Assembly (NCBI GenBank): GCA_947631385.1
Contig: CANRLE010000002.1
Location: 1-58,466 of the forward strand
Direction: 5' to 3'
Source of the DNA: an uncultured Clostridia bacterium
GTDB lineage: Bacteria > Bacillota > Clostridia > TANB77 > CAG-508
DNA: 58,466 nt
Shown here: piece after piece, positions 1 to 58,466 of the stretch
How positions within the stretch are numbered: the stretch's first letter is position 1
Layout of the letters: the number at the start of each line of letters is the position of its first letter
Made by a program: the position numbers and the translations under genes
The notes under the pieces: model-generated
Databases searched by the model: none
Told to the model about the DNA's origin: nothing
Seen by the model: the letters and a program-made list of their open reading frames with translations, nothing else

Positions 1-61
1 ATCGTCTTACCCGCAACGACATAGCCATTGCACTTGGACTTGACAACCTACCTTATATAGT

Positions 62-685
62 GTGTTTAACCTAACATGGACAGAATCAGCGGCAATAAAT
101 ATAGATTCAGACGATAAGGATGAATTCTTTAGCAAAATACTAGATTTTAATATTCGTTTTTTTGGAGCTATTATATTAGGAATTATAGCGTTTATGCCAT
201 TTGTATTTTCTATTATTATAAATGAGAAATTTCATGAAGCATATTTTCAAATACCAATTTTAATGATAGCAAGTATATTTAATATTTCTACAGGTTTTTT
301 AGGTTCAATTTATGTAGCAAAAAAAATAACAAAAGAAATTGCAAAAACTTCAATTTTATCAGCAATTATAAATTTAATTATAAATGTGGCACTAATTAAG
401 TTTATTGGACTTTATGCAGCGTCTATATCTACAGCTGTTTCTTATTTTGCAATGACAGTTTACAGGGCAATAGATGTTAGAAAATATATAAAATTAAAGA
501 TAGATAAAAAGGTATTTTTCTCTTATGTAGTAATGTTGGTAATAACAACAATATTCTACTATTTACAGATGAAAACAATGTCTTTAATAATAGCAATTTT
601 TGTAAGTATTTATGCAATTATTTTGAATAAACATAGTTTTAAATTTATTTTAGATTTAGTAAAAAGGAAAATAAGATGGAGTTAA
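62..685 (+). pseudogene. Wzx/MOP-family polysaccharide flippase, C-terminal half only (5'-truncated remnant)
   Basis: The 207-aa product is multi-TM and resembles the C-terminal half of Wzx-type flippases, which are normally >400 aa. The frame is closed by TGA at 41-43. Nt 1-60 differ in composition from the rest. Confidence 0.55.
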
Positions 686-1725
686 TTAGTATTATTATAC
701 CAGTATATAATGGTGAAAAATGGATAAAAAGGTGTATAGAATCTATTTTAAATCAAACATATCCTAATATTGAAATTATTATAATTAATGATGGCTCAAC
801 TGATAATAGCCTAGATATTTGCAAAAAATATGAAAAAGAAAATGTAACAATCATCGACAAAGAAAATAGTGGTGTTAGTGATTGTAGAAATATAGGAATA
901 CAAAATGCAAAAGGAAAATATTTATTTTTTATAGATATAGATGATTTTATAAAAGAAGAGACATTAGAAGAATTATATAAAATTGCAAAAAAATATGACG
1001 CAGATATTGTAAAATGCAATTACCAAGAGATAGAAGATTCAGGAGATGCAATAAAAGAAACTAGTTTTGAAAAGTTTAGAGAGTTTAACATAGAAAATAA
1101 ACAAGACAAAGATGAATTAGATAGCTTATTAATAAATACTTATAAATTTCATAATGTATGGGGACAATTAATTTTGACTTCACAAGCTAAAAAGTGCAAA
1201 TTTGATATTGACTTAGTAATGGGAGAAGATTTTATTTATAATTATGAAATGTTTAGTCAATGTAAGAAAATAGTTGTTGTACCACAATACTATTATTGTT
1301 ATTATTATAATTCTAATGGAATGGCATTCAACCAAAATATTAATAAGATAAAAAGAAAAATAGAAGATACAATTTATGTGTATAAAAAAATTTTGGAGAA
1401 TAATCAAAATTTAGAAAGAGATATTATTTTAAGTAATGCAATAAGAGAAATTACACGTCATATTGTTACAATTTCAACTAATAAAGAGATAACCTTAAAA
1501 GAAAAGAAAGAGTATTTGAAAAAAATAGTAAAAGATGAATTATTTAAAGAAGCAGGAAATACTATACAACTACATGATGTAGAATTGAAAAATAGTAGAC
1601 ACAAAATAGCAGCCAAATATTTGTTGAAAGGAGATTATAATAAGTTATATATATATTTGCAATATATATATAATCCAATTAAAAGGATAACAATTTGGGT
1701 GAGGGGTAAAAATGAAAAAATATGA
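676..1725 (+). CDS. GT2-family (GT-A fold) glycosyltransferase
   Basis: N-terminus IIIPVYNGEKWIKRCIESILNQTYPNIEIIIINDGSTDNS and a DIDD (DxD) motif. The start overlaps the upstream stop. Confidence 0.85.
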   Translation: MELISIIIPVYNGEKWIKRCIESILNQTYPNIEIIIINDGSTDNSLDICKKYEKENVTIIDKENSGVSDCRNIGIQNAKGKYLFFIDIDDFIKEETLEELYKIAKKYDADIVKCNYQEIEDSGDAIKETSFEKFREFNIENKQDKDELDSLLINTYKFHNVWGQLILTSQAKKCKFDIDLVMGEDFIYNYEMFSQCKKIVVVPQYYYCYYYNSNGMAFNQNINKIKRKIEDTIYVYKKILENNQNLERDIILSNAIREITRHIVTISTNKEITLKEKKEYLKKIVKDELFKEAGNTIQLHDVELKNSRHKIAAKYLLKGDYNKLYIYLQYIYNPIKRITIWVRGKNEKI

Positions 1726-2812
1726 TTATTTAATAGTAGGTTCAGGTTTGTTTGGTTCCATATTTGCTTATGAAGCAAATAAGAAAGGAAAAAAATGTCT
1801 AGTAATTGATAAACGTTCTCATATTGGAGGAAACATTTATACAAAAAATATAGATGGAATTCAAGTGCATCAATATGGGGCACATATATTTCATACAAGC
1901 AATAAAGAAGTATGGCAATATATAAATCAATTTGCGGAATTTAATAGATATACAAACTCTCCAATAGCACGTTACAAAGATGAATTATATAATATGCCAT
2001 TTAATATGAATACATTTAACAAATTATGGGGAGTTATAACTCCTATTGAAGCAAAAAATAAAATTGAGAAAGAGAAAAAAGAAGCGGGTATTACAAATCC
2101 TAAAAATTTGGAAGAGCAAGCAATAAGCTTAGTAGGAAAAACCATTTATGAGAAACTAATAAAAGGATATACGGAAAAGCAATGGGGGAAAAAAGCTACA
2201 GAATTACCAAGCTTTATAATAAAAAGACTTCCTGTTCGCTTTACATATGACAATAATTATTTTAATGATATATATCAAGGAATACCAATTGGAGGATATA
2301 CAAAGATTATTGAAAAAATGTTAGAAGGAATAGATGTAAAGTTAAATTGCAACTTTTTTGATAATAGAGAGGAATTAGAACAATTAGCAGAAAAAATAAT
2401 ATTTACAGGTCCAATTGATGAATTTTATAATTATGAATTTGGCGAGCTAGAATATAGAAGTTTAAGATTTGAAACAGACATTTTAAACGAAGAAAATTAT
2501 CAAGGAAATGCAGTTGTTAATTATACTGAATATGAAGTTCCATATACTAGAATAATAGAGCATAAACATTTTGAATATGGCACACAACCAAATACAGTTA
2601 TTACAAAAGAATATCCAGATAGTTGGGATCGTAGCAAAGAACCATATTATCCAATTAATGATGAAAGAAATAATAAATTATATGAAAAATATAAATTACT
2701 AGCAAGTAAAAACCCAAATATTATTTTTGATGGAAGATTAGGCGAATATAAGTATTATGATATGGATAAGGTAATATTAAAAGCATTAAATTGCGTAAGA
2801 AATGAGATGTAA
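1712..2812 (+). CDS. glf: UDP-galactopyranose mutase
   Basis: FAD-binding YDYLIVGSGLFGS, YGAHIFHT, EYRSL, IIEHKHF and YYPIN motifs typical of Glf. Length is 366 aa. Confidence 0.9.
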   Translation: MKKYDYLIVGSGLFGSIFAYEANKKGKKCLVIDKRSHIGGNIYTKNIDGIQVHQYGAHIFHTSNKEVWQYINQFAEFNRYTNSPIARYKDELYNMPFNMNTFNKLWGVITPIEAKNKIEKEKKEAGITNPKNLEEQAISLVGKTIYEKLIKGYTEKQWGKKATELPSFIIKRLPVRFTYDNNYFNDIYQGIPIGGYTKIIEKMLEGIDVKLNCNFFDNREELEQLAEKIIFTGPIDEFYNYEFGELEYRSLRFETDILNEENYQGNAVVNYTEYEVPYTRIIEHKHFEYGTQPNTVITKEYPDSWDRSKEPYYPINDERNNKLYEKYKLLASKNPNIIFDGRLGEYKYYDMDKVILKALNCVRNEM

Positions 2813-3032
2813 AAATTTACTTTAAAATTACAAAAAGTACTTGAAAAATATAGATAGATGTGTTAGAATAAAAAACATAATTTATCTATGTTTTTTATAT
2901 AGGTAAATTTTCTATCTAATTTGTTTTTTAATTCAATTTTTATTTTATATCGGTAACTATTTTAATTCTTTTGCTTTAAAAATATTATGATAGCTAGATA
3001 TAAATTAAATTTTATAACGAAAGGAGGATTAT

Positions 3033-3545
3033 ATGACTGTTGATGAATTATGGAAAAACTTAAAGCCTTTTATGGAAAAAGTTCTTGAAGAAATAAGCAT
3101 ACTAAAGAGTGATGTAAGCATACTAAAAAGCGATGTGAGCATACTAAAAGAGAAAGTAAGTGCATTAGAAGAAGATGTAAGCATATTAAAAAGTGATGTG
3201 AGCACACTAAAAGAGAAAGTAAGTGCATTAGAAGAAGATGTGAGCACATTAAAAAGTGATGTAAGCACATTAAAAAGTGATGTAAGCACACTAAAAAGCG
3301 ATGTAAGCACATTAAAAAGTGATGTGAGCACATTAAAAAGTGATGTGAGCATATTAAAGACTGATATGCATGCAGTAAAAGATGTTAATATGACAAAACT
3401 TATAACAATACAATTAGAAACAAGAAAAGACATAGAAAAACTCAGCAAAAAATTAAACGAAAGCATAGAAAAGAACGAGCTAGATCACAAAAAATTTGAA
3501 TATCAAATTGCAAATTTAGAATGGAAAACGAAAATAGTTAATTAA
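3033..3545 (+). CDS. Heptad-repeat coiled-coil protein of unknown function (no signal peptide or TM)
   Basis: Strong RBS (AAAGGAGG). Thirteen in-frame heptads of the (V/I)S(I/T/A)LK(S/E)(D/K) type, followed by a unique C-terminus. Confidence 0.7.
   Translation: MTVDELWKNLKPFMEKVLEEISILKSDVSILKSDVSILKEKVSALEEDVSILKSDVSTLKEKVSALEEDVSTLKSDVSTLKSDVSTLKSDVSTLKSDVSTLKSDVSILKTDMHAVKDVNMTKLITIQLETRKDIEKLSKKLNESIEKNELDHKKFEYQIANLEWKTKIVN
3093..3365. repeat. In-frame tandem repeat: 13 x 21 nt (heptads), with a 63-nt higher-order unit repeated twice
   Basis: Directly visible 21-nt units (agtgatgtaagcacattaaaa variants). They also generate the spurious antisense ORFs 3029-3466 and 3070-3333. Confidence 0.9.
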
Positions 3546-3601
3546 AAACTAAAATGTCTTATATAAACATAGATAAATTATAATTAAAATAGGAGAAAAA
3601 A

Positions 3602-4582
3602 ATGCAAAGAAAAAAAGGGTTAAAAATATTTGGAATAATAGTATTAATATTAATAATTATCTTGGCAATACTGATAGGAGCAATCTATTGGTACTTAAAC
3701 AGTAAAGCAGACAAAATGCAGAAGGTTGAACTTGATGAAGAAGAACTAGGAGTATCTGCAGAAGTAGAAGAAAAACTATCAGACTACAGAAATATAGCTA
3801 TATTTGGAATTGACTCAAGGCAAGACACCTATGATTTAGGCAACAGAAGTGACTGTATTATTATAGCAAGTATAAATAATAAGACTAAAGAAGTAAAGCT
3901 AGTGTCAGTTTATCGTGACACATATGTGCAAATTGAAGGACATGGATTAGATAAAATAACTCATGCCTACTCTTTTGGTTCTGCACCACTTGCTATAAAA
4001 ACAATAAATACAAATTTTGATTTAAATATAAAAGAATTTATAACAGTAAACTTTGATGCTGTGAAAGAAATTGTTGACAGCATTGGTGGAATTCCAATGG
4101 AAATCACAAGTGAAGAAGTTTCACACATTTCTGGAATTAATAGTGCAGGAAATTACAATCTGACAGGTGAACAAGCATTAGCATATGCAAGAATTAGATA
4201 TGCAACTGGAGGGGATTATAAAAGAACAGAAAGAATGAGAAATGTTTTAACAGCTGTAGCTACAAAAGCACAAAAATTCAACATTAGTCAATTAAATCAA
4301 TTAATAGATACTTTATTACCAAGAATATACACAAATTTATCAGCTAATGACATATTTAGTATGCTCCCAAGTACTACTGACTTAAAAATTACAGAAAGTA
4401 TTGGATGGCCATATGAAACAAAAGGCATTACTTTAGATAGATGGTATGGAGTACCAATTACTTTAGAAAGTAATGTAACTAGATTACATCAAGAAATATT
4501 TGCAGAACCTAATTATGCACCATCAGAAACAGTAAAAAATATTAGTAATCAAATTATTAACAAGACAGGATATGATAAATAA
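3602..4582 (+). CDS. LytR-CpsA-Psr (LCP) family glycopolymer-peptidoglycan ligase
   Basis: N-terminal TM, then IFGIDSR...RSDCIIIASIN...VSVYRDTYV...ITHAYSFG...LTGEQALAYARIRY...DYKRTERMRNVL, the classic LCP core. Confidence 0.9.
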   Translation: MQRKKGLKIFGIIVLILIIILAILIGAIYWYLNSKADKMQKVELDEEELGVSAEVEEKLSDYRNIAIFGIDSRQDTYDLGNRSDCIIIASINNKTKEVKLVSVYRDTYVQIEGHGLDKITHAYSFGSAPLAIKTINTNFDLNIKEFITVNFDAVKEIVDSIGGIPMEITSEEVSHISGINSAGNYNLTGEQALAYARIRYATGGDYKRTERMRNVLTAVATKAQKFNISQLNQLIDTLLPRIYTNLSANDIFSMLPSTTDLKITESIGWPYETKGITLDRWYGVPITLESNVTRLHQEIFAEPNYAPSETVKNISNQIINKTGYDK

Positions 4583-5065
4583 ATGAATATGGAAAAAATT
4601 AAGATTAATATTCTAAGAGTAATACTATTAATCTTACTCTTAGGAACATTTTTTGCTATATTTGGATTTTCTAGCCAAAATGGAGAAGAATCAGGAAGTT
4701 TAAGTAAAAATGTAGCAAAGTTCTTTTTAGAAAAAATAGTTTACCATGAAAAAGAAATTAATGAGCAAGTTTTAGAAACAACGACAAAAGTAATTCGTAA
4801 AGTAGCACATTTTTCTATATATACAGTAGTAGGATTTTTACTAATGTCTTTTGTCAGTACATATAATTTAAAAGAAAGAAAAAGAGTTTTAATGAGCTTG
4901 TGCATAGGTATTTTATATGCAACATCAGATGAAATTCATCAAGCCTTTGTACCAGGAAGAGGTCCGCAGGTAACTGATGTTATGATAGATTCAATGGGTG
5001 TAGTATTGGGAATATTAATAGTATTATTTATTTTAAAAATATTAAGAACTGCAATTAAAAAATAA
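4583..5065 (+). CDS. VanZ-family membrane protein
   Basis: KVAHFSIYTVVGFLL and TSDEIHQAFVPGRGPQVTDVMIDSMG motifs. Four predicted TM segments. Confidence 0.75.
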   Translation: MNMEKIKINILRVILLILLLGTFFAIFGFSSQNGEESGSLSKNVAKFFLEKIVYHEKEINEQVLETTTKVIRKVAHFSIYTVVGFLLMSFVSTYNLKERKRVLMSLCIGILYATSDEIHQAFVPGRGPQVTDVMIDSMGVVLGILIVLFILKILRTAIKK

Positions 5066-5185
5066 AGAATCTGTAGTTCTTTTTTCTATGTTAAAATTTG
5101 AGCAAAATAACATAAAAATATTTAATTTATGTTGCTTAATTCATAATAAAATCTCAAAAAAAGTTCGAAAAATATCGAAAAAATA

Positions 5186-5214
5186 TTGCAAAGTATTATT
5201 TGAAAGAGTATAAT
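5186..5214 (+). promoter_or_regulatory. Sigma-A-type promoter (TTGCAA-17 nt-TATAAT) upstream of the CapD-like gene
   Basis: Hexamers and the 17-nt spacer read directly. Sits in the 194-nt intergenic gap. Confidence 0.5.
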
Positions 5215-5259
5215 TAATTTACGTGTGATGTTGAAAAGAATACAAAAAGGGGAATTAAA

Positions 5260-7131
5260 GTGAAAAGGTCAAAAAAATTCAAGAATATTGAATTAAGAAT
5301 TATGGATATTATTATTGTTGCTGCATCATATTATATTGCAGAAGTGCTAATCAACAATTCATTTATTGTATCAGATATATTAAACCAAGCTATTATTCAT
5401 TCAATTATTTTAGCAGTTATCATTTATTCGTGGATGTTACATGTTTTTAATACTTATAGAAACATAACAAGATATGAAAATGGAAATGATTATTTAGTAT
5501 ATGTATTAGTATGTTTAATTTCTTATACAATAATAACAATGATATCAATAATATCACAAATTGAGTTTGTAAGTGCTAGAGCTAACATGATTGCAGCATT
5601 AATAATTGTAGTGACAATTATTGGATATCGTGTCCTTTTAAGAGCAATTCTAACAGAAAATTTTAAAACTACAAAAGAAAAAACAAACAATAAGAAAAAT
5701 GTTTTAATTGTTGGTGCTGGTAGTGCTTCTAGAATTGTAATAAATGCTTTAAACACAACAATGAAAGACACTTATCATGTTGTAGGTTTAGTAGATGACA
5801 ACATTAATAAAGTTAATTATATGATATCTGGAAATCAAATTTTAGGAACTAGATATGAAATACCAAAAATTTGCCAAGAAAATCAAGTAGAATTGATTTT
5901 ATTTACAATATCTAATATAAATAATAAAGAAAGAAAAGACATACTAAAAATTTGTCAAGAAACTGGCTGTAAAGTAAGAATTTTACCGGGAACAGCAGAA
6001 TTAATTAAAAATAAGAGCTTGATGGATAATTTTAGAGATGTAGAGATCGAAGATTTATTAGGTAGAGAACCAATTAAATTAGATAATAAGAATATTGGCA
6101 AGTTGATAGAGAATAAAGTAGTATTAGTAACAGGTGGAGGAGGCTCAATTGGCTCTGAACTATGTAGACAAATTGTAAAATACAATCCAAAAAAATTAGT
6201 CATGGTAGATATTTACGAAAATAATTTATATGATATTGAACAAGAACTAAGAGCAAATTATCCACAATTAGAAATTGATGCTATTGTAGCTAGTGTAAGA
6301 GACAAAGAAAGATTAAATGAAATATTTGAAAAATTCAAACCTTATCTAGTATTTCATGCAGCAGCACATAAACATGTGCCATTAATGGAAACTAGTCCAC
6401 TAGAAGCCATAAAAAATAATGTGTTTGGAACATATAATGTTGTAAATTGTGCAGATGAATACAATGTAAAAAGATGCATTTTGATTTCTACTGATAAAGC
6501 TGTAAATCCAACTAATATTATGGGAGCCACAAAACGTTTATGTGAAATGATTGTACAGGCGAAAGATAAAGTAAGTAAAACGGAATATGCAGCAGTACGA
6601 TTCGGAAATGTATTAGGTAGTAATGGGTCAGTAGTACCATTATTTAAAAAACAAATTGCAAGTGGAGGACCAGTAACTGTTACACACAAGGACATTACAA
6701 GATTTTTTATGACAATACCAGAAGCTGTATCACTTGTGCTACAAGCTATGTCTTATGCAAAGGGTGGCGAAATATTTGTACTTGACATGGGAGAACCAGT
6801 TAAAATATATGATATGGCGGTTAACTTGATTAAATTATCAGGACTAGAGCCAAATGTTGATATACAAATTAAAGTAACTGGATTAAGACCGGGAGAAAAA
6901 CTTTATGAGGAATTGCTAATGGAAGAAGAAGGATTAACTCAAACGGAGCATGATAAAATTCACATAGCAAAACCTATGGATATTGATATGGAAAGAGTAG
7001 AAAATAAATTAAAAGAATTAGAAGGTCTATTACAACATTGCAATAATGAGCAAAAAGAAGAAATAAAACGAGTAATGAAAGAAGTTGTACCAACTTATAG
7101 AGAACCAGAGCAAAATGGAAAGGAAGACTAA
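5260..7131 (+). CDS. Membrane-anchored CapD/WbpM/EpsC-type polysaccharide biosynthesis protein (nucleotide-sugar 4,6-dehydratase)
   Basis: N-terminal TM block. Two Rossmann motifs (VLIVGAGSAS; VLVTGGGGSIGSELCRQI), plus ISTDKAVNPTNIMGATKR and RFGNVLGSNGSV. GTG start with RBS. Confidence 0.85.
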   Translation: MKRSKKFKNIELRIMDIIIVAASYYIAEVLINNSFIVSDILNQAIIHSIILAVIIYSWMLHVFNTYRNITRYENGNDYLVYVLVCLISYTIITMISIISQIEFVSARANMIAALIIVVTIIGYRVLLRAILTENFKTTKEKTNNKKNVLIVGAGSASRIVINALNTTMKDTYHVVGLVDDNINKVNYMISGNQILGTRYEIPKICQENQVELILFTISNINNKERKDILKICQETGCKVRILPGTAELIKNKSLMDNFRDVEIEDLLGREPIKLDNKNIGKLIENKVVLVTGGGGSIGSELCRQIVKYNPKKLVMVDIYENNLYDIEQELRANYPQLEIDAIVASVRDKERLNEIFEKFKPYLVFHAAAHKHVPLMETSPLEAIKNNVFGTYNVVNCADEYNVKRCILISTDKAVNPTNIMGATKRLCEMIVQAKDKVSKTEYAAVRFGNVLGSNGSVVPLFKKQIASGGPVTVTHKDITRFFMTIPEAVSLVLQAMSYAKGGEIFVLDMGEPVKIYDMAVNLIKLSGLEPNVDIQIKVTGLRPGEKLYEELLMEEEGLTQTEHDKIHIAKPMDIDMERVENKLKELEGLLQHCNNEQKEEIKRVMKEVVPTYREPEQNGKED

Positions 7132-7136
7132 AACAG

Positions 7137-7766
7137 ATGAGTAAGAATATTTATCTAAAAATAAAAAGATTATTGGATATTATATTTTCTTTTTTAGGAA
7201 TTATTATTGTTTCTCCAATTTTTTTAATAGTAGCTATTGCAATAAAGATAGATTCAAAAGGTCCAATTATTTTTAAACAAAAGAGATTGGGAAAAAATGG
7301 CAAAGAGTTTGATATATATAAATTTAGATCTATGATTGTTGGAGCAGAAAAAATAGGGACAGGAGTATATTCAAAAAAAGATGATAATAGAGTAACAAGA
7401 GTAGGCAAATTTATACGTATGACTAGTATTGATGAATTACCACAATTAGTTAATATACTAAAAGGGGAAATGAGTTTTATTGGACCAAGACCTGTATTAA
7501 CTTATCATCCATGGAAATATGAAGATTATACAGAGGAACAATTAAAAAGATTTGAGGTAAGACCAGGAGTAACTGGTTGGGCACAAATACATGGAAGAAA
7601 ACAATTGGAATGGGATAAAAGAATTAAATATGATGTGGAATATGCTGAAAAAGTAAATTTTATTTTAGACATAAAGATATTTTTAATAACTATATATAAA
7701 GTTTTATTAATGAAAGATAATGTAAATACTATAGAAACGGTTAAAGAAGAACAGAAGTTAAATTAG
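7137..7766 (+). CDS. Undecaprenyl-phosphate sugar phosphotransferase (small bacterial sugar transferase, PglC/WbaP C-terminal type)
   Basis: KRLLDIIFS..., PIIFKQKRLGKNGKEFDIYKFRSM, DELPQLVNILKGEMSFIGPRP. Confidence 0.85.
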   Translation: MSKNIYLKIKRLLDIIFSFLGIIIVSPIFLIVAIAIKIDSKGPIIFKQKRLGKNGKEFDIYKFRSMIVGAEKIGTGVYSKKDDNRVTRVGKFIRMTSIDELPQLVNILKGEMSFIGPRPVLTYHPWKYEDYTEEQLKRFEVRPGVTGWAQIHGRKQLEWDKRIKYDVEYAEKVNFILDIKIFLITIYKVLLMKDNVNTIETVKEEQKLN

Positions 7767-7780
7767 AAAAGAGGACAAAG

Positions 7781-8602
7781 ATGTTAAAATTAATGTATAT
7801 AACAAATGAACCAGAAGTAGCCCAAATAGCTGATGAAGCTGGAGTGGATAGAGTTTGGATTGATCTAGAAGTAAATGGAAAAGAAGAAAGACAAAAAAAT
7901 TTAGATACTGTAAAATCAAAACATCAAATTTCAGATATAAGAAAAATAAGAGGAGTATTAAAAAATGCAGAATTAATAGTAAGGGTAAATCCAATGTTTG
8001 AAGAATCTGAAAAAGAAATAAATGAAGTTATTGAGTATGGGGCACAAATTGTAATGTTACCATTTTTTAAAACAGTACAGGAGGTAAAAGAATTCATAAA
8101 GATTGTAAATGGAAGAGCAAAAGTGTGCTTATTATGTGAGACACCAGAAGCTGTAGAATGCATAGATGAGATATTAAGGCAAAAAGGAATTGATGAAATT
8201 CATATAGGATTAAACGATCTACATTTAGGTTATAAAAAGAAATTTATGTTCGAATTATTAACAGATGGAACTGTAGAAATGTTATGCAATAAATTTAAAA
8301 AAGCAGGCATTAAATATGGATTTGGTGGTATTGCAAGAGCTGGAGAAGGAACTTTGAAATCTGAATATATTATAGCTGAACATTATAGATTAGGGTCTAC
8401 AATAGCAATTTTATCAAGAAGTTTTTGTAATACTAATATAATAAAGGATTCCAAAAAAATAAAAGAGTTATTTGAGACAGGAGTAAAAGATATTAGGAAT
8501 ATTGAAACAGAGGTACAAGCTTATACAAGTGAACAATATCAAACAAATAAAGAAAAGATAAAAGAACAGGTTAATATAATTATAAATTCTATAGAAGGAT
8601 AG
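7781..8602 (+). CDS. HpcH/HpaI aldolase / citrate-lyase-beta-like TIM-barrel protein
   Basis: The pattern VRVNP...GAQIVMLPFFKTVQEV...VCLLCETPEAVECIDEI...IDEIHIGLNDLHLG matches the HpcH/CitE family layout. Confidence 0.55.
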   Translation: MLKLMYITNEPEVAQIADEAGVDRVWIDLEVNGKEERQKNLDTVKSKHQISDIRKIRGVLKNAELIVRVNPMFEESEKEINEVIEYGAQIVMLPFFKTVQEVKEFIKIVNGRAKVCLLCETPEAVECIDEILRQKGIDEIHIGLNDLHLGYKKKFMFELLTDGTVEMLCNKFKKAGIKYGFGGIARAGEGTLKSEYIIAEHYRLGSTIAILSRSFCNTNIIKDSKKIKELFETGVKDIRNIETEVQAYTSEQYQTNKEKIKEQVNIIINSIEG

Positions 8603-8610
8603 AAGGAAAA

Positions 8611-9651
8611 ATGAAAAAATTTTATGAAGCAAAAAAAATATATGATATAATGATGTTAATTTTAGAAAAAATAGGTTTAAAAGAAGAAGATAGGAATATT
8701 ATAGCTTCATGTTATATAGAAGCTGATTTGGCAGGAGTGAAAACACATGGTGTAAATATTTTTCCAACACATGTAGAAAAGTTTGAAAATAAAGTATATA
8801 ATGTAAATCCAAACTTAAAAATAATTCGAGAAACAGATAATTTTAAGGTTTTAGATGGTGATGAAGCTATAGGACCAGTTAGTGCTTATAAAACAATGAA
8901 AATTGCTGTAGACAAAGCTAGGACAACAGGAGTTTTTACATGCTTTTTAAGAAATACGAATACAATAGGTCCAGCTTTTTTTTATAATAATATAGCTATA
9001 GAAGACGAAATGATAGGAATTACTTTATCTAATTCTCCAGCAGCTATGGCTCCAACAAATGGAAAACAAAAACTAATAGGAACAAATCCTTTAGCTATAT
9101 CAATACCAGCGGGACAAGAAAATCCAATAATTTATGATATTGCAACAAGCGAAGTTGCAAAGTCAAAGATAAAGCAAGCATTAATAGAAAATAAACAAAT
9201 TCCGATTGGTTGGGCTATTGATAAAGAGGGAAATCCTACGCAAGATCCTGAAAAAGCATTAAATGGATTAATTTTACCCATGGCAGGGTATAAAGGTTAT
9301 GGACTCGCAATGTGTATAGATATTTTAACAGGGCTTATCTCCGGAGGGGCTTATTTAGATAAAGTAGGGAAATTTTATGGTAATGATAAATGCATGAATA
9401 TTGGAGCTACTTTTATAGCAATTAATCCTAAATTAATATTTGGAGAAGACTTTTATAAAAATATAGATGAATATATAAAGACAATAAAACAAAGTGAAGT
9501 AATAGATAAAAATGTTCCTATATCTATTCCGGGAGAAAATAGAATGAAAAATAAAATAATAAATGAACAAAAAGGAATAGAACTAAATGTTGAAACAATA
9601 CAAAGATTAAAAGCATATATAAAATATTACAATATAAATGCTAAACTATAA
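8611..9651 (+). CDS. Ldh_2 family (malate/L-lactate/sulfolactate dehydrogenase type 2) oxidoreductase
   Basis: GVKTHGVNIFP, GTNPLAISIPAG, ATSEVAKSKI, GYKGYGLAMCIDILTG. Confidence 0.75.
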   Translation: MKKFYEAKKIYDIMMLILEKIGLKEEDRNIIASCYIEADLAGVKTHGVNIFPTHVEKFENKVYNVNPNLKIIRETDNFKVLDGDEAIGPVSAYKTMKIAVDKARTTGVFTCFLRNTNTIGPAFFYNNIAIEDEMIGITLSNSPAAMAPTNGKQKLIGTNPLAISIPAGQENPIIYDIATSEVAKSKIKQALIENKQIPIGWAIDKEGNPTQDPEKALNGLILPMAGYKGYGLAMCIDILTGLISGGAYLDKVGKFYGNDKCMNIGATFIAINPKLIFGEDFYKNIDEYIKTIKQSEVIDKNVPISIPGENRMKNKIINEQKGIELNVETIQRLKAYIKYYNINAKL

Positions 9652-9664
9652 AGAGGAGAAAAAT

Positions 9665-10684
9665 ATGGAAAGTGTTAAAGAAAAGAATAAATTATATTTT
9701 ATAACATTTTTGCAAGTGATAGGACCAATATTTGTTATCTTAGGGCATGCTAAAAATGGATTACCATATAATATTTTTTTGCAAGGAATGAGAACTTTTA
9801 TTTATGTATTTCATATGCCATTATTTTTCTTTATTTCTTCATATCTATTCTCTTATAAAAATGGAATGAGAGATATTAGCTATAATGAATGGATAAAAAA
9901 GAAATTTTGGAGACTTATATTTCCATATGTAGTTATTAATTTAATTTTCATTTTACCTAAAGTTTTGCTATCCGGCTTTACGCAAGACAAATTAGACTTT
10001 TCTTTAGATACATTTATTACATTGTGTATCAATCCTAGAGAAAATATATTAGGTCATTTATGGTTTTTATTTGCTTTATTTGAAATGTATTTAATTTCAC
10101 CATTATGGAATTATATGATTAAAAATAAAGAAAACAAAAAAATTTGGATTATTGCATTTATTATATGTGTTTGTTTGCGAATGTTACCACAGATTACAAA
10201 TATTCTGTCTATTAATGATTTATTTAATAATTTATTATTTTTTTTAATGGGGTTATATATAGGAACGATACCAGTAAAAGAACTTGAAAAAAAATCAGAT
10301 AAAAAAAATTTATGTATATATTTAATTATATACATATTATCATTAGTAGTATGGTTAATTTGGAAAAATGAATTAACTACAACTATTTTATGTATAATAA
10401 CATTATTATTATTACTAAAATTACCGATAGCATTAAAAATAAAAAATAATACTTTAAATGATTTAGGGAAATATTCATATACAATATATATATTACATTG
10501 GCCAGCTATGTTAAGTATTAGAATTTTATTATTTCAAATTATGCATGTTGATTATAGAATAACATCAGCTGCAATGGTTGTGGGGGGGGCATTTGCTCCG
10601 ATATTTATTGCAAAAATATATGAAAAAGTAAAACAAAAAAAGAATTTTGAATCAAAAATAATATATTATTTATTAGGAATATGA
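9665..10684 (+). CDS. Acyltransferase-3 family membrane O-acyl(acetyl)transferase
   Basis: Multi-TM protein with FLQVIGPIFVILGHA and FHMPLFFFISSY motifs. I prefer the ATG at 9665 because it has an AGAGGAG RBS; the ORF track starts at 9638. Contains a G8 tract at 10582-10589. Confidence 0.75.
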   Translation: MESVKEKNKLYFITFLQVIGPIFVILGHAKNGLPYNIFLQGMRTFIYVFHMPLFFFISSYLFSYKNGMRDISYNEWIKKKFWRLIFPYVVINLIFILPKVLLSGFTQDKLDFSLDTFITLCINPRENILGHLWFLFALFEMYLISPLWNYMIKNKENKKIWIIAFIICVCLRMLPQITNILSINDLFNNLLFFLMGLYIGTIPVKELEKKSDKKNLCIYLIIYILSLVVWLIWKNELTTTILCIITLLLLLKLPIALKIKNNTLNDLGKYSYTIYILHWPAMLSIRILLFQIMHVDYRITSAAMVVGGAFAPIFIAKIYEKVKQKKNFESKIIYYLLGI

Positions 10685-10691
10685 GGTAAAT

Positions 10692-11846
10692 ATGAAAAAA
10701 AAGAAAATTCTATTAGTAGCAACTGTACAAAGTCATATATGTCAATTTCATTTGCCATTAATAGACATGTTGCATAAAAAAGGATATGAAGTTCATGTTG
10801 CTGCTAAAGATAATTTAAATCAAAAAAAAGGATTAAAACTAGAAAATGCTGATAAAGTATTTAATGTACCTTTTGAAAGATCACCTTTTAAAAAGGAAAA
10901 TATAGAAGCATATAGGCAAATGAAAAAAATAATAAAGGAAAATGGGTATGATATTATACATTGTAATACTCCTATGGGAGGAGTTATAGCTAGATTAGCA
11001 GGAAGAAAGTATAGAAAAAATGGAACTAAAATAATATATACTGCACATGGTTTTCACTTTTTTAAAGGAGCGAAAAAAATAAATTGGTTAATATATTATC
11101 CAATAGAGAAATACTTATCAAAATATACTGATTATCTGATTACGATGAATGAAGAAGATTATGAAATAGCGAAAAAAAAATTTAAACATACAAATGTTGC
11201 ATATACACATGGAGTTGGAGTGAAAGAACAAAAATTCCTGTTTAATATGACAAAACAACAAGAAGAAGACTTAAAAAAAGAATTAGAATTGCAGGATGAT
11301 GATTTTATAATTATATATGTGGCAGAATTAACAGCTAGAAAAAATCATTATATGATTTTAAATATAATGAAAGAATTATACAAGGAAAAAGAAAATATAA
11401 AATTGTTGTTAGTGGGTAATGGACCATTAGAGGGAGAATATAAACAGTTCATTAAAAATAATAGTTTAGAGCATAATGTAAAAATGTTAGGATATAGAAT
11501 AGATGTACCTCAATTAATGAATATATCCACAATAGCTGTTTCAACTTCAAGACAAGAAGGACTTCCAGTAAATGTAATGGAGGCAATGATAACAGGATTA
11601 CCAGATGTCGTAACAGCTTGCAGGGGAAATAGAGATTTAATACAAAATAATATAAATGGATATCTAGTAGAAATAAATGATATTAAAGGTATGAAAAATA
11701 AAATATTAGATTTGTATAAAGATAAAGAATTGAGAAAAAAGATGGGAAATAATTCTAAAAAGTTAATTAAACCATATTTATTAGAAAATGTTATTAAAGA
11801 ATTGGAAGAAATATATGTAAATATATGGAGAAAAGATGAGCAATGA
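10692..11846 (+). CDS. GT4-family (GT-B) glycosyltransferase
   Basis: C-terminal SRQEGLPVNVMEAMITGLP (E-x7-E type motif). GT-B sized at 384 aa. Confidence 0.8.
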   Translation: MKKKKILLVATVQSHICQFHLPLIDMLHKKGYEVHVAAKDNLNQKKGLKLENADKVFNVPFERSPFKKENIEAYRQMKKIIKENGYDIIHCNTPMGGVIARLAGRKYRKNGTKIIYTAHGFHFFKGAKKINWLIYYPIEKYLSKYTDYLITMNEEDYEIAKKKFKHTNVAYTHGVGVKEQKFLFNMTKQQEEDLKKELELQDDDFIIIYVAELTARKNHYMILNIMKELYKEKENIKLLLVGNGPLEGEYKQFIKNNSLEHNVKMLGYRIDVPQLMNISTIAVSTSRQEGLPVNVMEAMITGLPDVVTACRGNRDLIQNNINGYLVEINDIKGMKNKILDLYKDKELRKKMGNNSKKLIKPYLLENVIKELEEIYVNIWRKDEQ

Positions 11847-13073
11847 AAAGAAAAAAGAAGTTATTGTTTATGTTAGTTATAATTGTTATTATAATATGTG
11901 GAATGTTTTTTTTACATGGTGAAACAATAAAAAAAATTGATTATGATGTAAGAAAGAGTATGTATGGTGAACCGATTAATATAGAAAATGGAATGATTAA
12001 TAATGAATTTTTTGACATAAGAAAAGATGGAACAAATGCAAAACAAACCACAGATGGAATTAATGAAGCAATTAAATATGCAAATGATAATAATATAGTA
12101 AATATACAATTAGAAAATGGTAGATATTTAATTAATGGAGAAGTTGAAAATACAACATATAAAAATGAAAAGAAAGGTATAATACTACAATCCAATATTA
12201 ATCTTAATTTGAATCGGATCACAATTAATACATGAAACAAATGATAAAGAAATGTATACTATTATAAGTGTTTATGATGTAGAGAATGTTAAAGTGTCAA
12301 ATGGGATATTAATTGGTGATAAAGATAGCCATAATTATAATAATAATTCAGGTTCTAGCCATGGATGGGGATATGGTGTAGATGTAAAAGCTAGTGAGAA
12401 TGTTGAAATAAATTCACTTCAGATATATAATATGACTGGTGATGGAATAGCAGTTAGTAATTTGCCAGCTACAAGTACTAAATCAAATAAAAGAAGGACA
12501 ACTATGAATTTGTCAATACATAATTGTAATATATATAATAATCGAAGACAAGGAATAAGTATAATTTGTGGTGAAAATATAAAAATATATCAAAATGAAA
12601 TCCATGATATTGAGGGAACATTGCCACAATCAGCAATAGATTTAGAAACTAATGCTGATGTAAATCAAAAAATTGATAATATAGAAATTTATAACAATAA
12701 AATATACAATTTAAACAAAAAGAGTCAGTTTGCTATTATTACTTATTACAATATATATAATGTTAGTATATATAATAACGAAATAGATGGAAGAATAATT
12801 ATATATGAAATAAATAATAATTTAGAAATAAAAAATAATTTAGTAAGAAATGGAGAAATACTTGCTAAAATTTCAAGAAAAAACTCAATAAGAAATAATA
12901 TTACAATAGAAGAGAATGAATTAAATAAATCAAATATTAATATTTATGATACAAAGTATATTACAATTATTAATAATATATTAAAAGATAGTGAAATTTA
13001 TTATGAAAATTGTGAAGAAGTAAATATAGAAAATAATACTAAAAATAAAAAAGTAGGAGAAGAAAATGAGTGA
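11843..13073 (+). pseudogene. Membrane-anchored right-handed beta-helix (pectate-lyase-fold) protein, frameshifted
   Basis: ORFs 11843-12235 and 12252-13073 form one protein: TM anchor, then TDGINEAIKYA, then repeated N-rich beta-helix rungs (NCNIYNNRRQGISI, IYQNEIHDIEG). The frames overlap only between 12213 and 12235. Skipping one nt near 12230 joins them as ...ITINHETNDKEMY... Confidence 0.6.
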
Positions 13074-14395
13074 GAATAAGGAAAAAATAGGATTAATAAT
13101 TCCAGCTTGTTCAGATTTAAATAGGGGAGATCAAGCATTAGTTTTAGAAACGATGAGAGTAATGAAAAAAGCTTTACAAATAAAAAAAGTTTATATGATG
13201 TCTAATAATGAAGTGAATCAATGTGAAAAATTTGGATTGACACCATTTAAAAGCATATTGAAACATCCATCTAGAGCTACAAAACATACAAGTAACTTAA
13301 AGTATAATAAAATGCTAAAATTAAAGTGGGGAATAGTAGCATCTTTTGATTTTATTGTTTCAATGATGTTGTTAAATAATATAACAAGGAATATAATAAA
13401 AGTATTTTTAAATAAAGAAACCAAAGAATCTTTGAGATTATATGAAAAAGCTGATGCTATATTTGTTAAAGGTCGGAGGTTTTATGCATGATTATGCAGG
13501 TGGAATAATTGGGAGATATACTATGTATTATCAATTATTCCATATAAGATTAGCATTAAAAATGAAAAAACCAGTATATATTATGCCAAATTCATTTGGA
13601 CCTTTTAAAAGTCAAAAAAATGTAAAAATACTAAATAAAATATTAGACAAATGTAAATTTATATCTGCAAGAGAAAGTATCTCTGCAAGTAAAACATCAA
13701 ATGGTTTAAATAGAGATATTCCATTATTTCCAGACTTAGGATTTTTTTTACAAGGAGAAGAAAAACAGAACATAGAAAAATATTTAGAGAAATACAGTAT
13801 AAATTTACATGAAGAAAAATATGTTGCAATTACAGCTAGACCATATCGTTTTTATAATACAGAAAATCCAGAATATAGATATGAAATGTATAAGCAAAGT
13901 TTTGTACAAATAATAGAATATATTTCTTCTTTAGGTTATGTACCACTTTTAGTTGTGCATACAAGAGCACAAAATAATCATGAAAATGATGAGATATGTA
14001 TTCAAGAAATAGTTAAATGTTTGAGCAAGAATTGCAAATATATAATTATTAAAGATGATGATCTCACTTGTAGAGATTTAAAAACTATATATGGTATATG
14101 TGATGCTATTATTGGAACACGTTTTCATTCTGTAATATTTTCTATAGACAATGGTGTTCCAGCTATTGCTGTTACGTATGGAGGAAATAAGGGACAAGGT
14201 ATAATGAAAGATATGGGATTAGAAGAATATGCTATAAAAATAGAGGAAATGAATTATGAAACATTGAAAGCAAAGTTTGATAAACTACTATTAGATAAAG
14301 AAGAAATAAAAATAAAAATTAATAATTATATAGAAAAGTCAAATGTCGAGTATGAAAAAATGATAAAAGAGATACAGATGTTGGAGGAAAATTAA
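13066..14395 (+). pseudogene. Polysaccharide pyruvyl transferase (CsaB/WcaK family), frameshifted
   Basis: ORFs 13066-13491 and 13442-14395 join if the C at 13474 is removed. That restores ...ADAIFVKGGGFMHDYAGG..., the family GGG motif. C-terminal GTRFHSVIFS. Confidence 0.65.
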
Positions 14396-15562
14396 ATGAA
14401 AGCTGTATTTTTCCATGGTGCTAAGTTAAAATATGATGAAGGCACAAAAATGTATTATACTTCTGGAGGTTTAAATAAACAATTTTTATCAAAGTACCTA
14501 AAATATTTTGACAATATTACCTTAGTAACGAGAAAAGTGAAACTAAAAGAAGAGGAAAGGCAAAAAGTGGGTATTTGTTCAGGGAAAAATATATTTTTTA
14601 GTCCAATAGAAAATTTTAATACGATGAAATTATTATTGGGAAAATATAATAAGAAGATAGAGCAAGAAATCACAAAAAATGAATTTGTTATTGTAAGAAT
14701 GCCAAGTTTTATAAGTGTTGTTGCCATGCATTATGCTATAAAATTGCATAAGAATTATATGGTAGAGATGGTAGGATGTCCATGGGATGCATTTTGGAAT
14801 TATGGAAATATTAAAGGAAAAGTAATTGCTCCCATTATGTACATAATTACAAAATATTATTTAAAAAAAGCTAAAAATGTAATATATGTGTCAAATGAGT
14901 TTTTGCAAAAAAGATATCCAAATAATCATAATAATATAGGATGTTCAGATGTAAATTTGCTATATATTGATGAAAAAAAAATAGAAGAGAGAATACAAAA
15001 AATTCATAATAAATCAAATGATGAAAAAGTTAAATTAGGATTAATTGGTTCATTGGATGTAAATTTCAAGGGTCATAGAATAGCAATTAAGGCTTTAAAG
15101 TTATTAAATAATGATAATATAGAATTACATTTTTTGGGAAGCGGAAAAAAAGAAAGATGGGAGAAACTGGCTAAAAAATATAGTGTGGAAAAACAAGTAT
15201 ATTTTGATGGAACTCTTCCAGGAGGGGAAAAAGTATATCAGTGGATGGATGAATTAGACTTGTATTTAATTCCAAGTCTTCAAGAAGGTTTACCAAGAGC
15301 CTTAGTGGAAGCTATGAGTAGAGCTTGTCCGGTAATAGGTGCAAATACTGGTGGGATTCCAGAATTAATAGGGAAAGAGTATATTTATGGAAAAAAAGAA
15401 GCAAAAAAATTAGCAAATATGATTAAGAGTATAGTGTATAATAAAAAAGAATTAATAAAAATGGCGAAAAATAATTTTAAAAAGAGTTTAGAATTTGAAA
15501 GTAATAAATTAGAAAATAAAAGAAATAAATTTATAAAAGATATTTTAGACTATAATAAGTAG
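14396..15562 (+). CDS. GT4-family glycosyltransferase
   Basis: PSLQEGLPRALVEAMSRACPVIGANTGGIPELI. Confidence 0.8.
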   Translation: MKAVFFHGAKLKYDEGTKMYYTSGGLNKQFLSKYLKYFDNITLVTRKVKLKEEERQKVGICSGKNIFFSPIENFNTMKLLLGKYNKKIEQEITKNEFVIVRMPSFISVVAMHYAIKLHKNYMVEMVGCPWDAFWNYGNIKGKVIAPIMYIITKYYLKKAKNVIYVSNEFLQKRYPNNHNNIGCSDVNLLYIDEKKIEERIQKIHNKSNDEKVKLGLIGSLDVNFKGHRIAIKALKLLNNDNIELHFLGSGKKERWEKLAKKYSVEKQVYFDGTLPGGEKVYQWMDELDLYLIPSLQEGLPRALVEAMSRACPVIGANTGGIPELIGKEYIYGKKEAKKLANMIKSIVYNKKELIKMAKNNFKKSLEFESNKLENKRNKFIKDILDYNK

Positions 15563-15571
15563 GAGGAAATC

Positions 15572-16691
15572 GTGCAAGAATACACAAATATTATTTATGT
15601 AATAACTATAATATTAGCTAGTTTATTAGCTGGAATAGCACAAATATTAGCAAAAGATAAAAATGGAAAATATAAATTGAATCGTTTTTTTTGGATAGCT
15701 TCTATGATAGTATTAATTTTTATAATGGGATTTAGAAATATAGGGGTTGGAATAGATGATTTATCATATCAGAGAATTTTTAATAAGGTAAGGAATATAC
15801 GGACCAATACAACATTTTTTTAATACAACGATGGAGCCTGGTTATTTAATGCTAAATTATGTAGTGGGAATATTTACTGATAATTTTCAAGTTTTGATAG
15901 TTATAATTTCAATTATTGGAATTTCATTTTTTTATAAAGCATTAGAATATGAAAGAAAAAATATCAATTTAGGTTTAAGTGTATTTTTATTTACTAGTAT
16001 ATTTTATTTTTATTACATAGGAATTATGAGATTATTTATTGCTGCAAGCATTACGGCTTTTGCTTTTAGATATGTAGCAGAAAAAAAGACTATAAGATAT
16101 ATTATTTGGATTTTAATAGCTACAATGTTTCATTATTCAGCATTATTTATGCTATTTTTAGTATATTTCTCAACAGAAAAAGAAGAAAAACAAAGAAAAA
16201 TGAAAAATATTATTTTGTTAGTTACAGTAGCAATGCCAATTATAATATACATTGTATCTAAATTTATATTTCCGAATATGGGAGCGAGATATAGCGAAAA
16301 TTATACAACTTTAAATGATTTAAAATTTTCTATTAATCAATTTGATAAATTACCTATTGTATTGTTAGCTTTTTTCCTATATAATGATATGAAAAAACAA
16401 AACAGATATATAAAAATTTATATCGTAATGTATACTTTAGCTATTGTAATAGGAATTTATTCTACTGTACTTAGTATAGGAAGAATTCAATGGTATTTAA
16501 GTTATGTAATTTGTATAATTTTTCCACAGATAGTAAGAACGGTTTTAAATTCTAAATTTAAAAATTTTGTAGTATTATTAATACCTCTTATTATAATGTA
16601 TGGTAGTATTTATGCATATCGAATTATTTATCTTGAGCCTACTTTTTATGGAATTAGAAATTATAGTAATATATTTTTTATAAATAAGTGA
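15572..16691 (+). pseudogene. EpsG-family / Wzy-like polysaccharide polymerase, frameshifted at a T7 tract
   Basis: ORFs 15572-15823 and 15831-16691 are both multi-TM, with GVGIDDLSYQRIF then EPGYLMLN (EpsG-like). Removing one T from T7 (15815-15821) gives the continuous reading ...RTNTTFFNTTMEPGYL... Confidence 0.6.
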
Positions 16692-17923
16692 GAAAGGAGA
16701 TGTACTATTTTAGTACAATTATAAATATGGCTAATTATATATTTTATGATGGAGAATTATTAGAAAGAGCAGGAGGACCATCTACATATTTATATAATTT
16801 AAGAGAAGGTATAAAAAAATATAATTCACAAGAGATTGAATTTATTACTAGAGTTAAGGAACAAAAATATAAAAAGGCTAGTTTTTATAAGCTATTGAAA
16901 CAAAGAGGAATAGAAACTTTTCCAAAAATGTATGAAAAAATAATGATAAAACATCAAATGGATGAAAGTGAAATTTTTAAATCATTATCTCAAATTAATA
17001 ATATGGAATTAATACATTTCCATTCAACTTCAAACTATGTAAAAGCTAAAAAATATATAAAAAGAGATGTTATTACACTATTGACTTCACATTCTCCAGA
17101 GATAACATCAAAACAAGTAGCAAAATCTTTGAGCGATAAATATGATAAAGGAAAGTACCAGTTTCAAAAAATGGAAGATTTTTATTTTCATACTTACGAT
17201 GAAGTTGCATTTAAAGAAGCAGATGTATTAGTTTTTCCATCTCCAGAATCAATGGAACCATATTATGAGACATGTAATGAATTTGGAGAATGGGTAAAAA
17301 ATAAAAATATAAAATACATAATGACAGGCACTAAACCACTGCAATATAGAAAAAATAGAGAAGATTTTAGAAAAGAAAATAATATTCCAGAAGAAGCATT
17401 CGTTATAAGTTTTATAGGCAGACATAATGAAGTAAAAGGATACGATAATTTTATAAAAATTGCCGAAAAAGTTATGAAAAGAGAAAAAAATATTTATATT
17501 GTAACGGCAGGAATTGGTAATATACAATCACCTAAAGATGATAAATGGATAGATATAGGATGGACAAATGATCCGGGTAGTATTATAAATGCATCTGATT
17601 TGTTTATTTTATCAAATAGAAGAACTTATTTTGATTTAGTGTTATTGGAAGTGTTATCAATAGGAAAAACAAGTTTGGTTTCTAATACAGGAGGAAATAA
17701 AACTATAGAAAGATTATCAAATGGAGTAATTAAATATGATACAATTGAGGATGCAAGTAAAAAAATACTAGAATTATATAATAATAAAGATAAATTAAAA
17801 GATTTTGAAAGAGAAAACAGAAAGATATATAATCAATATTTTACAGTTGATGAGTTCACAAAAAATTATATAAAAATGATAGAAGAAATAAGAAAGGAAA
17901 ACAATTTTGAAACAAGAAAATAG
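16688..17923 (+). CDS. GT-B (GT4-like) glycosyltransferase, divergent
   Basis: FIGRHNEVKGYDNFI and LLEVLSIGKTSLVSNTGGN resemble the GT4 C-terminal domain. The exact start is uncertain (GTG 16688 or ATG 16700/16727). Confidence 0.5.
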   Translation: MRKEMYYFSTIINMANYIFYDGELLERAGGPSTYLYNLREGIKKYNSQEIEFITRVKEQKYKKASFYKLLKQRGIETFPKMYEKIMIKHQMDESEIFKSLSQINNMELIHFHSTSNYVKAKKYIKRDVITLLTSHSPEITSKQVAKSLSDKYDKGKYQFQKMEDFYFHTYDEVAFKEADVLVFPSPESMEPYYETCNEFGEWVKNKNIKYIMTGTKPLQYRKNREDFRKENNIPEEAFVISFIGRHNEVKGYDNFIKIAEKVMKREKNIYIVTAGIGNIQSPKDDKWIDIGWTNDPGSIINASDLFILSNRRTYFDLVLLEVLSIGKTSLVSNTGGNKTIERLSNGVIKYDTIEDASKKILELYNNKDKLKDFERENRKIYNQYFTVDEFTKNYIKMIEEIRKENNFETRK

Positions 17924-17924
17924 A

Positions 17925-18947
17925 ATGGTATCTGTTATTGTACCGGTGTATAATGGAGAAAAATATATAAAAAGATGTTTAAATTCAATATTAGAACAAT
18001 CTTATAAAAATATAGAATTAATTGTCGTAAATGATGGTTCCACAGATAAAACACTTGAAATTATTAGTAGTATAGAAGACGAAAGAATGCAAGTGATTTC
18101 ACAAGAAAATAAAGGTGTATCAAGTGCTAGAAATATTGGATTAAAAGTTTCTAAAGGAGATTATATTTTATTATTTGATGCAGATGACTTTATGGAAAAA
18201 GATATATTGGAAGTTTTAGTAAATGATATAAAAGCAAATGATGTTCAAGCAGTAAAATCAAATTTATTTTTATACTATCCAGAGGAAGATAGGAAAATAC
18301 TATATAAGGAAAAAATTTTTGATGGTAAAAATAAGATTATAGATAAATACGAGTTATTAGATATGGTAATATCAGGAGAAGTAATGGGTTTCTCACCCAA
18401 TATATTATTTTGTAGGACCGAAGAAAATATACAATATAATGAAGAAATATTTTATATGGAAGATGTTATATTTTATATAAAAATTCTAAAAAATATAAAT
18501 AAAATTTACATAGAGAATAAACCATCGTTTAGTTATACGCAAAATCAAAATAGTGCTACTAAAAGCCAATCAAAAATATTAAAAAATATTCATAGTTTAA
18601 AAAAATATAATAAAAAAGCAAAAGAAGAATTAAAAAATTCAAATTTTTATACAAAAGAAAGAGTTCAAATGATTGACACTAGAAATACAATACTAATTAG
18701 TGACTTACTTGCTCAAATTGATTATAAATATATAAAAAGAAAAGAAGCAATAAAAATTTTTAAAGAAATTTTTGAAGAAGAAGGAAATTTAAAATTTCTT
18801 AAAAATTTTAATAAAAACAAACTAAAAATATATAAATTGATTTTAATAAATTTAGGTTTAAATAAAAAATATAATTTACTATATTATTATATAAAATTAA
18901 GAAAAAGATTTTCAAAAATAAAAAAGGTTTTAAAGAGGAGAAAATAA
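17925..18947 (+). CDS. GT2-family glycosyltransferase (paralog of 676-1725)
   Basis: VSVIVPVYNGEKYIKRCLNSILEQSYKNIELIVVNDGSTDKT and FDADD. ATG at 17925 directly follows the upstream stop; the ORF track starts at TTG 17907. Confidence 0.85.
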   Translation: MVSVIVPVYNGEKYIKRCLNSILEQSYKNIELIVVNDGSTDKTLEIISSIEDERMQVISQENKGVSSARNIGLKVSKGDYILLFDADDFMEKDILEVLVNDIKANDVQAVKSNLFLYYPEEDRKILYKEKIFDGKNKIIDKYELLDMVISGEVMGFSPNILFCRTEENIQYNEEIFYMEDVIFYIKILKNINKIYIENKPSFSYTQNQNSATKSQSKILKNIHSLKKYNKKAKEELKNSNFYTKERVQMIDTRNTILISDLLAQIDYKYIKRKEAIKIFKEIFEEEGNLKFLKNFNKNKLKIYKLILINLGLNKKYNLLYYYIKLRKRFSKIKKVLKRRK

Positions 18948-18950
18948 TAA

Positions 18951-20057
18951 ATGGGAAAATATGATTTTTTAATTGTTGGTGCGGGATTATTTGGTTCTAC
19001 TTTTGCATTTGAAATGACAAAATTAGGAAAGAAATGTTTAGTAATTGATAAGAGAAACCATGTGGGAGGAAATATATATTGTGAAAATATAAATAATATA
19101 AATGTACATAAATATGGTGCTCACATATTTCATACAAATAACAAAAAGATATGGGAATATGTTAATCAATTTGTAGAATTTAATAATTTTATTAATACCC
19201 CAATTGCAAATTTTAGGGGAGAAATATATAATATGCCATTTAATATGAATACTTTTTGTAAATTATGGAATATATCAAAGCCAGAAGAAGCAAAGAGAAT
19301 AATAGAAAAACAAAAAGAAGAGGCAGGAATCGAGCAACCACGTAATCTTGAAGAACAAGCAATATCACTTGTTGGAAAAGATATTTATGAAAAATTAATT
19401 AAGGGATATACAAAGAAGCAATGGGGAAAAAATTGTAATGAATTACCAACATTTATTATAAAAAGACTTCCTGTAAGATTTACTTATAATAACAATTATT
19501 TTAATGATAGATATCAAGGAATTCCTGTAGGAGGATATAATATAATTATTGAAAAAATGTTAGAAAAATGTGATATTAGACTAAATGTTGATTATTTAAA
19601 AGAAAGAGAAAAATACAAAGATTTTGCAGATATGATACTATTTACAGGTATGATAGATGAGTATTTTGACTATAAATTAGGAAATTTAGAATATAGGAGT
19701 TTACAATTTAAAAATGAAATCTTTAAAGATATTGATAATTATCAAGGAGTAGCAGTAGTAAATTATACAGATGAAAACACGCCATATACAAGAGTAATCG
19801 AACATAAGCATTTTGAATTTGGTAAACAAAAAGGAACGATTATTACTGAAGAATATCCTATAAACTGGGAAAGAGGAAAAGAAGCATATTATCCTATTAA
19901 TGATGAAAAAAATTCAAAGTTATATCATGAATATTTAGATTTAGCACAAAATGAAAAAAATGTTATTTTTGGTGGAAGATTAGGAAACTATAAATATTAT
20001 GATATGGATAAAGTAATAGAAGAAAGCCTAATATTAGTAAGAAATTTTAAAGGATAA
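18951..20057 (+). CDS. glf: UDP-galactopyranose mutase, second copy
   Basis: Colinear with 1712-2812 over the full length (roughly two-thirds identical by eye). Carries the same motifs. Confidence 0.9.
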   Translation: MGKYDFLIVGAGLFGSTFAFEMTKLGKKCLVIDKRNHVGGNIYCENINNINVHKYGAHIFHTNNKKIWEYVNQFVEFNNFINTPIANFRGEIYNMPFNMNTFCKLWNISKPEEAKRIIEKQKEEAGIEQPRNLEEQAISLVGKDIYEKLIKGYTKKQWGKNCNELPTFIIKRLPVRFTYNNNYFNDRYQGIPVGGYNIIIEKMLEKCDIRLNVDYLKEREKYKDFADMILFTGMIDEYFDYKLGNLEYRSLQFKNEIFKDIDNYQGVAVVNYTDENTPYTRVIEHKHFEFGKQKGTIITEEYPINWERGKEAYYPINDEKNSKLYHEYLDLAQNEKNVIFGGRLGNYKYYDMDKVIEESLILVRNFKG

Positions 20058-20091
20058 ATAAATTATTGATACTATTGAGTAAGGAGTAAAA

Positions 20092-21270
20092 ATGAGAAAA
20101 GTAAAAGAAATAATGATAAAAGTATTTAAATATTATAATTATATTTATCAGAGTATTTTTAATAAAGTATTACAAAAAAGAAGAAAAAAAAGAAATATAT
20201 TGTTGTATTGTGTATCTTCTACAATGGAACCCCATTTGATGGACTATTACAAATGTATAAAGAAATTACAAAATACAAATATATATTTATATTATAATAA
20301 TATAAGCAATAAAAAAATAGAAGATTTTAAAAAATATATAGAAAATGAAACTAGAATAACGTATTTAAAAAATAAATTACTGGCGAGAATCAAACATTAT
20401 GATTTAGTAGTATCAGCTGATTTGGCATTACCTTTTAGATTTAATAAGTATGCAATACCATGTTTATTTGTTAATCATGGATTACATATTATATCTTTTG
20501 ATGAGGAGCGAAATTTATATACTTATGGTAAAAATTGTTTAGATGATAAAAATAATATAATGTTTACTAAAATGCTAGAATCTAATTCTAGAATTGCGAA
20601 AGAAGTTATTAAAGACAATAACAGTTTTGCTAATATTATTGAGCCTGTAGGGTATAAATTTGCAGAGGAAATAAAATCAAATAAAGTGAAATATGAAGAA
20701 TATCGAAAAAAATTAAATGTACATAAAGACGAAAAGTTAGTATTAGTTTTTGGAAGTTATAATTCTACTAGTTTATTCCATGTAATTGGAAAAAAACTAA
20801 TTGATGAAGCAAAAGAAATAATGAATAAAGACAAATATAAATTTATTCTATCTATTCATCCATTAGAATATCAAAAATATAGTGAAAATATTCAGCCACT
20901 AGGTGAATGGATTGAAAGTCAGAAAAAATATGGCTTTATAGTAAGAAATCCAAAAGAAGACTATATACCTTATTTAATATCAAGTGATATAGTAATATGT
21001 GATTATTCATCTTTGTGTGAAGCAACATTAATTGCTAATAAACCATTAATATTAAGTGAATTTGATAGAAATAGAGTTTCTAAATATTCTATTGAAGATA
21101 AAATTATGAATATTGTACCTATTTTTACAAAAGAAAAATCATTAAAAGAAATGTTAAAAAATATTAAAACACAAAATTTAAATAAGTATGTTCAAGAAAT
21201 AGATGTAACAAGAAATGAGTATGAACAAAAAGTGCTTTCTATAACTAAGGAGTTGTTAAATTTAAAATGA
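20092..21270 (+). CDS. CDP-alcohol (glycerol/ribitol-phosphate type) phosphotransferase, TagB/TagF-like
   Basis: C-terminal SIHPLEY...YLISSDIVICDYSSLCEATLIANKPLIL resembles the Glyphos_transf signature (HP...sDllITDYSSv.fE...l.kPii). Confidence 0.55.
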   Translation: MRKVKEIMIKVFKYYNYIYQSIFNKVLQKRRKKRNILLYCVSSTMEPHLMDYYKCIKKLQNTNIYLYYNNISNKKIEDFKKYIENETRITYLKNKLLARIKHYDLVVSADLALPFRFNKYAIPCLFVNHGLHIISFDEERNLYTYGKNCLDDKNNIMFTKMLESNSRIAKEVIKDNNSFANIIEPVGYKFAEEIKSNKVKYEEYRKKLNVHKDEKLVLVFGSYNSTSLFHVIGKKLIDEAKEIMNKDKYKFILSIHPLEYQKYSENIQPLGEWIESQKKYGFIVRNPKEDYIPYLISSDIVICDYSSLCEATLIANKPLILSEFDRNRVSKYSIEDKIMNIVPIFTKEKSLKEMLKNIKTQNLNKYVQEIDVTRNEYEQKVLSITKELLNLK

Positions 21271-22808
21271 GAAAATTTAATTCTATAAAAAATATCATAT
21301 ATGGTGTGCTGGGACAAGTTATTTTAATATTTTCAAAATTTATTACAAATAAAATTTTTATAAATATGCTAACAGTTGAATATTTAGGAGTTAATAGTTT
21401 ATTTACTAATATATTATCTATTTTAAATATATCGGAGTTAGGAATTTCTACAGCTGTTTCATTTTCATTATATAAAGAGCTGGCAAATAAGGATGAAAAA
21501 AATATAAGCGCAATAATGAATTTTTATAAGAGAGCATATTTTATTGTAGGGTGTATTATATTAGTATTAGGATTAATAATACTTCCTTTTATACAAAACT
21601 TTATTAATACAGATACAGTTATTCCATATTTAAGATTAATTTTTATTTTATATTTATTACAATCAATAGTTTCATATTGGTTTTATGCATATAAGTCTAC
21701 AATTTTGATAGCAGATCAAAAGCAATATATAGTAACTAATAGACAGAATTTATTATCTGTATTAACAAATATTTTACAAATTATTATATTGATATGCTTT
21801 AAGTCTTTCATATTTTATGTTATAATAGGAGTTGTATTTAATATATTAAAAAATTTAGTAATTGCTCGTAAAGTAGATAAAGAATATCCTTTTCTAAAAA
21901 ATGGTAAGAAAGAAAAAGTAGGTGAGAAACAAAAAAAGGCATTATATAAACAAATAATTGGAGTTTCTACTTATAAAATTAGTGGAACAGTCTTGAATTC
22001 TACTGATAATATTATAATATCTAAATTTATCAATATAGCTACTACTGGAATTTATTCTAGTTATTTATTGATAGCATCAGCTATCTCTAATATAGCTAAT
22101 ACAATTTTCAATGCGATGACAGCAAGTATAGGAAATTTAAATGCAACAGAAACAAAAGAAAAAAATGAATTTATATTTAAGTGTCTATCATTTATGAATT
22201 TTTGGGTATTTGGATTTTGTGCAATTTGTTTATTAGTGCTATATAATCCGTTTATAACTATCTGGTTAGGAAACGAATACACATTTAATATATATATAGT
22301 TATTCTTATTGTATTTAATTTTTTGACAGATGGACTAAATCAAGTAGTTACAATATATAAAGATGCTTGTGGAGTTTGTTGGCAAGGAAAGTTTAGACCT
22401 ATTGTAAGTGCAACTTTAAATTTAGTGATATCCATAATATTAGTGCAATATATTGGAGTTGCAGGTGTTATTTTAGGAACAATTTTAAGTAGATTTCTTT
22501 CAACATGGTGGTATGATTCTAGACTTATATACAAAAATGTATTTGAAAAAAACGTAGTATGCTATTATAAAAAATATTTGAAAAATTTATTAATTATTAT
22601 TTTATGTGGGTTAATATGCTATAAGCTATCAACGATTATAGTTTTGAATAATGAAATTTTTAATTTTATTGTTGATTGTATAATTTGTATAATTATACCA
22701 AATATACTATTTTATATATTTTTTAAAAATACAGAAGAATTTAAATATTTATCTAATATTGTGAAAGATTTTGTACAGAAGAAATTGAATTTTATTTCAA
22801 AAACATAA
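21267..22808 (+). CDS. Wzx/MOP-family polysaccharide flippase (full length)
   Basis: 513 aa with about 12-14 TM segments and typical MOP-family architecture. The start overlaps the upstream stop. Confidence 0.8.
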   Translation: MRKFNSIKNIIYGVLGQVILIFSKFITNKIFINMLTVEYLGVNSLFTNILSILNISELGISTAVSFSLYKELANKDEKNISAIMNFYKRAYFIVGCIILVLGLIILPFIQNFINTDTVIPYLRLIFILYLLQSIVSYWFYAYKSTILIADQKQYIVTNRQNLLSVLTNILQIIILICFKSFIFYVIIGVVFNILKNLVIARKVDKEYPFLKNGKKEKVGEKQKKALYKQIIGVSTYKISGTVLNSTDNIIISKFINIATTGIYSSYLLIASAISNIANTIFNAMTASIGNLNATETKEKNEFIFKCLSFMNFWVFGFCAICLLVLYNPFITIWLGNEYTFNIYIVILIVFNFLTDGLNQVVTIYKDACGVCWQGKFRPIVSATLNLVISIILVQYIGVAGVILGTILSRFLSTWWYDSRLIYKNVFEKNVVCYYKKYLKNLLIIILCGLICYKLSTIIVLNNEIFNFIVDCIICIIIPNILFYIFFKNTEEFKYLSNIVKDFVQKKLNFISKT

Positions 22809-22847
22809 TTGCATTGATATATAATAAATAAAAGGGAGGATAATTGT

Positions 22848-23990
22848 ATGAAAAAAATGAATGAAATTGAGCAAGTTATTATACTTGCAGCTGGGCGCAG
22901 CCGTAGGATGGAACACTTAAGCAAAAGTAAACCTAAATGCTTATTAGAATATAATGAAGAAATAATATTATGCAGATTAATTAGACAAATTAAATCATAT
23001 GGAATAAAGAAAATTGTAGTAACGATAGGATATAGAGCTGATTTAATGAAACAACTATTTAAAAATGATGAAGATGTTATATTGGTAGAAAATAAGTTAT
23101 ATGAAGAAGATGTTAATATTCAATCAATGAATTTAGCATTGTCTAAAATAGATGGACCTTGTGTTATTTTTGAAGCAGATACTCTAATGGAAGATGATTT
23201 GGTTAAATATGTTTTAGGATCAGATTTCGAAGGAAAATCAGTATGGTTCACTAAAGGTAAATTTGTTAATCCGCAATATGGAGGAATATTAAAGTCTGAT
23301 AAATATGGTAATGTGACTGATATAAAGATAATTCCAACTTATCAATCAAATTATGAAGATTATTCAAAACTATCAGGGTTAATGAGAATTGGAAAGAATG
23401 AAATAGAAACATTCAAGCAATTAGTATCAAAATATGCTAAATCTACAATAAAGCAGTATTACTTAGTTCCATGGATTGAAAATTTAGAACTATTAAAGTG
23501 TGAAGAAGCAGATATTAGCCAGTTTGAATTTTTTACATTTAATAAGCCAGAGGAATATTATCAAGTTATAAATAGAAAGATTGGAGTATTGCAAGATACA
23601 CCACCTGTAGAATACATAGATATAGAAAAATTAAAACCAATTGAAAACTTTGATATAAACAGAGTAAATGAATTAGAAGAAAAAATTAAAAAGGACAAAT
23701 ATTGGACAGTACCTTTAATAGTTGAAAATAAATATAATATGATACTAGATGGACATCATAGATTTGAGGTAGCAAAACGTTTAAAACTAAAACGAGTACC
23801 AGCTATAATTGTTGATTATAATGATATAATGGTTTGGTCTTTGAGAAAAGAGATAAAAGTTTCACAAAGTATAGTTAAAAGAAAAGTTATTAACCAAAAA
23901 TCAATTTATCCATATAAAACAGTTAAGCATAAATATAATTTTAATATTCCAGTATTAAAAAATGTATTAATAGATAAGGAGCTAAAATAA
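22848..23990 (+). CDS. Fusion protein: LicC/MobA-like nucleotidyl(cytidylyl)transferase plus a C-terminal ParB/Srx-fold domain
   Basis: The N-terminal part (VIILAAGRSRRM...KPKCLL...VVTIGYRADL...VIFEADTL...YLVPWIENL) is colinear with LicC-type enzymes. The C-terminal part (IDIEKLKPIENF...LEEKIKKDKYWTVPLIV...MILDGHHRFEVAKRLKLKRVPAIIVDY) is a ParB N-terminal/sulfiredoxin-like motif. Confidence 0.65.
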   Translation: MKKMNEIEQVIILAAGRSRRMEHLSKSKPKCLLEYNEEIILCRLIRQIKSYGIKKIVVTIGYRADLMKQLFKNDEDVILVENKLYEEDVNIQSMNLALSKIDGPCVIFEADTLMEDDLVKYVLGSDFEGKSVWFTKGKFVNPQYGGILKSDKYGNVTDIKIIPTYQSNYEDYSKLSGLMRIGKNEIETFKQLVSKYAKSTIKQYYLVPWIENLELLKCEEADISQFEFFTFNKPEEYYQVINRKIGVLQDTPPVEYIDIEKLKPIENFDINRVNELEEKIKKDKYWTVPLIVENKYNMILDGHHRFEVAKRLKLKRVPAIIVDYNDIMVWSLRKEIKVSQSIVKRKVINQKSIYPYKTVKHKYNFNIPVLKNVLIDKELK

Positions 23991-25195
23991 TGATACAAAT
24001 AAGATCTATCACTTATAATATGCCTAAAAATATAGTAGAAGAGAATGGTAAAAAAATAAAAGAAAATATATCGTTATGGGAAAAGCAATCATTTTTTATA
24101 AGAACTAAACGAATAAGTTGTACACCTGTATATGAAAGTATATCTAAAGAACAAATTGATATTGTAAAAAAAATATGTGATGAATGTGATATTAGATGGT
24201 TTAATATTCCCATTAATCCATGGAAAGCAAAAAATAGAAAAGCACTATTCAGATTTGCATATAATGTATTAAAAACATATAATCAAGCTTTTGTTAATAT
24301 TCTATGCATAAAAAATCAGGAACTTGATTTTGATATAATTAATGATTCTATAAGGCTTACACAGTTAACCAGTACAATTAGTAGTAATGGAAAAGATAAT
24401 TTTAGATTAGGAATATCTACTAATATTGAACCTAATTGTCCTTTTTTTCCTTTTTCATTTTCATCAGGAGAATTTTCTTTTTCAATTGCATTAGAATTAA
24501 CACAAGAAATTAATTCTATTATAAAAGAAAATTATAGATTAGATTTAAATAAATTGAGAGATGCTATTATATCAACTATAGTTCCTCAAATTAAACAAAT
24601 AGAACTAACAGCAAATGAAATATCTGAAAAAACAGGTTTAAAATTTATGGGATTTGATTTTTCACTAGCTCCAATAATTGATGAAAATGGAAGTGTAATA
24701 ACTATATTAAAGCATTTAGGAATAAATGAGTTTGGAAAGAATGGAACTATGTTTGCCACAGCATATTTGACGAATATTCTAAAATCTTTTGGAAATTATT
24801 TTAAACATGTTGGATTTTCGGGAGTTATGTATTCTTTACTTGAAGATTTAGAATTGTGTAAAATAAACAATAATATAGGAGTAAATTTAGAGGATTTAAT
24901 AAAATTATCAACAATGTGTGGATGCGGAGTAGATATGGTTCCAATTGCAAGTGATGTGAAAGATGATGAAATTAGGTCTATTATTCTAGATGTAGCTGCA
25001 ATTTCATGTAGATTAAACAAACCATTAGGAATAAGATTATTGCCAATACCTAGAACTAAAAATGGACAAGAGTCATATACAAATTTTAATGAAGATGCGG
25101 ATTTTATATCAAATACTAAAATTATAGATATATGTAATAATTGCATAATAGACAATGACATACAGACGTTTAAATTATTGAAATTAAACGATTAG
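23990..25195 (+). CDS. DUF711 / UPF0210 family protein (function unknown)
   Basis: IRSITYNM at the N-terminus. GFDFSLAPI...GSVITILKHLG...GTMFATAYLTN...FSGVMYSLLED...LSTMCGCGVDMVPI...DVAAIS...LGIRLLPIP is colinear with UPF0210 proteins such as pneumococcal SP_0239, recalled from memory. Confidence 0.6.
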   Translation: MIQIRSITYNMPKNIVEENGKKIKENISLWEKQSFFIRTKRISCTPVYESISKEQIDIVKKICDECDIRWFNIPINPWKAKNRKALFRFAYNVLKTYNQAFVNILCIKNQELDFDIINDSIRLTQLTSTISSNGKDNFRLGISTNIEPNCPFFPFSFSSGEFSFSIALELTQEINSIIKENYRLDLNKLRDAIISTIVPQIKQIELTANEISEKTGLKFMGFDFSLAPIIDENGSVITILKHLGINEFGKNGTMFATAYLTNILKSFGNYFKHVGFSGVMYSLLEDLELCKINNNIGVNLEDLIKLSTMCGCGVDMVPIASDVKDDEIRSIILDVAAISCRLNKPLGIRLLPIPRTKNGQESYTNFNEDADFISNTKIIDICNNCIIDNDIQTFKLLKLND

Positions 25196-25348
25196 ATGTA
25201 TTAAATAATTACTAAATGAAACAAATAAAATTATTAAATTAAGAAAGCTTGAGGATAGTCCAACACTATTTTTCAGGCTTTATAAATTTGAAAAAAGCTG
25301 ATTTTTGTATATTTTGATATCTAACTTTATGAAAATTTATGAAAAATA

Positions 25349-25377
25349 TTGTGTAATTTTGCTAAATGTAGTATAAT
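25349..25377 (+). promoter_or_regulatory. Sigma-A-type promoter (TTGTGT-17 nt-TATAAT) for the FkbH-MBOAT operon
   Basis: Read directly in the 238-nt intergenic gap. A GGAGG RBS and GTG start follow at 25434. Confidence 0.5.
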
Positions 25378-25433
25378 AGGTGAGCAACATAATTTAATGT
25401 TGTAAAAATTATTTATTATATGGAGGAATAATA

Positions 25434-27215
25434 GTGAAACAGTTAGAATATCCATTTGATGAAAATTATTTAATAAAAAATAAGAAAAAAATAAAAAAAG
25501 AGTTACTACAAAAAGATGATTTAATAGAAAAAAACATAGCAATATTAGGAGGTTCAACTACTAGTGAAATAAAAAATATGTTAGAAATATTTTTACTAAA
25601 TTATGGAATTAAGCCCAATTTTTATGAATCAGAATATAATAAATTTTATGAAGATGCTATATTTGGAAATGAAGAGTTAGATAATTTTAAACCTGATATT
25701 ATATACATTCATACTACTAATAGAAATATTATGGAATATCCTAATATGTATGATGATGAAAATACAATTGTTGACAAACTTAATATGGAATATGAAAAAT
25801 TTAAAAAAATTTGGGATAAACTTTTTTCTAAATTTGATAGTACAATCATTCAAAATAATTTCGAATATCCATATTATAGATTATTAGGAAATAAAGATGC
25901 GGTTGATATTCATGGAAAGACGAATTTTATTACAAAGCTAAATCAAAAATTTTATGATTATGCAAATGTGACAAAAAATTTCTTTATTAATGATATTAAT
26001 TATATATCTTCTTGTTATGGCTTAGATAGATGGGCAAATCAATTTTATTGGCATATGTATAAGTATGCAATGGAAGTGCCAGCAATTCCATATTTATCAT
26101 TCAATTTAGCAAACATTATAAAATCAATATATGGAAAAAATAAAAAAGCACTAGTTTTAGATTTAGATAATACTTTATGGGGAGGAATAGTTGGAGATGA
26201 TGGAGTAGAAAATTTAGCTATAGGTCCAGAAGTACCAAGTGGACAAGTTTTTTCAGAATTTCAAAATTATTTAAAAGAACATAAAAATTTAGGAATTATA
26301 TTAAATGTAAACTCTAAAAATGAATATGAAAATGCAATTGCAGGACTTAATCATCCAGCAGGAACATTAAAACCAGATGATTTTATAATAATAAAAGCAA
26401 ATTGGAATCCAAAAAATTTAAATATAAAAGATATAGCAGAAGAATTAAATTTAGGAGCAGACAGTTTCGTATTTGTTGATGATAATCCGGCAGAAAGAAA
26501 AATAGTACAAAATTATATAGAAGGAATAGCTACGCCAGAAATAGATATACCAGAGAATTATATAAAAATAATAGATCACAATGGATATTTTGAAGTAACA
26601 AACTTTTCAAATGAAGACTTAAAGAAAAACGAATTATATAAAGATAATGCTAAAAGAAGCCAAATGATGGCGACATTTGATAATTATGAAGATTATCTAT
26701 TGTCATTAAAAATGAAAGCAGAAATAACAACATTTAAACCAATATATTTGGAAAGAATATCACAATTAAGCAACAAAAGTAATCAATTCAACTTAACAAC
26801 TAAAAGATATTCTTTAGCAGATATAGAAGCAGTAAATAATGATGACAATTATATAAAACTATATGGAAAATTAGAAGATATATTTGGAGATAATGGAGTT
26901 ATAACTGTTGTAATAGGAAATATAAAAAACAAAGATGAATTGCACATCGATTTATGGATAATGAGCTGTAGAGTTTTAAAAAGAAATATGGAATTTGCAA
27001 TGATGGACATGTTAGTAAAAAAAGCGCAGGAAAAAGGAATAAAAACTATATATGGATATTATTACCCAACAGCTAAAAATAAAATGGTTAATAATTTTTA
27101 CGATTTGCAGGGATTCGAAGAGATTTCTTGCGATGAGAAAGGAAATAAAAAATATAAGTTAGATATATCTAAGGGATATACTAATAAAAATAATGTAATA
27201 GAGGTGAATGAATGA
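25434..27215 (+). CDS. FkbH-like / HAD-superfamily subfamily IIIC enzyme (carrier-protein loading phosphatase-acyltransferase)
   Basis: Hallmark LVLDLDNTLWGGIVGDDGVENLAIG, then FVDDNPAER, then a GNAT-like C-terminus (NQFNLTTKRYS...WIMSCRVLKRNME). Confidence 0.8.
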   Translation: MKQLEYPFDENYLIKNKKKIKKELLQKDDLIEKNIAILGGSTTSEIKNMLEIFLLNYGIKPNFYESEYNKFYEDAIFGNEELDNFKPDIIYIHTTNRNIMEYPNMYDDENTIVDKLNMEYEKFKKIWDKLFSKFDSTIIQNNFEYPYYRLLGNKDAVDIHGKTNFITKLNQKFYDYANVTKNFFINDINYISSCYGLDRWANQFYWHMYKYAMEVPAIPYLSFNLANIIKSIYGKNKKALVLDLDNTLWGGIVGDDGVENLAIGPEVPSGQVFSEFQNYLKEHKNLGIILNVNSKNEYENAIAGLNHPAGTLKPDDFIIIKANWNPKNLNIKDIAEELNLGADSFVFVDDNPAERKIVQNYIEGIATPEIDIPENYIKIIDHNGYFEVTNFSNEDLKKNELYKDNAKRSQMMATFDNYEDYLLSLKMKAEITTFKPIYLERISQLSNKSNQFNLTTKRYSLADIEAVNNDDNYIKLYGKLEDIFGDNGVITVVIGNIKNKDELHIDLWIMSCRVLKRNMEFAMMDMLVKKAQEKGIKTIYGYYYPTAKNKMVNNFYDLQGFEEISCDEKGNKKYKLDISKGYTNKNNVIEVNE

Positions 27216-27460
27216 TGGAAAATCAAGAAATTTATGAAAGGTTAAACAATGTTTTTAGAGATATATTTGATGACGAAAGCATTGTAGTAAAACCAGAAAC
27301 AACATCTAATGATATTGAAGATTGGGATAGCTTGGAACATATCAATTTAGTTGTTGCAGTAGAGCAAGAATTTGGAATGAAATTTAACATGAACGAAGTA
27401 ACAACAATGAAAAATGTTGGAGACATGGTGAAAATTATTCTTGAGAGAAAGACTAAATAG
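27212..27460 (+). CDS. Acyl/peptidyl carrier protein (DltC/ACP-like)
   Basis: 82 aa and acidic. EDWDSLEHINLVVAVEQEFG carries the DSL phosphopantetheine-Ser motif. The start overlaps the FkbH stop. Confidence 0.8.
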   Translation: MMENQEIYERLNNVFRDIFDDESIVVKPETTSNDIEDWDSLEHINLVVAVEQEFGMKFNMNEVTTMKNVGDMVKIILERKTK

Positions 27461-27483
27461 AAAAATGAAAGTGAGAAAGTGAA

Positions 27484-27906
27484 ATGAACGAATACAAATT
27501 TGAAGACATAAAAATTGGAATGGAAGAACAATTTCAAGTTTCTATTACTGATAAAATGGTACAGTCATTCCGTGAAATAACAGGAGATATTAATCCTTTA
27601 CATAACGATTTAGAGTATGTAAAATCTAAGGGCTATAACCAAAAAGTTATTTATGGAATGCTTACTTCCTCATTTTTGTCAACTTTAGCAGGAGTATATA
27701 TTCCAGGTAAATATAGTCTTATACATAGTGTAGAGATCTTATTTAAAAAACCTGTATTCATTTCAAGTAGTCCTTTAACAATAAAAGGAAAAGTAACAGA
27801 AATAAATGATGTATTTAAATGCTTTACAATGAATGTAGAAATTTTAAATAATAAAAATGAAAAAGTATTAAGAGGAAAAATGAAAGTAGGAGTTATAAAT
27901 GAGTGA
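27484..27906 (+). CDS. MaoC-like (R-hydratase/dehydratase) hot-dog fold protein
   Basis: FREITGDINPLHNDLEYVK...VIYGML is the MaoC dehydratase motif (D-x-N-P-x-H). 140 aa. Confidence 0.75.
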   Translation: MNEYKFEDIKIGMEEQFQVSITDKMVQSFREITGDINPLHNDLEYVKSKGYNQKVIYGMLTSSFLSTLAGVYIPGKYSLIHSVEILFKKPVFISSSPLTIKGKVTEINDVFKCFTMNVEILNNKNEKVLRGKMKVGVINE

Positions 27907-28633
27907 GAAAGTATTATTAGTAACAGGTGCATCTTCAGATATAGGAGTAAGTCTAATAAATAAAGTAAATAAAGATTATGAGTATATTATTGCGCATCAT
28001 AACAGTGATGCTAATAATTTAGTAGAACTTAAAGAAAAACTAGGAGAAAAATTAATTCTTATAAAAGGAAATTTTAAAGATGAAGGTGCAACATATAAAT
28101 TTGTAGAAGATATTAAAGAAATTGGAAAAATACCAACACATATTGTGCATTTACCAGCAGGAAAAATTGAAAATTTAAAATTTCCTAAATTAACATGGGA
28201 TAAATTTCAAGACGATTTAAATATAGCACTTCGTTCGTTAGTTATTATTTTAAATAGTTTTTTACCAATTATGGCTAAAAATAAATGTGGGAAAATAATT
28301 ATTATGCTAACTTCTTATACAACCAATATTCCTCCTAAATATTTAGCAAGCTATGTGACTTCCAAATATGCTCTATTAGGACTATTGAAAGCACTTGCAA
28401 ATGAGTATTCTGATAAAGGAATAAGAATTAATGGTATTTCTCCGTCTATGATAGAAACAAAATTTTTAAAAGACATTCCAGAATTAATTATAAAGCAAAA
28501 TGCAATGAATAGTCCAACTGGAAAGAATTTATCAATAGATGATGTGGTTCCAATGTTTCAGTTTTTATTGTCAGAGGAAGCAGATAGTATTACTGGACAG
28601 AATATAGCAATTACTAATGGAAATATCATGTAA
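27899..28633 (+). CDS. Short-chain dehydrogenase/reductase (FabG-like SDR)
   Basis: VLLVTGASSDIG (TGxxxxxG) and catalytic YVTSKYAL (YxxxK). 244 aa. Overlaps the upstream gene. Confidence 0.8.
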   Translation: MSEKVLLVTGASSDIGVSLINKVNKDYEYIIAHHNSDANNLVELKEKLGEKLILIKGNFKDEGATYKFVEDIKEIGKIPTHIVHLPAGKIENLKFPKLTWDKFQDDLNIALRSLVIILNSFLPIMAKNKCGKIIIMLTSYTTNIPPKYLASYVTSKYALLGLLKALANEYSDKGIRINGISPSMIETKFLKDIPELIIKQNAMNSPTGKNLSIDDVVPMFQFLLSEEADSITGQNIAITNGNIM

Positions 28634-28653
28634 TAGAAGGAGGAAGAATAATT

Positions 28654-30195
28654 ATGGTTTTAACATCTTTTGTTTTCCTAATATTTTGTGTGATTACTAT
28701 ATTTATATATTATATTGTTCCAAAAAAGTTGCAGTGGTGTATTTTATTAATATCAAGTATTATTTTTTTGTTTTGGAATAATTTTAGTATATCAACAGTT
28801 ATACAAGCATTAATAGTTTTAATTCCAACTTATATTTTAGGAAGATTAATAGATAAAAATTATAATACAGAAAAAGCAAAAAAATTTTTAATTTTAGGAA
28901 TTTTAATAATTTTAGCACAATTAATTTATTTAAAATATACAAATTTATTTTTAACAACGGCTAATCATATATTTAATTTATTTAATATAGAGTATAAATT
29001 TAACCTTATATATAGAAATTCTTTGATAGGAATTAGTTATTATTCTTTAATTATGATTAGCTATTTAGTAGATATATACCGAGGAACTTGCAAAGCACAA
29101 AAAAACATATTAAAGTGTGCATTGTTTATGTCATATTTTCCAATACTTACTTCAGGACCATTTGTTAGATATGATAATATGGAAAATCAATTATATGAAA
29201 AACATAAGTTCAATTATAAAAATTTGTGTAATGGATTAATTAGAATTTTATGGGGAATGTTTAAAATATTAGTTATTTCTGAAAGATTAGGAATGATAGT
29301 AAATAGTATTTATGGAAATTTAAATGAATTTAACTTTATATTTATTTTTATGGCTGCTATTTTATTTCCTATACAATTATATACTAATTTTTCAGGTTCT
29401 ATTGATGTGATTATGGGAACATCAGAAATTATAGGAATCAAATTGCCAGAAAACTTTAGTTTACCATTTTTTTCAAGGACACTTGCAGAATTTTGGAGAA
29501 ATTGGCATATTACATTAGGGGCTTGGCTTAGGGATTATATTTTTTATCCATTACAAAAATCTAATGTTATGCAAAACCTAAACAAGAAATGCAAGAATAT
29601 ATTCGGTAAAAAAATTGCTAGAAAAATATCTATGTATCTTTCAATGATAATAATGTGGACATTAATAGGAATTTGGCATGGAGGAGCTTATACATATATA
29701 ATTGGTTCAGGATTATTACAATTTTTATTCATTTTTTTAGAAGATATATTAGGTCCAACTTCTAAAAAGATAAATAATAAATTAGGAATCAATACAGAGG
29801 TATTTAGCTATAAATTATACCAAGTAATAAGGACTTATTTGTTATTTTCTTTTGCTATGATTTTCTTTAAGGCTAATAGTGTAACTAATGCTATTGACAT
29901 TATAAGAGGGATTTTCACAATAAGTTTTAGTTCGCTATTTAGTAAAGAAAGGATTTATGCAATGATAAATAATATTGGACTAGATATGTTTGACTTCATA
30001 ATTTTAGTTGTTGCATTAATAGTATTATTTGGTATTCAATTATTAGCACGCAAAGGAAAGATTAGAGAAAAATTGTTTAATCAAAATATTGTATTTAGAT
30101 GGGTAGTTATTTATACTTTAATATTTGGAGTTATAATATTTGGATGCTATGGAGCTGGATATAATCCTACTGCTTTTATATACAGACAATTTTAA
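28654..30195 (+). CDS. MBOAT-family membrane O-acyltransferase (DltB/AlgI-like)
   Basis: Multi-TM. FWRNWHITLGAWLRDYIFYPL contains the invariant MBOAT His. 513 aa. Confidence 0.85.
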   Translation: MVLTSFVFLIFCVITIFIYYIVPKKLQWCILLISSIIFLFWNNFSISTVIQALIVLIPTYILGRLIDKNYNTEKAKKFLILGILIILAQLIYLKYTNLFLTTANHIFNLFNIEYKFNLIYRNSLIGISYYSLIMISYLVDIYRGTCKAQKNILKCALFMSYFPILTSGPFVRYDNMENQLYEKHKFNYKNLCNGLIRILWGMFKILVISERLGMIVNSIYGNLNEFNFIFIFMAAILFPIQLYTNFSGSIDVIMGTSEIIGIKLPENFSLPFFSRTLAEFWRNWHITLGAWLRDYIFYPLQKSNVMQNLNKKCKNIFGKKIARKISMYLSMIIMWTLIGIWHGGAYTYIIGSGLLQFLFIFLEDILGPTSKKINNKLGINTEVFSYKLYQVIRTYLLFSFAMIFFKANSVTNAIDIIRGIFTISFSSLFSKERIYAMINNIGLDMFDFIILVVALIVLFGIQLLARKGKIREKLFNQNIVFRWVVIYTLIFGVIIFGCYGAGYNPTAFIYRQF

Positions 30196-30211
30196 GGAGG
30201 GAAATTATGTA

Positions 30212-31243
30212 ATGAAAAAAAATATAATTAAATCAATTGTATTTATATTCATTTTTTGTGCTATTTTATTTATTATTACTAAAATACTATGGTTGCCACC
30301 AAATGCTATTTCTTATTTTTATAAAGAAAAAGAAAATTCTTTAGATGTTGTTTATGTTGGAAGTAGTAATGTGTTGGCTCATTTTAATACAACGTTAGCA
30401 TATAATTTATATGGATATACAACAGGCATTTTATCTTCAAATGCGCAACCATTTGCTTTGATAAAGTATTTACTTAAAGAAGCAGAAAAATATCAAAATC
30501 CAAATTTATATATTGTAGATATAACAAAGATAACGGATGATATAGATTACTTTTCAACAGAAAATATTAGAGAATGCGTTGATAGTATGAAATTTTCTAG
30601 AAATAGAATAGAAGCAATTAATGAAGCATTAAGTTATAGAAAAGATGTTAGTAAGAATGAATATATAAATTATTATTTTAGTTTTTTAATGTATCATAAT
30701 AGATGGAAATATAATCCTAAGACTAATATTGTAGGAAACAAAAATTTTTATAAAGGATATTGGTTTACAAAAGAAACTTGTGAAGTAGTACCACAAAATA
30801 CCTATACTTGGAAAAAAGATTTAGTACCATTACAAGAAGATAATAAAAAAATATTAATAAGCTTAATTAATTATATTAATCAAAATAATTTAAAAGTATT
30901 ATTCGTAGTTCCTATAAGGTGTTATGATGAAGAACGAAATGGAAGATTGAATGATGCTATACGAATATTGCAAGAAAATGAATTAAATGTTATTAATTTT
31001 AATACATTAAACGATTTTGATGATATAGATTTTAGTAGGGATTTATATAATGAAGCACATTTGAATGTTTATGGAGCAACTAAATATACATTGTATTTTG
31101 CTAAATACTTAAAGGAAAATTATGAATTAGAAGATCATAGAAATGATGAAAATTATAGTTCATGGAACAAAGAATATGAAAGATTTAAAGAAAACTTTAA
31201 AAAAATGGTTAATAAAAATTATGAGGAATTGTTACAAAAATAA
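30212..31243 (+). CDS. Membrane-anchored extracytoplasmic DltD/SGNH-like acyl-transfer partner protein
   Basis: An AGGAGG RBS precedes ATG 30212; the ORF track's 30140 start overlaps the MBOAT gene. N-terminal TM, a VYVGSSNV block (compare GSSE in DltD) and C-terminal DLYNEAHLN (D..H). The family call is tentative. Confidence 0.45.
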   Translation: MKKNIIKSIVFIFIFCAILFIITKILWLPPNAISYFYKEKENSLDVVYVGSSNVLAHFNTTLAYNLYGYTTGILSSNAQPFALIKYLLKEAEKYQNPNLYIVDITKITDDIDYFSTENIRECVDSMKFSRNRIEAINEALSYRKDVSKNEYINYYFSFLMYHNRWKYNPKTNIVGNKNFYKGYWFTKETCEVVPQNTYTWKKDLVPLQEDNKKILISLINYINQNNLKVLFVVPIRCYDEERNGRLNDAIRILQENELNVINFNTLNDFDDIDFSRDLYNEAHLNVYGATKYTLYFAKYLKENYELEDHRNDENYSSWNKEYERFKENFKKMVNKNYEELLQK

Positions 31244-31271
31244 CATTTCTATAACAATTTTGTAACAATAA

Positions 31272-31300
31272 TTGACACAAAAATTCTCTTTTTATATACT
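31272..31300 (+). promoter_or_regulatory. Sigma-A-type promoter (TTGACA-17 nt-TATACT) for the LRR-dockerin gene
   Basis: Read directly in the intergenic gap 31244-31340. Confidence 0.5.
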
Positions 31301-31340
31301 TTTAAATGGAAATAAGTAGATAGAAAGGGAATTTTTTTAC

Positions 31341-33194
31341 ATGCAAAAGCGAAAAATAGCAATAACAATTTTAATATTAGCAATCGTGTTATTATTAACA
31401 CCAAAAGCACAAGCAACTGAAAAAGACATCACGCAAACCTTTGTTGATCAAAATTTGCAAAATAGCATATTGGAACTTGCTAAAAATGCTACAGGAGATG
31501 AAAATAAAACAAAAATTTATGAATCCGATATCGATAAAATAGTTGAGAAAGTAGGAGGAACATCCTTAAAACTACAAAATAAAGGAATCAAAAGTTTAGC
31601 AGGTATAGAAGCATTTGCAAATAAAGAAGTTACATGGATTTTCCTTGACTGGAATGAGATTACAGATTTAAATCCATTAAAAACATTCAAAAATTTAACC
31701 AAGATATCTTTTAGTGGTAATCAAGTAAGCGACTTAACACCATTAGCAAGTGTTACAACTTTAGAAAATATAATAGCTATTAACAATAAAATAAGTTCTA
31801 TTGATACAATTAAAAACCTAACTAATATAAAATATATTTGCTTAGATGGAAATAATCTTACAAATATAAATGCTATAACTGATTGGAGCAACTTAATAGA
31901 ATTATCATTTCAAAACAACAAAATTACTGAGATACCTAATTTGGAAAAATTAACACAATTAAATTCAATTAATATTAGTAATAATCAAATTCAAACTATT
32001 AATAATATGGCAAAATTAGAAAGCATAGAAAATTTAGAAATTAATAACAATTTACTTGCCTCATTAGAAGGAGTACAGAATCTTATTAATCTAAAAATAC
32101 TAAGTTGTAGCAATAATCAGCTTAAACAGATTTCCGGATTAGAAAGGCTTTCAAATTTAGAAAATGTAGATTTCAATAAAAATCAAATACAAGATATTAA
32201 TAAACTAAAACAAAATATGAAAATAAAGTACTTATATTTAGATAGTAATGTAATTTTAGATTTTAGTACATTAGAACAATTACCTAATTTACAAAAATAT
32301 AGTATTTATAATCAAAGCATATTCATTGAAGTTAAGGAAAAACTAGTAGGAGATTATATATTAGTTCCATTACCAGATTTATATAGTGCTCTATATAATA
32401 CTAATTCATTTATACATCAAAATAATCTTACTACAGAAGCAATAGGAACTAATTATTATGAAGTTGATAAAAGCAAAAAGAATATAAAACTAAAAGCAAA
32501 TGATTTAAAACGTAATAATATAACAATTCGTGTTTTTGATAATAATAACACATTTTTAACTTATACAATTCAGGCAGACAAAATTGCACCTGTCATAGAG
32601 GGCGTTATTAATAATAAAACTTATATAGAAGAATCTGTTATACCAATTTGCGACGATGATGATATTGGAGATGTACAATTAACAAAAAATGGATTAAAAG
32701 TAGTATATAATTTAGGAGATACTATTAAGGATAATGGAAAATATATATTAAGAATTAGTGACAAAGCGGGAAATCAAGCTACTGCTCAATTTGAAATAAG
32801 AGATGAAATAATAGAAAGTGATACATATAAAATAGATGGACAATATATTACAGGAATTACTTCAAATACAGATTTTAATAATTTTAAGAAATTATTAAAA
32901 ACAGAAGGAAACTATAATATTTATCGAGAAAATCAAAAACTATCAGCTAATCAAATAATCGTGACAGGAGACAAATTGACAACTCAATATGGAAAGAATT
33001 TTTATTTAGTAGTAAAGGGTGATATTACAAAGGATGGATATGCTAATATCAGCGATTTAGTTCGATTAAGAAAATATATACTAAAAATAGATCAATTTAG
33101 TGAATTAGAAAAAAAGGCAGCTGATTTAAGCGGAGACAAAAAAGCAGACATTCAGGATTTGGTATATATTAGACAAACTATAATAAATAAATAA
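31341..33194 (+). CDS. Secreted leucine-rich-repeat (internalin-like) protein with a C-terminal dockerin domain
   Basis: Signal peptide (...TPKAQA/TE). About 11 x 22-aa LRRs (LxxLxxLxLxxNxIxxIxxL). C-terminal duplicated Ca-loop/helix segments GDITKDGYANISDLVRLRKYIL and ADLSGDKKADIQDLVYIRQTII. Confidence 0.7.
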   Translation: MQKRKIAITILILAIVLLLTPKAQATEKDITQTFVDQNLQNSILELAKNATGDENKTKIYESDIDKIVEKVGGTSLKLQNKGIKSLAGIEAFANKEVTWIFLDWNEITDLNPLKTFKNLTKISFSGNQVSDLTPLASVTTLENIIAINNKISSIDTIKNLTNIKYICLDGNNLTNINAITDWSNLIELSFQNNKITEIPNLEKLTQLNSINISNNQIQTINNMAKLESIENLEINNNLLASLEGVQNLINLKILSCSNNQLKQISGLERLSNLENVDFNKNQIQDINKLKQNMKIKYLYLDSNVILDFSTLEQLPNLQKYSIYNQSIFIEVKEKLVGDYILVPLPDLYSALYNTNSFIHQNNLTTEAIGTNYYEVDKSKKNIKLKANDLKRNNITIRVFDNNNTFLTYTIQADKIAPVIEGVINNKTYIEESVIPICDDDDIGDVQLTKNGLKVVYNLGDTIKDNGKYILRISDKAGNQATAQFEIRDEIIESDTYKIDGQYITGITSNTDFNNFKKLLKTEGNYNIYRENQKLSANQIIVTGDKLTTQYGKNFYLVVKGDITKDGYANISDLVRLRKYILKIDQFSELEKKAADLSGDKKADIQDLVYIRQTIINK

Positions 33195-33205
33195 GGAGAA
33201 CTACT

Positions 33206-33874
33206 ATGAGAAAAACTATGATAATATGTTGCTTAATAATTTTTCTATGCTTTCAAGTACCAACTTATGCAGCAAATATTGAATTGAATTTAGAAGCTGA
33301 TAAACAAAATTATATAGTTGAAGGACAAGGACAAAAAATTGAAATTTATGTGAAATTAGGAAATTTTATAAATATTCCAGAAAAAACATCCTTAGGGTTT
33401 TCAGCAATGCTTGCATACGATGAAAATATTTTTGAAAATGTTAATGTTTCAGCCGTAAATGAGTGGAATATTTTATATAATGAAAATAGTCATATATTGC
33501 AAGGAGATACACAAAAAGCAAATTCTAATACAACTATTGCTAAGATAGAATTAAAGTTAAAAGGACAAACTACTAAGCGAAACGAAAGAACTATAATACG
33601 TTTAAAAAATATCATAATTTCAGATGGGAATTTTGAAATAAAACAAGAAAAAGAAATTGAAATTAATATAACCAATAGTACTGTAGAAGAAACAACACAA
33701 CAAATAAAAGAAATATCTGTCTTAACAGGAGAAAACTCATTAAAAGCAATGACTTCATCTTCTGAAAATGAAAGATTACCAAATGTTGGATTACAAAAAA
33801 AATTAATAATTGCAATAGTAATATTGTTAATAGCAATGATTATATTTAGAATAAAAGCACGAAAAATAAAGTAA
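33206..33874 (+). CDS. Cell-wall-anchored cohesin-domain protein 1
   Basis: Signal peptide. The cohesin-like module (IELNLEAD...GQKIEIYVKLGNF...LGFSAMLAYDENIFENV...IAKIELKLKG) is followed by LPNVG, a hydrophobic stretch and an RIKARKIK tail. Confidence 0.6.
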   Translation: MRKTMIICCLIIFLCFQVPTYAANIELNLEADKQNYIVEGQGQKIEIYVKLGNFINIPEKTSLGFSAMLAYDENIFENVNVSAVNEWNILYNENSHILQGDTQKANSNTTIAKIELKLKGQTTKRNERTIIRLKNIIISDGNFEIKQEKEIEINITNSTVEETTQQIKEISVLTGENSLKAMTSSSENERLPNVGLQKKLIIAIVILLIAMIIFRIKARKIK

Positions 33875-33996
33875 AAAAAGTAATATAAATGTAACAATAA
33901 TGTAATTAAAACGTAAAACAAAATCTATTGTCGATATTTAGTAAAAATGGTAAAATAAACAATGTATAAAATAATAAAATAGAAAGAGGTAATCAA

Positions 33997-34878
33997 ATGA
34001 AGAAAAAAGTATTAATGTTAATTGTTATAATATCTATTTTTGTTATTATTTTTAATTATTGCATAGCAGCTGAGGCAAAAAATATAGAGCTTAATGTACA
34101 GGATCAAATTACTGTTGAAGAAGGAACTGAAACATTAGAAGTAATTGTTGGACTAGGAGAATTTACAGGAATAGAAGATAATGTTGTGCTGGGGCTTGAA
34201 GCACAATTAGAATATAATGAAAATATGTTTACTAGTATAGAAGCAGAAGGAACTAATGGATGGATAGTTACTTATGAACCAGCAACTAAAGTATTAGTGG
34301 GTGAAGTAACATCAGCAATAGCTAAATCTAATACAAACATTGCTAAGATAACATTAAAATTAAAAAGTGGATTAACAGCAGGAACAGAAGGAGAAATTAA
34401 ATTAAATAATGTAATATTAAGTGGCGGTGGTGAAGATGAAAAATTTGAGTTTAATAAGATAGTTAAAGTGGCAGTAGAAGAAAAGCAAACTACAGTACAA
34501 CCAACACCACCAAGCACTCCACAAACACAACAACCTTCAACAACTCCAGAATCGCCAACACCAACTCCATCAACTACAACGCAAACTCCGTCAACTCCAA
34601 GTACTCCAGCAGCACAAACTAATACTCAAGATAATACAAGTAAACAAAATTTAAATACTAATAATAATCGTGCAAATACAAATATACCATCTACTAATAA
34701 TACAAATGTTAAAGATATAGTAGCAACAAATACTAAAACAATAACGTCAGCGACAACGGCAGAAGTTAAAAATATACCTAAAGCAGGAAAAAGTAATATT
34801 CCAATTATAATATTTATAGTTACATTAATATCATTAAGTTTTAGTTTTATTCGTTATAAAAGTATTAAGTTAAAATAA
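33997..34878 (+). CDS. Cell-wall-anchored cohesin-domain protein 2 with a Pro/Thr-rich linker
   Basis: The cohesin-like module (IELNVQD...GTETLEVIVGLG...LGLEAQLEYNENMF...IAKITLKLKSGLTAGTEGEIKL) is colinear by eye with CipA-type cohesins. It is followed by a PT linker (PTPPSTPQTQQPSTTPESPTPTPS...), IPKAG, a hydrophobic stretch and a basic tail. Confidence 0.65.
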   Translation: MKKKVLMLIVIISIFVIIFNYCIAAEAKNIELNVQDQITVEEGTETLEVIVGLGEFTGIEDNVVLGLEAQLEYNENMFTSIEAEGTNGWIVTYEPATKVLVGEVTSAIAKSNTNIAKITLKLKSGLTAGTEGEIKLNNVILSGGGEDEKFEFNKIVKVAVEEKQTTVQPTPPSTPQTQQPSTTPESPTPTPSTTTQTPSTPSTPAAQTNTQDNTSKQNLNTNNNRANTNIPSTNNTNVKDIVATNTKTITSATTAEVKNIPKAGKSNIPIIIFIVTLISLSFSFIRYKSIKLK

Positions 34879-34884
34879 AGATTG

Positions 34885-34920
34885 AATCAGTATAGTGTTA
34901 AATACTATGCTGATTTTTTT
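34885..34920 (+). terminator. Rho-independent terminator
   Basis: The aatcagtatagt / actatgctgatt stem (one G-T pair) with loop gttaaat, followed by T7. Confidence 0.7.
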
Positions 34921-34994
34921 ATAAAAGCTTATATATACATATTTCAGTAGTAATAAAAAAATTGAAAAAAATTTATTTTTTTTTCGAAAAACTA

Positions 34995-35023
34995 TTGCAT
35001 AATAAAAATATTAATGTTATAAT
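34995..35023 (+). promoter_or_regulatory. Strong sigma-A promoter with extended -10 (TTGCAT-17 nt-TGtTATAAT), preceded by A/T tracts
   Basis: Read directly. The upstream A7/A7/T9 tracts (34955-34984) resemble an UP element. Confidence 0.6.
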
Positions 35024-35055
35024 TCATATAGTTTAAACAAAAGGAGGAGTTTTAA

Positions 35056-35586
35056 ATGAAAAAACTAATTTCAATTGCAGTTTTATTTGTAATGGTAGCA
35101 GTTTTAGCTACAACAATAGTAAATGCAGAAGGAGTAACACGTAACACACTAGCTGATGAACTTTATGCTATAGGATCAAAATATGGTCTAACAAAAGAAA
35201 ATAAAGTTGAAATCGAAAGATACATCAAAGAATATAACGTAACAGATAAACAAGCTAGTGAAGTTTATGCAAAGGCAACACAAGCTGTTAGTGAACTAGA
35301 AGCAGCTGGAATTACAGATATAAAAGATGTAACACCAGAATTAAAAAGCCGTTTAGTATCACTTGCAAATAGTGCTGCAGAAGTTGTTGGAGCAAAATTA
35401 ACATTAGCAAATGGTAAGTTAGATGTTGTTGGACCAGATGGAAAATTATTTACAACACTTACTTACAAAGACGGAAAATTAGTTTACACAGGAAATAATG
35501 TAAACACAGTTTTAGTTGTTTCTTCAGTAGCAGTTTTAGCCCTTGCTACAGCTTTTGTAGCAAAAAGAAAAATGGCTAATGCATAA
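35056..35586 (+). CDS. Small secreted surface protein with a sortase-type C-terminal anchor signal
   Basis: Very strong RBS (AAAGGAGGAG). Signal peptide (...IVNA/EG). C-terminal LVYTGNN, then a hydrophobic stretch and a KRK tail. No recognisable family. Confidence 0.6.
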   Translation: MKKLISIAVLFVMVAVLATTIVNAEGVTRNTLADELYAIGSKYGLTKENKVEIERYIKEYNVTDKQASEVYAKATQAVSELEAAGITDIKDVTPELKSRLVSLANSAAEVVGAKLTLANGKLDVVGPDGKLFTTLTYKDGKLVYTGNNVNTVLVVSSVAVLALATAFVAKRKMANA

Positions 35587-36199
35587 CAAAATTATTGGGA
35601 AAACAATAAAAGCAACTATTAGTAAAATAATAGTTGCTTTATTCATTACAATAGCTATTGTATTATCAATCTATTTATTTTTAGGGGCTAGAATAAAAGA
35701 AGTGATGTCAATAGCAAGTAAAGTAGCAATAGACAGCGAAAATAAAGAAATAGAACCAATTGTTATTGATGACAATGAAGGTTTAACAAATTATCCTGAA
35801 TATGGAACACAATATGCCACAATAGAAATTCCTTCAATCAATGTAAATTTGCCAGTTTATTTTGGTGATACATTAGATATTTTAAAAAAAGGAGTTGGAC
35901 ATTCAGCAGGAAGCTATTTCCCAGGAGAAGGTGGCTCAATTGTATATATGGGACACAATTTTCCTACATTTTTTAGAAGATTTTCTGAACTAAAAAAAGG
36001 TGATGAAATTACTATAAAAGCAACATATGGAGAATATAAATATAAAATATATGATATGCAAATTATTAAAGAAACAGAAACAGAAAAAATTCCAATACAA
36101 GACGAAGAAGAAATTTTAATGGTATATACATGTTATCCATTTAATAATATAGGATATGCAACTCAAAGATATGTAGTATATGCGAAATTAGAAAAATAG
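35579..36199 (+). CDS. Sortase-family transpeptidase
   Basis: N-terminal TM. IEIPSINVNLPVYFG, catalytic His in SIVYMGHNF, MVYTCYP (TLxTC-type Cys) and QRYVVYA (Arg). Overlaps the upstream substrate gene. Confidence 0.8.
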   Translation: MHNKIIGKTIKATISKIIVALFITIAIVLSIYLFLGARIKEVMSIASKVAIDSENKEIEPIVIDDNEGLTNYPEYGTQYATIEIPSINVNLPVYFGDTLDILKKGVGHSAGSYFPGEGGSIVYMGHNFPTFFRRFSELKKGDEITIKATYGEYKYKIYDMQIIKETETEKIPIQDEEEILMVYTCYPFNNIGYATQRYVVYAKLEK

Positions 36200-36212
36200 A
36201 AGGGAGAAGAAA

Positions 36213-37046
36213 ATGAAAATAGCAAAAAAAATATTAAGATATATTGTAGCAATTATACTAACATTATTAATTATCATATTAGTTTTAGTATCATTAACTT
36301 CTTCCACTATAGCTAATAAAGATTACATATATAAAAAATTAGAAGAGGCGGATTATTATACTAAAATATATGAAATGGTAAAATCTAATTTTGAAAATTA
36401 TATCTACCAGTCTGGGCTAGATCCAACAGTCTTACAAGATATAGTTTCTGAAAAAAAGGTAAGAGAAGATACCAATACTATTATTGATAATATTTATGCT
36501 GGTCTAGAAGAAAAAATTGAAACAGATTCAATAAAAGATAATTTGAATGCAAATATAGAAAAATCTTTAGGAAAAACATTAAATGCTACACAAAGACAAG
36601 CAGTTGACACATTGATTAATGAAATATTAAAAGAATATACTAATACAATTTTACATTTTAATTTTGAAAATGAAATAAATAAAGTTTATCAAAAAGCAAT
36701 GAAATATGTTGATTTAGCAAAAAAAGTAATTATAATAGCAATTGCTGTATGTATTTTGTTGTTAATTGGAATAACAATGAGAAGAATTTATAGAATATTC
36801 AATTTCTTAGGAATATCTTGTATATCTTCAGGATTGTTTTTAGTAATTGTGAATTTATTTATTAATCAAGGAATTAAGGTACAACATATTACTATTTTAA
36901 ATGATGGAATGTCAATAGTTATAAGAAATATTTTGTTAGAAATGTTAAATAGTATTATGCTATATGGTTGCATATTAATTGGAATAGGTTTTGTTAGTAT
37001 TGTAGGAACTAATTTAATACATAATATACGAAAATATAAAAATTAA
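36213..37046 (+). CDS. Membrane protein of unknown function (N-terminal TM, extracytoplasmic helical region, C-terminal TM bundle)
   Basis: ORF with RBS (AAGGGAG). Call rests on the hydrophobicity pattern only. Confidence 0.5.
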   Translation: MKIAKKILRYIVAIILTLLIIILVLVSLTSSTIANKDYIYKKLEEADYYTKIYEMVKSNFENYIYQSGLDPTVLQDIVSEKKVREDTNTIIDNIYAGLEEKIETDSIKDNLNANIEKSLGKTLNATQRQAVDTLINEILKEYTNTILHFNFENEINKVYQKAMKYVDLAKKVIIIAIAVCILLLIGITMRRIYRIFNFLGISCISSGLFLVIVNLFINQGIKVQHITILNDGMSIVIRNILLEMLNSIMLYGCILIGIGFVSIVGTNLIHNIRKYKN

Positions 37047-37066
37047 TATTAATAATATAAAATATA

Positions 37067-37095
37067 TTGAAAAATATTTTGATAAAGTGTATAAT
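37067..37095 (+). promoter_or_regulatory. Sigma-A-type promoter (TTGAAA-17 nt-TATAAT) for the cpsC/D/B-like operon
   Basis: Read directly in the intergenic gap 37047-37127. Confidence 0.55.
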
Positions 37096-37127
37096 AAAAA
37101 GGTACGAAATAACTAGGGAGGAAATTC

Positions 37128-37844
37128 ATGGAAGAATTAGATTTAAAAGAATTATTTAACATGTTTTGGAGTAAAAAAGGGCAAATTATATTAATTATAT
37201 TGATTTTTATGGTAATAGGAATTATATATACAGTAGGATTTACAACACCTAAATATAGTTCTTATACTACATTGTTATTAGTATCATCTAGCAATACAGG
37301 AACTGCTACAGGTTCAATTACAACAACTGATTTAACATTAAATTCAAAATTAGTTTCTACTTATAGTACATTAGTAAAAAGCAAAACTACTTTAGGTCAA
37401 GTTATTGATAACTTAGGCGCTACTATAAGTGAAAATGCTTTAAAAAATAGCATAGCAGTTACAAATGAAAAAGATACAGAAATTATAAGAATAACTGTAA
37501 CAAATGAAGATGCCAAATTTGCTGCTCAAGTGGCAAATGAAATAGCAAATGTTTTTTCAGAAAAAGTAAAAGAATACTATAAATTAGATAATGTTCAAAT
37601 AGTAGATAAAGCAGAAGTAGAGACAACTCCATCAAACATTAATCATAGTAGAGATGTAATAATGTTTATGTTTATAGGTTTAGTTGTTGCTATTGCATAT
37701 GTACTATTATTAAATATGCTAGATACTACTGTAAAGACATCAGAAGATGTTGAAAAACTATTTGGAACTTTGCCAGTATTAGCAATTATACCTGTATATG
37801 GTTCAGAAAATACAAAAGCAAAAAGTAAAGGAGGTAGAAGATAA
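37128..37844 (+). CDS. Polysaccharide co-polymerase / chain-length determinant (Wzz, CpsC/YwqC-type kinase modulator)
   Basis: ELDLKELFNMFWSKKGQIILIILIF... N-terminal Wzz motif with two flanking TM segments. 238 aa. The stop overlaps the kinase start. Confidence 0.8.
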   Translation: MEELDLKELFNMFWSKKGQIILIILIFMVIGIIYTVGFTTPKYSSYTTLLLVSSSNTGTATGSITTTDLTLNSKLVSTYSTLVKSKTTLGQVIDNLGATISENALKNSIAVTNEKDTEIIRITVTNEDAKFAAQVANEIANVFSEKVKEYYKLDNVQIVDKAEVETTPSNINHSRDVIMFMFIGLVVAIAYVLLLNMLDTTVKTSEDVEKLFGTLPVLAIIPVYGSENTKAKSKGGRR

Positions 37845-38830
37845 TGAAAAAAGAATTAATAGCACATGAAGATCCAAAATCTCCTATTTCCGAAATATTT
37901 AGGACATTAAGAACAAATATACAATTTATGAATAACAAGAAAAAATTACAAACAATACTGATAACATCTACATTACCAGGAGAAGGAAAAAGTTGGGTAT
38001 CATCAAATTTAGCAACTACATTTGCACAAGCAGGAAAAAAGGTAGTTTTAGTAGATGCTGATATGAGAAAGGGGAGACAATATACTATTTTTGGAATAGC
38101 ACCAAGACCAGGATTGTCAAATTATTTATCAGATTATAGTGAAGAAGAGGGTAGACTAGATATTGCTGATTACGTACAAGAGACAGAAGTAGATGGATTA
38201 TATATAATTCCAGCTGGAAATGTACCTCCAAATCCATCTGAATTGTTAATATCAGAGACAATGCTAAATTTGATGGAACAATTAAAACAAATATGTGATG
38301 TAGTAATATTAGATGGACCTCCAACACAACTTGTAACAGACTCTTTAATCATGGCTAGAATTGTAGATTCAACAGTAGTTGTAACAGCAAGTAATCAAAC
38401 AAAAAAAGAAGACTTACGCAGAATTGTGGATAATATACAAAAAGTTGGTGGAAAGATAGCTGGAATTGTATTAAACAAAGTTACTATATCTGCTAAAAAA
38501 TATGAACAAACATATTATTATGGTTCTACGTCATCTTCTCATCATGGAAATAAAAAAGATGCAAATCTAAAAAGAAAAATGCCAAATGGTAATACTGGAA
38601 GGAAAGAAGAAAATAAAAAATTAGATAATAAACCCAATAAACCACCAGTAATGAAACAAGGTAATAATAATAAAAGTAACCAAAAGGAAGCACAAGAATT
38701 ACCAAAAGCATTTAAAAAAGACATAAAATCAGGAAACAAAGAAGAAATATCATTAGAAAAAACAAACGATATTTTAAAACAAATAAATAAATACTTAGAC
38801 CAAGAAAAGAAAAATTTAAATAAAAAATAA
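37844..38830 (+). CDS. BY-kinase (CpsD/CapB/YwqD-type tyrosine autokinase) with a long Lys/Asn-rich C-terminal extension
   Basis: Walker A ITSTLPGEGKSWVSSNLA, A' VVLVDADMRKG, B VVILDGPP, and Tyr cluster YEQTYYYG. About 100 further residues follow the Tyr cluster. Confidence 0.85.
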   Translation: MKKELIAHEDPKSPISEIFRTLRTNIQFMNNKKKLQTILITSTLPGEGKSWVSSNLATTFAQAGKKVVLVDADMRKGRQYTIFGIAPRPGLSNYLSDYSEEEGRLDIADYVQETEVDGLYIIPAGNVPPNPSELLISETMLNLMEQLKQICDVVILDGPPTQLVTDSLIMARIVDSTVVVTASNQTKKEDLRRIVDNIQKVGGKIAGIVLNKVTISAKKYEQTYYYGSTSSSHHGNKKDANLKRKMPNGNTGRKEENKKLDNKPNKPPVMKQGNNNKSNQKEAQELPKAFKKDIKSGNKEEISLEKTNDILKQINKYLDQEKKNLNKK

Positions 38831-38856
38831 AAGGTTTTAAAGGAGAATAAAGCGAT

Positions 38857-39648
38857 ATGATAGACATGCATTCACACATACTACCAAATATCGATGATGG
38901 CTCAAGAAGTGTAGAAGAAACCTTTCAATTAATTGAAGAAGCCCAGAAAGTGGGCTTTGAAGCAATTATATCGACTTCACATTATATGGAAGGTTATTAT
39001 GAAACAGCTGCACCAGAAAGGGAAGTATGGATAAATAGCATTTATCAAAAATTTCAAGAACAAAATGGAAATATAAAATTATATTTAGGAAGTGAAGTAT
39101 ATTTTTCTGAAAACATCATAACTTTATTAGAGGAAGGTAAGGCATCTACGATTAATGATACTAGTTATGTTTTATTTGAAATGCCATTAAATGCGGAACC
39201 AATGAACCTATATGATGTTATATACGAAATGTTGCAACATAAATTAGTTCCAATATTAGCACATCCAGAAAGATATAGTTTTATTCAAAAAGAGCCAGAA
39301 TTAGTATATGATTTAATTCAAAAAGGTGTTTATATGCAAGCTAATTATGGAAGCATTGTAGGACAGTATGGTGAAAAAGCACAATTGTTAGTGAAAAAAT
39401 TATTAATGAATAATATGATACATTTCTTAGGAAGTGATGTTCATAGAAGAAATACAGTATATCCTAGAATACCACATATTTTAGAAGAATTAAAAAAATT
39501 AATAGGAGAAGAAAAATTAGAACAATTGACATCAGTAAATCCTAAATTAGTATTACAAAACAAAAGAGTAGATATGGGAGAACCAACTCCAATAGAATTA
39601 ACATGGAAAGAAAAAATTTTAATGAAATTAAAAAAGCAAAAAAATTAG
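38857..39648 (+). CDS. PHP-family protein-tyrosine phosphatase (CpsB/YwqE-type)
   Basis: MIDMHSHILPNIDDGS, TSHY, LAHPERY, GSDVH motifs. Confidence 0.85.
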   Translation: MIDMHSHILPNIDDGSRSVEETFQLIEEAQKVGFEAIISTSHYMEGYYETAAPEREVWINSIYQKFQEQNGNIKLYLGSEVYFSENIITLLEEGKASTINDTSYVLFEMPLNAEPMNLYDVIYEMLQHKLVPILAHPERYSFIQKEPELVYDLIQKGVYMQANYGSIVGQYGEKAQLLVKKLLMNNMIHFLGSDVHRRNTVYPRIPHILEELKKLIGEEKLEQLTSVNPKLVLQNKRVDMGEPTPIELTWKEKILMKLKKQKN

Positions 39649-39667
39649 ATGAAAAGGAAATTATGTT

Positions 39668-41029
39668 ATGAGAAAGTATTTTGGTACAGATGGAATAAGA
39701 AGAATAGCTAATACAGAATTAACACCTGAATTAGTATATAAAGTAGCTAAGGCGGGAGCATATGTTTTATCTAAACATACAGATCATATACCTACAATTT
39801 TAATAGGTAGAGACACACGTATATCAGGGACTTTAATTGAAAGTGCTATGGTAGCAGGATTTTTAAGCTATGGTGCGAATGTAAAATTGTTAGGAGTGAT
39901 ACCAACTCCAGCAGTAGCATATTTAACTAGAAAATTAAAAGCAGATGCAAGTGTAGTGATATCAGCTTCTCACAATACTTTTGAATTTAATGGTATAAAA
40001 TATTTCAGCAATAAAGGAACTAAAATACCAGATAGTTTAGAAGAAGAAATTGAAGAAGTAATGGATTCTGGAAAATTAGATGAATTAACAGCAGTAAATG
40101 AAAAAATTGGTGTTTCTGAATATTGCTTAGATTTAATTGATGAATATGTTTATTTCTTTAGAAAACATTTTGATGATATCATAGAAGATAATAAAAAAGA
40201 AGATTTTATTGTTGGTATAGATACTGCAAATGGTGCTACATCATATATTGCAGAAAAAGTATTTAAAGCATTAGGAATACCATATAAAATTATAAACAAT
40301 AACCCAGATGGAATTAACATCAATAAAGACTGTGGTTCAACACATTTAGAAGGTTTGAAGAAATTTGTTGTAGAAAATAAATTAAACTTAGGAATAGCTT
40401 ATGATGGTGATGGGGACAGATGTCTTGCAATAGATGAAAATGGAAATGAAATAGACGGAGACAAATTATTAGCAATTATATCAAGTAATTTAAGACAAAA
40501 AGGAAAACTAAGTAAAGATACTATAGTTGCAACTGTAATGAGTAATTTAGGATTAAAAAAATATGCAACTAATAATGGATTACAACTAATTCAAACTAAA
40601 GTTGGAGACCGTTATGTATTAGAAGAAATGTTAAAAAATGGTTATAATTTAGGAGGGGAACAGTCAGGACATATTATTTTATTAGACTATAATCCTACAG
40701 GAGATGGAATTTTAACATCTCTAATGCTAATTCAAACTATGTTAGAACAAAACAAAAAGGCATCTGAATTAGGAGATACAGTTAGATTATATCCACAAGT
40801 TTTAATAAATGCGAAAGTAGATAATGATAAGAAATATGATTATGATAAAGATGAAACTATAAAAAATGCTATTGAAAAATTAGAAGAAGAATTTGCAGGA
40901 AATGGAAGAGTATTAATAAGGCCATCTGGAACAGAACCTTTAGTCAGAGTAATGATAGAAGGAGAAGATCAAAAATACATTACAGAAAAAGCTGAAGAAA
41001 TTGCGAAACTAATAGAAGAAAGATTGTAA
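39668..41029 (+). CDS. glmM: Phosphoglucosamine mutase
   Basis: YFGTDGIRR, active-site ISASHNTFEFNGIKYF, DGDGDRC, GGEQSGH. Confidence 0.9.
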   Translation: MRKYFGTDGIRRIANTELTPELVYKVAKAGAYVLSKHTDHIPTILIGRDTRISGTLIESAMVAGFLSYGANVKLLGVIPTPAVAYLTRKLKADASVVISASHNTFEFNGIKYFSNKGTKIPDSLEEEIEEVMDSGKLDELTAVNEKIGVSEYCLDLIDEYVYFFRKHFDDIIEDNKKEDFIVGIDTANGATSYIAEKVFKALGIPYKIINNNPDGININKDCGSTHLEGLKKFVVENKLNLGIAYDGDGDRCLAIDENGNEIDGDKLLAIISSNLRQKGKLSKDTIVATVMSNLGLKKYATNNGLQLIQTKVGDRYVLEEMLKNGYNLGGEQSGHIILLDYNPTGDGILTSLMLIQTMLEQNKKASELGDTVRLYPQVLINAKVDNDKKYDYDKDETIKNAIEKLEEEFAGNGRVLIRPSGTEPLVRVMIEGEDQKYITEKAEEIAKLIEERL

Positions 41030-41137
41030 GAATAATGTAATGAAAATGTCATAAAAAAGTAATATAAAAGCAATTGCTAAAATACACAAATAGTGATAGT
41101 ATAAAAACAGAAACAAAAGAAAATGGAGGTAGTGTTA

Positions 41138-41476
41138 ATGTTTATTTTTGATATATCAAACCCATTAACATTGGTACTAATGTTAGCTGCAACAATACTA
41201 TTGGTGTTCTTATCACAAGAAATAAAAAAGAGTTATATATCTGCTGTAATGTTATTTGCTTATTTAATAATATTGATAGTACATGTGGCACAAATAGCTA
41301 CTTTATCAGAAGAATTTAGATATATGTTATCAACTTTATCTAGATGTATTGTAATTGATTTTATATTTGTTGTAGTAAGCTTTTTCTCTTACTTATGGGT
41401 AGATGACTTAGAAGCTAAAATGGGAAAGAAGAAGAGCATTGATAACAGCTTAGATTGGTTGTGGAAAAAAGTATAA
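41138..41476 (+). CDS. Small membrane protein (3 TM), unknown function
   Basis: GGAGG at 41125-41129 favours the ATG at 41138. Hydrophobic profile. Confidence 0.5.
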   Translation: MFIFDISNPLTLVLMLAATILLVFLSQEIKKSYISAVMLFAYLIILIVHVAQIATLSEEFRYMLSTLSRCIVIDFIFVVVSFFSYLWVDDLEAKMGKKKSIDNSLDWLWKKV

Positions 41477-41488
41477 GAAACGGAAAAT

Positions 41489-41526
41489 GCGGATTTGGGG
41501 ACGGCCTCATAATCCGTATTTTTTTG
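41489..41526 (+). terminator. Rho-independent terminator with a GC-rich core (copy 1 of a repeated element)
   Basis: Hairpin gcggatttgggg-acgg-cctcataatccgt followed by T7. The core matches 55159-55183 at 24/25 nt. Confidence 0.7.
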
Positions 41527-41571
41527 TATAAAAAAATTAATTTATAATAACTTCTTGCTTTTGGAAAATAA

Positions 41572-41600
41572 TTGAATTTATAGCAAATTTATGATATAAA
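41572..41600 (+). promoter_or_regulatory. Candidate sigma-A promoter (TTGAAT-17 nt-TATAAA) for the DUF1016 gene
   Basis: Read directly. The 27-nt palindrome lies just downstream. Confidence 0.35.
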
Positions 41601-41613
41601 TAAGTAAAATATG

Positions 41614-41640
41614 AATTTTGCAGCATGATGTTGCAAAATT
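41614..41640. repeat. 27-nt palindrome aattttgcagcat-g-atgttgcaaaatt (copy 1, 5' leader)
   Basis: 13-nt arms complementary with one G-T position. A second copy lies at 41948-41974. Confidence 0.85.
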
Positions 41641-41657
41641 TAAAATGGAGGAAAATC

Positions 41658-42737
41658 ATGGAAGATTTGACAAATATTATTAATGATGATAAATATTTTA
41701 TATTTTTAAATGAAATAAAAAATGATATAATTTCAACGAGGAGAAGAGTTTTGTCTCAAGCAAACAATGAAGTTATATTAATGTATTACCGAATTGGAAA
41801 AGGACTAATAAACAATAGTAAATATGGAAATAGTTTTATAAATACTTTAGCAAAAGACTTAAAATTAGAATTCCCAGACATGCATGGATTATCTGCAAGA
41901 AATTTAAGATATATGAAGAAATTTGCAAAAGAGTTTGAATATGATTCAATTTTGCAGCATAATGTTGCAAAATTGCCATGGACAACAATAACAACAATTA
42001 TGGATAAAATAAAAGATACAAATGAAAGAATATGGTATGTAAATAAAACATTAGAAAATTTATGGTCTAGAACAATACTTGAACATCAAATTGCAACAAA
42101 TCTATATAGTAGACAAGCATTATTAAATAATAAAATAAGCAATTATAGGGAAACATTACCAACAGAACTTGGAAAAAGAGCTTTGGAAATGCTAAAAGAT
42201 CCATATATTTTTGATATTGAAGGTTATGGAACAGCACCATTAGAAAAAGACATAGAAGACGCACTAGTTTCTAATATAACTAATTTACTTTTAGAGTTTG
42301 GGAATGGTTTTGCTTTTGTTGGAAGGCAATACCATTTGGAGGTTGAAGGAGAAGACTATTATATAGACTTATTATTTTATAATTTAAATTTAAAATGCTA
42401 TGTGATAGTAGAATTAAAAACTGTAAAATTCATACCAGAATTTGCAGGAAAATTAAACTTTTATTTAAATGCAGTAGACATGCTGTTAAAGAAAGAGGAC
42501 GATAATCCAACAATAGGAATTTTACTATGTAGGGATGAACACAAATTAACTGCTGAATTGGCTTTAAAAGATGTAAATAAACCAATAGGGGTAGCTGAAT
42601 ATAAATATGTACAGGAAGTTCCAGAATATTTAGCAAATAGCTTGCCGAGTATTGAAACACTAGAGAAAAGGCTAAATAATAAAGAGAAGTTGCAAGGAGA
42701 AAACAATGAAAGCAAAAAAAGTAGAAGAAATATTTAG
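41658..42737 (+). CDS. DUF1016 (YhcG-like) PD-(D/E)XK nuclease-family protein
   Basis: GGAGG RBS before ATG 41658. VAKLPWTTI, WSRTILEHQI, KDPYIFD, and FAFVGRQYHLEVEGEDYYIDLLFYNLNLKCYVIVELK (a D...E-x-K nuclease core). Confidence 0.75.
   Translation: MEDLTNIINDDKYFIFLNEIKNDIISTRRRVLSQANNEVILMYYRIGKGLINNSKYGNSFINTLAKDLKLEFPDMHGLSARNLRYMKKFAKEFEYDSILQHNVAKLPWTTITTIMDKIKDTNERIWYVNKTLENLWSRTILEHQIATNLYSRQALLNNKISNYRETLPTELGKRALEMLKDPYIFDIEGYGTAPLEKDIEDALVSNITNLLLEFGNGFAFVGRQYHLEVEGEDYYIDLLFYNLNLKCYVIVELKTVKFIPEFAGKLNFYLNAVDMLLKKEDDNPTIGILLCRDEHKLTAELALKDVNKPIGVAEYKYVQEVPEYLANSLPSIETLEKRLNNKEKLQGENNESKKSRRNI
41948..41974. repeat. 27-nt palindrome aattttgcagcat-a-atgttgcaaaatt (copy 2, inside the DUF1016 CDS)
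   Basis: Identical to copy 1 except for the central nucleotide. Encodes ILQHNVAKL. Confidence 0.85.
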
Positions 42738-45700
42738 TGATTACAAAACAAACTCGAACATCAAATATGCTGAAGTACGAAGTTTAAACATAATAAAAAA
42801 AACAAATACATTGCAAGTTATACTATATTTAGACGAATACATAGAAATCAAAGAAATTTGGTACTTTGAAAACTTTTTAAAACAAAGATTTCAATTTGAA
42901 CATATTGATGTAAAAATAGAATATCATGAAAAAGTAGAAAAAAAACCAATTCCAGAAGAATGGAAAAGTATCATAGCATATATGTCACACAAATATCCTT
43001 TAACAAAACCAATGTTATTATTAAAAAGTGACGTAACAGTAGAAGGAAACACAATAAAAATTCAAATGCATATAAAAGGTGCTGATTTCTTAAAAGCCAA
43101 AAGAACGGATAAAGAATTACAAAAAACTATATACAACCTATTTGGAGAAGAGTATGCTATTGACATTACTGAAAAATTATCAATAGAAGAAATAGATGAC
43201 ATCCGTGAAAAGATACAAAAAGAACAAGAACAAATAATAGCTAATATAGAAGAAAGCAAGCAGGCAGTAGAAACAAGCGAAGAAGTACCAGAATACAATG
43301 ATGTAGACTATGCACCTCCAACTGATATGGACATTGATGGTAGTATATATCCTATGGAAGAACAAGAATATATTATAGGAAAACCTTCTAAGGCAAAAGA
43401 TAAATACATTAAAATCAAAGATATAACAGCAAATGATGGAAGAGTTACATTAGAAGGAAGAATAGTTACATCTGAAGTAAGAGAAACAAAATCAGGAAAA
43501 GGGATGATAATCTTTGAATTATATGATGGTACTGGGACAATTACTTGTAAATCATTTGCCAAAGATTATGAAGAAGGAAAAGAAATTGCAGAAAAAATAA
43601 AAAAGGTACAAGCAATAAAAACTATTGGAAAAGCAGGATTAGATGCATATGCAGGGGATATTACAATAATGTCAAATAGTGTAATAGCAACAAATAGTGA
43701 AGTACCAGAATTACCAGCAGAAGAAGAACAAGCAGATACACCACAAATATTAGGAGCTACAACAAATATTACAGACCCTTTAGTAAAAGTAGGAGATTTA
43801 GGGGTAGATGATGGAAAAATAGCATTACAAGGTGAAGTCATTTATACAGAAGAAAAAACTTTAAAATCAGGGAAGACTTTATTTAGTTTTGATTTATATG
43901 ATGGGACAAGTACAATTACATGTAAAGCTTTTTTAAACAAAGAAACAGCAAAAAAGACAATGAATCGAATTCAAAATGCAAAAGGAATAAAATTAGCTGG
44001 AACTGTTCAAATGGATAGTTTTTCAAATGAACTTACAGTAATGGCAAATACGATTATAGAAACAGATGGATTGAAAAAAGAAACAAGACAGGACAATAGC
44101 GAAGTAAAAAGAGTAGAATTACATATGCATACTCAAATGAGTCAAATGGATGCTATGACATCAGCGAAAGATTTGATTAAAAGAGCAATGAAATGGGGAA
44201 TGAAATCTATTGCAATTACTGACCATGGAGTTGTACAAGCTTTTCCAGAGGCACATAAAATGTTAGGATATGATAATCCTGATATGAAAATTCTATATGG
44301 AGTAGAGGCATATTTAGCACCAGACAAAAATCCAATAGTAACAAATACAAAAGGTCAAGATATTGACACTACTTATTGTGTGCTTGATTTAGAAACAACA
44401 GGATTTTCCGCAGTTAGTGAAAGAATCACAGAAGTGGGAATTATGAAAATAAAAAATGGAGAAGTTATTGATGAATTTAGTTGTTTTGTAAATCCAGAAA
44501 AGCACATTCCACAAAGAGTAACAGAAGTTACTAATATAACAGATGATATGGTAAAAGATGCAGAAACAATTGAAAAAGTATTTCCAAAAATTTTGGAATT
44601 TGTAAAAGATTCAGTTTTAGTAGCACATAATGCACCATTTGATATAGGCTTTTTAAAGCAAAATGCAAAAAATTTAGGATATGAATTTGATTATACTTAT
44701 TTAGACACATTAAGTTTAGCAAAAGACCTATTTCCTGATTATAAAAAATATAAACTAGGGAAGATAGCAGAAAATTTAGGAATAAAGGTAGAAGTAGCAC
44801 ATCGTGCTTTAGATGATGTAGATACTACTGTAAAAGTATTTAATGTAATGCTAAAAATGTTAAAAGAAAGAGGAGCTAAAAAACTAGATGATATTGACCA
44901 AGTAAGTATGACAGAAGAAGCAAAAAAAGAGGAATATAAAAAACTAAAAACATATCATGCAATAATTCTTGCTAAAAATTATATAGGATTACGAAATTTA
45001 TATAGATTGGTATCACTTTCTCACTTAGATTATTTTTATCGTAAGCCTAGAATTTTGAAAAGTTTATATAAAAAATATTCAGAGGGGTTGATTTTAGGTA
45101 GTGCTTGTGAAGCAGGAGAATTATATCAGGCAATTGAATTAGGAAAAACAGATGAAGAGATAGAAGATATAGCTAACGATTATGACTATTTAGAAATTCA
45201 ACCAATTGGTAATAATCAATTTTTAATTCGAAATGGTATTGTAAAAGATGAAGAAGCATTAAGAGATATTAATAGACAAATTGTTGCATTAGGTGAGAAA
45301 TTAAATAAACCAGTAGTAGCAACTGGTGATGTACATTTTATGGACCCACAAGATGAAATATATAGACGTATTTTAGAGGCAGGGCAAGGATATGAGGATG
45401 CAGATAATCAAGCACCATTATATTTGAGAACAACAGAAGAAATGTTAGAAGAATTTAGCTATTTAGGAAAAGAAAAAGCCTATGAAGTGGTTGTTACAAA
45501 TACTAATTTAATTGCTGATATGTGTGATCAAATTAGTCCAATTTCGCCAGAAAAATGTCCACCTCACATACCGGGATGTGAGCAAACAATAAAGGATATT
45601 GCTTATAAAAAGGCTCATGAATTATATGGAGATCCTTTACCAGACATTGTGCAAGAAAGATTAGATAAAGAATTAGATTCAATTATTAGAAATGGCTTTT

Positions 45701-47442
45701 CGGTTATGTATATAATAGCACAAAAATTAGTATGGAAATCAAATGAAGATGGCTATATTGTAGGGTCAAGAGGCTCTGTAGGTTCTTCATTTGCAGCTAA
45801 TATGACAGGAATTACAGAAGTAAATTCTTTACCGCCACATTATAGATGTCCTAATTGTAAATACTCTGATTTTACGGATTATGGCTATAAAAATGGATTT
45901 GATTTACCAGACAAAACATGTCCAAAATGCGGACAACCATTATCTAAAGATGGAATGGATATACCATTTGAAACATTTTTAGGATTCAATGGAGATAAAG
46001 AGCCAGATATTGATTTGAACTTCTCAGGAGAATATCAAGCAAAAGCACATAAATATACAGAAGTTATTTTTGGAAAAGGTACTACATTTAAAGCTGGCAC
46101 AATTGGTACTGTGGCAGATAAGACGGCTTATGGATATGTAAAAAAATATTTTGAAGAAAGGCATATTCCAATTAATAGAGCTGAAACACAAAGGTTAGCA
46201 GCAGGATGTACAGGAATAAAAAGAACAACAGGTCAGCATCCGGGAGGAATAATAGTTGTACCAAAAGGAAGAGAAATTTATGAATTTTGTCCTGTACAAC
46301 ATCCAGCAGATGACCCAAACTCTGATATTGTAACTACACATTTTGATTATCATTCAATTGACCAAAATTTATTAAAACTTGATATTTTAGGGCATGATGA
46401 TCCAACTATGATAAGGATGTTACAAGATATAACAGGAAAAGATCCAACAAAAGTACCTTTAGACGATAAGGAAACAATGTCTATTTTTAGTTCTACTAAA
46501 GCACTAGGTGTAACACCAGAGCAAATACATTCAGAAGTAGGAAGTTTTGGTGTACCAGAATTTGGAACTAAGTTTGTAAGAGGAATGTTAGTAGATACAA
46601 GACCAACTACATTTGATGAGTTAATTAGGATTTCAGGACTATCCCACGGTACTGATGTATGGTTAGGAAATGCACAGAGCTTGATAGAATCAGGAACAGT
46701 AACATTACAAGATGCTATTTGTTGTCGTGATGATATTATGATTTATTTAATAAAACAAGGACTACCATCAAATTCAGCTTTTAAGATTATGGAACAAGTT
46801 CGTAAAGGAAAAGCTTTGAAAGACCCAGAAAAGTGGGCAGAGTATACAGCTTTGATGAAAGAACACAATGTGCCAGATTGGTATATTAAATCTTGCGAAA
46901 AAATAAAATACATGTTCCCCAAAGCCCATGCAGCAGCGTATGTGACAAATGCTTTTCGTATTGCATGGTTTAAAGTTCATGAACCACTTGCTTATTATGC
47001 AGCATATTTTTCAATCAGAGCAGATGAATTTGATAGTGAATATATGATTTATGGAAAAGAAAAAGTAAAAAATAAAATGAAGGAAATTGATTTAGAAGGA
47101 AATTCCGCAACTGTAAAAGATAAAAATATGTATGCAATATTAGAATTAGTATTAGAAATGTATGAGAGAGGATACAACTTTTTGCCAATTGATTTATATA
47201 AATCTCATGCGACAAAATTTTTAGTAGAAGAAGATGGAATTAGGCCACCATTAAACAGTATACCGGGATTAGGAACTGTTGCGGCTCAAGGAATTGCTAC
47301 TGCAAGGGAAGATGGAAAATTCATGTCAATTGACGATTTAAAAATACGTTCTAAAGTAGGTGTATCAGTAACAGATTTACTAAAAAAATTTGGTTGCCTA
47401 GACGGTATGAGCCAAAGCAACCAAATGAGCTTATTTGCTTAA
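42706..47442 (+). CDS. polC: DNA polymerase III alpha subunit, PolC type, with a duplicated OB-fold domain
   Basis: PHP (VELHMHTQMSQMDA), DEDD exonuclease (YCVLDLETTGFS...HNAPFDIGFL...HRALDD), Zn-finger CPNCKY...CPKCG and polymerase core (GSRGSVGSS, PDIDLNF). At 1578 aa it is about 130 aa longer than the ~1430-1450 aa I recall as typical. GGAGA RBS. Overlaps the upstream CDS by 32 nt. Confidence 0.95.
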   Translation: MKAKKVEEIFSDYKTNSNIKYAEVRSLNIIKKTNTLQVILYLDEYIEIKEIWYFENFLKQRFQFEHIDVKIEYHEKVEKKPIPEEWKSIIAYMSHKYPLTKPMLLLKSDVTVEGNTIKIQMHIKGADFLKAKRTDKELQKTIYNLFGEEYAIDITEKLSIEEIDDIREKIQKEQEQIIANIEESKQAVETSEEVPEYNDVDYAPPTDMDIDGSIYPMEEQEYIIGKPSKAKDKYIKIKDITANDGRVTLEGRIVTSEVRETKSGKGMIIFELYDGTGTITCKSFAKDYEEGKEIAEKIKKVQAIKTIGKAGLDAYAGDITIMSNSVIATNSEVPELPAEEEQADTPQILGATTNITDPLVKVGDLGVDDGKIALQGEVIYTEEKTLKSGKTLFSFDLYDGTSTITCKAFLNKETAKKTMNRIQNAKGIKLAGTVQMDSFSNELTVMANTIIETDGLKKETRQDNSEVKRVELHMHTQMSQMDAMTSAKDLIKRAMKWGMKSIAITDHGVVQAFPEAHKMLGYDNPDMKILYGVEAYLAPDKNPIVTNTKGQDIDTTYCVLDLETTGFSAVSERITEVGIMKIKNGEVIDEFSCFVNPEKHIPQRVTEVTNITDDMVKDAETIEKVFPKILEFVKDSVLVAHNAPFDIGFLKQNAKNLGYEFDYTYLDTLSLAKDLFPDYKKYKLGKIAENLGIKVEVAHRALDDVDTTVKVFNVMLKMLKERGAKKLDDIDQVSMTEEAKKEEYKKLKTYHAIILAKNYIGLRNLYRLVSLSHLDYFYRKPRILKSLYKKYSEGLILGSACEAGELYQAIELGKTDEEIEDIANDYDYLEIQPIGNNQFLIRNGIVKDEEALRDINRQIVALGEKLNKPVVATGDVHFMDPQDEIYRRILEAGQGYEDADNQAPLYLRTTEEMLEEFSYLGKEKAYEVVVTNTNLIADMCDQISPISPEKCPPHIPGCEQTIKDIAYKKAHELYGDPLPDIVQERLDKELDSIIRNGFSVMYIIAQKLVWKSNEDGYIVGSRGSVGSSFAANMTGITEVNSLPPHYRCPNCKYSDFTDYGYKNGFDLPDKTCPKCGQPLSKDGMDIPFETFLGFNGDKEPDIDLNFSGEYQAKAHKYTEVIFGKGTTFKAGTIGTVADKTAYGYVKKYFEERHIPINRAETQRLAAGCTGIKRTTGQHPGGIIVVPKGREIYEFCPVQHPADDPNSDIVTTHFDYHSIDQNLLKLDILGHDDPTMIRMLQDITGKDPTKVPLDDKETMSIFSSTKALGVTPEQIHSEVGSFGVPEFGTKFVRGMLVDTRPTTFDELIRISGLSHGTDVWLGNAQSLIESGTVTLQDAICCRDDIMIYLIKQGLPSNSAFKIMEQVRKGKALKDPEKWAEYTALMKEHNVPDWYIKSCEKIKYMFPKAHAAAYVTNAFRIAWFKVHEPLAYYAAYFSIRADEFDSEYMIYGKEKVKNKMKEIDLEGNSATVKDKNMYAILELVLEMYERGYNFLPIDLYKSHATKFLVEEDGIRPPLNSIPGLGTVAAQGIATAREDGKFMSIDDLKIRSKVGVSVTDLLKKFGCLDGMSQSNQMSLFA

Positions 47443-47448
47443 TTTTAA

Positions 47449-48249
47449 TTATTTATATCGATAGAACACGAAATGAGTATTTTGTGTTCTATTAATATTG
47501 TAATCATAAATTGATTTTCCTTCAATTTCTAAAGGTATATCTAAAAAGATTGTACTTTTAAATTCTTCATCTAAATTATTTGTAATATAAATATCAAATG
47601 ACAAACTGCAAGAAATGGAACTTAATGGAACATTGCATCTTTTTAAAAGTGAACCATCATAAGTAATTGGAGTAGATGTATCTGTTATTGTGTAATCAGT
47701 TTTTATATTTTGATTTATGTAGCTAAGTGTAATAGGATTTGCTAAATTGTTATATAAAGTAGGTGTATTTAAGTCAGCTTCATTTTCAGATGTAATTGTA
47801 AAATCAAAAGAATCAGCAATTTCATTTTGTTCTAGTAAATCACTTTTAGCAAATTGCTCTAGTCCTTTAAAATACATTTTAGGTTGTCCCATTTCTGGGG
47901 GTGAAGTAAATTTTAAATCGCGAATACTTACTTTTTTTAAAGTATTTTCAGCTGTTTTCTCCTCGGCAGATGAATGATTTATAAAAAGTGCAATATCAGT
48001 ATATTGATACAAGTTTTCTATTGTAAAATTAGTGCGAGAACTACTTTTATTTTTAGCATCACAATTACTAAAAAAAACAACTTTATTAATCTCAAAAACA
48101 GTTTTATTATTTTTATTTGCAAATGATAAAACATCTTTTTCTAGACTAGTTTTTAATACATATTTTTGAAATAGTAAATAAGCAAGTATAAATACGATGA
48201 AAAATAGTATAAAAACAATTATAGTTAAAATTATTTTTTTCTTTTTCAT
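47449..48249 (-). CDS. Membrane-anchored extracytoplasmic protein, unknown function (only minus-strand gene)
   Basis: AGGAGG RBS upstream of ATG (complement of 48247-48249). N-terminal TM, then a beta-rich Asn/Thr/Ser-rich region. No recognisable motif. Confidence 0.6.
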   Translation of the reverse strand: MKKKKIILTIIVFILFFIVFILAYLLFQKYVLKTSLEKDVLSFANKNNKTVFEINKVVFFSNCDAKNKSSSRTNFTIENLYQYTDIALFINHSSAEEKTAENTLKKVSIRDLKFTSPPEMGQPKMYFKGLEQFAKSDLLEQNEIADSFDFTITSENEADLNTPTLYNNLANPITLSYINQNIKTDYTITDTSTPITYDGSLLKRCNVPLSSISCSLSFDIYITNNLDEEFKSTIFLDIPLEIEGKSIYDYNINRTQNTHFVFYRYK

Positions 48250-48336
48250 AAATTCCTCCTTTGTGAACAATTATATAATATTATAAATTTATAATAAAAT
48301 CAAGATAAGTAAACATTATTTTCCATCTTATATCAA

Positions 48337-48365
48337 TTGACAAAAAAAATAAGAAAAGGTAAAAT
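48337..48365 (+). promoter_or_regulatory. Sigma-A-type promoter (TTGACA-17 nt-TAAAAT)
   Basis: Read directly. The ORF track's TTG start at 48337 is actually the -35 box. Confidence 0.55.
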
Positions 48366-48381
48366 TATAATAGGTGATTAT

Positions 48382-49605
48382 ATGAGAGTAAAAATACAAA
48401 TGAAAATCACGCTAAAAAAGATTATAACTTTTTTAGCCTTTATAATTAGTTTATTATATGTAGTTATTTTTTATAACTTCTATTTTGCAAGAAACGATGT
48501 ATATGCAACTGAAGAAACTACAGCTAATATCAGTGAAACAGTGATTAGTCAGGCAAAAGAAGTGGATATAGAAAATATTATAGAACAAAATGTAGAACAA
48601 GGTAAAAAAGAAGAATACAGTGTAGAAGAAACAATTTTAGAATATTTAACAATATATCGAAATAATCCTAGTTTACCAAAAGGAACAATACAAGTAGTGC
48701 AAGAAGGTAGAGAAGGAAAACAAGAGATTACAACTAAAAAAACTTATAAGAATGAAGAATTAATTTCGGAAGAACAAATATCAAGTAAAATAACAAAAGG
48801 TTCAGTTAATAAGATTGTTGAAATAGGTACATCGAATTATACAAGTAGCTACAAAGTAAAAGTAGGAGATAAAATATATGTTACTTCAGACAGATTACCA
48901 GTTAGATTTGAATCAAATGAAAATTCTCAAAAAGTAGCGACATTAACTAAACAAAATGAATTAAAAGTATTAGAAATACAAGAAGAATGGTATAAAATAT
49001 CATGTGAAGGTGTTATTGGATATGTTAAAGCAGAAGGAACTACATATATAAATAATAATGCTAAGCAAGAAATAAATGATACAACAGCAAAAAGTAAAAC
49101 ACAATTAACAGCAAATTTAGATTTTGGGATGGCATTAAATAAGCCAAGTGGACTTACATTAGAACAATTTAAGAAAATCTTATCAGACAGCAAAGATGTG
49201 AATAAAGTATTTGAAAACAATGCAGAATATTTTTATTACATAGAACAACAATATAATATAAATGGAGTTTTTGTAGCAGCAGTGGGTATTCATGAGAGTG
49301 CATGGGGAACTTCTAAAATTTCAAGGGACAAAAATAACTTATTTGGTTATGGAGCTTATGATTCTAATCCATATAATGGAGCCTATAGTTTTTCTAATTA
49401 TTCAGAAAGTATTGATTTAATAGCAAGAGTATTTGTTAAATATTATATAAATCCAAAAGGGACAAGCATTTATGGTGGTGAACAAGCAGTAGGAACATAT
49501 TATTATGGTTCAAATTTAAGTGCAATTAACACAAAGTATGCAACTGATAAAAACTGGGCAAATGGTGTTTATCAACATATGAAATATTTATACAATAAAT
49601 TGTAA
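48382..49605 (+). CDS. Peptidoglycan hydrolase: TM anchor, G5 domain, SH3b domain, GH73 N-acetylglucosaminidase domain
   Basis: G5-like TIQVVQEGREGKQEITTKKTYKNEE...VNKIVEIGT. SH3b-like VGDKIYVTSDRLPVRFE...WYKISCEGVIGYV. GH73 AAVGIHESAWGTSKISRDKNNLFGYGAYD. Confidence 0.8.
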   Translation: MRVKIQMKITLKKIITFLAFIISLLYVVIFYNFYFARNDVYATEETTANISETVISQAKEVDIENIIEQNVEQGKKEEYSVEETILEYLTIYRNNPSLPKGTIQVVQEGREGKQEITTKKTYKNEELISEEQISSKITKGSVNKIVEIGTSNYTSSYKVKVGDKIYVTSDRLPVRFESNENSQKVATLTKQNELKVLEIQEEWYKISCEGVIGYVKAEGTTYINNNAKQEINDTTAKSKTQLTANLDFGMALNKPSGLTLEQFKKILSDSKDVNKVFENNAEYFYYIEQQYNINGVFVAAVGIHESAWGTSKISRDKNNLFGYGAYDSNPYNGAYSFSNYSESIDLIARVFVKYYINPKGTSIYGGEQAVGTYYYGSNLSAINTKYATDKNWANGVYQHMKYLYNKL

Positions 49606-49685
49606 AAAATTCTTGATATTTTTTACAATTTATTGTATGATATAAGAGCAAGAATGAAGGAAGACTTAAGAAAGGGGCATAAAAT

Positions 49686-50093
49686 ATGAAAAAAGGGATT
49701 ATAATCATTGCTGTAATCATGCTAATAATGGTAATATGTTTTGGGGCAAATAAAATTTATGCAGCAGATAAAGCAATTGATGAAGAAACAGAAAGTAAAA
49801 TTGTAGAAATTAAAGAAAACATGGCTAGTTCATTAGAAGATTACAAAGCTAAGTATGGGTCTGACTCTTATGGAACAGTTGCATATATTTTGAATATAGT
49901 TAGAATTTATAGCATACCATTTTGTTTTTTGGGAATAGTAATTGGAGCTATATATCAATATGTAATTGGTATCAGAAAGTTAGATGTACTAGAAAAAGGA
50001 ATGGCATTAATTGTGTCATTTGTAACAATTTTAATAATATGCCAGATTTTACCACTTGCATTTGCAGTGTTTGTAAAATTTGGGAGGGGGTAA
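49686..50093 (+). CDS. Small secreted/membrane protein (signal peptide plus 2 TM), unknown function
   Basis: RBS AAGGGG. Signal-like N-terminus ...NKIYA/AD and two C-terminal hydrophobic helices. Confidence 0.55.
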   Translation: MKKGIIIIAVIMLIMVICFGANKIYAADKAIDEETESKIVEIKENMASSLEDYKAKYGSDSYGTVAYILNIVRIYSIPFCFLGIVIGAIYQYVIGIRKLDVLEKGMALIVSFVTILIICQILPLAFAVFVKFGRG

Positions 50094-50096
50094 CAA

Positions 50097-52316
50097 ATGA
50101 AAGTTTTATTTGCTGTAAGTAATGAGGAAATATCAGAGGCAATTGTAAAAAAATATCAAAAGGAGTACAAGCAGATTATTTCTTACAAAAATGTATATTA
50201 CTTCAATGCAATATTAAAAGAATTACAAAAAGATAAATCTTATGATAGGATAGTAATAAGTGAAGATTTGGAAGCATTTACACATTCACAATATGATCAA
50301 ATTGACAAATTTATTTTTGACAAATTAGATAGTATAAGTGATGAAGCTTCAAACACAAGAGGAAATGATATTCCTATTATCTTAATATGTTCAGATAGAA
50401 GAACAAAATCAGAAGATATGTTAGTAAAATTATTTGGCATAGGAGTTTATGATGCTATCATAGGAAATGATAGAAGTGTAGATGAAGTATGTCGATTAAT
50501 TAATAGACCACGTGGAAAAAAAGAAGCGAAAGCCTATTATAAAATAGATACAGAGGAAGTAAAATATAAGTCAGAAAATGAAAATGATGTTAGTGAAATG
50601 GAAATTCAAAACATTGTTGCACACTATAAGAGATTAGGAAAAAATGAAGATAGATATATCGATAGCTTTAATAACATAGCTGCTCAATACAATGATACAC
50701 AATTAAGAATAATCTCAAAATTTTTACCATTAAACGTGCGAGCTGTATTAGAAGAGAAATCACCAAAATATCAACAAGTGATGTCTTTTAATAATAGTGT
50801 TTCTGACAAATTGCGTAAAAATAAAAATGAGAAAGATGAAGAAGATGGTCCAAGTCAAGTATTATTAAAATCAAAAAATAGAGATACTATAATTACAAAA
50901 CCAGTTGTAATACCATCTGCGGTAAATATGAGTGGAACAAGAAAATTAGCAAAACATAAGTCAAATATAGAACCAGAAGAAGAACCAGAAGTACAAATAA
51001 CACCAGAAAACATAGAAGAAAATACACCTATAGTAGCAGCAGAACCAGTAAAAAAAGGAAGAGGAAGACCTAGAAAGAATCCTATCCCAGCTACTACAAG
51101 TGATGTTACACAGGTAAAAAGAGGAAGAGGAAGACCAAAAAAGAATATTGTTGTAGAGCCAGAAGAACCAGAGATAGAAAATGATGGTATGCTACCAGGA
51201 ATAGATTTACAAGAAGAACCAGAAGAGAATTATTTACCCGGATGGGATGAGCCAGAACCAGAAGAAAATATGTTACCGGGAATTGACGAACAACCAGAAC
51301 AAATAGTTCAGCAACCAGAGCCTCAATATGATGAACCAGAACCAATATTCCAGCAACCAGAGCCTCAATACGATGAACCAGAACCTGAATATGTTCCTGA
51401 ACCACAGTTCCAGCAACCAGAACCTCAATATAAAACAGAAATAGCCTCAACAGATGAAATTGATTTATCAAGCTTATTAACACCAGACAAGAAAATAGTT
51501 ACATTTGTAGGAACAAGTAAAAATGGAACATCATTTATAGTAAATAATATTGCAGAATTAATGTCATCAATTGGAATTAACACAGCAATATTAGATACAA
51601 CACAAAACAGAAACTCTTATTATATTTATACTAAAAATGAGGAAGAACTAAGAGAAATTGCAACACATAGTATAGAGGGATTAGCAAAAGGAGAAGCAAA
51701 AGGAGTAAAAGTAAATCAAAATCTTACAGTATATACATCTTTACCAAATGAAAATGATTATATTTATCAAGTTGGACCAATTTTAGAAACATTAATAAAA
51801 AATTATTCTTTAATCTTGATAGACACAGACTTTGAGACACCAACTGACTACTTTAAAGAGTCACAAGAAACATATTTAGTACAAACTATGGACATTTTAA
51901 CAATACAGCCACTAACAGCATTTTTGAAAGAATTAAAGATGAAAAATATCTTAGATGAAAGAAAGCTAAGAATAGTATTAAATAAAGTGGTAAAAATAAG
52001 AGGAATTAAAGATTCAACAATTATAGGAGGAATGGCATTTTACAATGACCCATCTATGTCATTTATGACAGAATTATTTGATAGGGATAGAATTAAATAT
52101 GTAACAATACCTTTTGAGGAAGAAACTTATATTAAATATTTAGAAGGCATTATAAATTGTGAAATTTCATTGAAAGGATATTCAAAAATATTCATGCAAA
52201 CATTAAAAGAATTAGGTAATATGATATATCCTATTATAACATCAACACCTAAGAACTATCAGCCACCATTGGCAAATAATAGACGGAGGAAATGGCTTTT
52301 CTTCAAGCATGAATAA
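50097..52316 (+). CDS. Multidomain protein: receiver-like N-domain, two AT-hooks, Pro/Glu-rich repeats, C-terminal ParA/MinD/CpaE-like domain with a degenerate Walker A
   Basis: N-terminal KVLFAVSN...RIVISEDL...IILICSD (CheY-like pattern). KKGRGRPRKNP and KRGRGRPKKN. QQPEPQYDEPEP repeats. VTFVGTSKNGTSFIVNNIAE...ILDT...LILIDTD is colinear with deviant-Walker ATPases but lacks the GK(S/T). Confidence 0.55.
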   Translation: MKVLFAVSNEEISEAIVKKYQKEYKQIISYKNVYYFNAILKELQKDKSYDRIVISEDLEAFTHSQYDQIDKFIFDKLDSISDEASNTRGNDIPIILICSDRRTKSEDMLVKLFGIGVYDAIIGNDRSVDEVCRLINRPRGKKEAKAYYKIDTEEVKYKSENENDVSEMEIQNIVAHYKRLGKNEDRYIDSFNNIAAQYNDTQLRIISKFLPLNVRAVLEEKSPKYQQVMSFNNSVSDKLRKNKNEKDEEDGPSQVLLKSKNRDTIITKPVVIPSAVNMSGTRKLAKHKSNIEPEEEPEVQITPENIEENTPIVAAEPVKKGRGRPRKNPIPATTSDVTQVKRGRGRPKKNIVVEPEEPEIENDGMLPGIDLQEEPEENYLPGWDEPEPEENMLPGIDEQPEQIVQQPEPQYDEPEPIFQQPEPQYDEPEPEYVPEPQFQQPEPQYKTEIASTDEIDLSSLLTPDKKIVTFVGTSKNGTSFIVNNIAELMSSIGINTAILDTTQNRNSYYIYTKNEEELREIATHSIEGLAKGEAKGVKVNQNLTVYTSLPNENDYIYQVGPILETLIKNYSLILIDTDFETPTDYFKESQETYLVQTMDILTIQPLTAFLKELKMKNILDERKLRIVLNKVVKIRGIKDSTIIGGMAFYNDPSMSFMTELFDRDRIKYVTIPFEEETYIKYLEGIINCEISLKGYSKIFMQTLKELGNMIYPIITSTPKNYQPPLANNRRRKWLFFKHE
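51309..51435. repeat. In-frame imperfect tandem repeats (unit cagcaaccagagcctcaata(t/c)gatgaaccagaacc)
   Basis: Three copies of QQPEPQY(D/K) read directly. More degenerate EEPEENxLPG(I/W)D repeats lie upstream at 51180-51300. Confidence 0.8.
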
Positions 52317-52371
52317 CACATTAGATAAAATGAAAAGAAGTTATTAAAACAGAAAGAGGAGGGAAAACAAC

Positions 52372-53517
52372 GTGATTATAGCAGTTGTAGTAATTCTAGT
52401 GTTAATTGTAATGGGATTAGTTATATACAATGTAACCATTCACAAGAAAATACAGAAATTTAAAAATATGAATCAAAAAATTACTAATTTATATGTTGTA
52501 CAAGATTTTATGAACGCAATAGGAGAAACATCAAGTGTTGAAGAAAAAATAAAGAAAATCAATGATATTATGATTGAAAGATATGAAATTAAATATTCAA
52601 CAATAGTTGTATTTGATGGAGCAGAATATCAAGTAAAGGCATCAAATGTAGATCCAAAACATTGGAATGCACTAAAAGCTCTACAAAATGTAGATATGTT
52701 CAAAGACAGTATTCAATCTGCAACACCAAAATATGTAACAGTAAATAATGAAAATGAAAAACTTCCTTATCAAGAAATGGAATTTGGAAGAGCAAAATCA
52801 GCAATATTTTTCCCTCTTTATATTGACAATGTTTATATTGGTTATTGGATTATAGAAAGTGGAACACCACATGATTTTGATAATGTAGATACTACTGTAC
52901 TAGAGGTAATAAAGGAAAATATAGTATCAGTACTAAAAACTGTAGTACATCAAAAAACATTAGAATCTATTGTAAGAAAAGACTTATTTACTGGATTATA
53001 TTCAGAGGAATATTTGTATGGTGAAGGAAAGAAGACAATAGACCAATATACATTATCAACTATATGTATGTTTAAAATAATTAATCTTCAAGAAATAAAT
53101 AAAAAATATTGTAGAGAATTAGGAAACAAAGTAGTTACTGAAGTTAGCAAATATATTAAAGATAATATTGTTCCAGACTATGTATTTGTACGTTATATGG
53201 GACCTAAATTTGTTATAGCATTTTCAGGAGTAGAAGCTAATGGTGTAGCAGACTTTCTAAATGAAATAAAAGAAAAAGTAGAAGCAATGGATATAGAACT
53301 AACAGAAGAAGAAAAGAAAGAACTAGAATTAGAAGTTAAATTGCAACCAAGCAAAAAAGGAACTAAAACTACTGAAACAAAAGAAGTTGCAAAACCAAAA
53401 CTAAATTTTGTAATTTCGTCTTATTACAAAGGTACAGGCTTAGAAGAAGTTCTAAAGAAATTAGAGGAATACTTAGATTATGCAGATGCTAAAGAAAGTG
53501 ATATAACTAACATATAG
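52372..53517 (+). CDS. Membrane-anchored GAF-like plus degenerate GGDEF-domain protein
   Basis: GTG start with GAGGAGGG RBS. N-terminal TM. RKDLFTGLYSEEY (compare D.LTGL.NR) ... FVRYMGPKFVIAF sits where RxGGDEF is expected, so the GG(D/E)EF motif is lost. Confidence 0.6.
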   Translation: MIIAVVVILVLIVMGLVIYNVTIHKKIQKFKNMNQKITNLYVVQDFMNAIGETSSVEEKIKKINDIMIERYEIKYSTIVVFDGAEYQVKASNVDPKHWNALKALQNVDMFKDSIQSATPKYVTVNNENEKLPYQEMEFGRAKSAIFFPLYIDNVYIGYWIIESGTPHDFDNVDTTVLEVIKENIVSVLKTVVHQKTLESIVRKDLFTGLYSEEYLYGEGKKTIDQYTLSTICMFKIINLQEINKKYCRELGNKVVTEVSKYIKDNIVPDYVFVRYMGPKFVIAFSGVEANGVADFLNEIKEKVEAMDIELTEEEKKELELEVKLQPSKKGTKTTETKEVAKPKLNFVISSYYKGTGLEEVLKKLEEYLDYADAKESDITNI

Positions 53518-53547
53518 AGTAATACATAAAAAGGAGGATTTTAAAAT

Positions 53548-53805
53548 ATGGAATTTGATAAAACAATGCATTTTGAAGTGGAACGTGAAAAGAATATAAA
53601 AAGTAAAGAAATTTTGAAAGAAGTACATGAAGCATTGGTAGAAAAAGGATATAATCCAATAAATCAAATAGTAGGTTATATTTTATCCGGAGATCCAACT
53701 TATATTACAAGTCACAAAGATGCTAGAAACAAAATAAGAACAATAGAAAGAGACGAATTACTAGAAAAAATGGTAAGAAATTATATAGGATTAGATGAAG
53801 AATAA
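53548..53805 (+). CDS. IreB/YrzL family (UPF0297) regulatory phosphoprotein
   Basis: [40 protein letters not shown] is the family signature. 85 aa. Confidence 0.85.
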
Positions 53806-53806
53806 T

Positions 53807-54247
53807 ATGAGAATATTAGGAATTGATTATGGAGAAGCAAGAGTAGGAATAGCTATAACTGATGCTTTAAACTTAACGGCACAAGGTTTAGAGACGATTC
53901 AAAGAAATGGAACGGATAAAACGATTTTAAAAAGATTAGACGAAATAATGGAAAATTATGAAATAGAAACTATAGTAGTTGGTATGCCATTAAATATGAA
54001 TGGAACGATTTCAGAAAGAGCTAAAATAACTCAAGAATTTATTCATAAACTAAAATGCAAATACAACAAAATAAAAATAGACACGATAGATGAAAGATTA
54101 ACAACAGTGGAAGCACATAAAACGATGAATTTTTTAGAAATTAACAAGAATAAAAAGAAAAATATAGTAGATACTATATCTGCAGTCTATATTTTAGAAA
54201 CATATTTAAATAAATTAAAAAATTCATTGCAAAATAATTTAAAATAG
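53807..54247 (+). CDS. ruvX: Holliday-junction-resolvase-like pre-16S rRNA nuclease YqgF/RuvX
   Basis: MRILGIDYGEARVGIAITD...VVGMPLNMNGT...DERLTT. ATG at 53807 directly follows the ireB-like stop. Confidence 0.85.
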   Translation: MRILGIDYGEARVGIAITDALNLTAQGLETIQRNGTDKTILKRLDEIMENYEIETIVVGMPLNMNGTISERAKITQEFIHKLKCKYNKIKIDTIDERLTTVEAHKTMNFLEINKNKKKNIVDTISAVYILETYLNKLKNSLQNNLK

Positions 54248-54288
54248 TTTATTATATTTAATATAATAAAAATGAAAGGAGAAAAATA

Positions 54289-54597
54289 ATGGAAGAAAAC
54301 TTTGAGGATGAAGAATTAGATAATATTGTAATACTAAATGATGAAGATGGAAATGAAGTAAAATTTGAATTTTTGGATTTAGTTGAATTAGATGATGAGG
54401 AATATGTAGTATTATTACCTGTTTCAGAAGAAGGAGAAGAAGAAGAAGGAGAGGTAGTAATATTAAAAGTAGAAGATACTGACGATGATGATGCAGAGGA
54501 AGAATCATATGTAAGTATTGAAGATGAAGAAGTTTTAAACAAAGTATTTGAAATATTTAAAGAAAAATTCAAAGATGATTTTGATTTCGTAGATTAA
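54289..54597 (+). CDS. DUF1292 (YrzB-like) acidic protein
   Basis: IVILNDEDGNEVKFEFLDLVELDDEEYVVLLP. Conserved synteny with IreB and RuvX. Confidence 0.8.
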   Translation: MEENFEDEELDNIVILNDEDGNEVKFEFLDLVELDDEEYVVLLPVSEEGEEEEGEVVILKVEDTDDDDAEEESYVSIEDEEVLNKVFEIFKEKFKDDFDFVD

Positions 54598-54604
54598 TTA
54601 ACAA

Positions 54605-54634
54605 AGAGTGGGATATTATTTAAAATCCCACTCT
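54605..54634 (+). terminator. Stem-loop (agagtggga / tcccactct), probable terminator
   Basis: Perfect 9-bp stem with a 12-nt loop directly after the stop. There is no strong T-tract. Confidence 0.4.
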
Positions 54635-54666
54635 ATAACATGTAATAAAATAGGAGGAAGAAACCA

Positions 54667-55158
54667 ATGAAAAATCTATCAACATGGTTATTAGTCATGT
54701 TTATGGCAATGTTTTGGGTGCTTAGAATTATTATTGCAGTATTTCACGAACTTGGGGATGACTTTGCAGGTATTGCACCATTTAATCAAACTATGGAAAT
54801 TATCTTATTATTTGTTGTATTATTATGTATGTTATTAATAGTAAAAAGAAAAGTAATAGGTGCTTTAATCTATCTATTAGCTTATGGAATGTATTTTGGA
54901 ACTGACTTAATGACTGGAATTACAGCTTTAATGTCAGCTGAACCTAATATTAATATATCTACAGCAGGTACATATCTAGGTACATTTATTTCCTTGATAG
55001 GAGTTGCTCTTCCATTAGCCGTACTTTTTGATTTACTATTAGATAAAAATAGAAAGGCCAATCCGAAAGATAAAAAGACAGATTGGTTTTATAAGAATGA
55101 ACAGTTCGATAGAAAGATGGATGATAGAGCCGATAAAAATAATTATAGAACATTATAA
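54667..55158 (+). CDS. Membrane protein (4 TM), unknown function
   Basis: RBS AGGAGGAAG. Hydrophobic profile with a basic C-terminal tail. Confidence 0.55.
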   Translation: MKNLSTWLLVMFMAMFWVLRIIIAVFHELGDDFAGIAPFNQTMEIILLFVVLLCMLLIVKRKVIGALIYLLAYGMYFGTDLMTGITALMSAEPNINISTAGTYLGTFISLIGVALPLAVLFDLLLDKNRKANPKDKKTDWFYKNEQFDRKMDDRADKNNYRTL

Positions 55159-55191
55159 GGATTTGGGGACGGCCCCATAATCCTTATTTTT
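55153..55191 (+). terminator. Rho-independent terminator with a GC-rich core (copy 2 of the repeated element)
   Basis: Hairpin ataaggatttgggg-acgg-ccccataatccttat (14 bp with one bulged A) followed by a T-run. The stop codon lies in the stem. Confidence 0.8.
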
Positions 55192-55222
55192 AAATAAAAT
55201 GGGTTATCTAAGGGAGAAAGCA

Positions 55223-55513
55223 ATGAAAGAAAAAGTATATGATTTCTTGAGAACTATCCCTAAAGGAAAAGTAGTAACTTATGGGCAAATAGCAGAATAT
55301 TTAGGAAATAAACAACTTGCAAGAGTTGTTGGAAATATTCTTCATAATAATCCAGATGAATGTAAGTATCCTTGCTATAAAGTTGTAGATAGCAAAGGAT
55401 ATTTATCAAAACATTTTGCGTTTGGCGGAATAGAGAAACAAAAAGAAAAATTGGAAAGAGAAGGAATAGTTGTTAAAGATTATAAAGTTGATTTAGATAA
55501 GTATAGAATGTAA
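55223..55513 (+). CDS. MGMT-family protein (stand-alone O6-alkylguanine-transferase DNA-binding domain)
   Basis: VYDFLRTIPKGKVVTYGQIAEYLG...ARVVGNILHNNP...YPCYKVV. The active-site region reads PCYKV rather than PCHRV. I prefer the ATG at 55223, which has an AAGGGAG RBS. Confidence 0.7.
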   Translation: MKEKVYDFLRTIPKGKVVTYGQIAEYLGNKQLARVVGNILHNNPDECKYPCYKVVDSKGYLSKHFAFGGIEKQKEKLEREGIVVKDYKVDLDKYRM

Positions 55514-55535
55514 TAAATTGTAAGGATGTGAAAAG

Positions 55536-56405
55536 ATGGAAAATAGCAAAACAAATATTAACTGGTACCCAGGACATATGGCAAAAACTAAAAAGCAAAT
55601 AGAAGAGGATTTAAAAATAGTAGACATTGTAATCGAATTACTAGACAGTAGAATACCAATATCGAGCCAAAATCCAAACATAGCAGATATAACAGCCAAA
55701 AAAAAGAAATTAATAGTATTAAATAAATGTGACTTAGCCGATGAAAAACAAAATCAATCATGGTTAAAACATTTTGAACAAAAAGGAATACCAGTAGCAT
55801 TAGTAGATTCAAATTCTGGAAAAGGAATTGACCAATGCATAAGAAAAATAGAAGACATCATGAAAGAAGAACTAAAAATACAGGCAAATAAAGGAAGAAT
55901 AGGAAGAAAAATAAGAGCGATGGTATTAGGGATACCAAATGTAGGAAAATCATCTTTTATCAATAGGATATCTAAAAGGACATCAGCAGATGTTGGCAAT
56001 AAACCAGGTGTTACAAAGCAAAAGCAATGGATTAGAATAAATGATAAAATAGAATTATTAGATACACCAGGTGTATTATGGCCAAAATTTGAAAGTGAAG
56101 AAGTTGCATTAAATTTAGCTATGACAGGAACTATTAAAGAAGATATTTTAGATAAGGTAGATATTGCATACTATTTAACAAAATTTTTAATAGAAAATGA
56201 ATTAGAAAAATTATGTGAAAGATACAAAATATCAAAAGAAGTTATTGAAGAAAAAGAAAATGCATATGAAGTAATGTTAGAAATAGGAAAGAAGAGAGGA
56301 TGCATCATTTCAGGAGGAAATATTGATGAAGAAAAAACAGCGAGAATAATATTAGATGAATTCAAAAATGGTAAAATAGGAAGAATTACAATTGAAAGGA
56401 TATAA
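55536..56405 (+). CDS. rbgA: Ribosome biogenesis GTPase A (YlqF/RbgA, circularly permuted GTPase)
   Basis: INWYPGHMAKTKK, LNKCDL (G4) preceding GIPNVGKSSFINR (G1), and DTPG. Confidence 0.9.
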   Translation: MENSKTNINWYPGHMAKTKKQIEEDLKIVDIVIELLDSRIPISSQNPNIADITAKKKKLIVLNKCDLADEKQNQSWLKHFEQKGIPVALVDSNSGKGIDQCIRKIEDIMKEELKIQANKGRIGRKIRAMVLGIPNVGKSSFINRISKRTSADVGNKPGVTKQKQWIRINDKIELLDTPGVLWPKFESEEVALNLAMTGTIKEDILDKVDIAYYLTKFLIENELEKLCERYKISKEVIEEKENAYEVMLEIGKKRGCIISGGNIDEEKTARIILDEFKNGKIGRITIERI

Positions 56406-56406
56406 T

Positions 56407-56811
56407 ATGGAAGAAATAATAGAACTCAATCGACCAGAAGATGAAATTAATTTACTTTCACCATTAACATGGGCATATATAGGTGATTGTGTATATGAAC
56501 TATATATTAGAACAAATTTAGTAAATAAAACAAATTTAAAGCCACATAAATTACATATAGAAACAATTAAGTATGTAAAAGCCAAAAATCAAGCAAAATT
56601 ACTAGAAAAAATACAAGATAAATTGACAGAGGAAGAGAAAAACATAGTAAGACGTGGTAGAAATGCGGAAAATCATCATTTACCTAAAAATGCAAATGTA
56701 CAGGAATATATGCATGCAACTGCTTTTGAAGCATTAATAGGTTACTTATATTTGACAAAAAAACATAGTAGATTAAAGGAAATTCTGGATTTCTTAAGCA
56801 ACAACACTTGA
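56407..56811 (+). CDS. mrnC: Mini-ribonuclease III
   Basis: LSPLTWAYIGDCVYELYIR...VKAKNQAKLL...RGRN...YMHATAFEALIGYLYL. Confidence 0.85.
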   Translation: MEEIIELNRPEDEINLLSPLTWAYIGDCVYELYIRTNLVNKTNLKPHKLHIETIKYVKAKNQAKLLEKIQDKLTEEEKNIVRRGRNAENHHLPKNANVQEYMHATAFEALIGYLYLTKKHSRLKEILDFLSNNT

Positions 56812-56836
56812 CAAAACAAGAAAAAAATTGTATAAT
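56808..56836 (+). promoter_or_regulatory. Consensus sigma-A promoter (TTGACA-17 nt-TATAAT) for rpmF
   Basis: Both hexamers are perfect with a 17-nt spacer. Overlaps the mrnC stop codon. Confidence 0.75.
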
Positions 56837-56879
56837 TTTACAAGCTATACCTATATCTAAAAGCAAGGAGGGAATTATA

Positions 56880-57071
56880 ATGGCACAACCAAAAAGAAGA
56901 TGGTCAAAAGCAAGGACACATTCAAAAAGATCAACATGGAAAAAAGAAAATCCAACATTTTCAAGTTGTCCACATTGTCACGAACCAATAATGCCACATA
57001 GAGTATGCAAAAACTGTGGTTACTATGATGGAAAAGAGGTCGTAGCAAAAAAAGAAACTGAAAATGCATAA
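56880..57071 (+). CDS. rpmF: 50S ribosomal protein L32
   Basis: MAQPKRRWSKARTHSKRS...CPHCHEPIMPHRVCKNCGYY. AGGAGGG RBS. The ORF track's 56808 start is upstream of the promoter's -10 box. Confidence 0.9.
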   Translation: MAQPKRRWSKARTHSKRSTWKKENPTFSSCPHCHEPIMPHRVCKNCGYYDGKEVVAKKETENA

Positions 57072-57083
57072 GGAAAATAAATA

Positions 57084-57113
57084 GCGCTTATATTACAGAA
57101 TATAGGCGTTTTT
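57084..57113 (+). terminator. Rho-independent terminator of rpmF
   Basis: 9-bp stem cgcttatat / atataggcg (one G-T pair), 6-nt loop, then T6. Confidence 0.75.
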
Positions 57114-57129
57114 TAAGAAGGTGTAATAA

Positions 57130-57660
57130 ATGGAGAAATTTTTAAAAAAATCAAGTTGGACAGACATTATCATATCATTTTTATTTGTATTATTTGGAAT
57201 AATGTTAATAGCAAGACCAGGATCTATAATGTCAATTATTTCTATTTTATTAGGAGCAATATGTATTATAATTGGAATATTAAAAGGAGTTGACTATTTT
57301 GCATCTGGTAAAACAGACAATTATTTATTAGCAGTTAGTATTGTAGCTATAATAGCAGGAATTATAATTATGTTCTGTGCAAACATTATACTTTCTGTTT
57401 TTCGAATATTAATTGCAATTTGGATTATTTATAGTGGAATAATAAATTTACAAACTGCACTAATATGGAAAGATTATAAATCAAAATTATGGTTAACAAC
57501 ATTATTATTAGCAATTGCAATGATATTAGCAGGAGTATATGTTTTAGTTAACAATGGAGCTATGTTGCAAATTGTAGGAGGAATTATAGTTGCTTATGGT
57601 GTTGTTGATATTTTAGAAAGATTAATTTTTATTAAGAAAATCGAAAATTATCTAGATTAA
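57130..57660 (+). CDS. DUF308 (HdeD-like) membrane protein
   Basis: Six TM segments with the repeated pattern GIMLIARPG...ILLGAICIIIGILKGV. Family call from pattern only. Confidence 0.55.
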   Translation: MEKFLKKSSWTDIIISFLFVLFGIMLIARPGSIMSIISILLGAICIIIGILKGVDYFASGKTDNYLLAVSIVAIIAGIIIMFCANIILSVFRILIAIWIIYSGIINLQTALIWKDYKSKLWLTTLLLAIAMILAGVYVLVNNGAMLQIVGGIIVAYGVVDILERLIFIKKIENYLD

Positions 57661-57673
57661 AATATATTGTTAA

Positions 57674-57702
57674 AAAGGCTTATGAAAAATAAGTCTTTTT
57701 TT
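57674..57702 (+). terminator. Rho-independent terminator
   Basis: Stem aaaggcttat / ataagtcttt with loop gaaaa, followed by a T-run. Confidence 0.65.
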
Positions 57703-57754
57703 GTGTCAATTTATACTAAAAGCTCATATTATGTTAGTAAAAGGAGGAAATAAA

Positions 57755-58111
57755 ATGTTTAGAAGAAAATGTTATTGTATGAACAATAGTTATAATGACG
57801 ATTCATGTGAATTACAAAATGACATTATGGAGAATCAATGTAAAAATGTAGCTTCTTATGAAAACTATACAGATAGTTGTGACTGTGGATTTGATGAAGA
57901 ATATGATGTATTTCCAGAAAATCCAATGTTAGCACAAAGTTATGTTCCTTATCAATATATGGATAAGACTTTTAAACCATCTGTAGGCTTAAAGATGGGT
58001 ACTATTTTTCCAGAATTAGTTAGTCCTTATGTACCATGTCAATCTATGGAAGAAATGCAGTATCTTAAAAATACAAATGAGATAGGAAAGGGGTGTAATA
58101 AATGTCGTTAG
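57755..58111 (+). CDS. cotJA: Spore coat-associated protein CotJA
   Basis: AAGGAGG RBS before ATG 57755. LAQSYVPYQYMDKTFKPSVGLKMGTIFPEL is the CotJA signature. Confidence 0.8.
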   Translation: MFRRKCYCMNNSYNDDSCELQNDIMENQCKNVASYENYTDSCDCGFDEEYDVFPENPMLAQSYVPYQYMDKTFKPSVGLKMGTIFPELVSPYVPCQSMEEMQYLKNTNEIGKGCNKCR

Positions 58112-58464
58112 AAGAAAATAGAAATTGTGGTTGTGGATGTGACAATAACTCAGATGAATTAGATATGACTTCAAATAATAATGGATGTGGTTGTGAAGTA
58201 GAAAGAACTGTTGATTGCGAACAAAGAAGAGAAATGATGAACCAAATTCGTTCTTATGAATTCGGTATTATCGAATTAGGATTATATTTAGATACTCATC
58301 CAGAAGATCAAAGGGCACTTTGTTTACACAGAAAGTATTGTAAAGAAGTGAAAGAACTAAAAGATAAATACCAAAAAGTATATGGACCTCTTACCATTAA
58401 TTACCCTTGCAATAAGTGGAGATGGTTGGAAGAACCATGGCCTTGGGAAAGGGGGAATTATTAA
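58102..58464 (+). CDS. cotJB: Spore coat protein CotJB
   Basis: MMNQIRSYEFGIIELGLYLDTHPEDQRALCLHRKY...YGPLTI. The stop overlaps an ATG at 58464-58466, presumably the cotJC start cut off by the window edge. Confidence 0.8.
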   Translation: MSLEENRNCGCGCDNNSDELDMTSNNNGCGCEVERTVDCEQRREMMNQIRSYEFGIIELGLYLDTHPEDQRALCLHRKYCKEVKELKDKYQKVYGPLTINYPCNKWRWLEEPWPWERGNY

Positions 58465-58466
58465 TG

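Follow-up and report, generated by a model that had tools for sequence, protein, structure and literature searches.

Four consecutive forward-strand genes occupy positions 20092-25195 of the window (the whole 58,466-nucleotide stretch of DNA analysed here), and all four reading frames anticipated by the original prediction were found. They encode a 392 residue TagF-like (Glyphos_transf) transferase (20092-21270); a 513 residue Wzx-like multi-pass membrane protein, probably a repeat-unit flippase (21267-22808); a 380 residue fusion (22848-23990) of a LicC/PntC-like domain (residues 1 to ~245, 22848-23582) to a domain we call 'minimal SerK' (residues ~246-380, 23583-23990); and a 401 residue DUF711/GlyXL-like protein (23990-25195). 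Each motif quoted in that prediction (DIVICDYSSLCEATLIANKPLIL, LAAGRSRRM, DGHHR, VPAIIVDY) is present, as is its TAATG junction, in which the stop codon of the fusion gene (TAA, 23988-23990) shares a base with the start codon of the DUF711 gene (ATG, 23990-23992). Shine-Dalgarno sequences lie upstream of both of these genes, and the TAATG overlap predicts that DUF711 is translationally coupled to the fusion.

The host of this capsule gene cluster is a low-GC Firmicute, and the module most likely belongs to a locus for a capsule or exopolysaccharide of the Wzx/Wzy type. A search of the window's locus for a second CDP-alcohol synthase found none. The Wzy-like polymerase gene of the locus is broken at a T7 run, a probable frameshift, and the locus may therefore not be fully functional here unless the break is an assembly error.

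The product of 20092-21270 matches Pfam PF04464 (Glyphos_transf) over nearly its full length, at 34.3 bits against a Pfam gathering threshold (GA) of 22.1. A phmmer search of PDB sequences returned zero matches to it; the best Foldseek PDB matches of its AlphaFold model (pLDDT 88) were TarL with CDP-ribitol (8va1) and TagF (3l7j/k/m), at E ~1e-12 and TM ~0.55-0.6. It belongs to a rare subfamily of 19 clusters, across which NHG, HP and D-Y motifs are invariant, and its nearest homologs are always encoded beside either a LicC-type nucleotidyltransferase or the fusion and DUF711. We predict that this enzyme moves a phospho-head group from a CDP donor onto the repeat unit. It shares the Glyphos_transf domain with TagF, TarL and TarF but is a single-domain protein, which probably attaches one substituent instead of polymerising and whose predicted donor is neither CDP-glycerol nor CDP-ribitol.

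The flippase is the weakest of the four gene calls, its family matches being below cut-offs (Pfam Polysacc_synt 25.0 bits, GA 28.2; NCBIfam WZX_like 28 bits, cut-off 300). Along its whole length it shares 27% identity (E=4e-40) with a 511 residue protein encoded downstream of DUF711 in locus L081, and in locus L169 a 513 residue protein occupies the matching position; a Wzx-like homolog thus accompanies the fusion and DUF711 in two further lineages.

A predicted nucleotidyltransferase-kinase fusion

The N-terminal domain matches Pfam NTP_transf_3 (43.8 bits, GA 27, E=4e-11), and both phmmer against PDB (LicC 1jyk, 7e-7; PntC 6pd1, 2e-6) and Foldseek (PntC-AEPT and LicC; TM 0.82 normalised to LicC, rmsd 3.1) identify LicC and the phosphonate cytidylyltransferase PntC as its nearest solved relatives. 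LAAGRSRRM and YEEDVNI are invariant in this domain of the fusions, which we predict to be a LicC/PntC-like CTP:phospho-X cytidylyltransferase.

The C-terminal domain had been assigned to the ParB/sulfiredoxin (ParB/Srx) fold, and its matches to Pfam ParB_N (28.6 bits, GA 26.3) and to NCBIfam SerK (1.5e-10) and SbnI (1.6e-5) bear this out and place it specifically in the free-serine-kinase branch, at scores far under the NCBIfam equivalog cut-offs (41 against 380 bits). A profile of the domain family (A3) aligns with SerK of Thermococcus kodakarensis (TK0378; PDB 5x0b) at E=5.7e-17 in two segments, a core (14-119) and a C-terminal motif (204-241), and gives about 1e-10 for S. aureus SbnI, which also has this fold, and about 1e-5 to 3e-5 for true ParB proteins and clamps. 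E266, D301-G-H-H-R305, K357, T358 and H361 are invariant in the family; E266 aligns with the glutamate replaced in SerK crystal variants 5x0j and 5x0e, and the domain also keeps the DGHHR and C-terminal P-x-K-T-x-x-H motifs of SerK. It differs from SerK in missing residues ~120-203 (an insert of ~85 aa), from SbnI in missing the extra domain, and from both in being joined to a nucleotidyltransferase. Its motif reads KTVKH in 120/120 close homologs, not KTTRH; SerK and proteins from SbnA contexts carry KTT[R/K]H, so serine itself may not be the kinase substrate. We predict that the domain is a small-molecule (serine-type) kinase.

As an NTP-binding module the ParB-CTPase fold is versatile: it occurs in many domain fusions and can also serve as a pure NTP-binding switch (PMC12704722). 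It is conceivable, though improbable, that the domain is instead a non-kinase CTP/NTP-binding regulatory or scaffolding module that tunes the cytidylyltransferase, with the phospho-compound coming from elsewhere and DUF711 unrelated or regulatory; the missing middle insert and the distance from the equivalog cut-offs are compatible with such a role. The profile, however, is far nearer to SerK and SbnI than to ParB clamps, the SerK glutamate and K-T-x-x-H are invariant even though they lie outside the nucleotide-binding box, and the window's locus was found to contain no other kinase for the pathway.

Short stand-alone homologs of the domain (145-157 aa, 28-37% identical) also argue for a kinase, being encoded exactly where a supplier of O-phosphoserine is needed, beside SbnA/SbnB or SerC genes in a setting like that of SbnI. 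The Aureimonas homolog neighbours SbnB-like and SbnA-like genes; the Ralstonia homolog lies in a staphyloferrin B region with sbnA; the one on Agrobacterium pTi accompanies SbnB/SbnA-like genes, a LicC-like nucleotidyltransferase and a CDP-alcohol phosphotransferase; and that of Burkholderia is divergent from serC. In two loci (L124, L131) a stand-alone KTVKH kinase is found with a non-homologous HxGH nucleotidyltransferase and a methyltransferase, and in four others (L125, L128, L129, L133) the kinase and nucleotidyltransferase domains are separate neighbouring genes. Coupling of the two activities is thus independent of homology.

A widespread cassette with interchangeable transferases

The fusion architecture recurs in at least 120 protein clusters (374-385 aa, 55-80% identity), a family of ~378 residues ranging across Firmicutes, Bacteroidota, Coriobacteriia and marine or sediment bacteria, and the whole protein is modelled confidently by AlphaFold (pLDDT 93, pTM 0.88). 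DUF711 lies directly downstream in all ~45 non-redundant loci whose sequence extends far enough downstream, an exceptionless form of the co-occurrence that the original prediction proposed checking, and in 0 of the stand-alone-kinase loci; it is an obligatory partner of the fusion. Capsule loci are mosaics and the assembly has a probable frameshift elsewhere (at the Wzy-like gene), which could suggest that the four genes adjoin by chance or that the fusion is itself a frameshift or assembly artefact. This explanation we rejected as scarcely credible, given the number and phylum-level spread of fusion clusters, the constancy and apparent translational coupling of DUF711, and the repetition of the window's four-gene order in L169; the same four gene types occur in L080-L090.

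What is conserved is the cassette of fusion plus DUF711; its transferase is interchangeable among three types, of which the TagF-like gene is one. The expected co-occurrence with Glyphos_transf accordingly holds for a CDP-alcohol-type phosphotransferase in general and not for the TagF-like family in particular, since TagF-like, LicD (the commonest) and CDP-OH_P_transf proteins alternate beside the cassette. That these three families are unrelated and all use CDP-linked donors is evidence for a CDP donor. The cassette is widespread yet undescribed.

Many cassette loci also encode an amino-acid racemase and a SAM-dependent methyltransferase. In ~14 loci a two-Cys racemase, most similar to cysteate and aspartate racemases and retaining both catalytic cysteines, lies immediately beside the cassette. 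In environmental variants there is a second nucleotidyltransferase (NT2), as a domain or as a gene, which finds no place in the scheme proposed below.

The DUF711 partner

As anticipated, the product of 23990-25195 belongs to Pfam PF05167 (DUF711; 192.8 bits, E=1e-56), and it matches PDB 2HA9 at 5.5e-15. Cassette DUF711 proteins form a distinct subfamily (~399 aa) with an RNR/PFL-type ten-stranded barrel that lacks a glycyl radical. The original statement that DUF711 has no assigned function is outdated: the housekeeping DUF711/UPF0210 protein GlyXL, which shares this RNR/PFL-like barrel and is paired with the ACT protein GlyXS, is genetically required for glycine synthesis, and is implicated in a GlyA-independent route for which a glyoxylate product is only proposed. 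Residues R5, R41, E285 and R349 align with the proposed GlyXL pocket (R22, R75, E339, R403), and this set of three Arg and one Glu, together with a Cys, Asp and Lys set, is invariant in both the GlyXL and cassette groups. The window protein is nonetheless only 21% identical to Listeria GlyXL and ~50 aa shorter, scores 117 bits against the 440 bit cut-off of NCBIfam PRK05313, and lacks an ACT (GlyXS) partner; unlike GlyXL, cassette DUF711 is always encoded beside a nucleotidyltransferase-kinase fusion in glycan loci.

This conservation suggests related substrates and chemistry, and raises a rather unlikely alternative in which DUF711 acts first, using GlyXL-like C-C bond chemistry to form a non-standard beta-hydroxy amino acid or hydroxy acid that the KTVKH kinase and then the nucleotidyltransferase would process, giving a head group that is neither serine nor threonine. 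The kinase motif departs systematically from the one in bona fide serine kinases; a dedicated extra enzyme makes better sense for an unusual substrate than for metabolites as abundant as serine and threonine; and MobA-like nucleotidyltransferases such as CofC/FbiD activate phospho-hydroxy acids. The tentative status of the GlyXL product weakens this alternative, as do the KTVKH kinases of L124 and L131, which pair with a nucleotidyltransferase and methyltransferase without DUF711, and the racemase type, which points to an alpha-amino acid, although a non-standard one would still be compatible.

Proposed pathway and known relatives

We consider it fairly likely that 20092-25195 is a head-group decoration module running from kinase to cytidylyltransferase, with a DUF711 step and TagF-like transfer to the polysaccharide. 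What the sequences show are domain identities, conserved residues of catalytic type and linked genes; from these we infer all of the chemistry and the identity of the head group, X. The SerK/SbnI-type domain would phosphorylate the side-chain hydroxyl of serine or an analogue (threonine or another hydroxy-amino acid), and the LicC/PntC-like domain would join the phospho-compound to CTP, yielding a CDP-amino-acid-type donor channelled inside one polypeptide. The most uncertain part is DUF711, whose Arg3/Glu pocket would suit a small, negatively charged amino or oxo acid: it may act on the amino-acid moiety in an additional, obligatory step, by making the kinase substrate or by converting an intermediate in its phospho- or CDP-linked form. 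With CDP-X as donor, the TagF-like enzyme would attach phospho-X to a hydroxyl on the lipid-linked repeat unit, releasing CMP, and the Wzx-like protein would then flip this unit. Cassettes in other genomes may feed LicD or CDP-alcohol phosphotransferases, and the racemase and SAM-dependent methyltransferase could generate D- and/or N-methylated variants.

On these domain calls and linkages, the original proposal of a kinase-cytidylyltransferase fusion that feeds a TagF-like enzyme, and of a DUF711 protein that makes or alters the head group, is still the best reading. It had envisaged a phospho-alcohol made by the kinase domain; a CDP-activated phospho-group is retained, but X would probably be an amino acid of the serine/threonine type, or a derivative of one, rather than a simple alcohol, in view of the SerK homology, the association with racemase and methyltransferase genes, and the precedent that C. 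difficile sets with CDP-threonine.

A phosphoethanolamine/phosphocholine route is an unlikely alternative. Here the kinase would make O-phosphoserine, DUF711 would decarboxylate O-phosphoserine or CDP-serine to give phosphoethanolamine, the LicC/PntC-like domain would form CDP-ethanolamine, and the TagF-like enzyme of the window would add phosphoethanolamine; methyltransferases in other loci would produce N-methylated forms or CDP-choline for LicD. In its favour, 2-aminoethyl-phosph(on)ates are the substrates of both LicC and PntC; the most frequent partner is LicD, which is classically a phosphocholine transferase and is often accompanied by methyltransferases; and DUF711 would gain a defined job, its pocket being able to fit O-phosphoserine. 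Yet decarboxylation destroys the stereocentre, which makes the adjacent racemase in ~14 loci pointless; the RNR-like barrel of DUF711 has no known decarboxylase chemistry, nor does the GlyXL role (glycine or glyoxylate) suggest phosphoserine decarboxylation; and a flagellin-linked locus (L172) instead parallels an N-methyl-phospho-amino-acid system.

The amino-acid-type pathway that we favour resembles the LicA/LicC/LicD phosphocholine pathway in using a kinase-cytidylyltransferase fusion, as in LicCA, and in its frequent association with LicD. Its kinase, however, has a ParB/Srx fold and not the choline-kinase/APH fold of LicA, DUF711 and the racemase have no Lic equivalent, and exogenous choline is an unlikely substrate.

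The closest known systems, with the same logic and different parts, are FtaABCD of C. difficile (cd0241-cd0244) and the b-type system of P. aeruginosa (PA1088-1091). In Type A flagellin post-glycosylation, shown in 2026 to proceed through CDP-threonine to GlcNAc-P-N-methyl-Thr, FtaB, FtaC and the TagF-like FtaD between them produce and consume CDP-Thr and CDP-N-Me-Thr. A phospho-hydroxy-amino acid is activated by a LicC-like enzyme and transferred to a sugar hydroxyl, as we propose for the window, and the CDP intermediate is acted on by a SAM-dependent N-methyltransferase, an optional member of cassette loci. The original prediction took a role for a ParB/Srx domain and DUF711 in glycan decoration to be undescribed; what is new is the set of enzymes and its spread and not the logic, since papers of 2023-2026 already describe the concept of decorating glycans by way of CDP-amino acids. 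The Fta phospho-donor enzyme is a ThrH/phosphoserine-phosphatase-like HAD phosphotransferase instead of a ParB/Srx-fold SerK-like kinase, and AlphaFold 3 predicts a complex of FtaA with the nucleotidyltransferase FtaB where the window has a fusion; the comparison of the window's parts with FtaB, FtaC and FtaD is one of published descriptions. The cassette further differs in its frequent racemase, in a transferase that may be LicD or CDP-OH_P_transf, and in its strictly conserved DUF711/GlyXL-type enzyme, which a simple kinase, nucleotidyltransferase and transferase scheme leaves unexplained because the Fta pathway needs no equivalent. The target in the window would be a Wzx/Wzy polysaccharide rather than flagellin, but the flagellin link has a parallel in L172, where flagellin is followed directly by a GT2, a TagF-like gene, a methyltransferase, a racemase and then the cassette.

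A conserved fusion of a nucleotidyltransferase and a predicted kinase

The four consecutive genes of the module (window 20092-25195, forward strand) encode a TagF-like transferase, a Wzx-like protein, a fusion protein and a DUF711 protein, and the window sequence contains each of the features given for them in the original prediction: the four open reading frames, the motifs in the peptides and the TAATG overlap of stop and start codons. The third gene (22848-23990) encodes one 380 residue protein in which, as had been proposed, Pfam detects both a nucleotidyltransferase domain (NTP_transf_3, 43.8 bits, GA 27) and a C-terminal domain of the ParB N-terminal/Srx fold (ParB_N, 28.6 bits, GA 26.3). 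Homologs of the fusion (374-385 aa, 55-80% identity) form at least 120 clusters, from Butyrivibrio, Beduini, Clostridiaceae, Bacteroidales, Prevotellaceae and Coriobacteriia; a 26-sequence alignment has a mean column identity of 62% with invariant residues in both the N and C halves, and AlphaFold models the protein as a confident single body (pLDDT 93, pTM 0.88). The fusion is a genuine conserved protein.

By sequence and by fold, the N-domain (NT1) is nearest to LicC and the phosphonate cytidylyltransferase PntC; Foldseek placed PntC-AEPT as the top match and aligned the domain to LicC (1jyk) with a TM-score of 0.82 and an rmsd of 3.1. Its LAAGRSRRM motif, bearing the G-x-S/G-x-R-M signature, is invariant in the 26-sequence alignment. 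We infer CTP specificity and a phospho-amine substrate for this domain from two sources, its nearest relatives and the CDP-dependent transferases encoded beside it. A genome scan with the lone fusion sequence returned no match, and an alignment-based rescan returned 7 true loci among generic nucleotidyltransferase matches; loci were recovered by scanning with the fusion C-domain alone.

The C-domain resembles a shortened serine kinase

The top ParB-fold match of the C-domain in NCBIfam is the ADP-dependent serine kinase SerK (1.5e-10), followed by its Staphylococcus aureus counterpart SbnI, both scores being far under the equivalog cut-offs (40.7 bits vs 380 for SerK, 24.4 vs 350 for SbnI). 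A family profile built from fusion C-domains and stand-alone relatives matched Thermococcus kodakarensis SerK (5x0b) at E=5.7e-17 and SbnI at 4e-10, whereas genuine ParB/Noc clamps reached only ~1e-5 to 1e-3. The alignment to SerK falls in two pieces, the ParB/Srx core (SerK 14-119) and the extreme C-terminus (SerK 204-241), where 'SPKTTRH' of SerK corresponds to 'YPYKTVKH' of the family; SerK residues ~120-203 are missing from the C-domain. The family is therefore best described as SerK minus an internal insert of ~85 residues. An exhaustive search found 1,044 representative clusters, 246 of them at E<=1e-10; among the best 150, about one third have the fused architecture, a few are ~610-650 aa long, and the remainder are mostly stand-alone proteins of 120-170 aa.

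The catalytic-type glutamate of SerK was picked via PDB variant sequences, which differ from wild type precisely at the Glu of 'KPHEQ' (Q in 5x0j, A in 5x0e). Fusion residue E266 aligns with this glutamate and D301-R305 (DGHHR) also aligns with SerK; both are invariant across the 26 fusion sequences aligned and among the stand-alone relatives, as are K357, T358, H361 and the DG(H/Q)HR form of the motif. The C-terminal motif (fusion residues 355-362, window ~23910-23933) separates the groups: it reads KTVKH in all 120 of the close fusion homologs listed and KT[V/A]KH in 36 of 48 fused representatives, vs KTT[R/K]H in SerK and in stand-alone proteins adjoining SbnA or SerC. Because of this difference the fused kinases possibly have a shifted substrate, and the motif may be a specificity determinant.

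The stand-alone homologs supply the context for a substrate. Those from annotated plasmids and megaplasmids (145-157 aa, 28-37% identical, E 1e-12 to 1e-16) lie immediately 5' of SbnB-like and SbnA-like genes in Aureimonas, within the staphyloferrin B region together with sbnA in Ralstonia solanacearum, next to SbnB-like and SbnA-like genes on the Agrobacterium Ti plasmid (in a cluster that includes a LicC-like cytidylyltransferase and a CDP-alcohol phosphatidyltransferase), and divergent from serC in Burkholderia gladioli. The substrate of SbnA is O-phospho-L-serine supplied by the ParB-fold kinase SbnI, as cited in a 2025 survey of ParB-CTPase fusions (PMC12704722). These contexts are those expected of a free serine kinase, and by analogy with the SbnA/SbnB and SerC neighborhoods the C-domain may phosphorylate free L-serine.

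The Ti plasmid cluster (Agrobacterium fabrum pTi, locus L166, 704-9837) encodes a PEP mutase, an aminotransferase, the LicC-like cytidylyltransferase, an oxidoreductase, the CDP-alcohol phosphatidyltransferase and the short SerK-like protein, together with the SbnB-like and SbnA-like genes and one that carries an alanine racemase annotation; its product may contain a phosphonate or diaminopropionate.

Linkage of the cassette across genomes

Searches with tblastn and jackhmmer yielded genome loci (L001-L007), assembly loci (L074-L081 and L168-L172) and 54 metagenome loci (L082-L135). Wherever the kinase is fused or adjacent to a LicC-like domain, a DUF711 protein of one ~399-aa subfamily follows, in ~45 of ~45 non-redundant cassettes with enough downstream DNA. 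No DUF711 gene was found with the stand-alone kinases that lack NT1 (L123, L124, L131, L134). Two of these, on environmental contigs rich in glycosyltransferase-like genes, share an arrangement (L124 9941-11534, L131 9983-11537) in which a KTVKH-type SerK-like protein of 126-139 aa is followed by an HxGH nucleotidyltransferase (NMNAT/CTP_transf_like) and a methyltransferase, again with no DUF711 gene found in either cluster. In some environmental loci NT1 and kinase are separate neighboring genes. Coupling of the kinase to cytidylyl transfer is, given these adjacent genes and the HxGH pairing, independent of homology.

Cassettes also occur in rumen bacteria, Bacteroidales, marine and sediment bacteria and common human-gut taxa. 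Environmental cassettes (L102-L133) include a second MobA-like nucleotidyltransferase, NT2, between kinase and DUF711, which in one locus (L106, 9341-11164) is merged into a 607-aa three-domain protein; they also have a methyltransferase just 5', in L106 joined to a CDP-alcohol phosphotransferase. A small class I SAM methyltransferase is present in many cassette loci, and in ~14 an Asp/Glu-family racemase, closest to the cysteate racemase CuyB and aspartate-type racemases, directly adjoins the cassette. An arylmalonate-decarboxylase-like role for the racemase was rejected because both catalytic cysteines are retained. Together the racemase and methyltransferase genes point to an amino acid head group. 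In Flavonifractor (L171 and L172; L172 1-9206) the gene order is flagellin, GT2, TagF-like transferase, methyltransferase, racemase, fusion and DUF711, which suggests, by analogy with C. difficile Type A, a flagellin glycan bearing a phospho-linked, methylated and possibly D-configured amino acid cap.

Partner transferases and a possible flippase

The transferase beside the cassette differs among loci. It is TagF-like in the window, in an assembly locus with identical gene order (L169) and in a common human-gut organism (L080-L090); LicD in Butyrivibrio, Bacteroidales, Coriobacteriia and others; and CDP-OH_P_transf in Beduini and many environmental loci, once joined to a methyltransferase. All three families take CDP-linked donors, and this is strong contextual evidence that the product of the cassette is a CDP-activated group.

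In the window the TagF assignment made earlier was borne out by Pfam (Glyphos_transf, PF04464, 34.3 bits, above the GA of 22.1) and by the predicted structure, a GT-B TagF-like fold whose top Foldseek matches are TarL and TagF (E ~1e-12); phmmer found no match for the protein in the PDB, and the fold was confirmed through structure prediction. N128-H129-G130 and H256-P257 are invariant in the subfamily alignment; the catalytic histidines of TagF itself are H444 and H584. In the nearest TagF-like relatives without a cassette, the gene overlaps one for a stand-alone LicC-type nucleotidyltransferase 30% identical to the fusion N-domain.

The call of a flippase for the neighboring gene is plausible. 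Its scores are weak, under cut-off for both Polysacc_synt (25.0 bits vs GA 28.2) and WZX_like (28 bits vs 300), but its size and locus position fit, and a homolog accompanies the cassette in L080-L090, full-length in L081 (E=4e-40).

The DUF711 protein

Assignment of the fourth gene (23990-25195) to PF05167 was upheld by Pfam (192.8 bits, E=1.2e-56) and by a match to PDB 2HA9 (5.5e-15); the fold is an RNR/PFL ten-stranded barrel without the radical glycine (PMC4390871). The original statement that DUF711 lacks an assigned function has to be corrected, since the housekeeping family is genetically required for glycine synthesis. The GapMind 2026 preprint names it GlyXL, with the ACT protein GlyXS as partner, and reports that the pair is needed for glycine synthesis in Bifidobacterium breve and Methanococcus maripaludis and complements E. 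coli glyA aerobically, and that Streptococcus pneumoniae spr0218 is tied to glycine prototrophy; it proposes that GlyXL-GlyXS makes glyoxylate in a pocket of R22, R75, R403 and E339 (B. breve numbering).

The window protein belongs to its own subfamily (~399 aa), is only 21% identical to GlyXL, and scores under the housekeeping equivalog cut-off (NCBIfam PRK05313, 117 bits vs 440). No ACT (GlyXS) gene adjoins any cassette examined; the Listeria GlyXL operon, by contrast, has an ACT gene upstream. The pocket is conserved: window R5, R41, E285 and R349 align with Listeria GlyXL R21, R74, E336 and R400, and these four, with C310, D315, K265 and K344 (window numbering), are invariant in all 12 aligned sequences (the window protein, ten subfamily members and Listeria GlyXL). 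The probable ligand of the cassette DUF711 is therefore a small anionic acid of the amino or oxo type, handled by GlyXL-like chemistry. The index of the assembly collection lists one DUF711 member in 213 blocks.

Two steps are candidates for this enzyme: conversion of a phospho- or CDP-intermediate, or formation of a non-standard hydroxy-amino acid that is later phosphorylated by the KTVKH kinase. A decarboxylation yielding an ethanolamine-type head group is disfavored, the cassette-adjacent racemases counting against it. That DUF711 substitutes for the missing SerK insert was rejected because short stand-alone kinases exist without DUF711.

Comparison with the C. difficile flagellin pathway

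The C. difficile Type A flagellin glycan consists of GlcNAc, a phosphodiester and N-methyl-L-threonine. Of its four enzymes, ThrH-like FtaA is proposed to convert phosphoserine to phosphothreonine and LicC-like FtaB to make CDP-threonine, while FtaC is a demonstrated CDP-threonine N-methyltransferase and FtaD a demonstrated TagF-like CDP-N-methylthreonine:GlcNAc phosphotransferase. Judged from published descriptions of FtaA-D, the window module is alike in that a predicted generator of a phospho-hydroxy-amino acid is physically coupled to a LicC-like nucleotidyltransferase with a TagF-like transferase next; the LicC-like and TagF-like pairing of an Fta-type operon is likewise seen in L169, L080-L090 and L172. 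It is unlike Fta in that its generator is SerK-like rather than ThrH-like, no HAD/phosphoserine-phosphatase-like (FtaA-type) gene being present in the module and the SerK-like domain standing in that place, and in that it adds an obligatory DUF711. (The HAD domain of the window's FkbH-like protein, at 25434, belongs to another module.) A methyltransferase gene and a flagellin gene are present in related loci such as Flavonifractor L172; neither was found within the window's locus.

The pathway logic is already known from Fta, LicABCD and TagD/F. In full-text literature searches neither this nucleotidyltransferase-kinase fusion nor a part for DUF711 in decorating glycans was described, and CDP-serine in glycans was likewise not found; nothing relevant turned up on PF05167 or on phosphoserine together with a cytidylyltransferase and LicD. 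The 2025 survey (PMC12704722) does not mention nucleotidyltransferase fusions.

We infer all functions of the cassette from homology and context. A joint reading, which we hold tentatively and consider rather unlikely to be right in full, is that the cassette makes a hitherto unknown CDP-amino acid, that the DUF711/GlyXL barrel is a cofactor-independent enzyme, and that phospho-amino-acid capping is widespread. The product would then be CDP-serine or a non-proteinogenic hydroxy-amino-acid analog, and the barrel would act on phospho- or hydroxy-amino acids. If true, capsules, flagellar glycans and possibly lipids would carry phospho-amino-acid caps in gut Firmicutes, Bacteroidota and marine bacteria, and the obligatory pairing of a GlyXL paralog with a serine-type kinase would be the first chemical handle on the GlyXL reaction (GlyA-independent glycine synthesis).

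The existence of CDP-amino acids as genuine metabolites in cells was demonstrated only in 2026, through CDP-threonine of C. difficile. The cassette predicts a second, enzymatically distinct and far wider-spread route to such donors, serving capsules, flagellin glycans and perhaps lipids. It also gives a likely, predicted catalytic job to the new 'minimal SerK' branch of the ParB/Srx fold, and links a DUF711/GlyXL paralog to a defined pathway, which could help solve the chemistry of the family. On surface glycans, phospho-amino-acid caps, whether charged or zwitterionic, matter for immune recognition, phage adsorption and motility.

The surrounding polysaccharide locus

The window is chromosomal DNA of a low-GC Firmicute, since its G+C content is ~25% and it encodes PolC, a sortase and CpsB/C/D-like capsule regulators. 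A Wzx/Wzy-type polysaccharide locus spans 3.6-31 kb and encodes an LCP protein, a CapD-like dehydratase and the initiating transferase (Bac_transf), with several glycosyltransferases of the GT4 and GT2 families, a pyruvyl transferase, an EpsG/Wzy-like polymerase and Glf, and then the four module genes. Across this locus the fusion is the sole candidate for CDP-alcohol formation, no other gene of the TagD, TarI or LicC type being found.

Some genes of the locus appear broken. The Wzy-like gene (15572-16691) lies in two frames split at a run of seven T (15815-15821), and its Pfam match begins only at profile position 46; in the pyruvyl-transferase gene (13066-14395) the match does not begin until profile position 67, an upstream ORF in another frame overlaps the gene, and it may be frameshifted too. 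Frameshifts, phase variation or errors of assembly could explain these features; the locus is possibly degraded, or the assembly imperfect.

Six genes directly 3' of DUF711 (25434-31243) form a further module, in which an FkbH-like loader (TIGR01686, 255 bits) is encoded together with an acyl carrier protein, enzymes of the MaoC dehydratase and SDR reductase types, a membrane acyltransferase resembling MBOAT/DltB and a protein of 344 aa. The module looks like an ACP-dependent system that would O-acylate the polysaccharide, the acyl group being a modified one derived from a glyceryl unit. Membership of the FkbH-ACP-MBOAT genes in the cassette pathway was rejected because they are absent beside the cassette in all other loci.

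Two genes of the capsule locus at 7781-9651, one aldolase-like (HpcH/HpaI type) and one of the Ldh_2 family (malate/L-lactate dehydrogenase 2), are flanked by those for the initiating transferase and an acyltransferase and hint at a further unusual acid substituent. Following the locus is a gene (31341-33194) whose 617-aa product has leucine-rich repeats and a type I dockerin domain. UDP-galactopyranose mutase is encoded twice in the window, at 18951-20057 and at the left edge (676-2812 region); the latter lies with a GT2 gene and a fragment resembling MurJ, a grouping suggestive of another glycan cluster.
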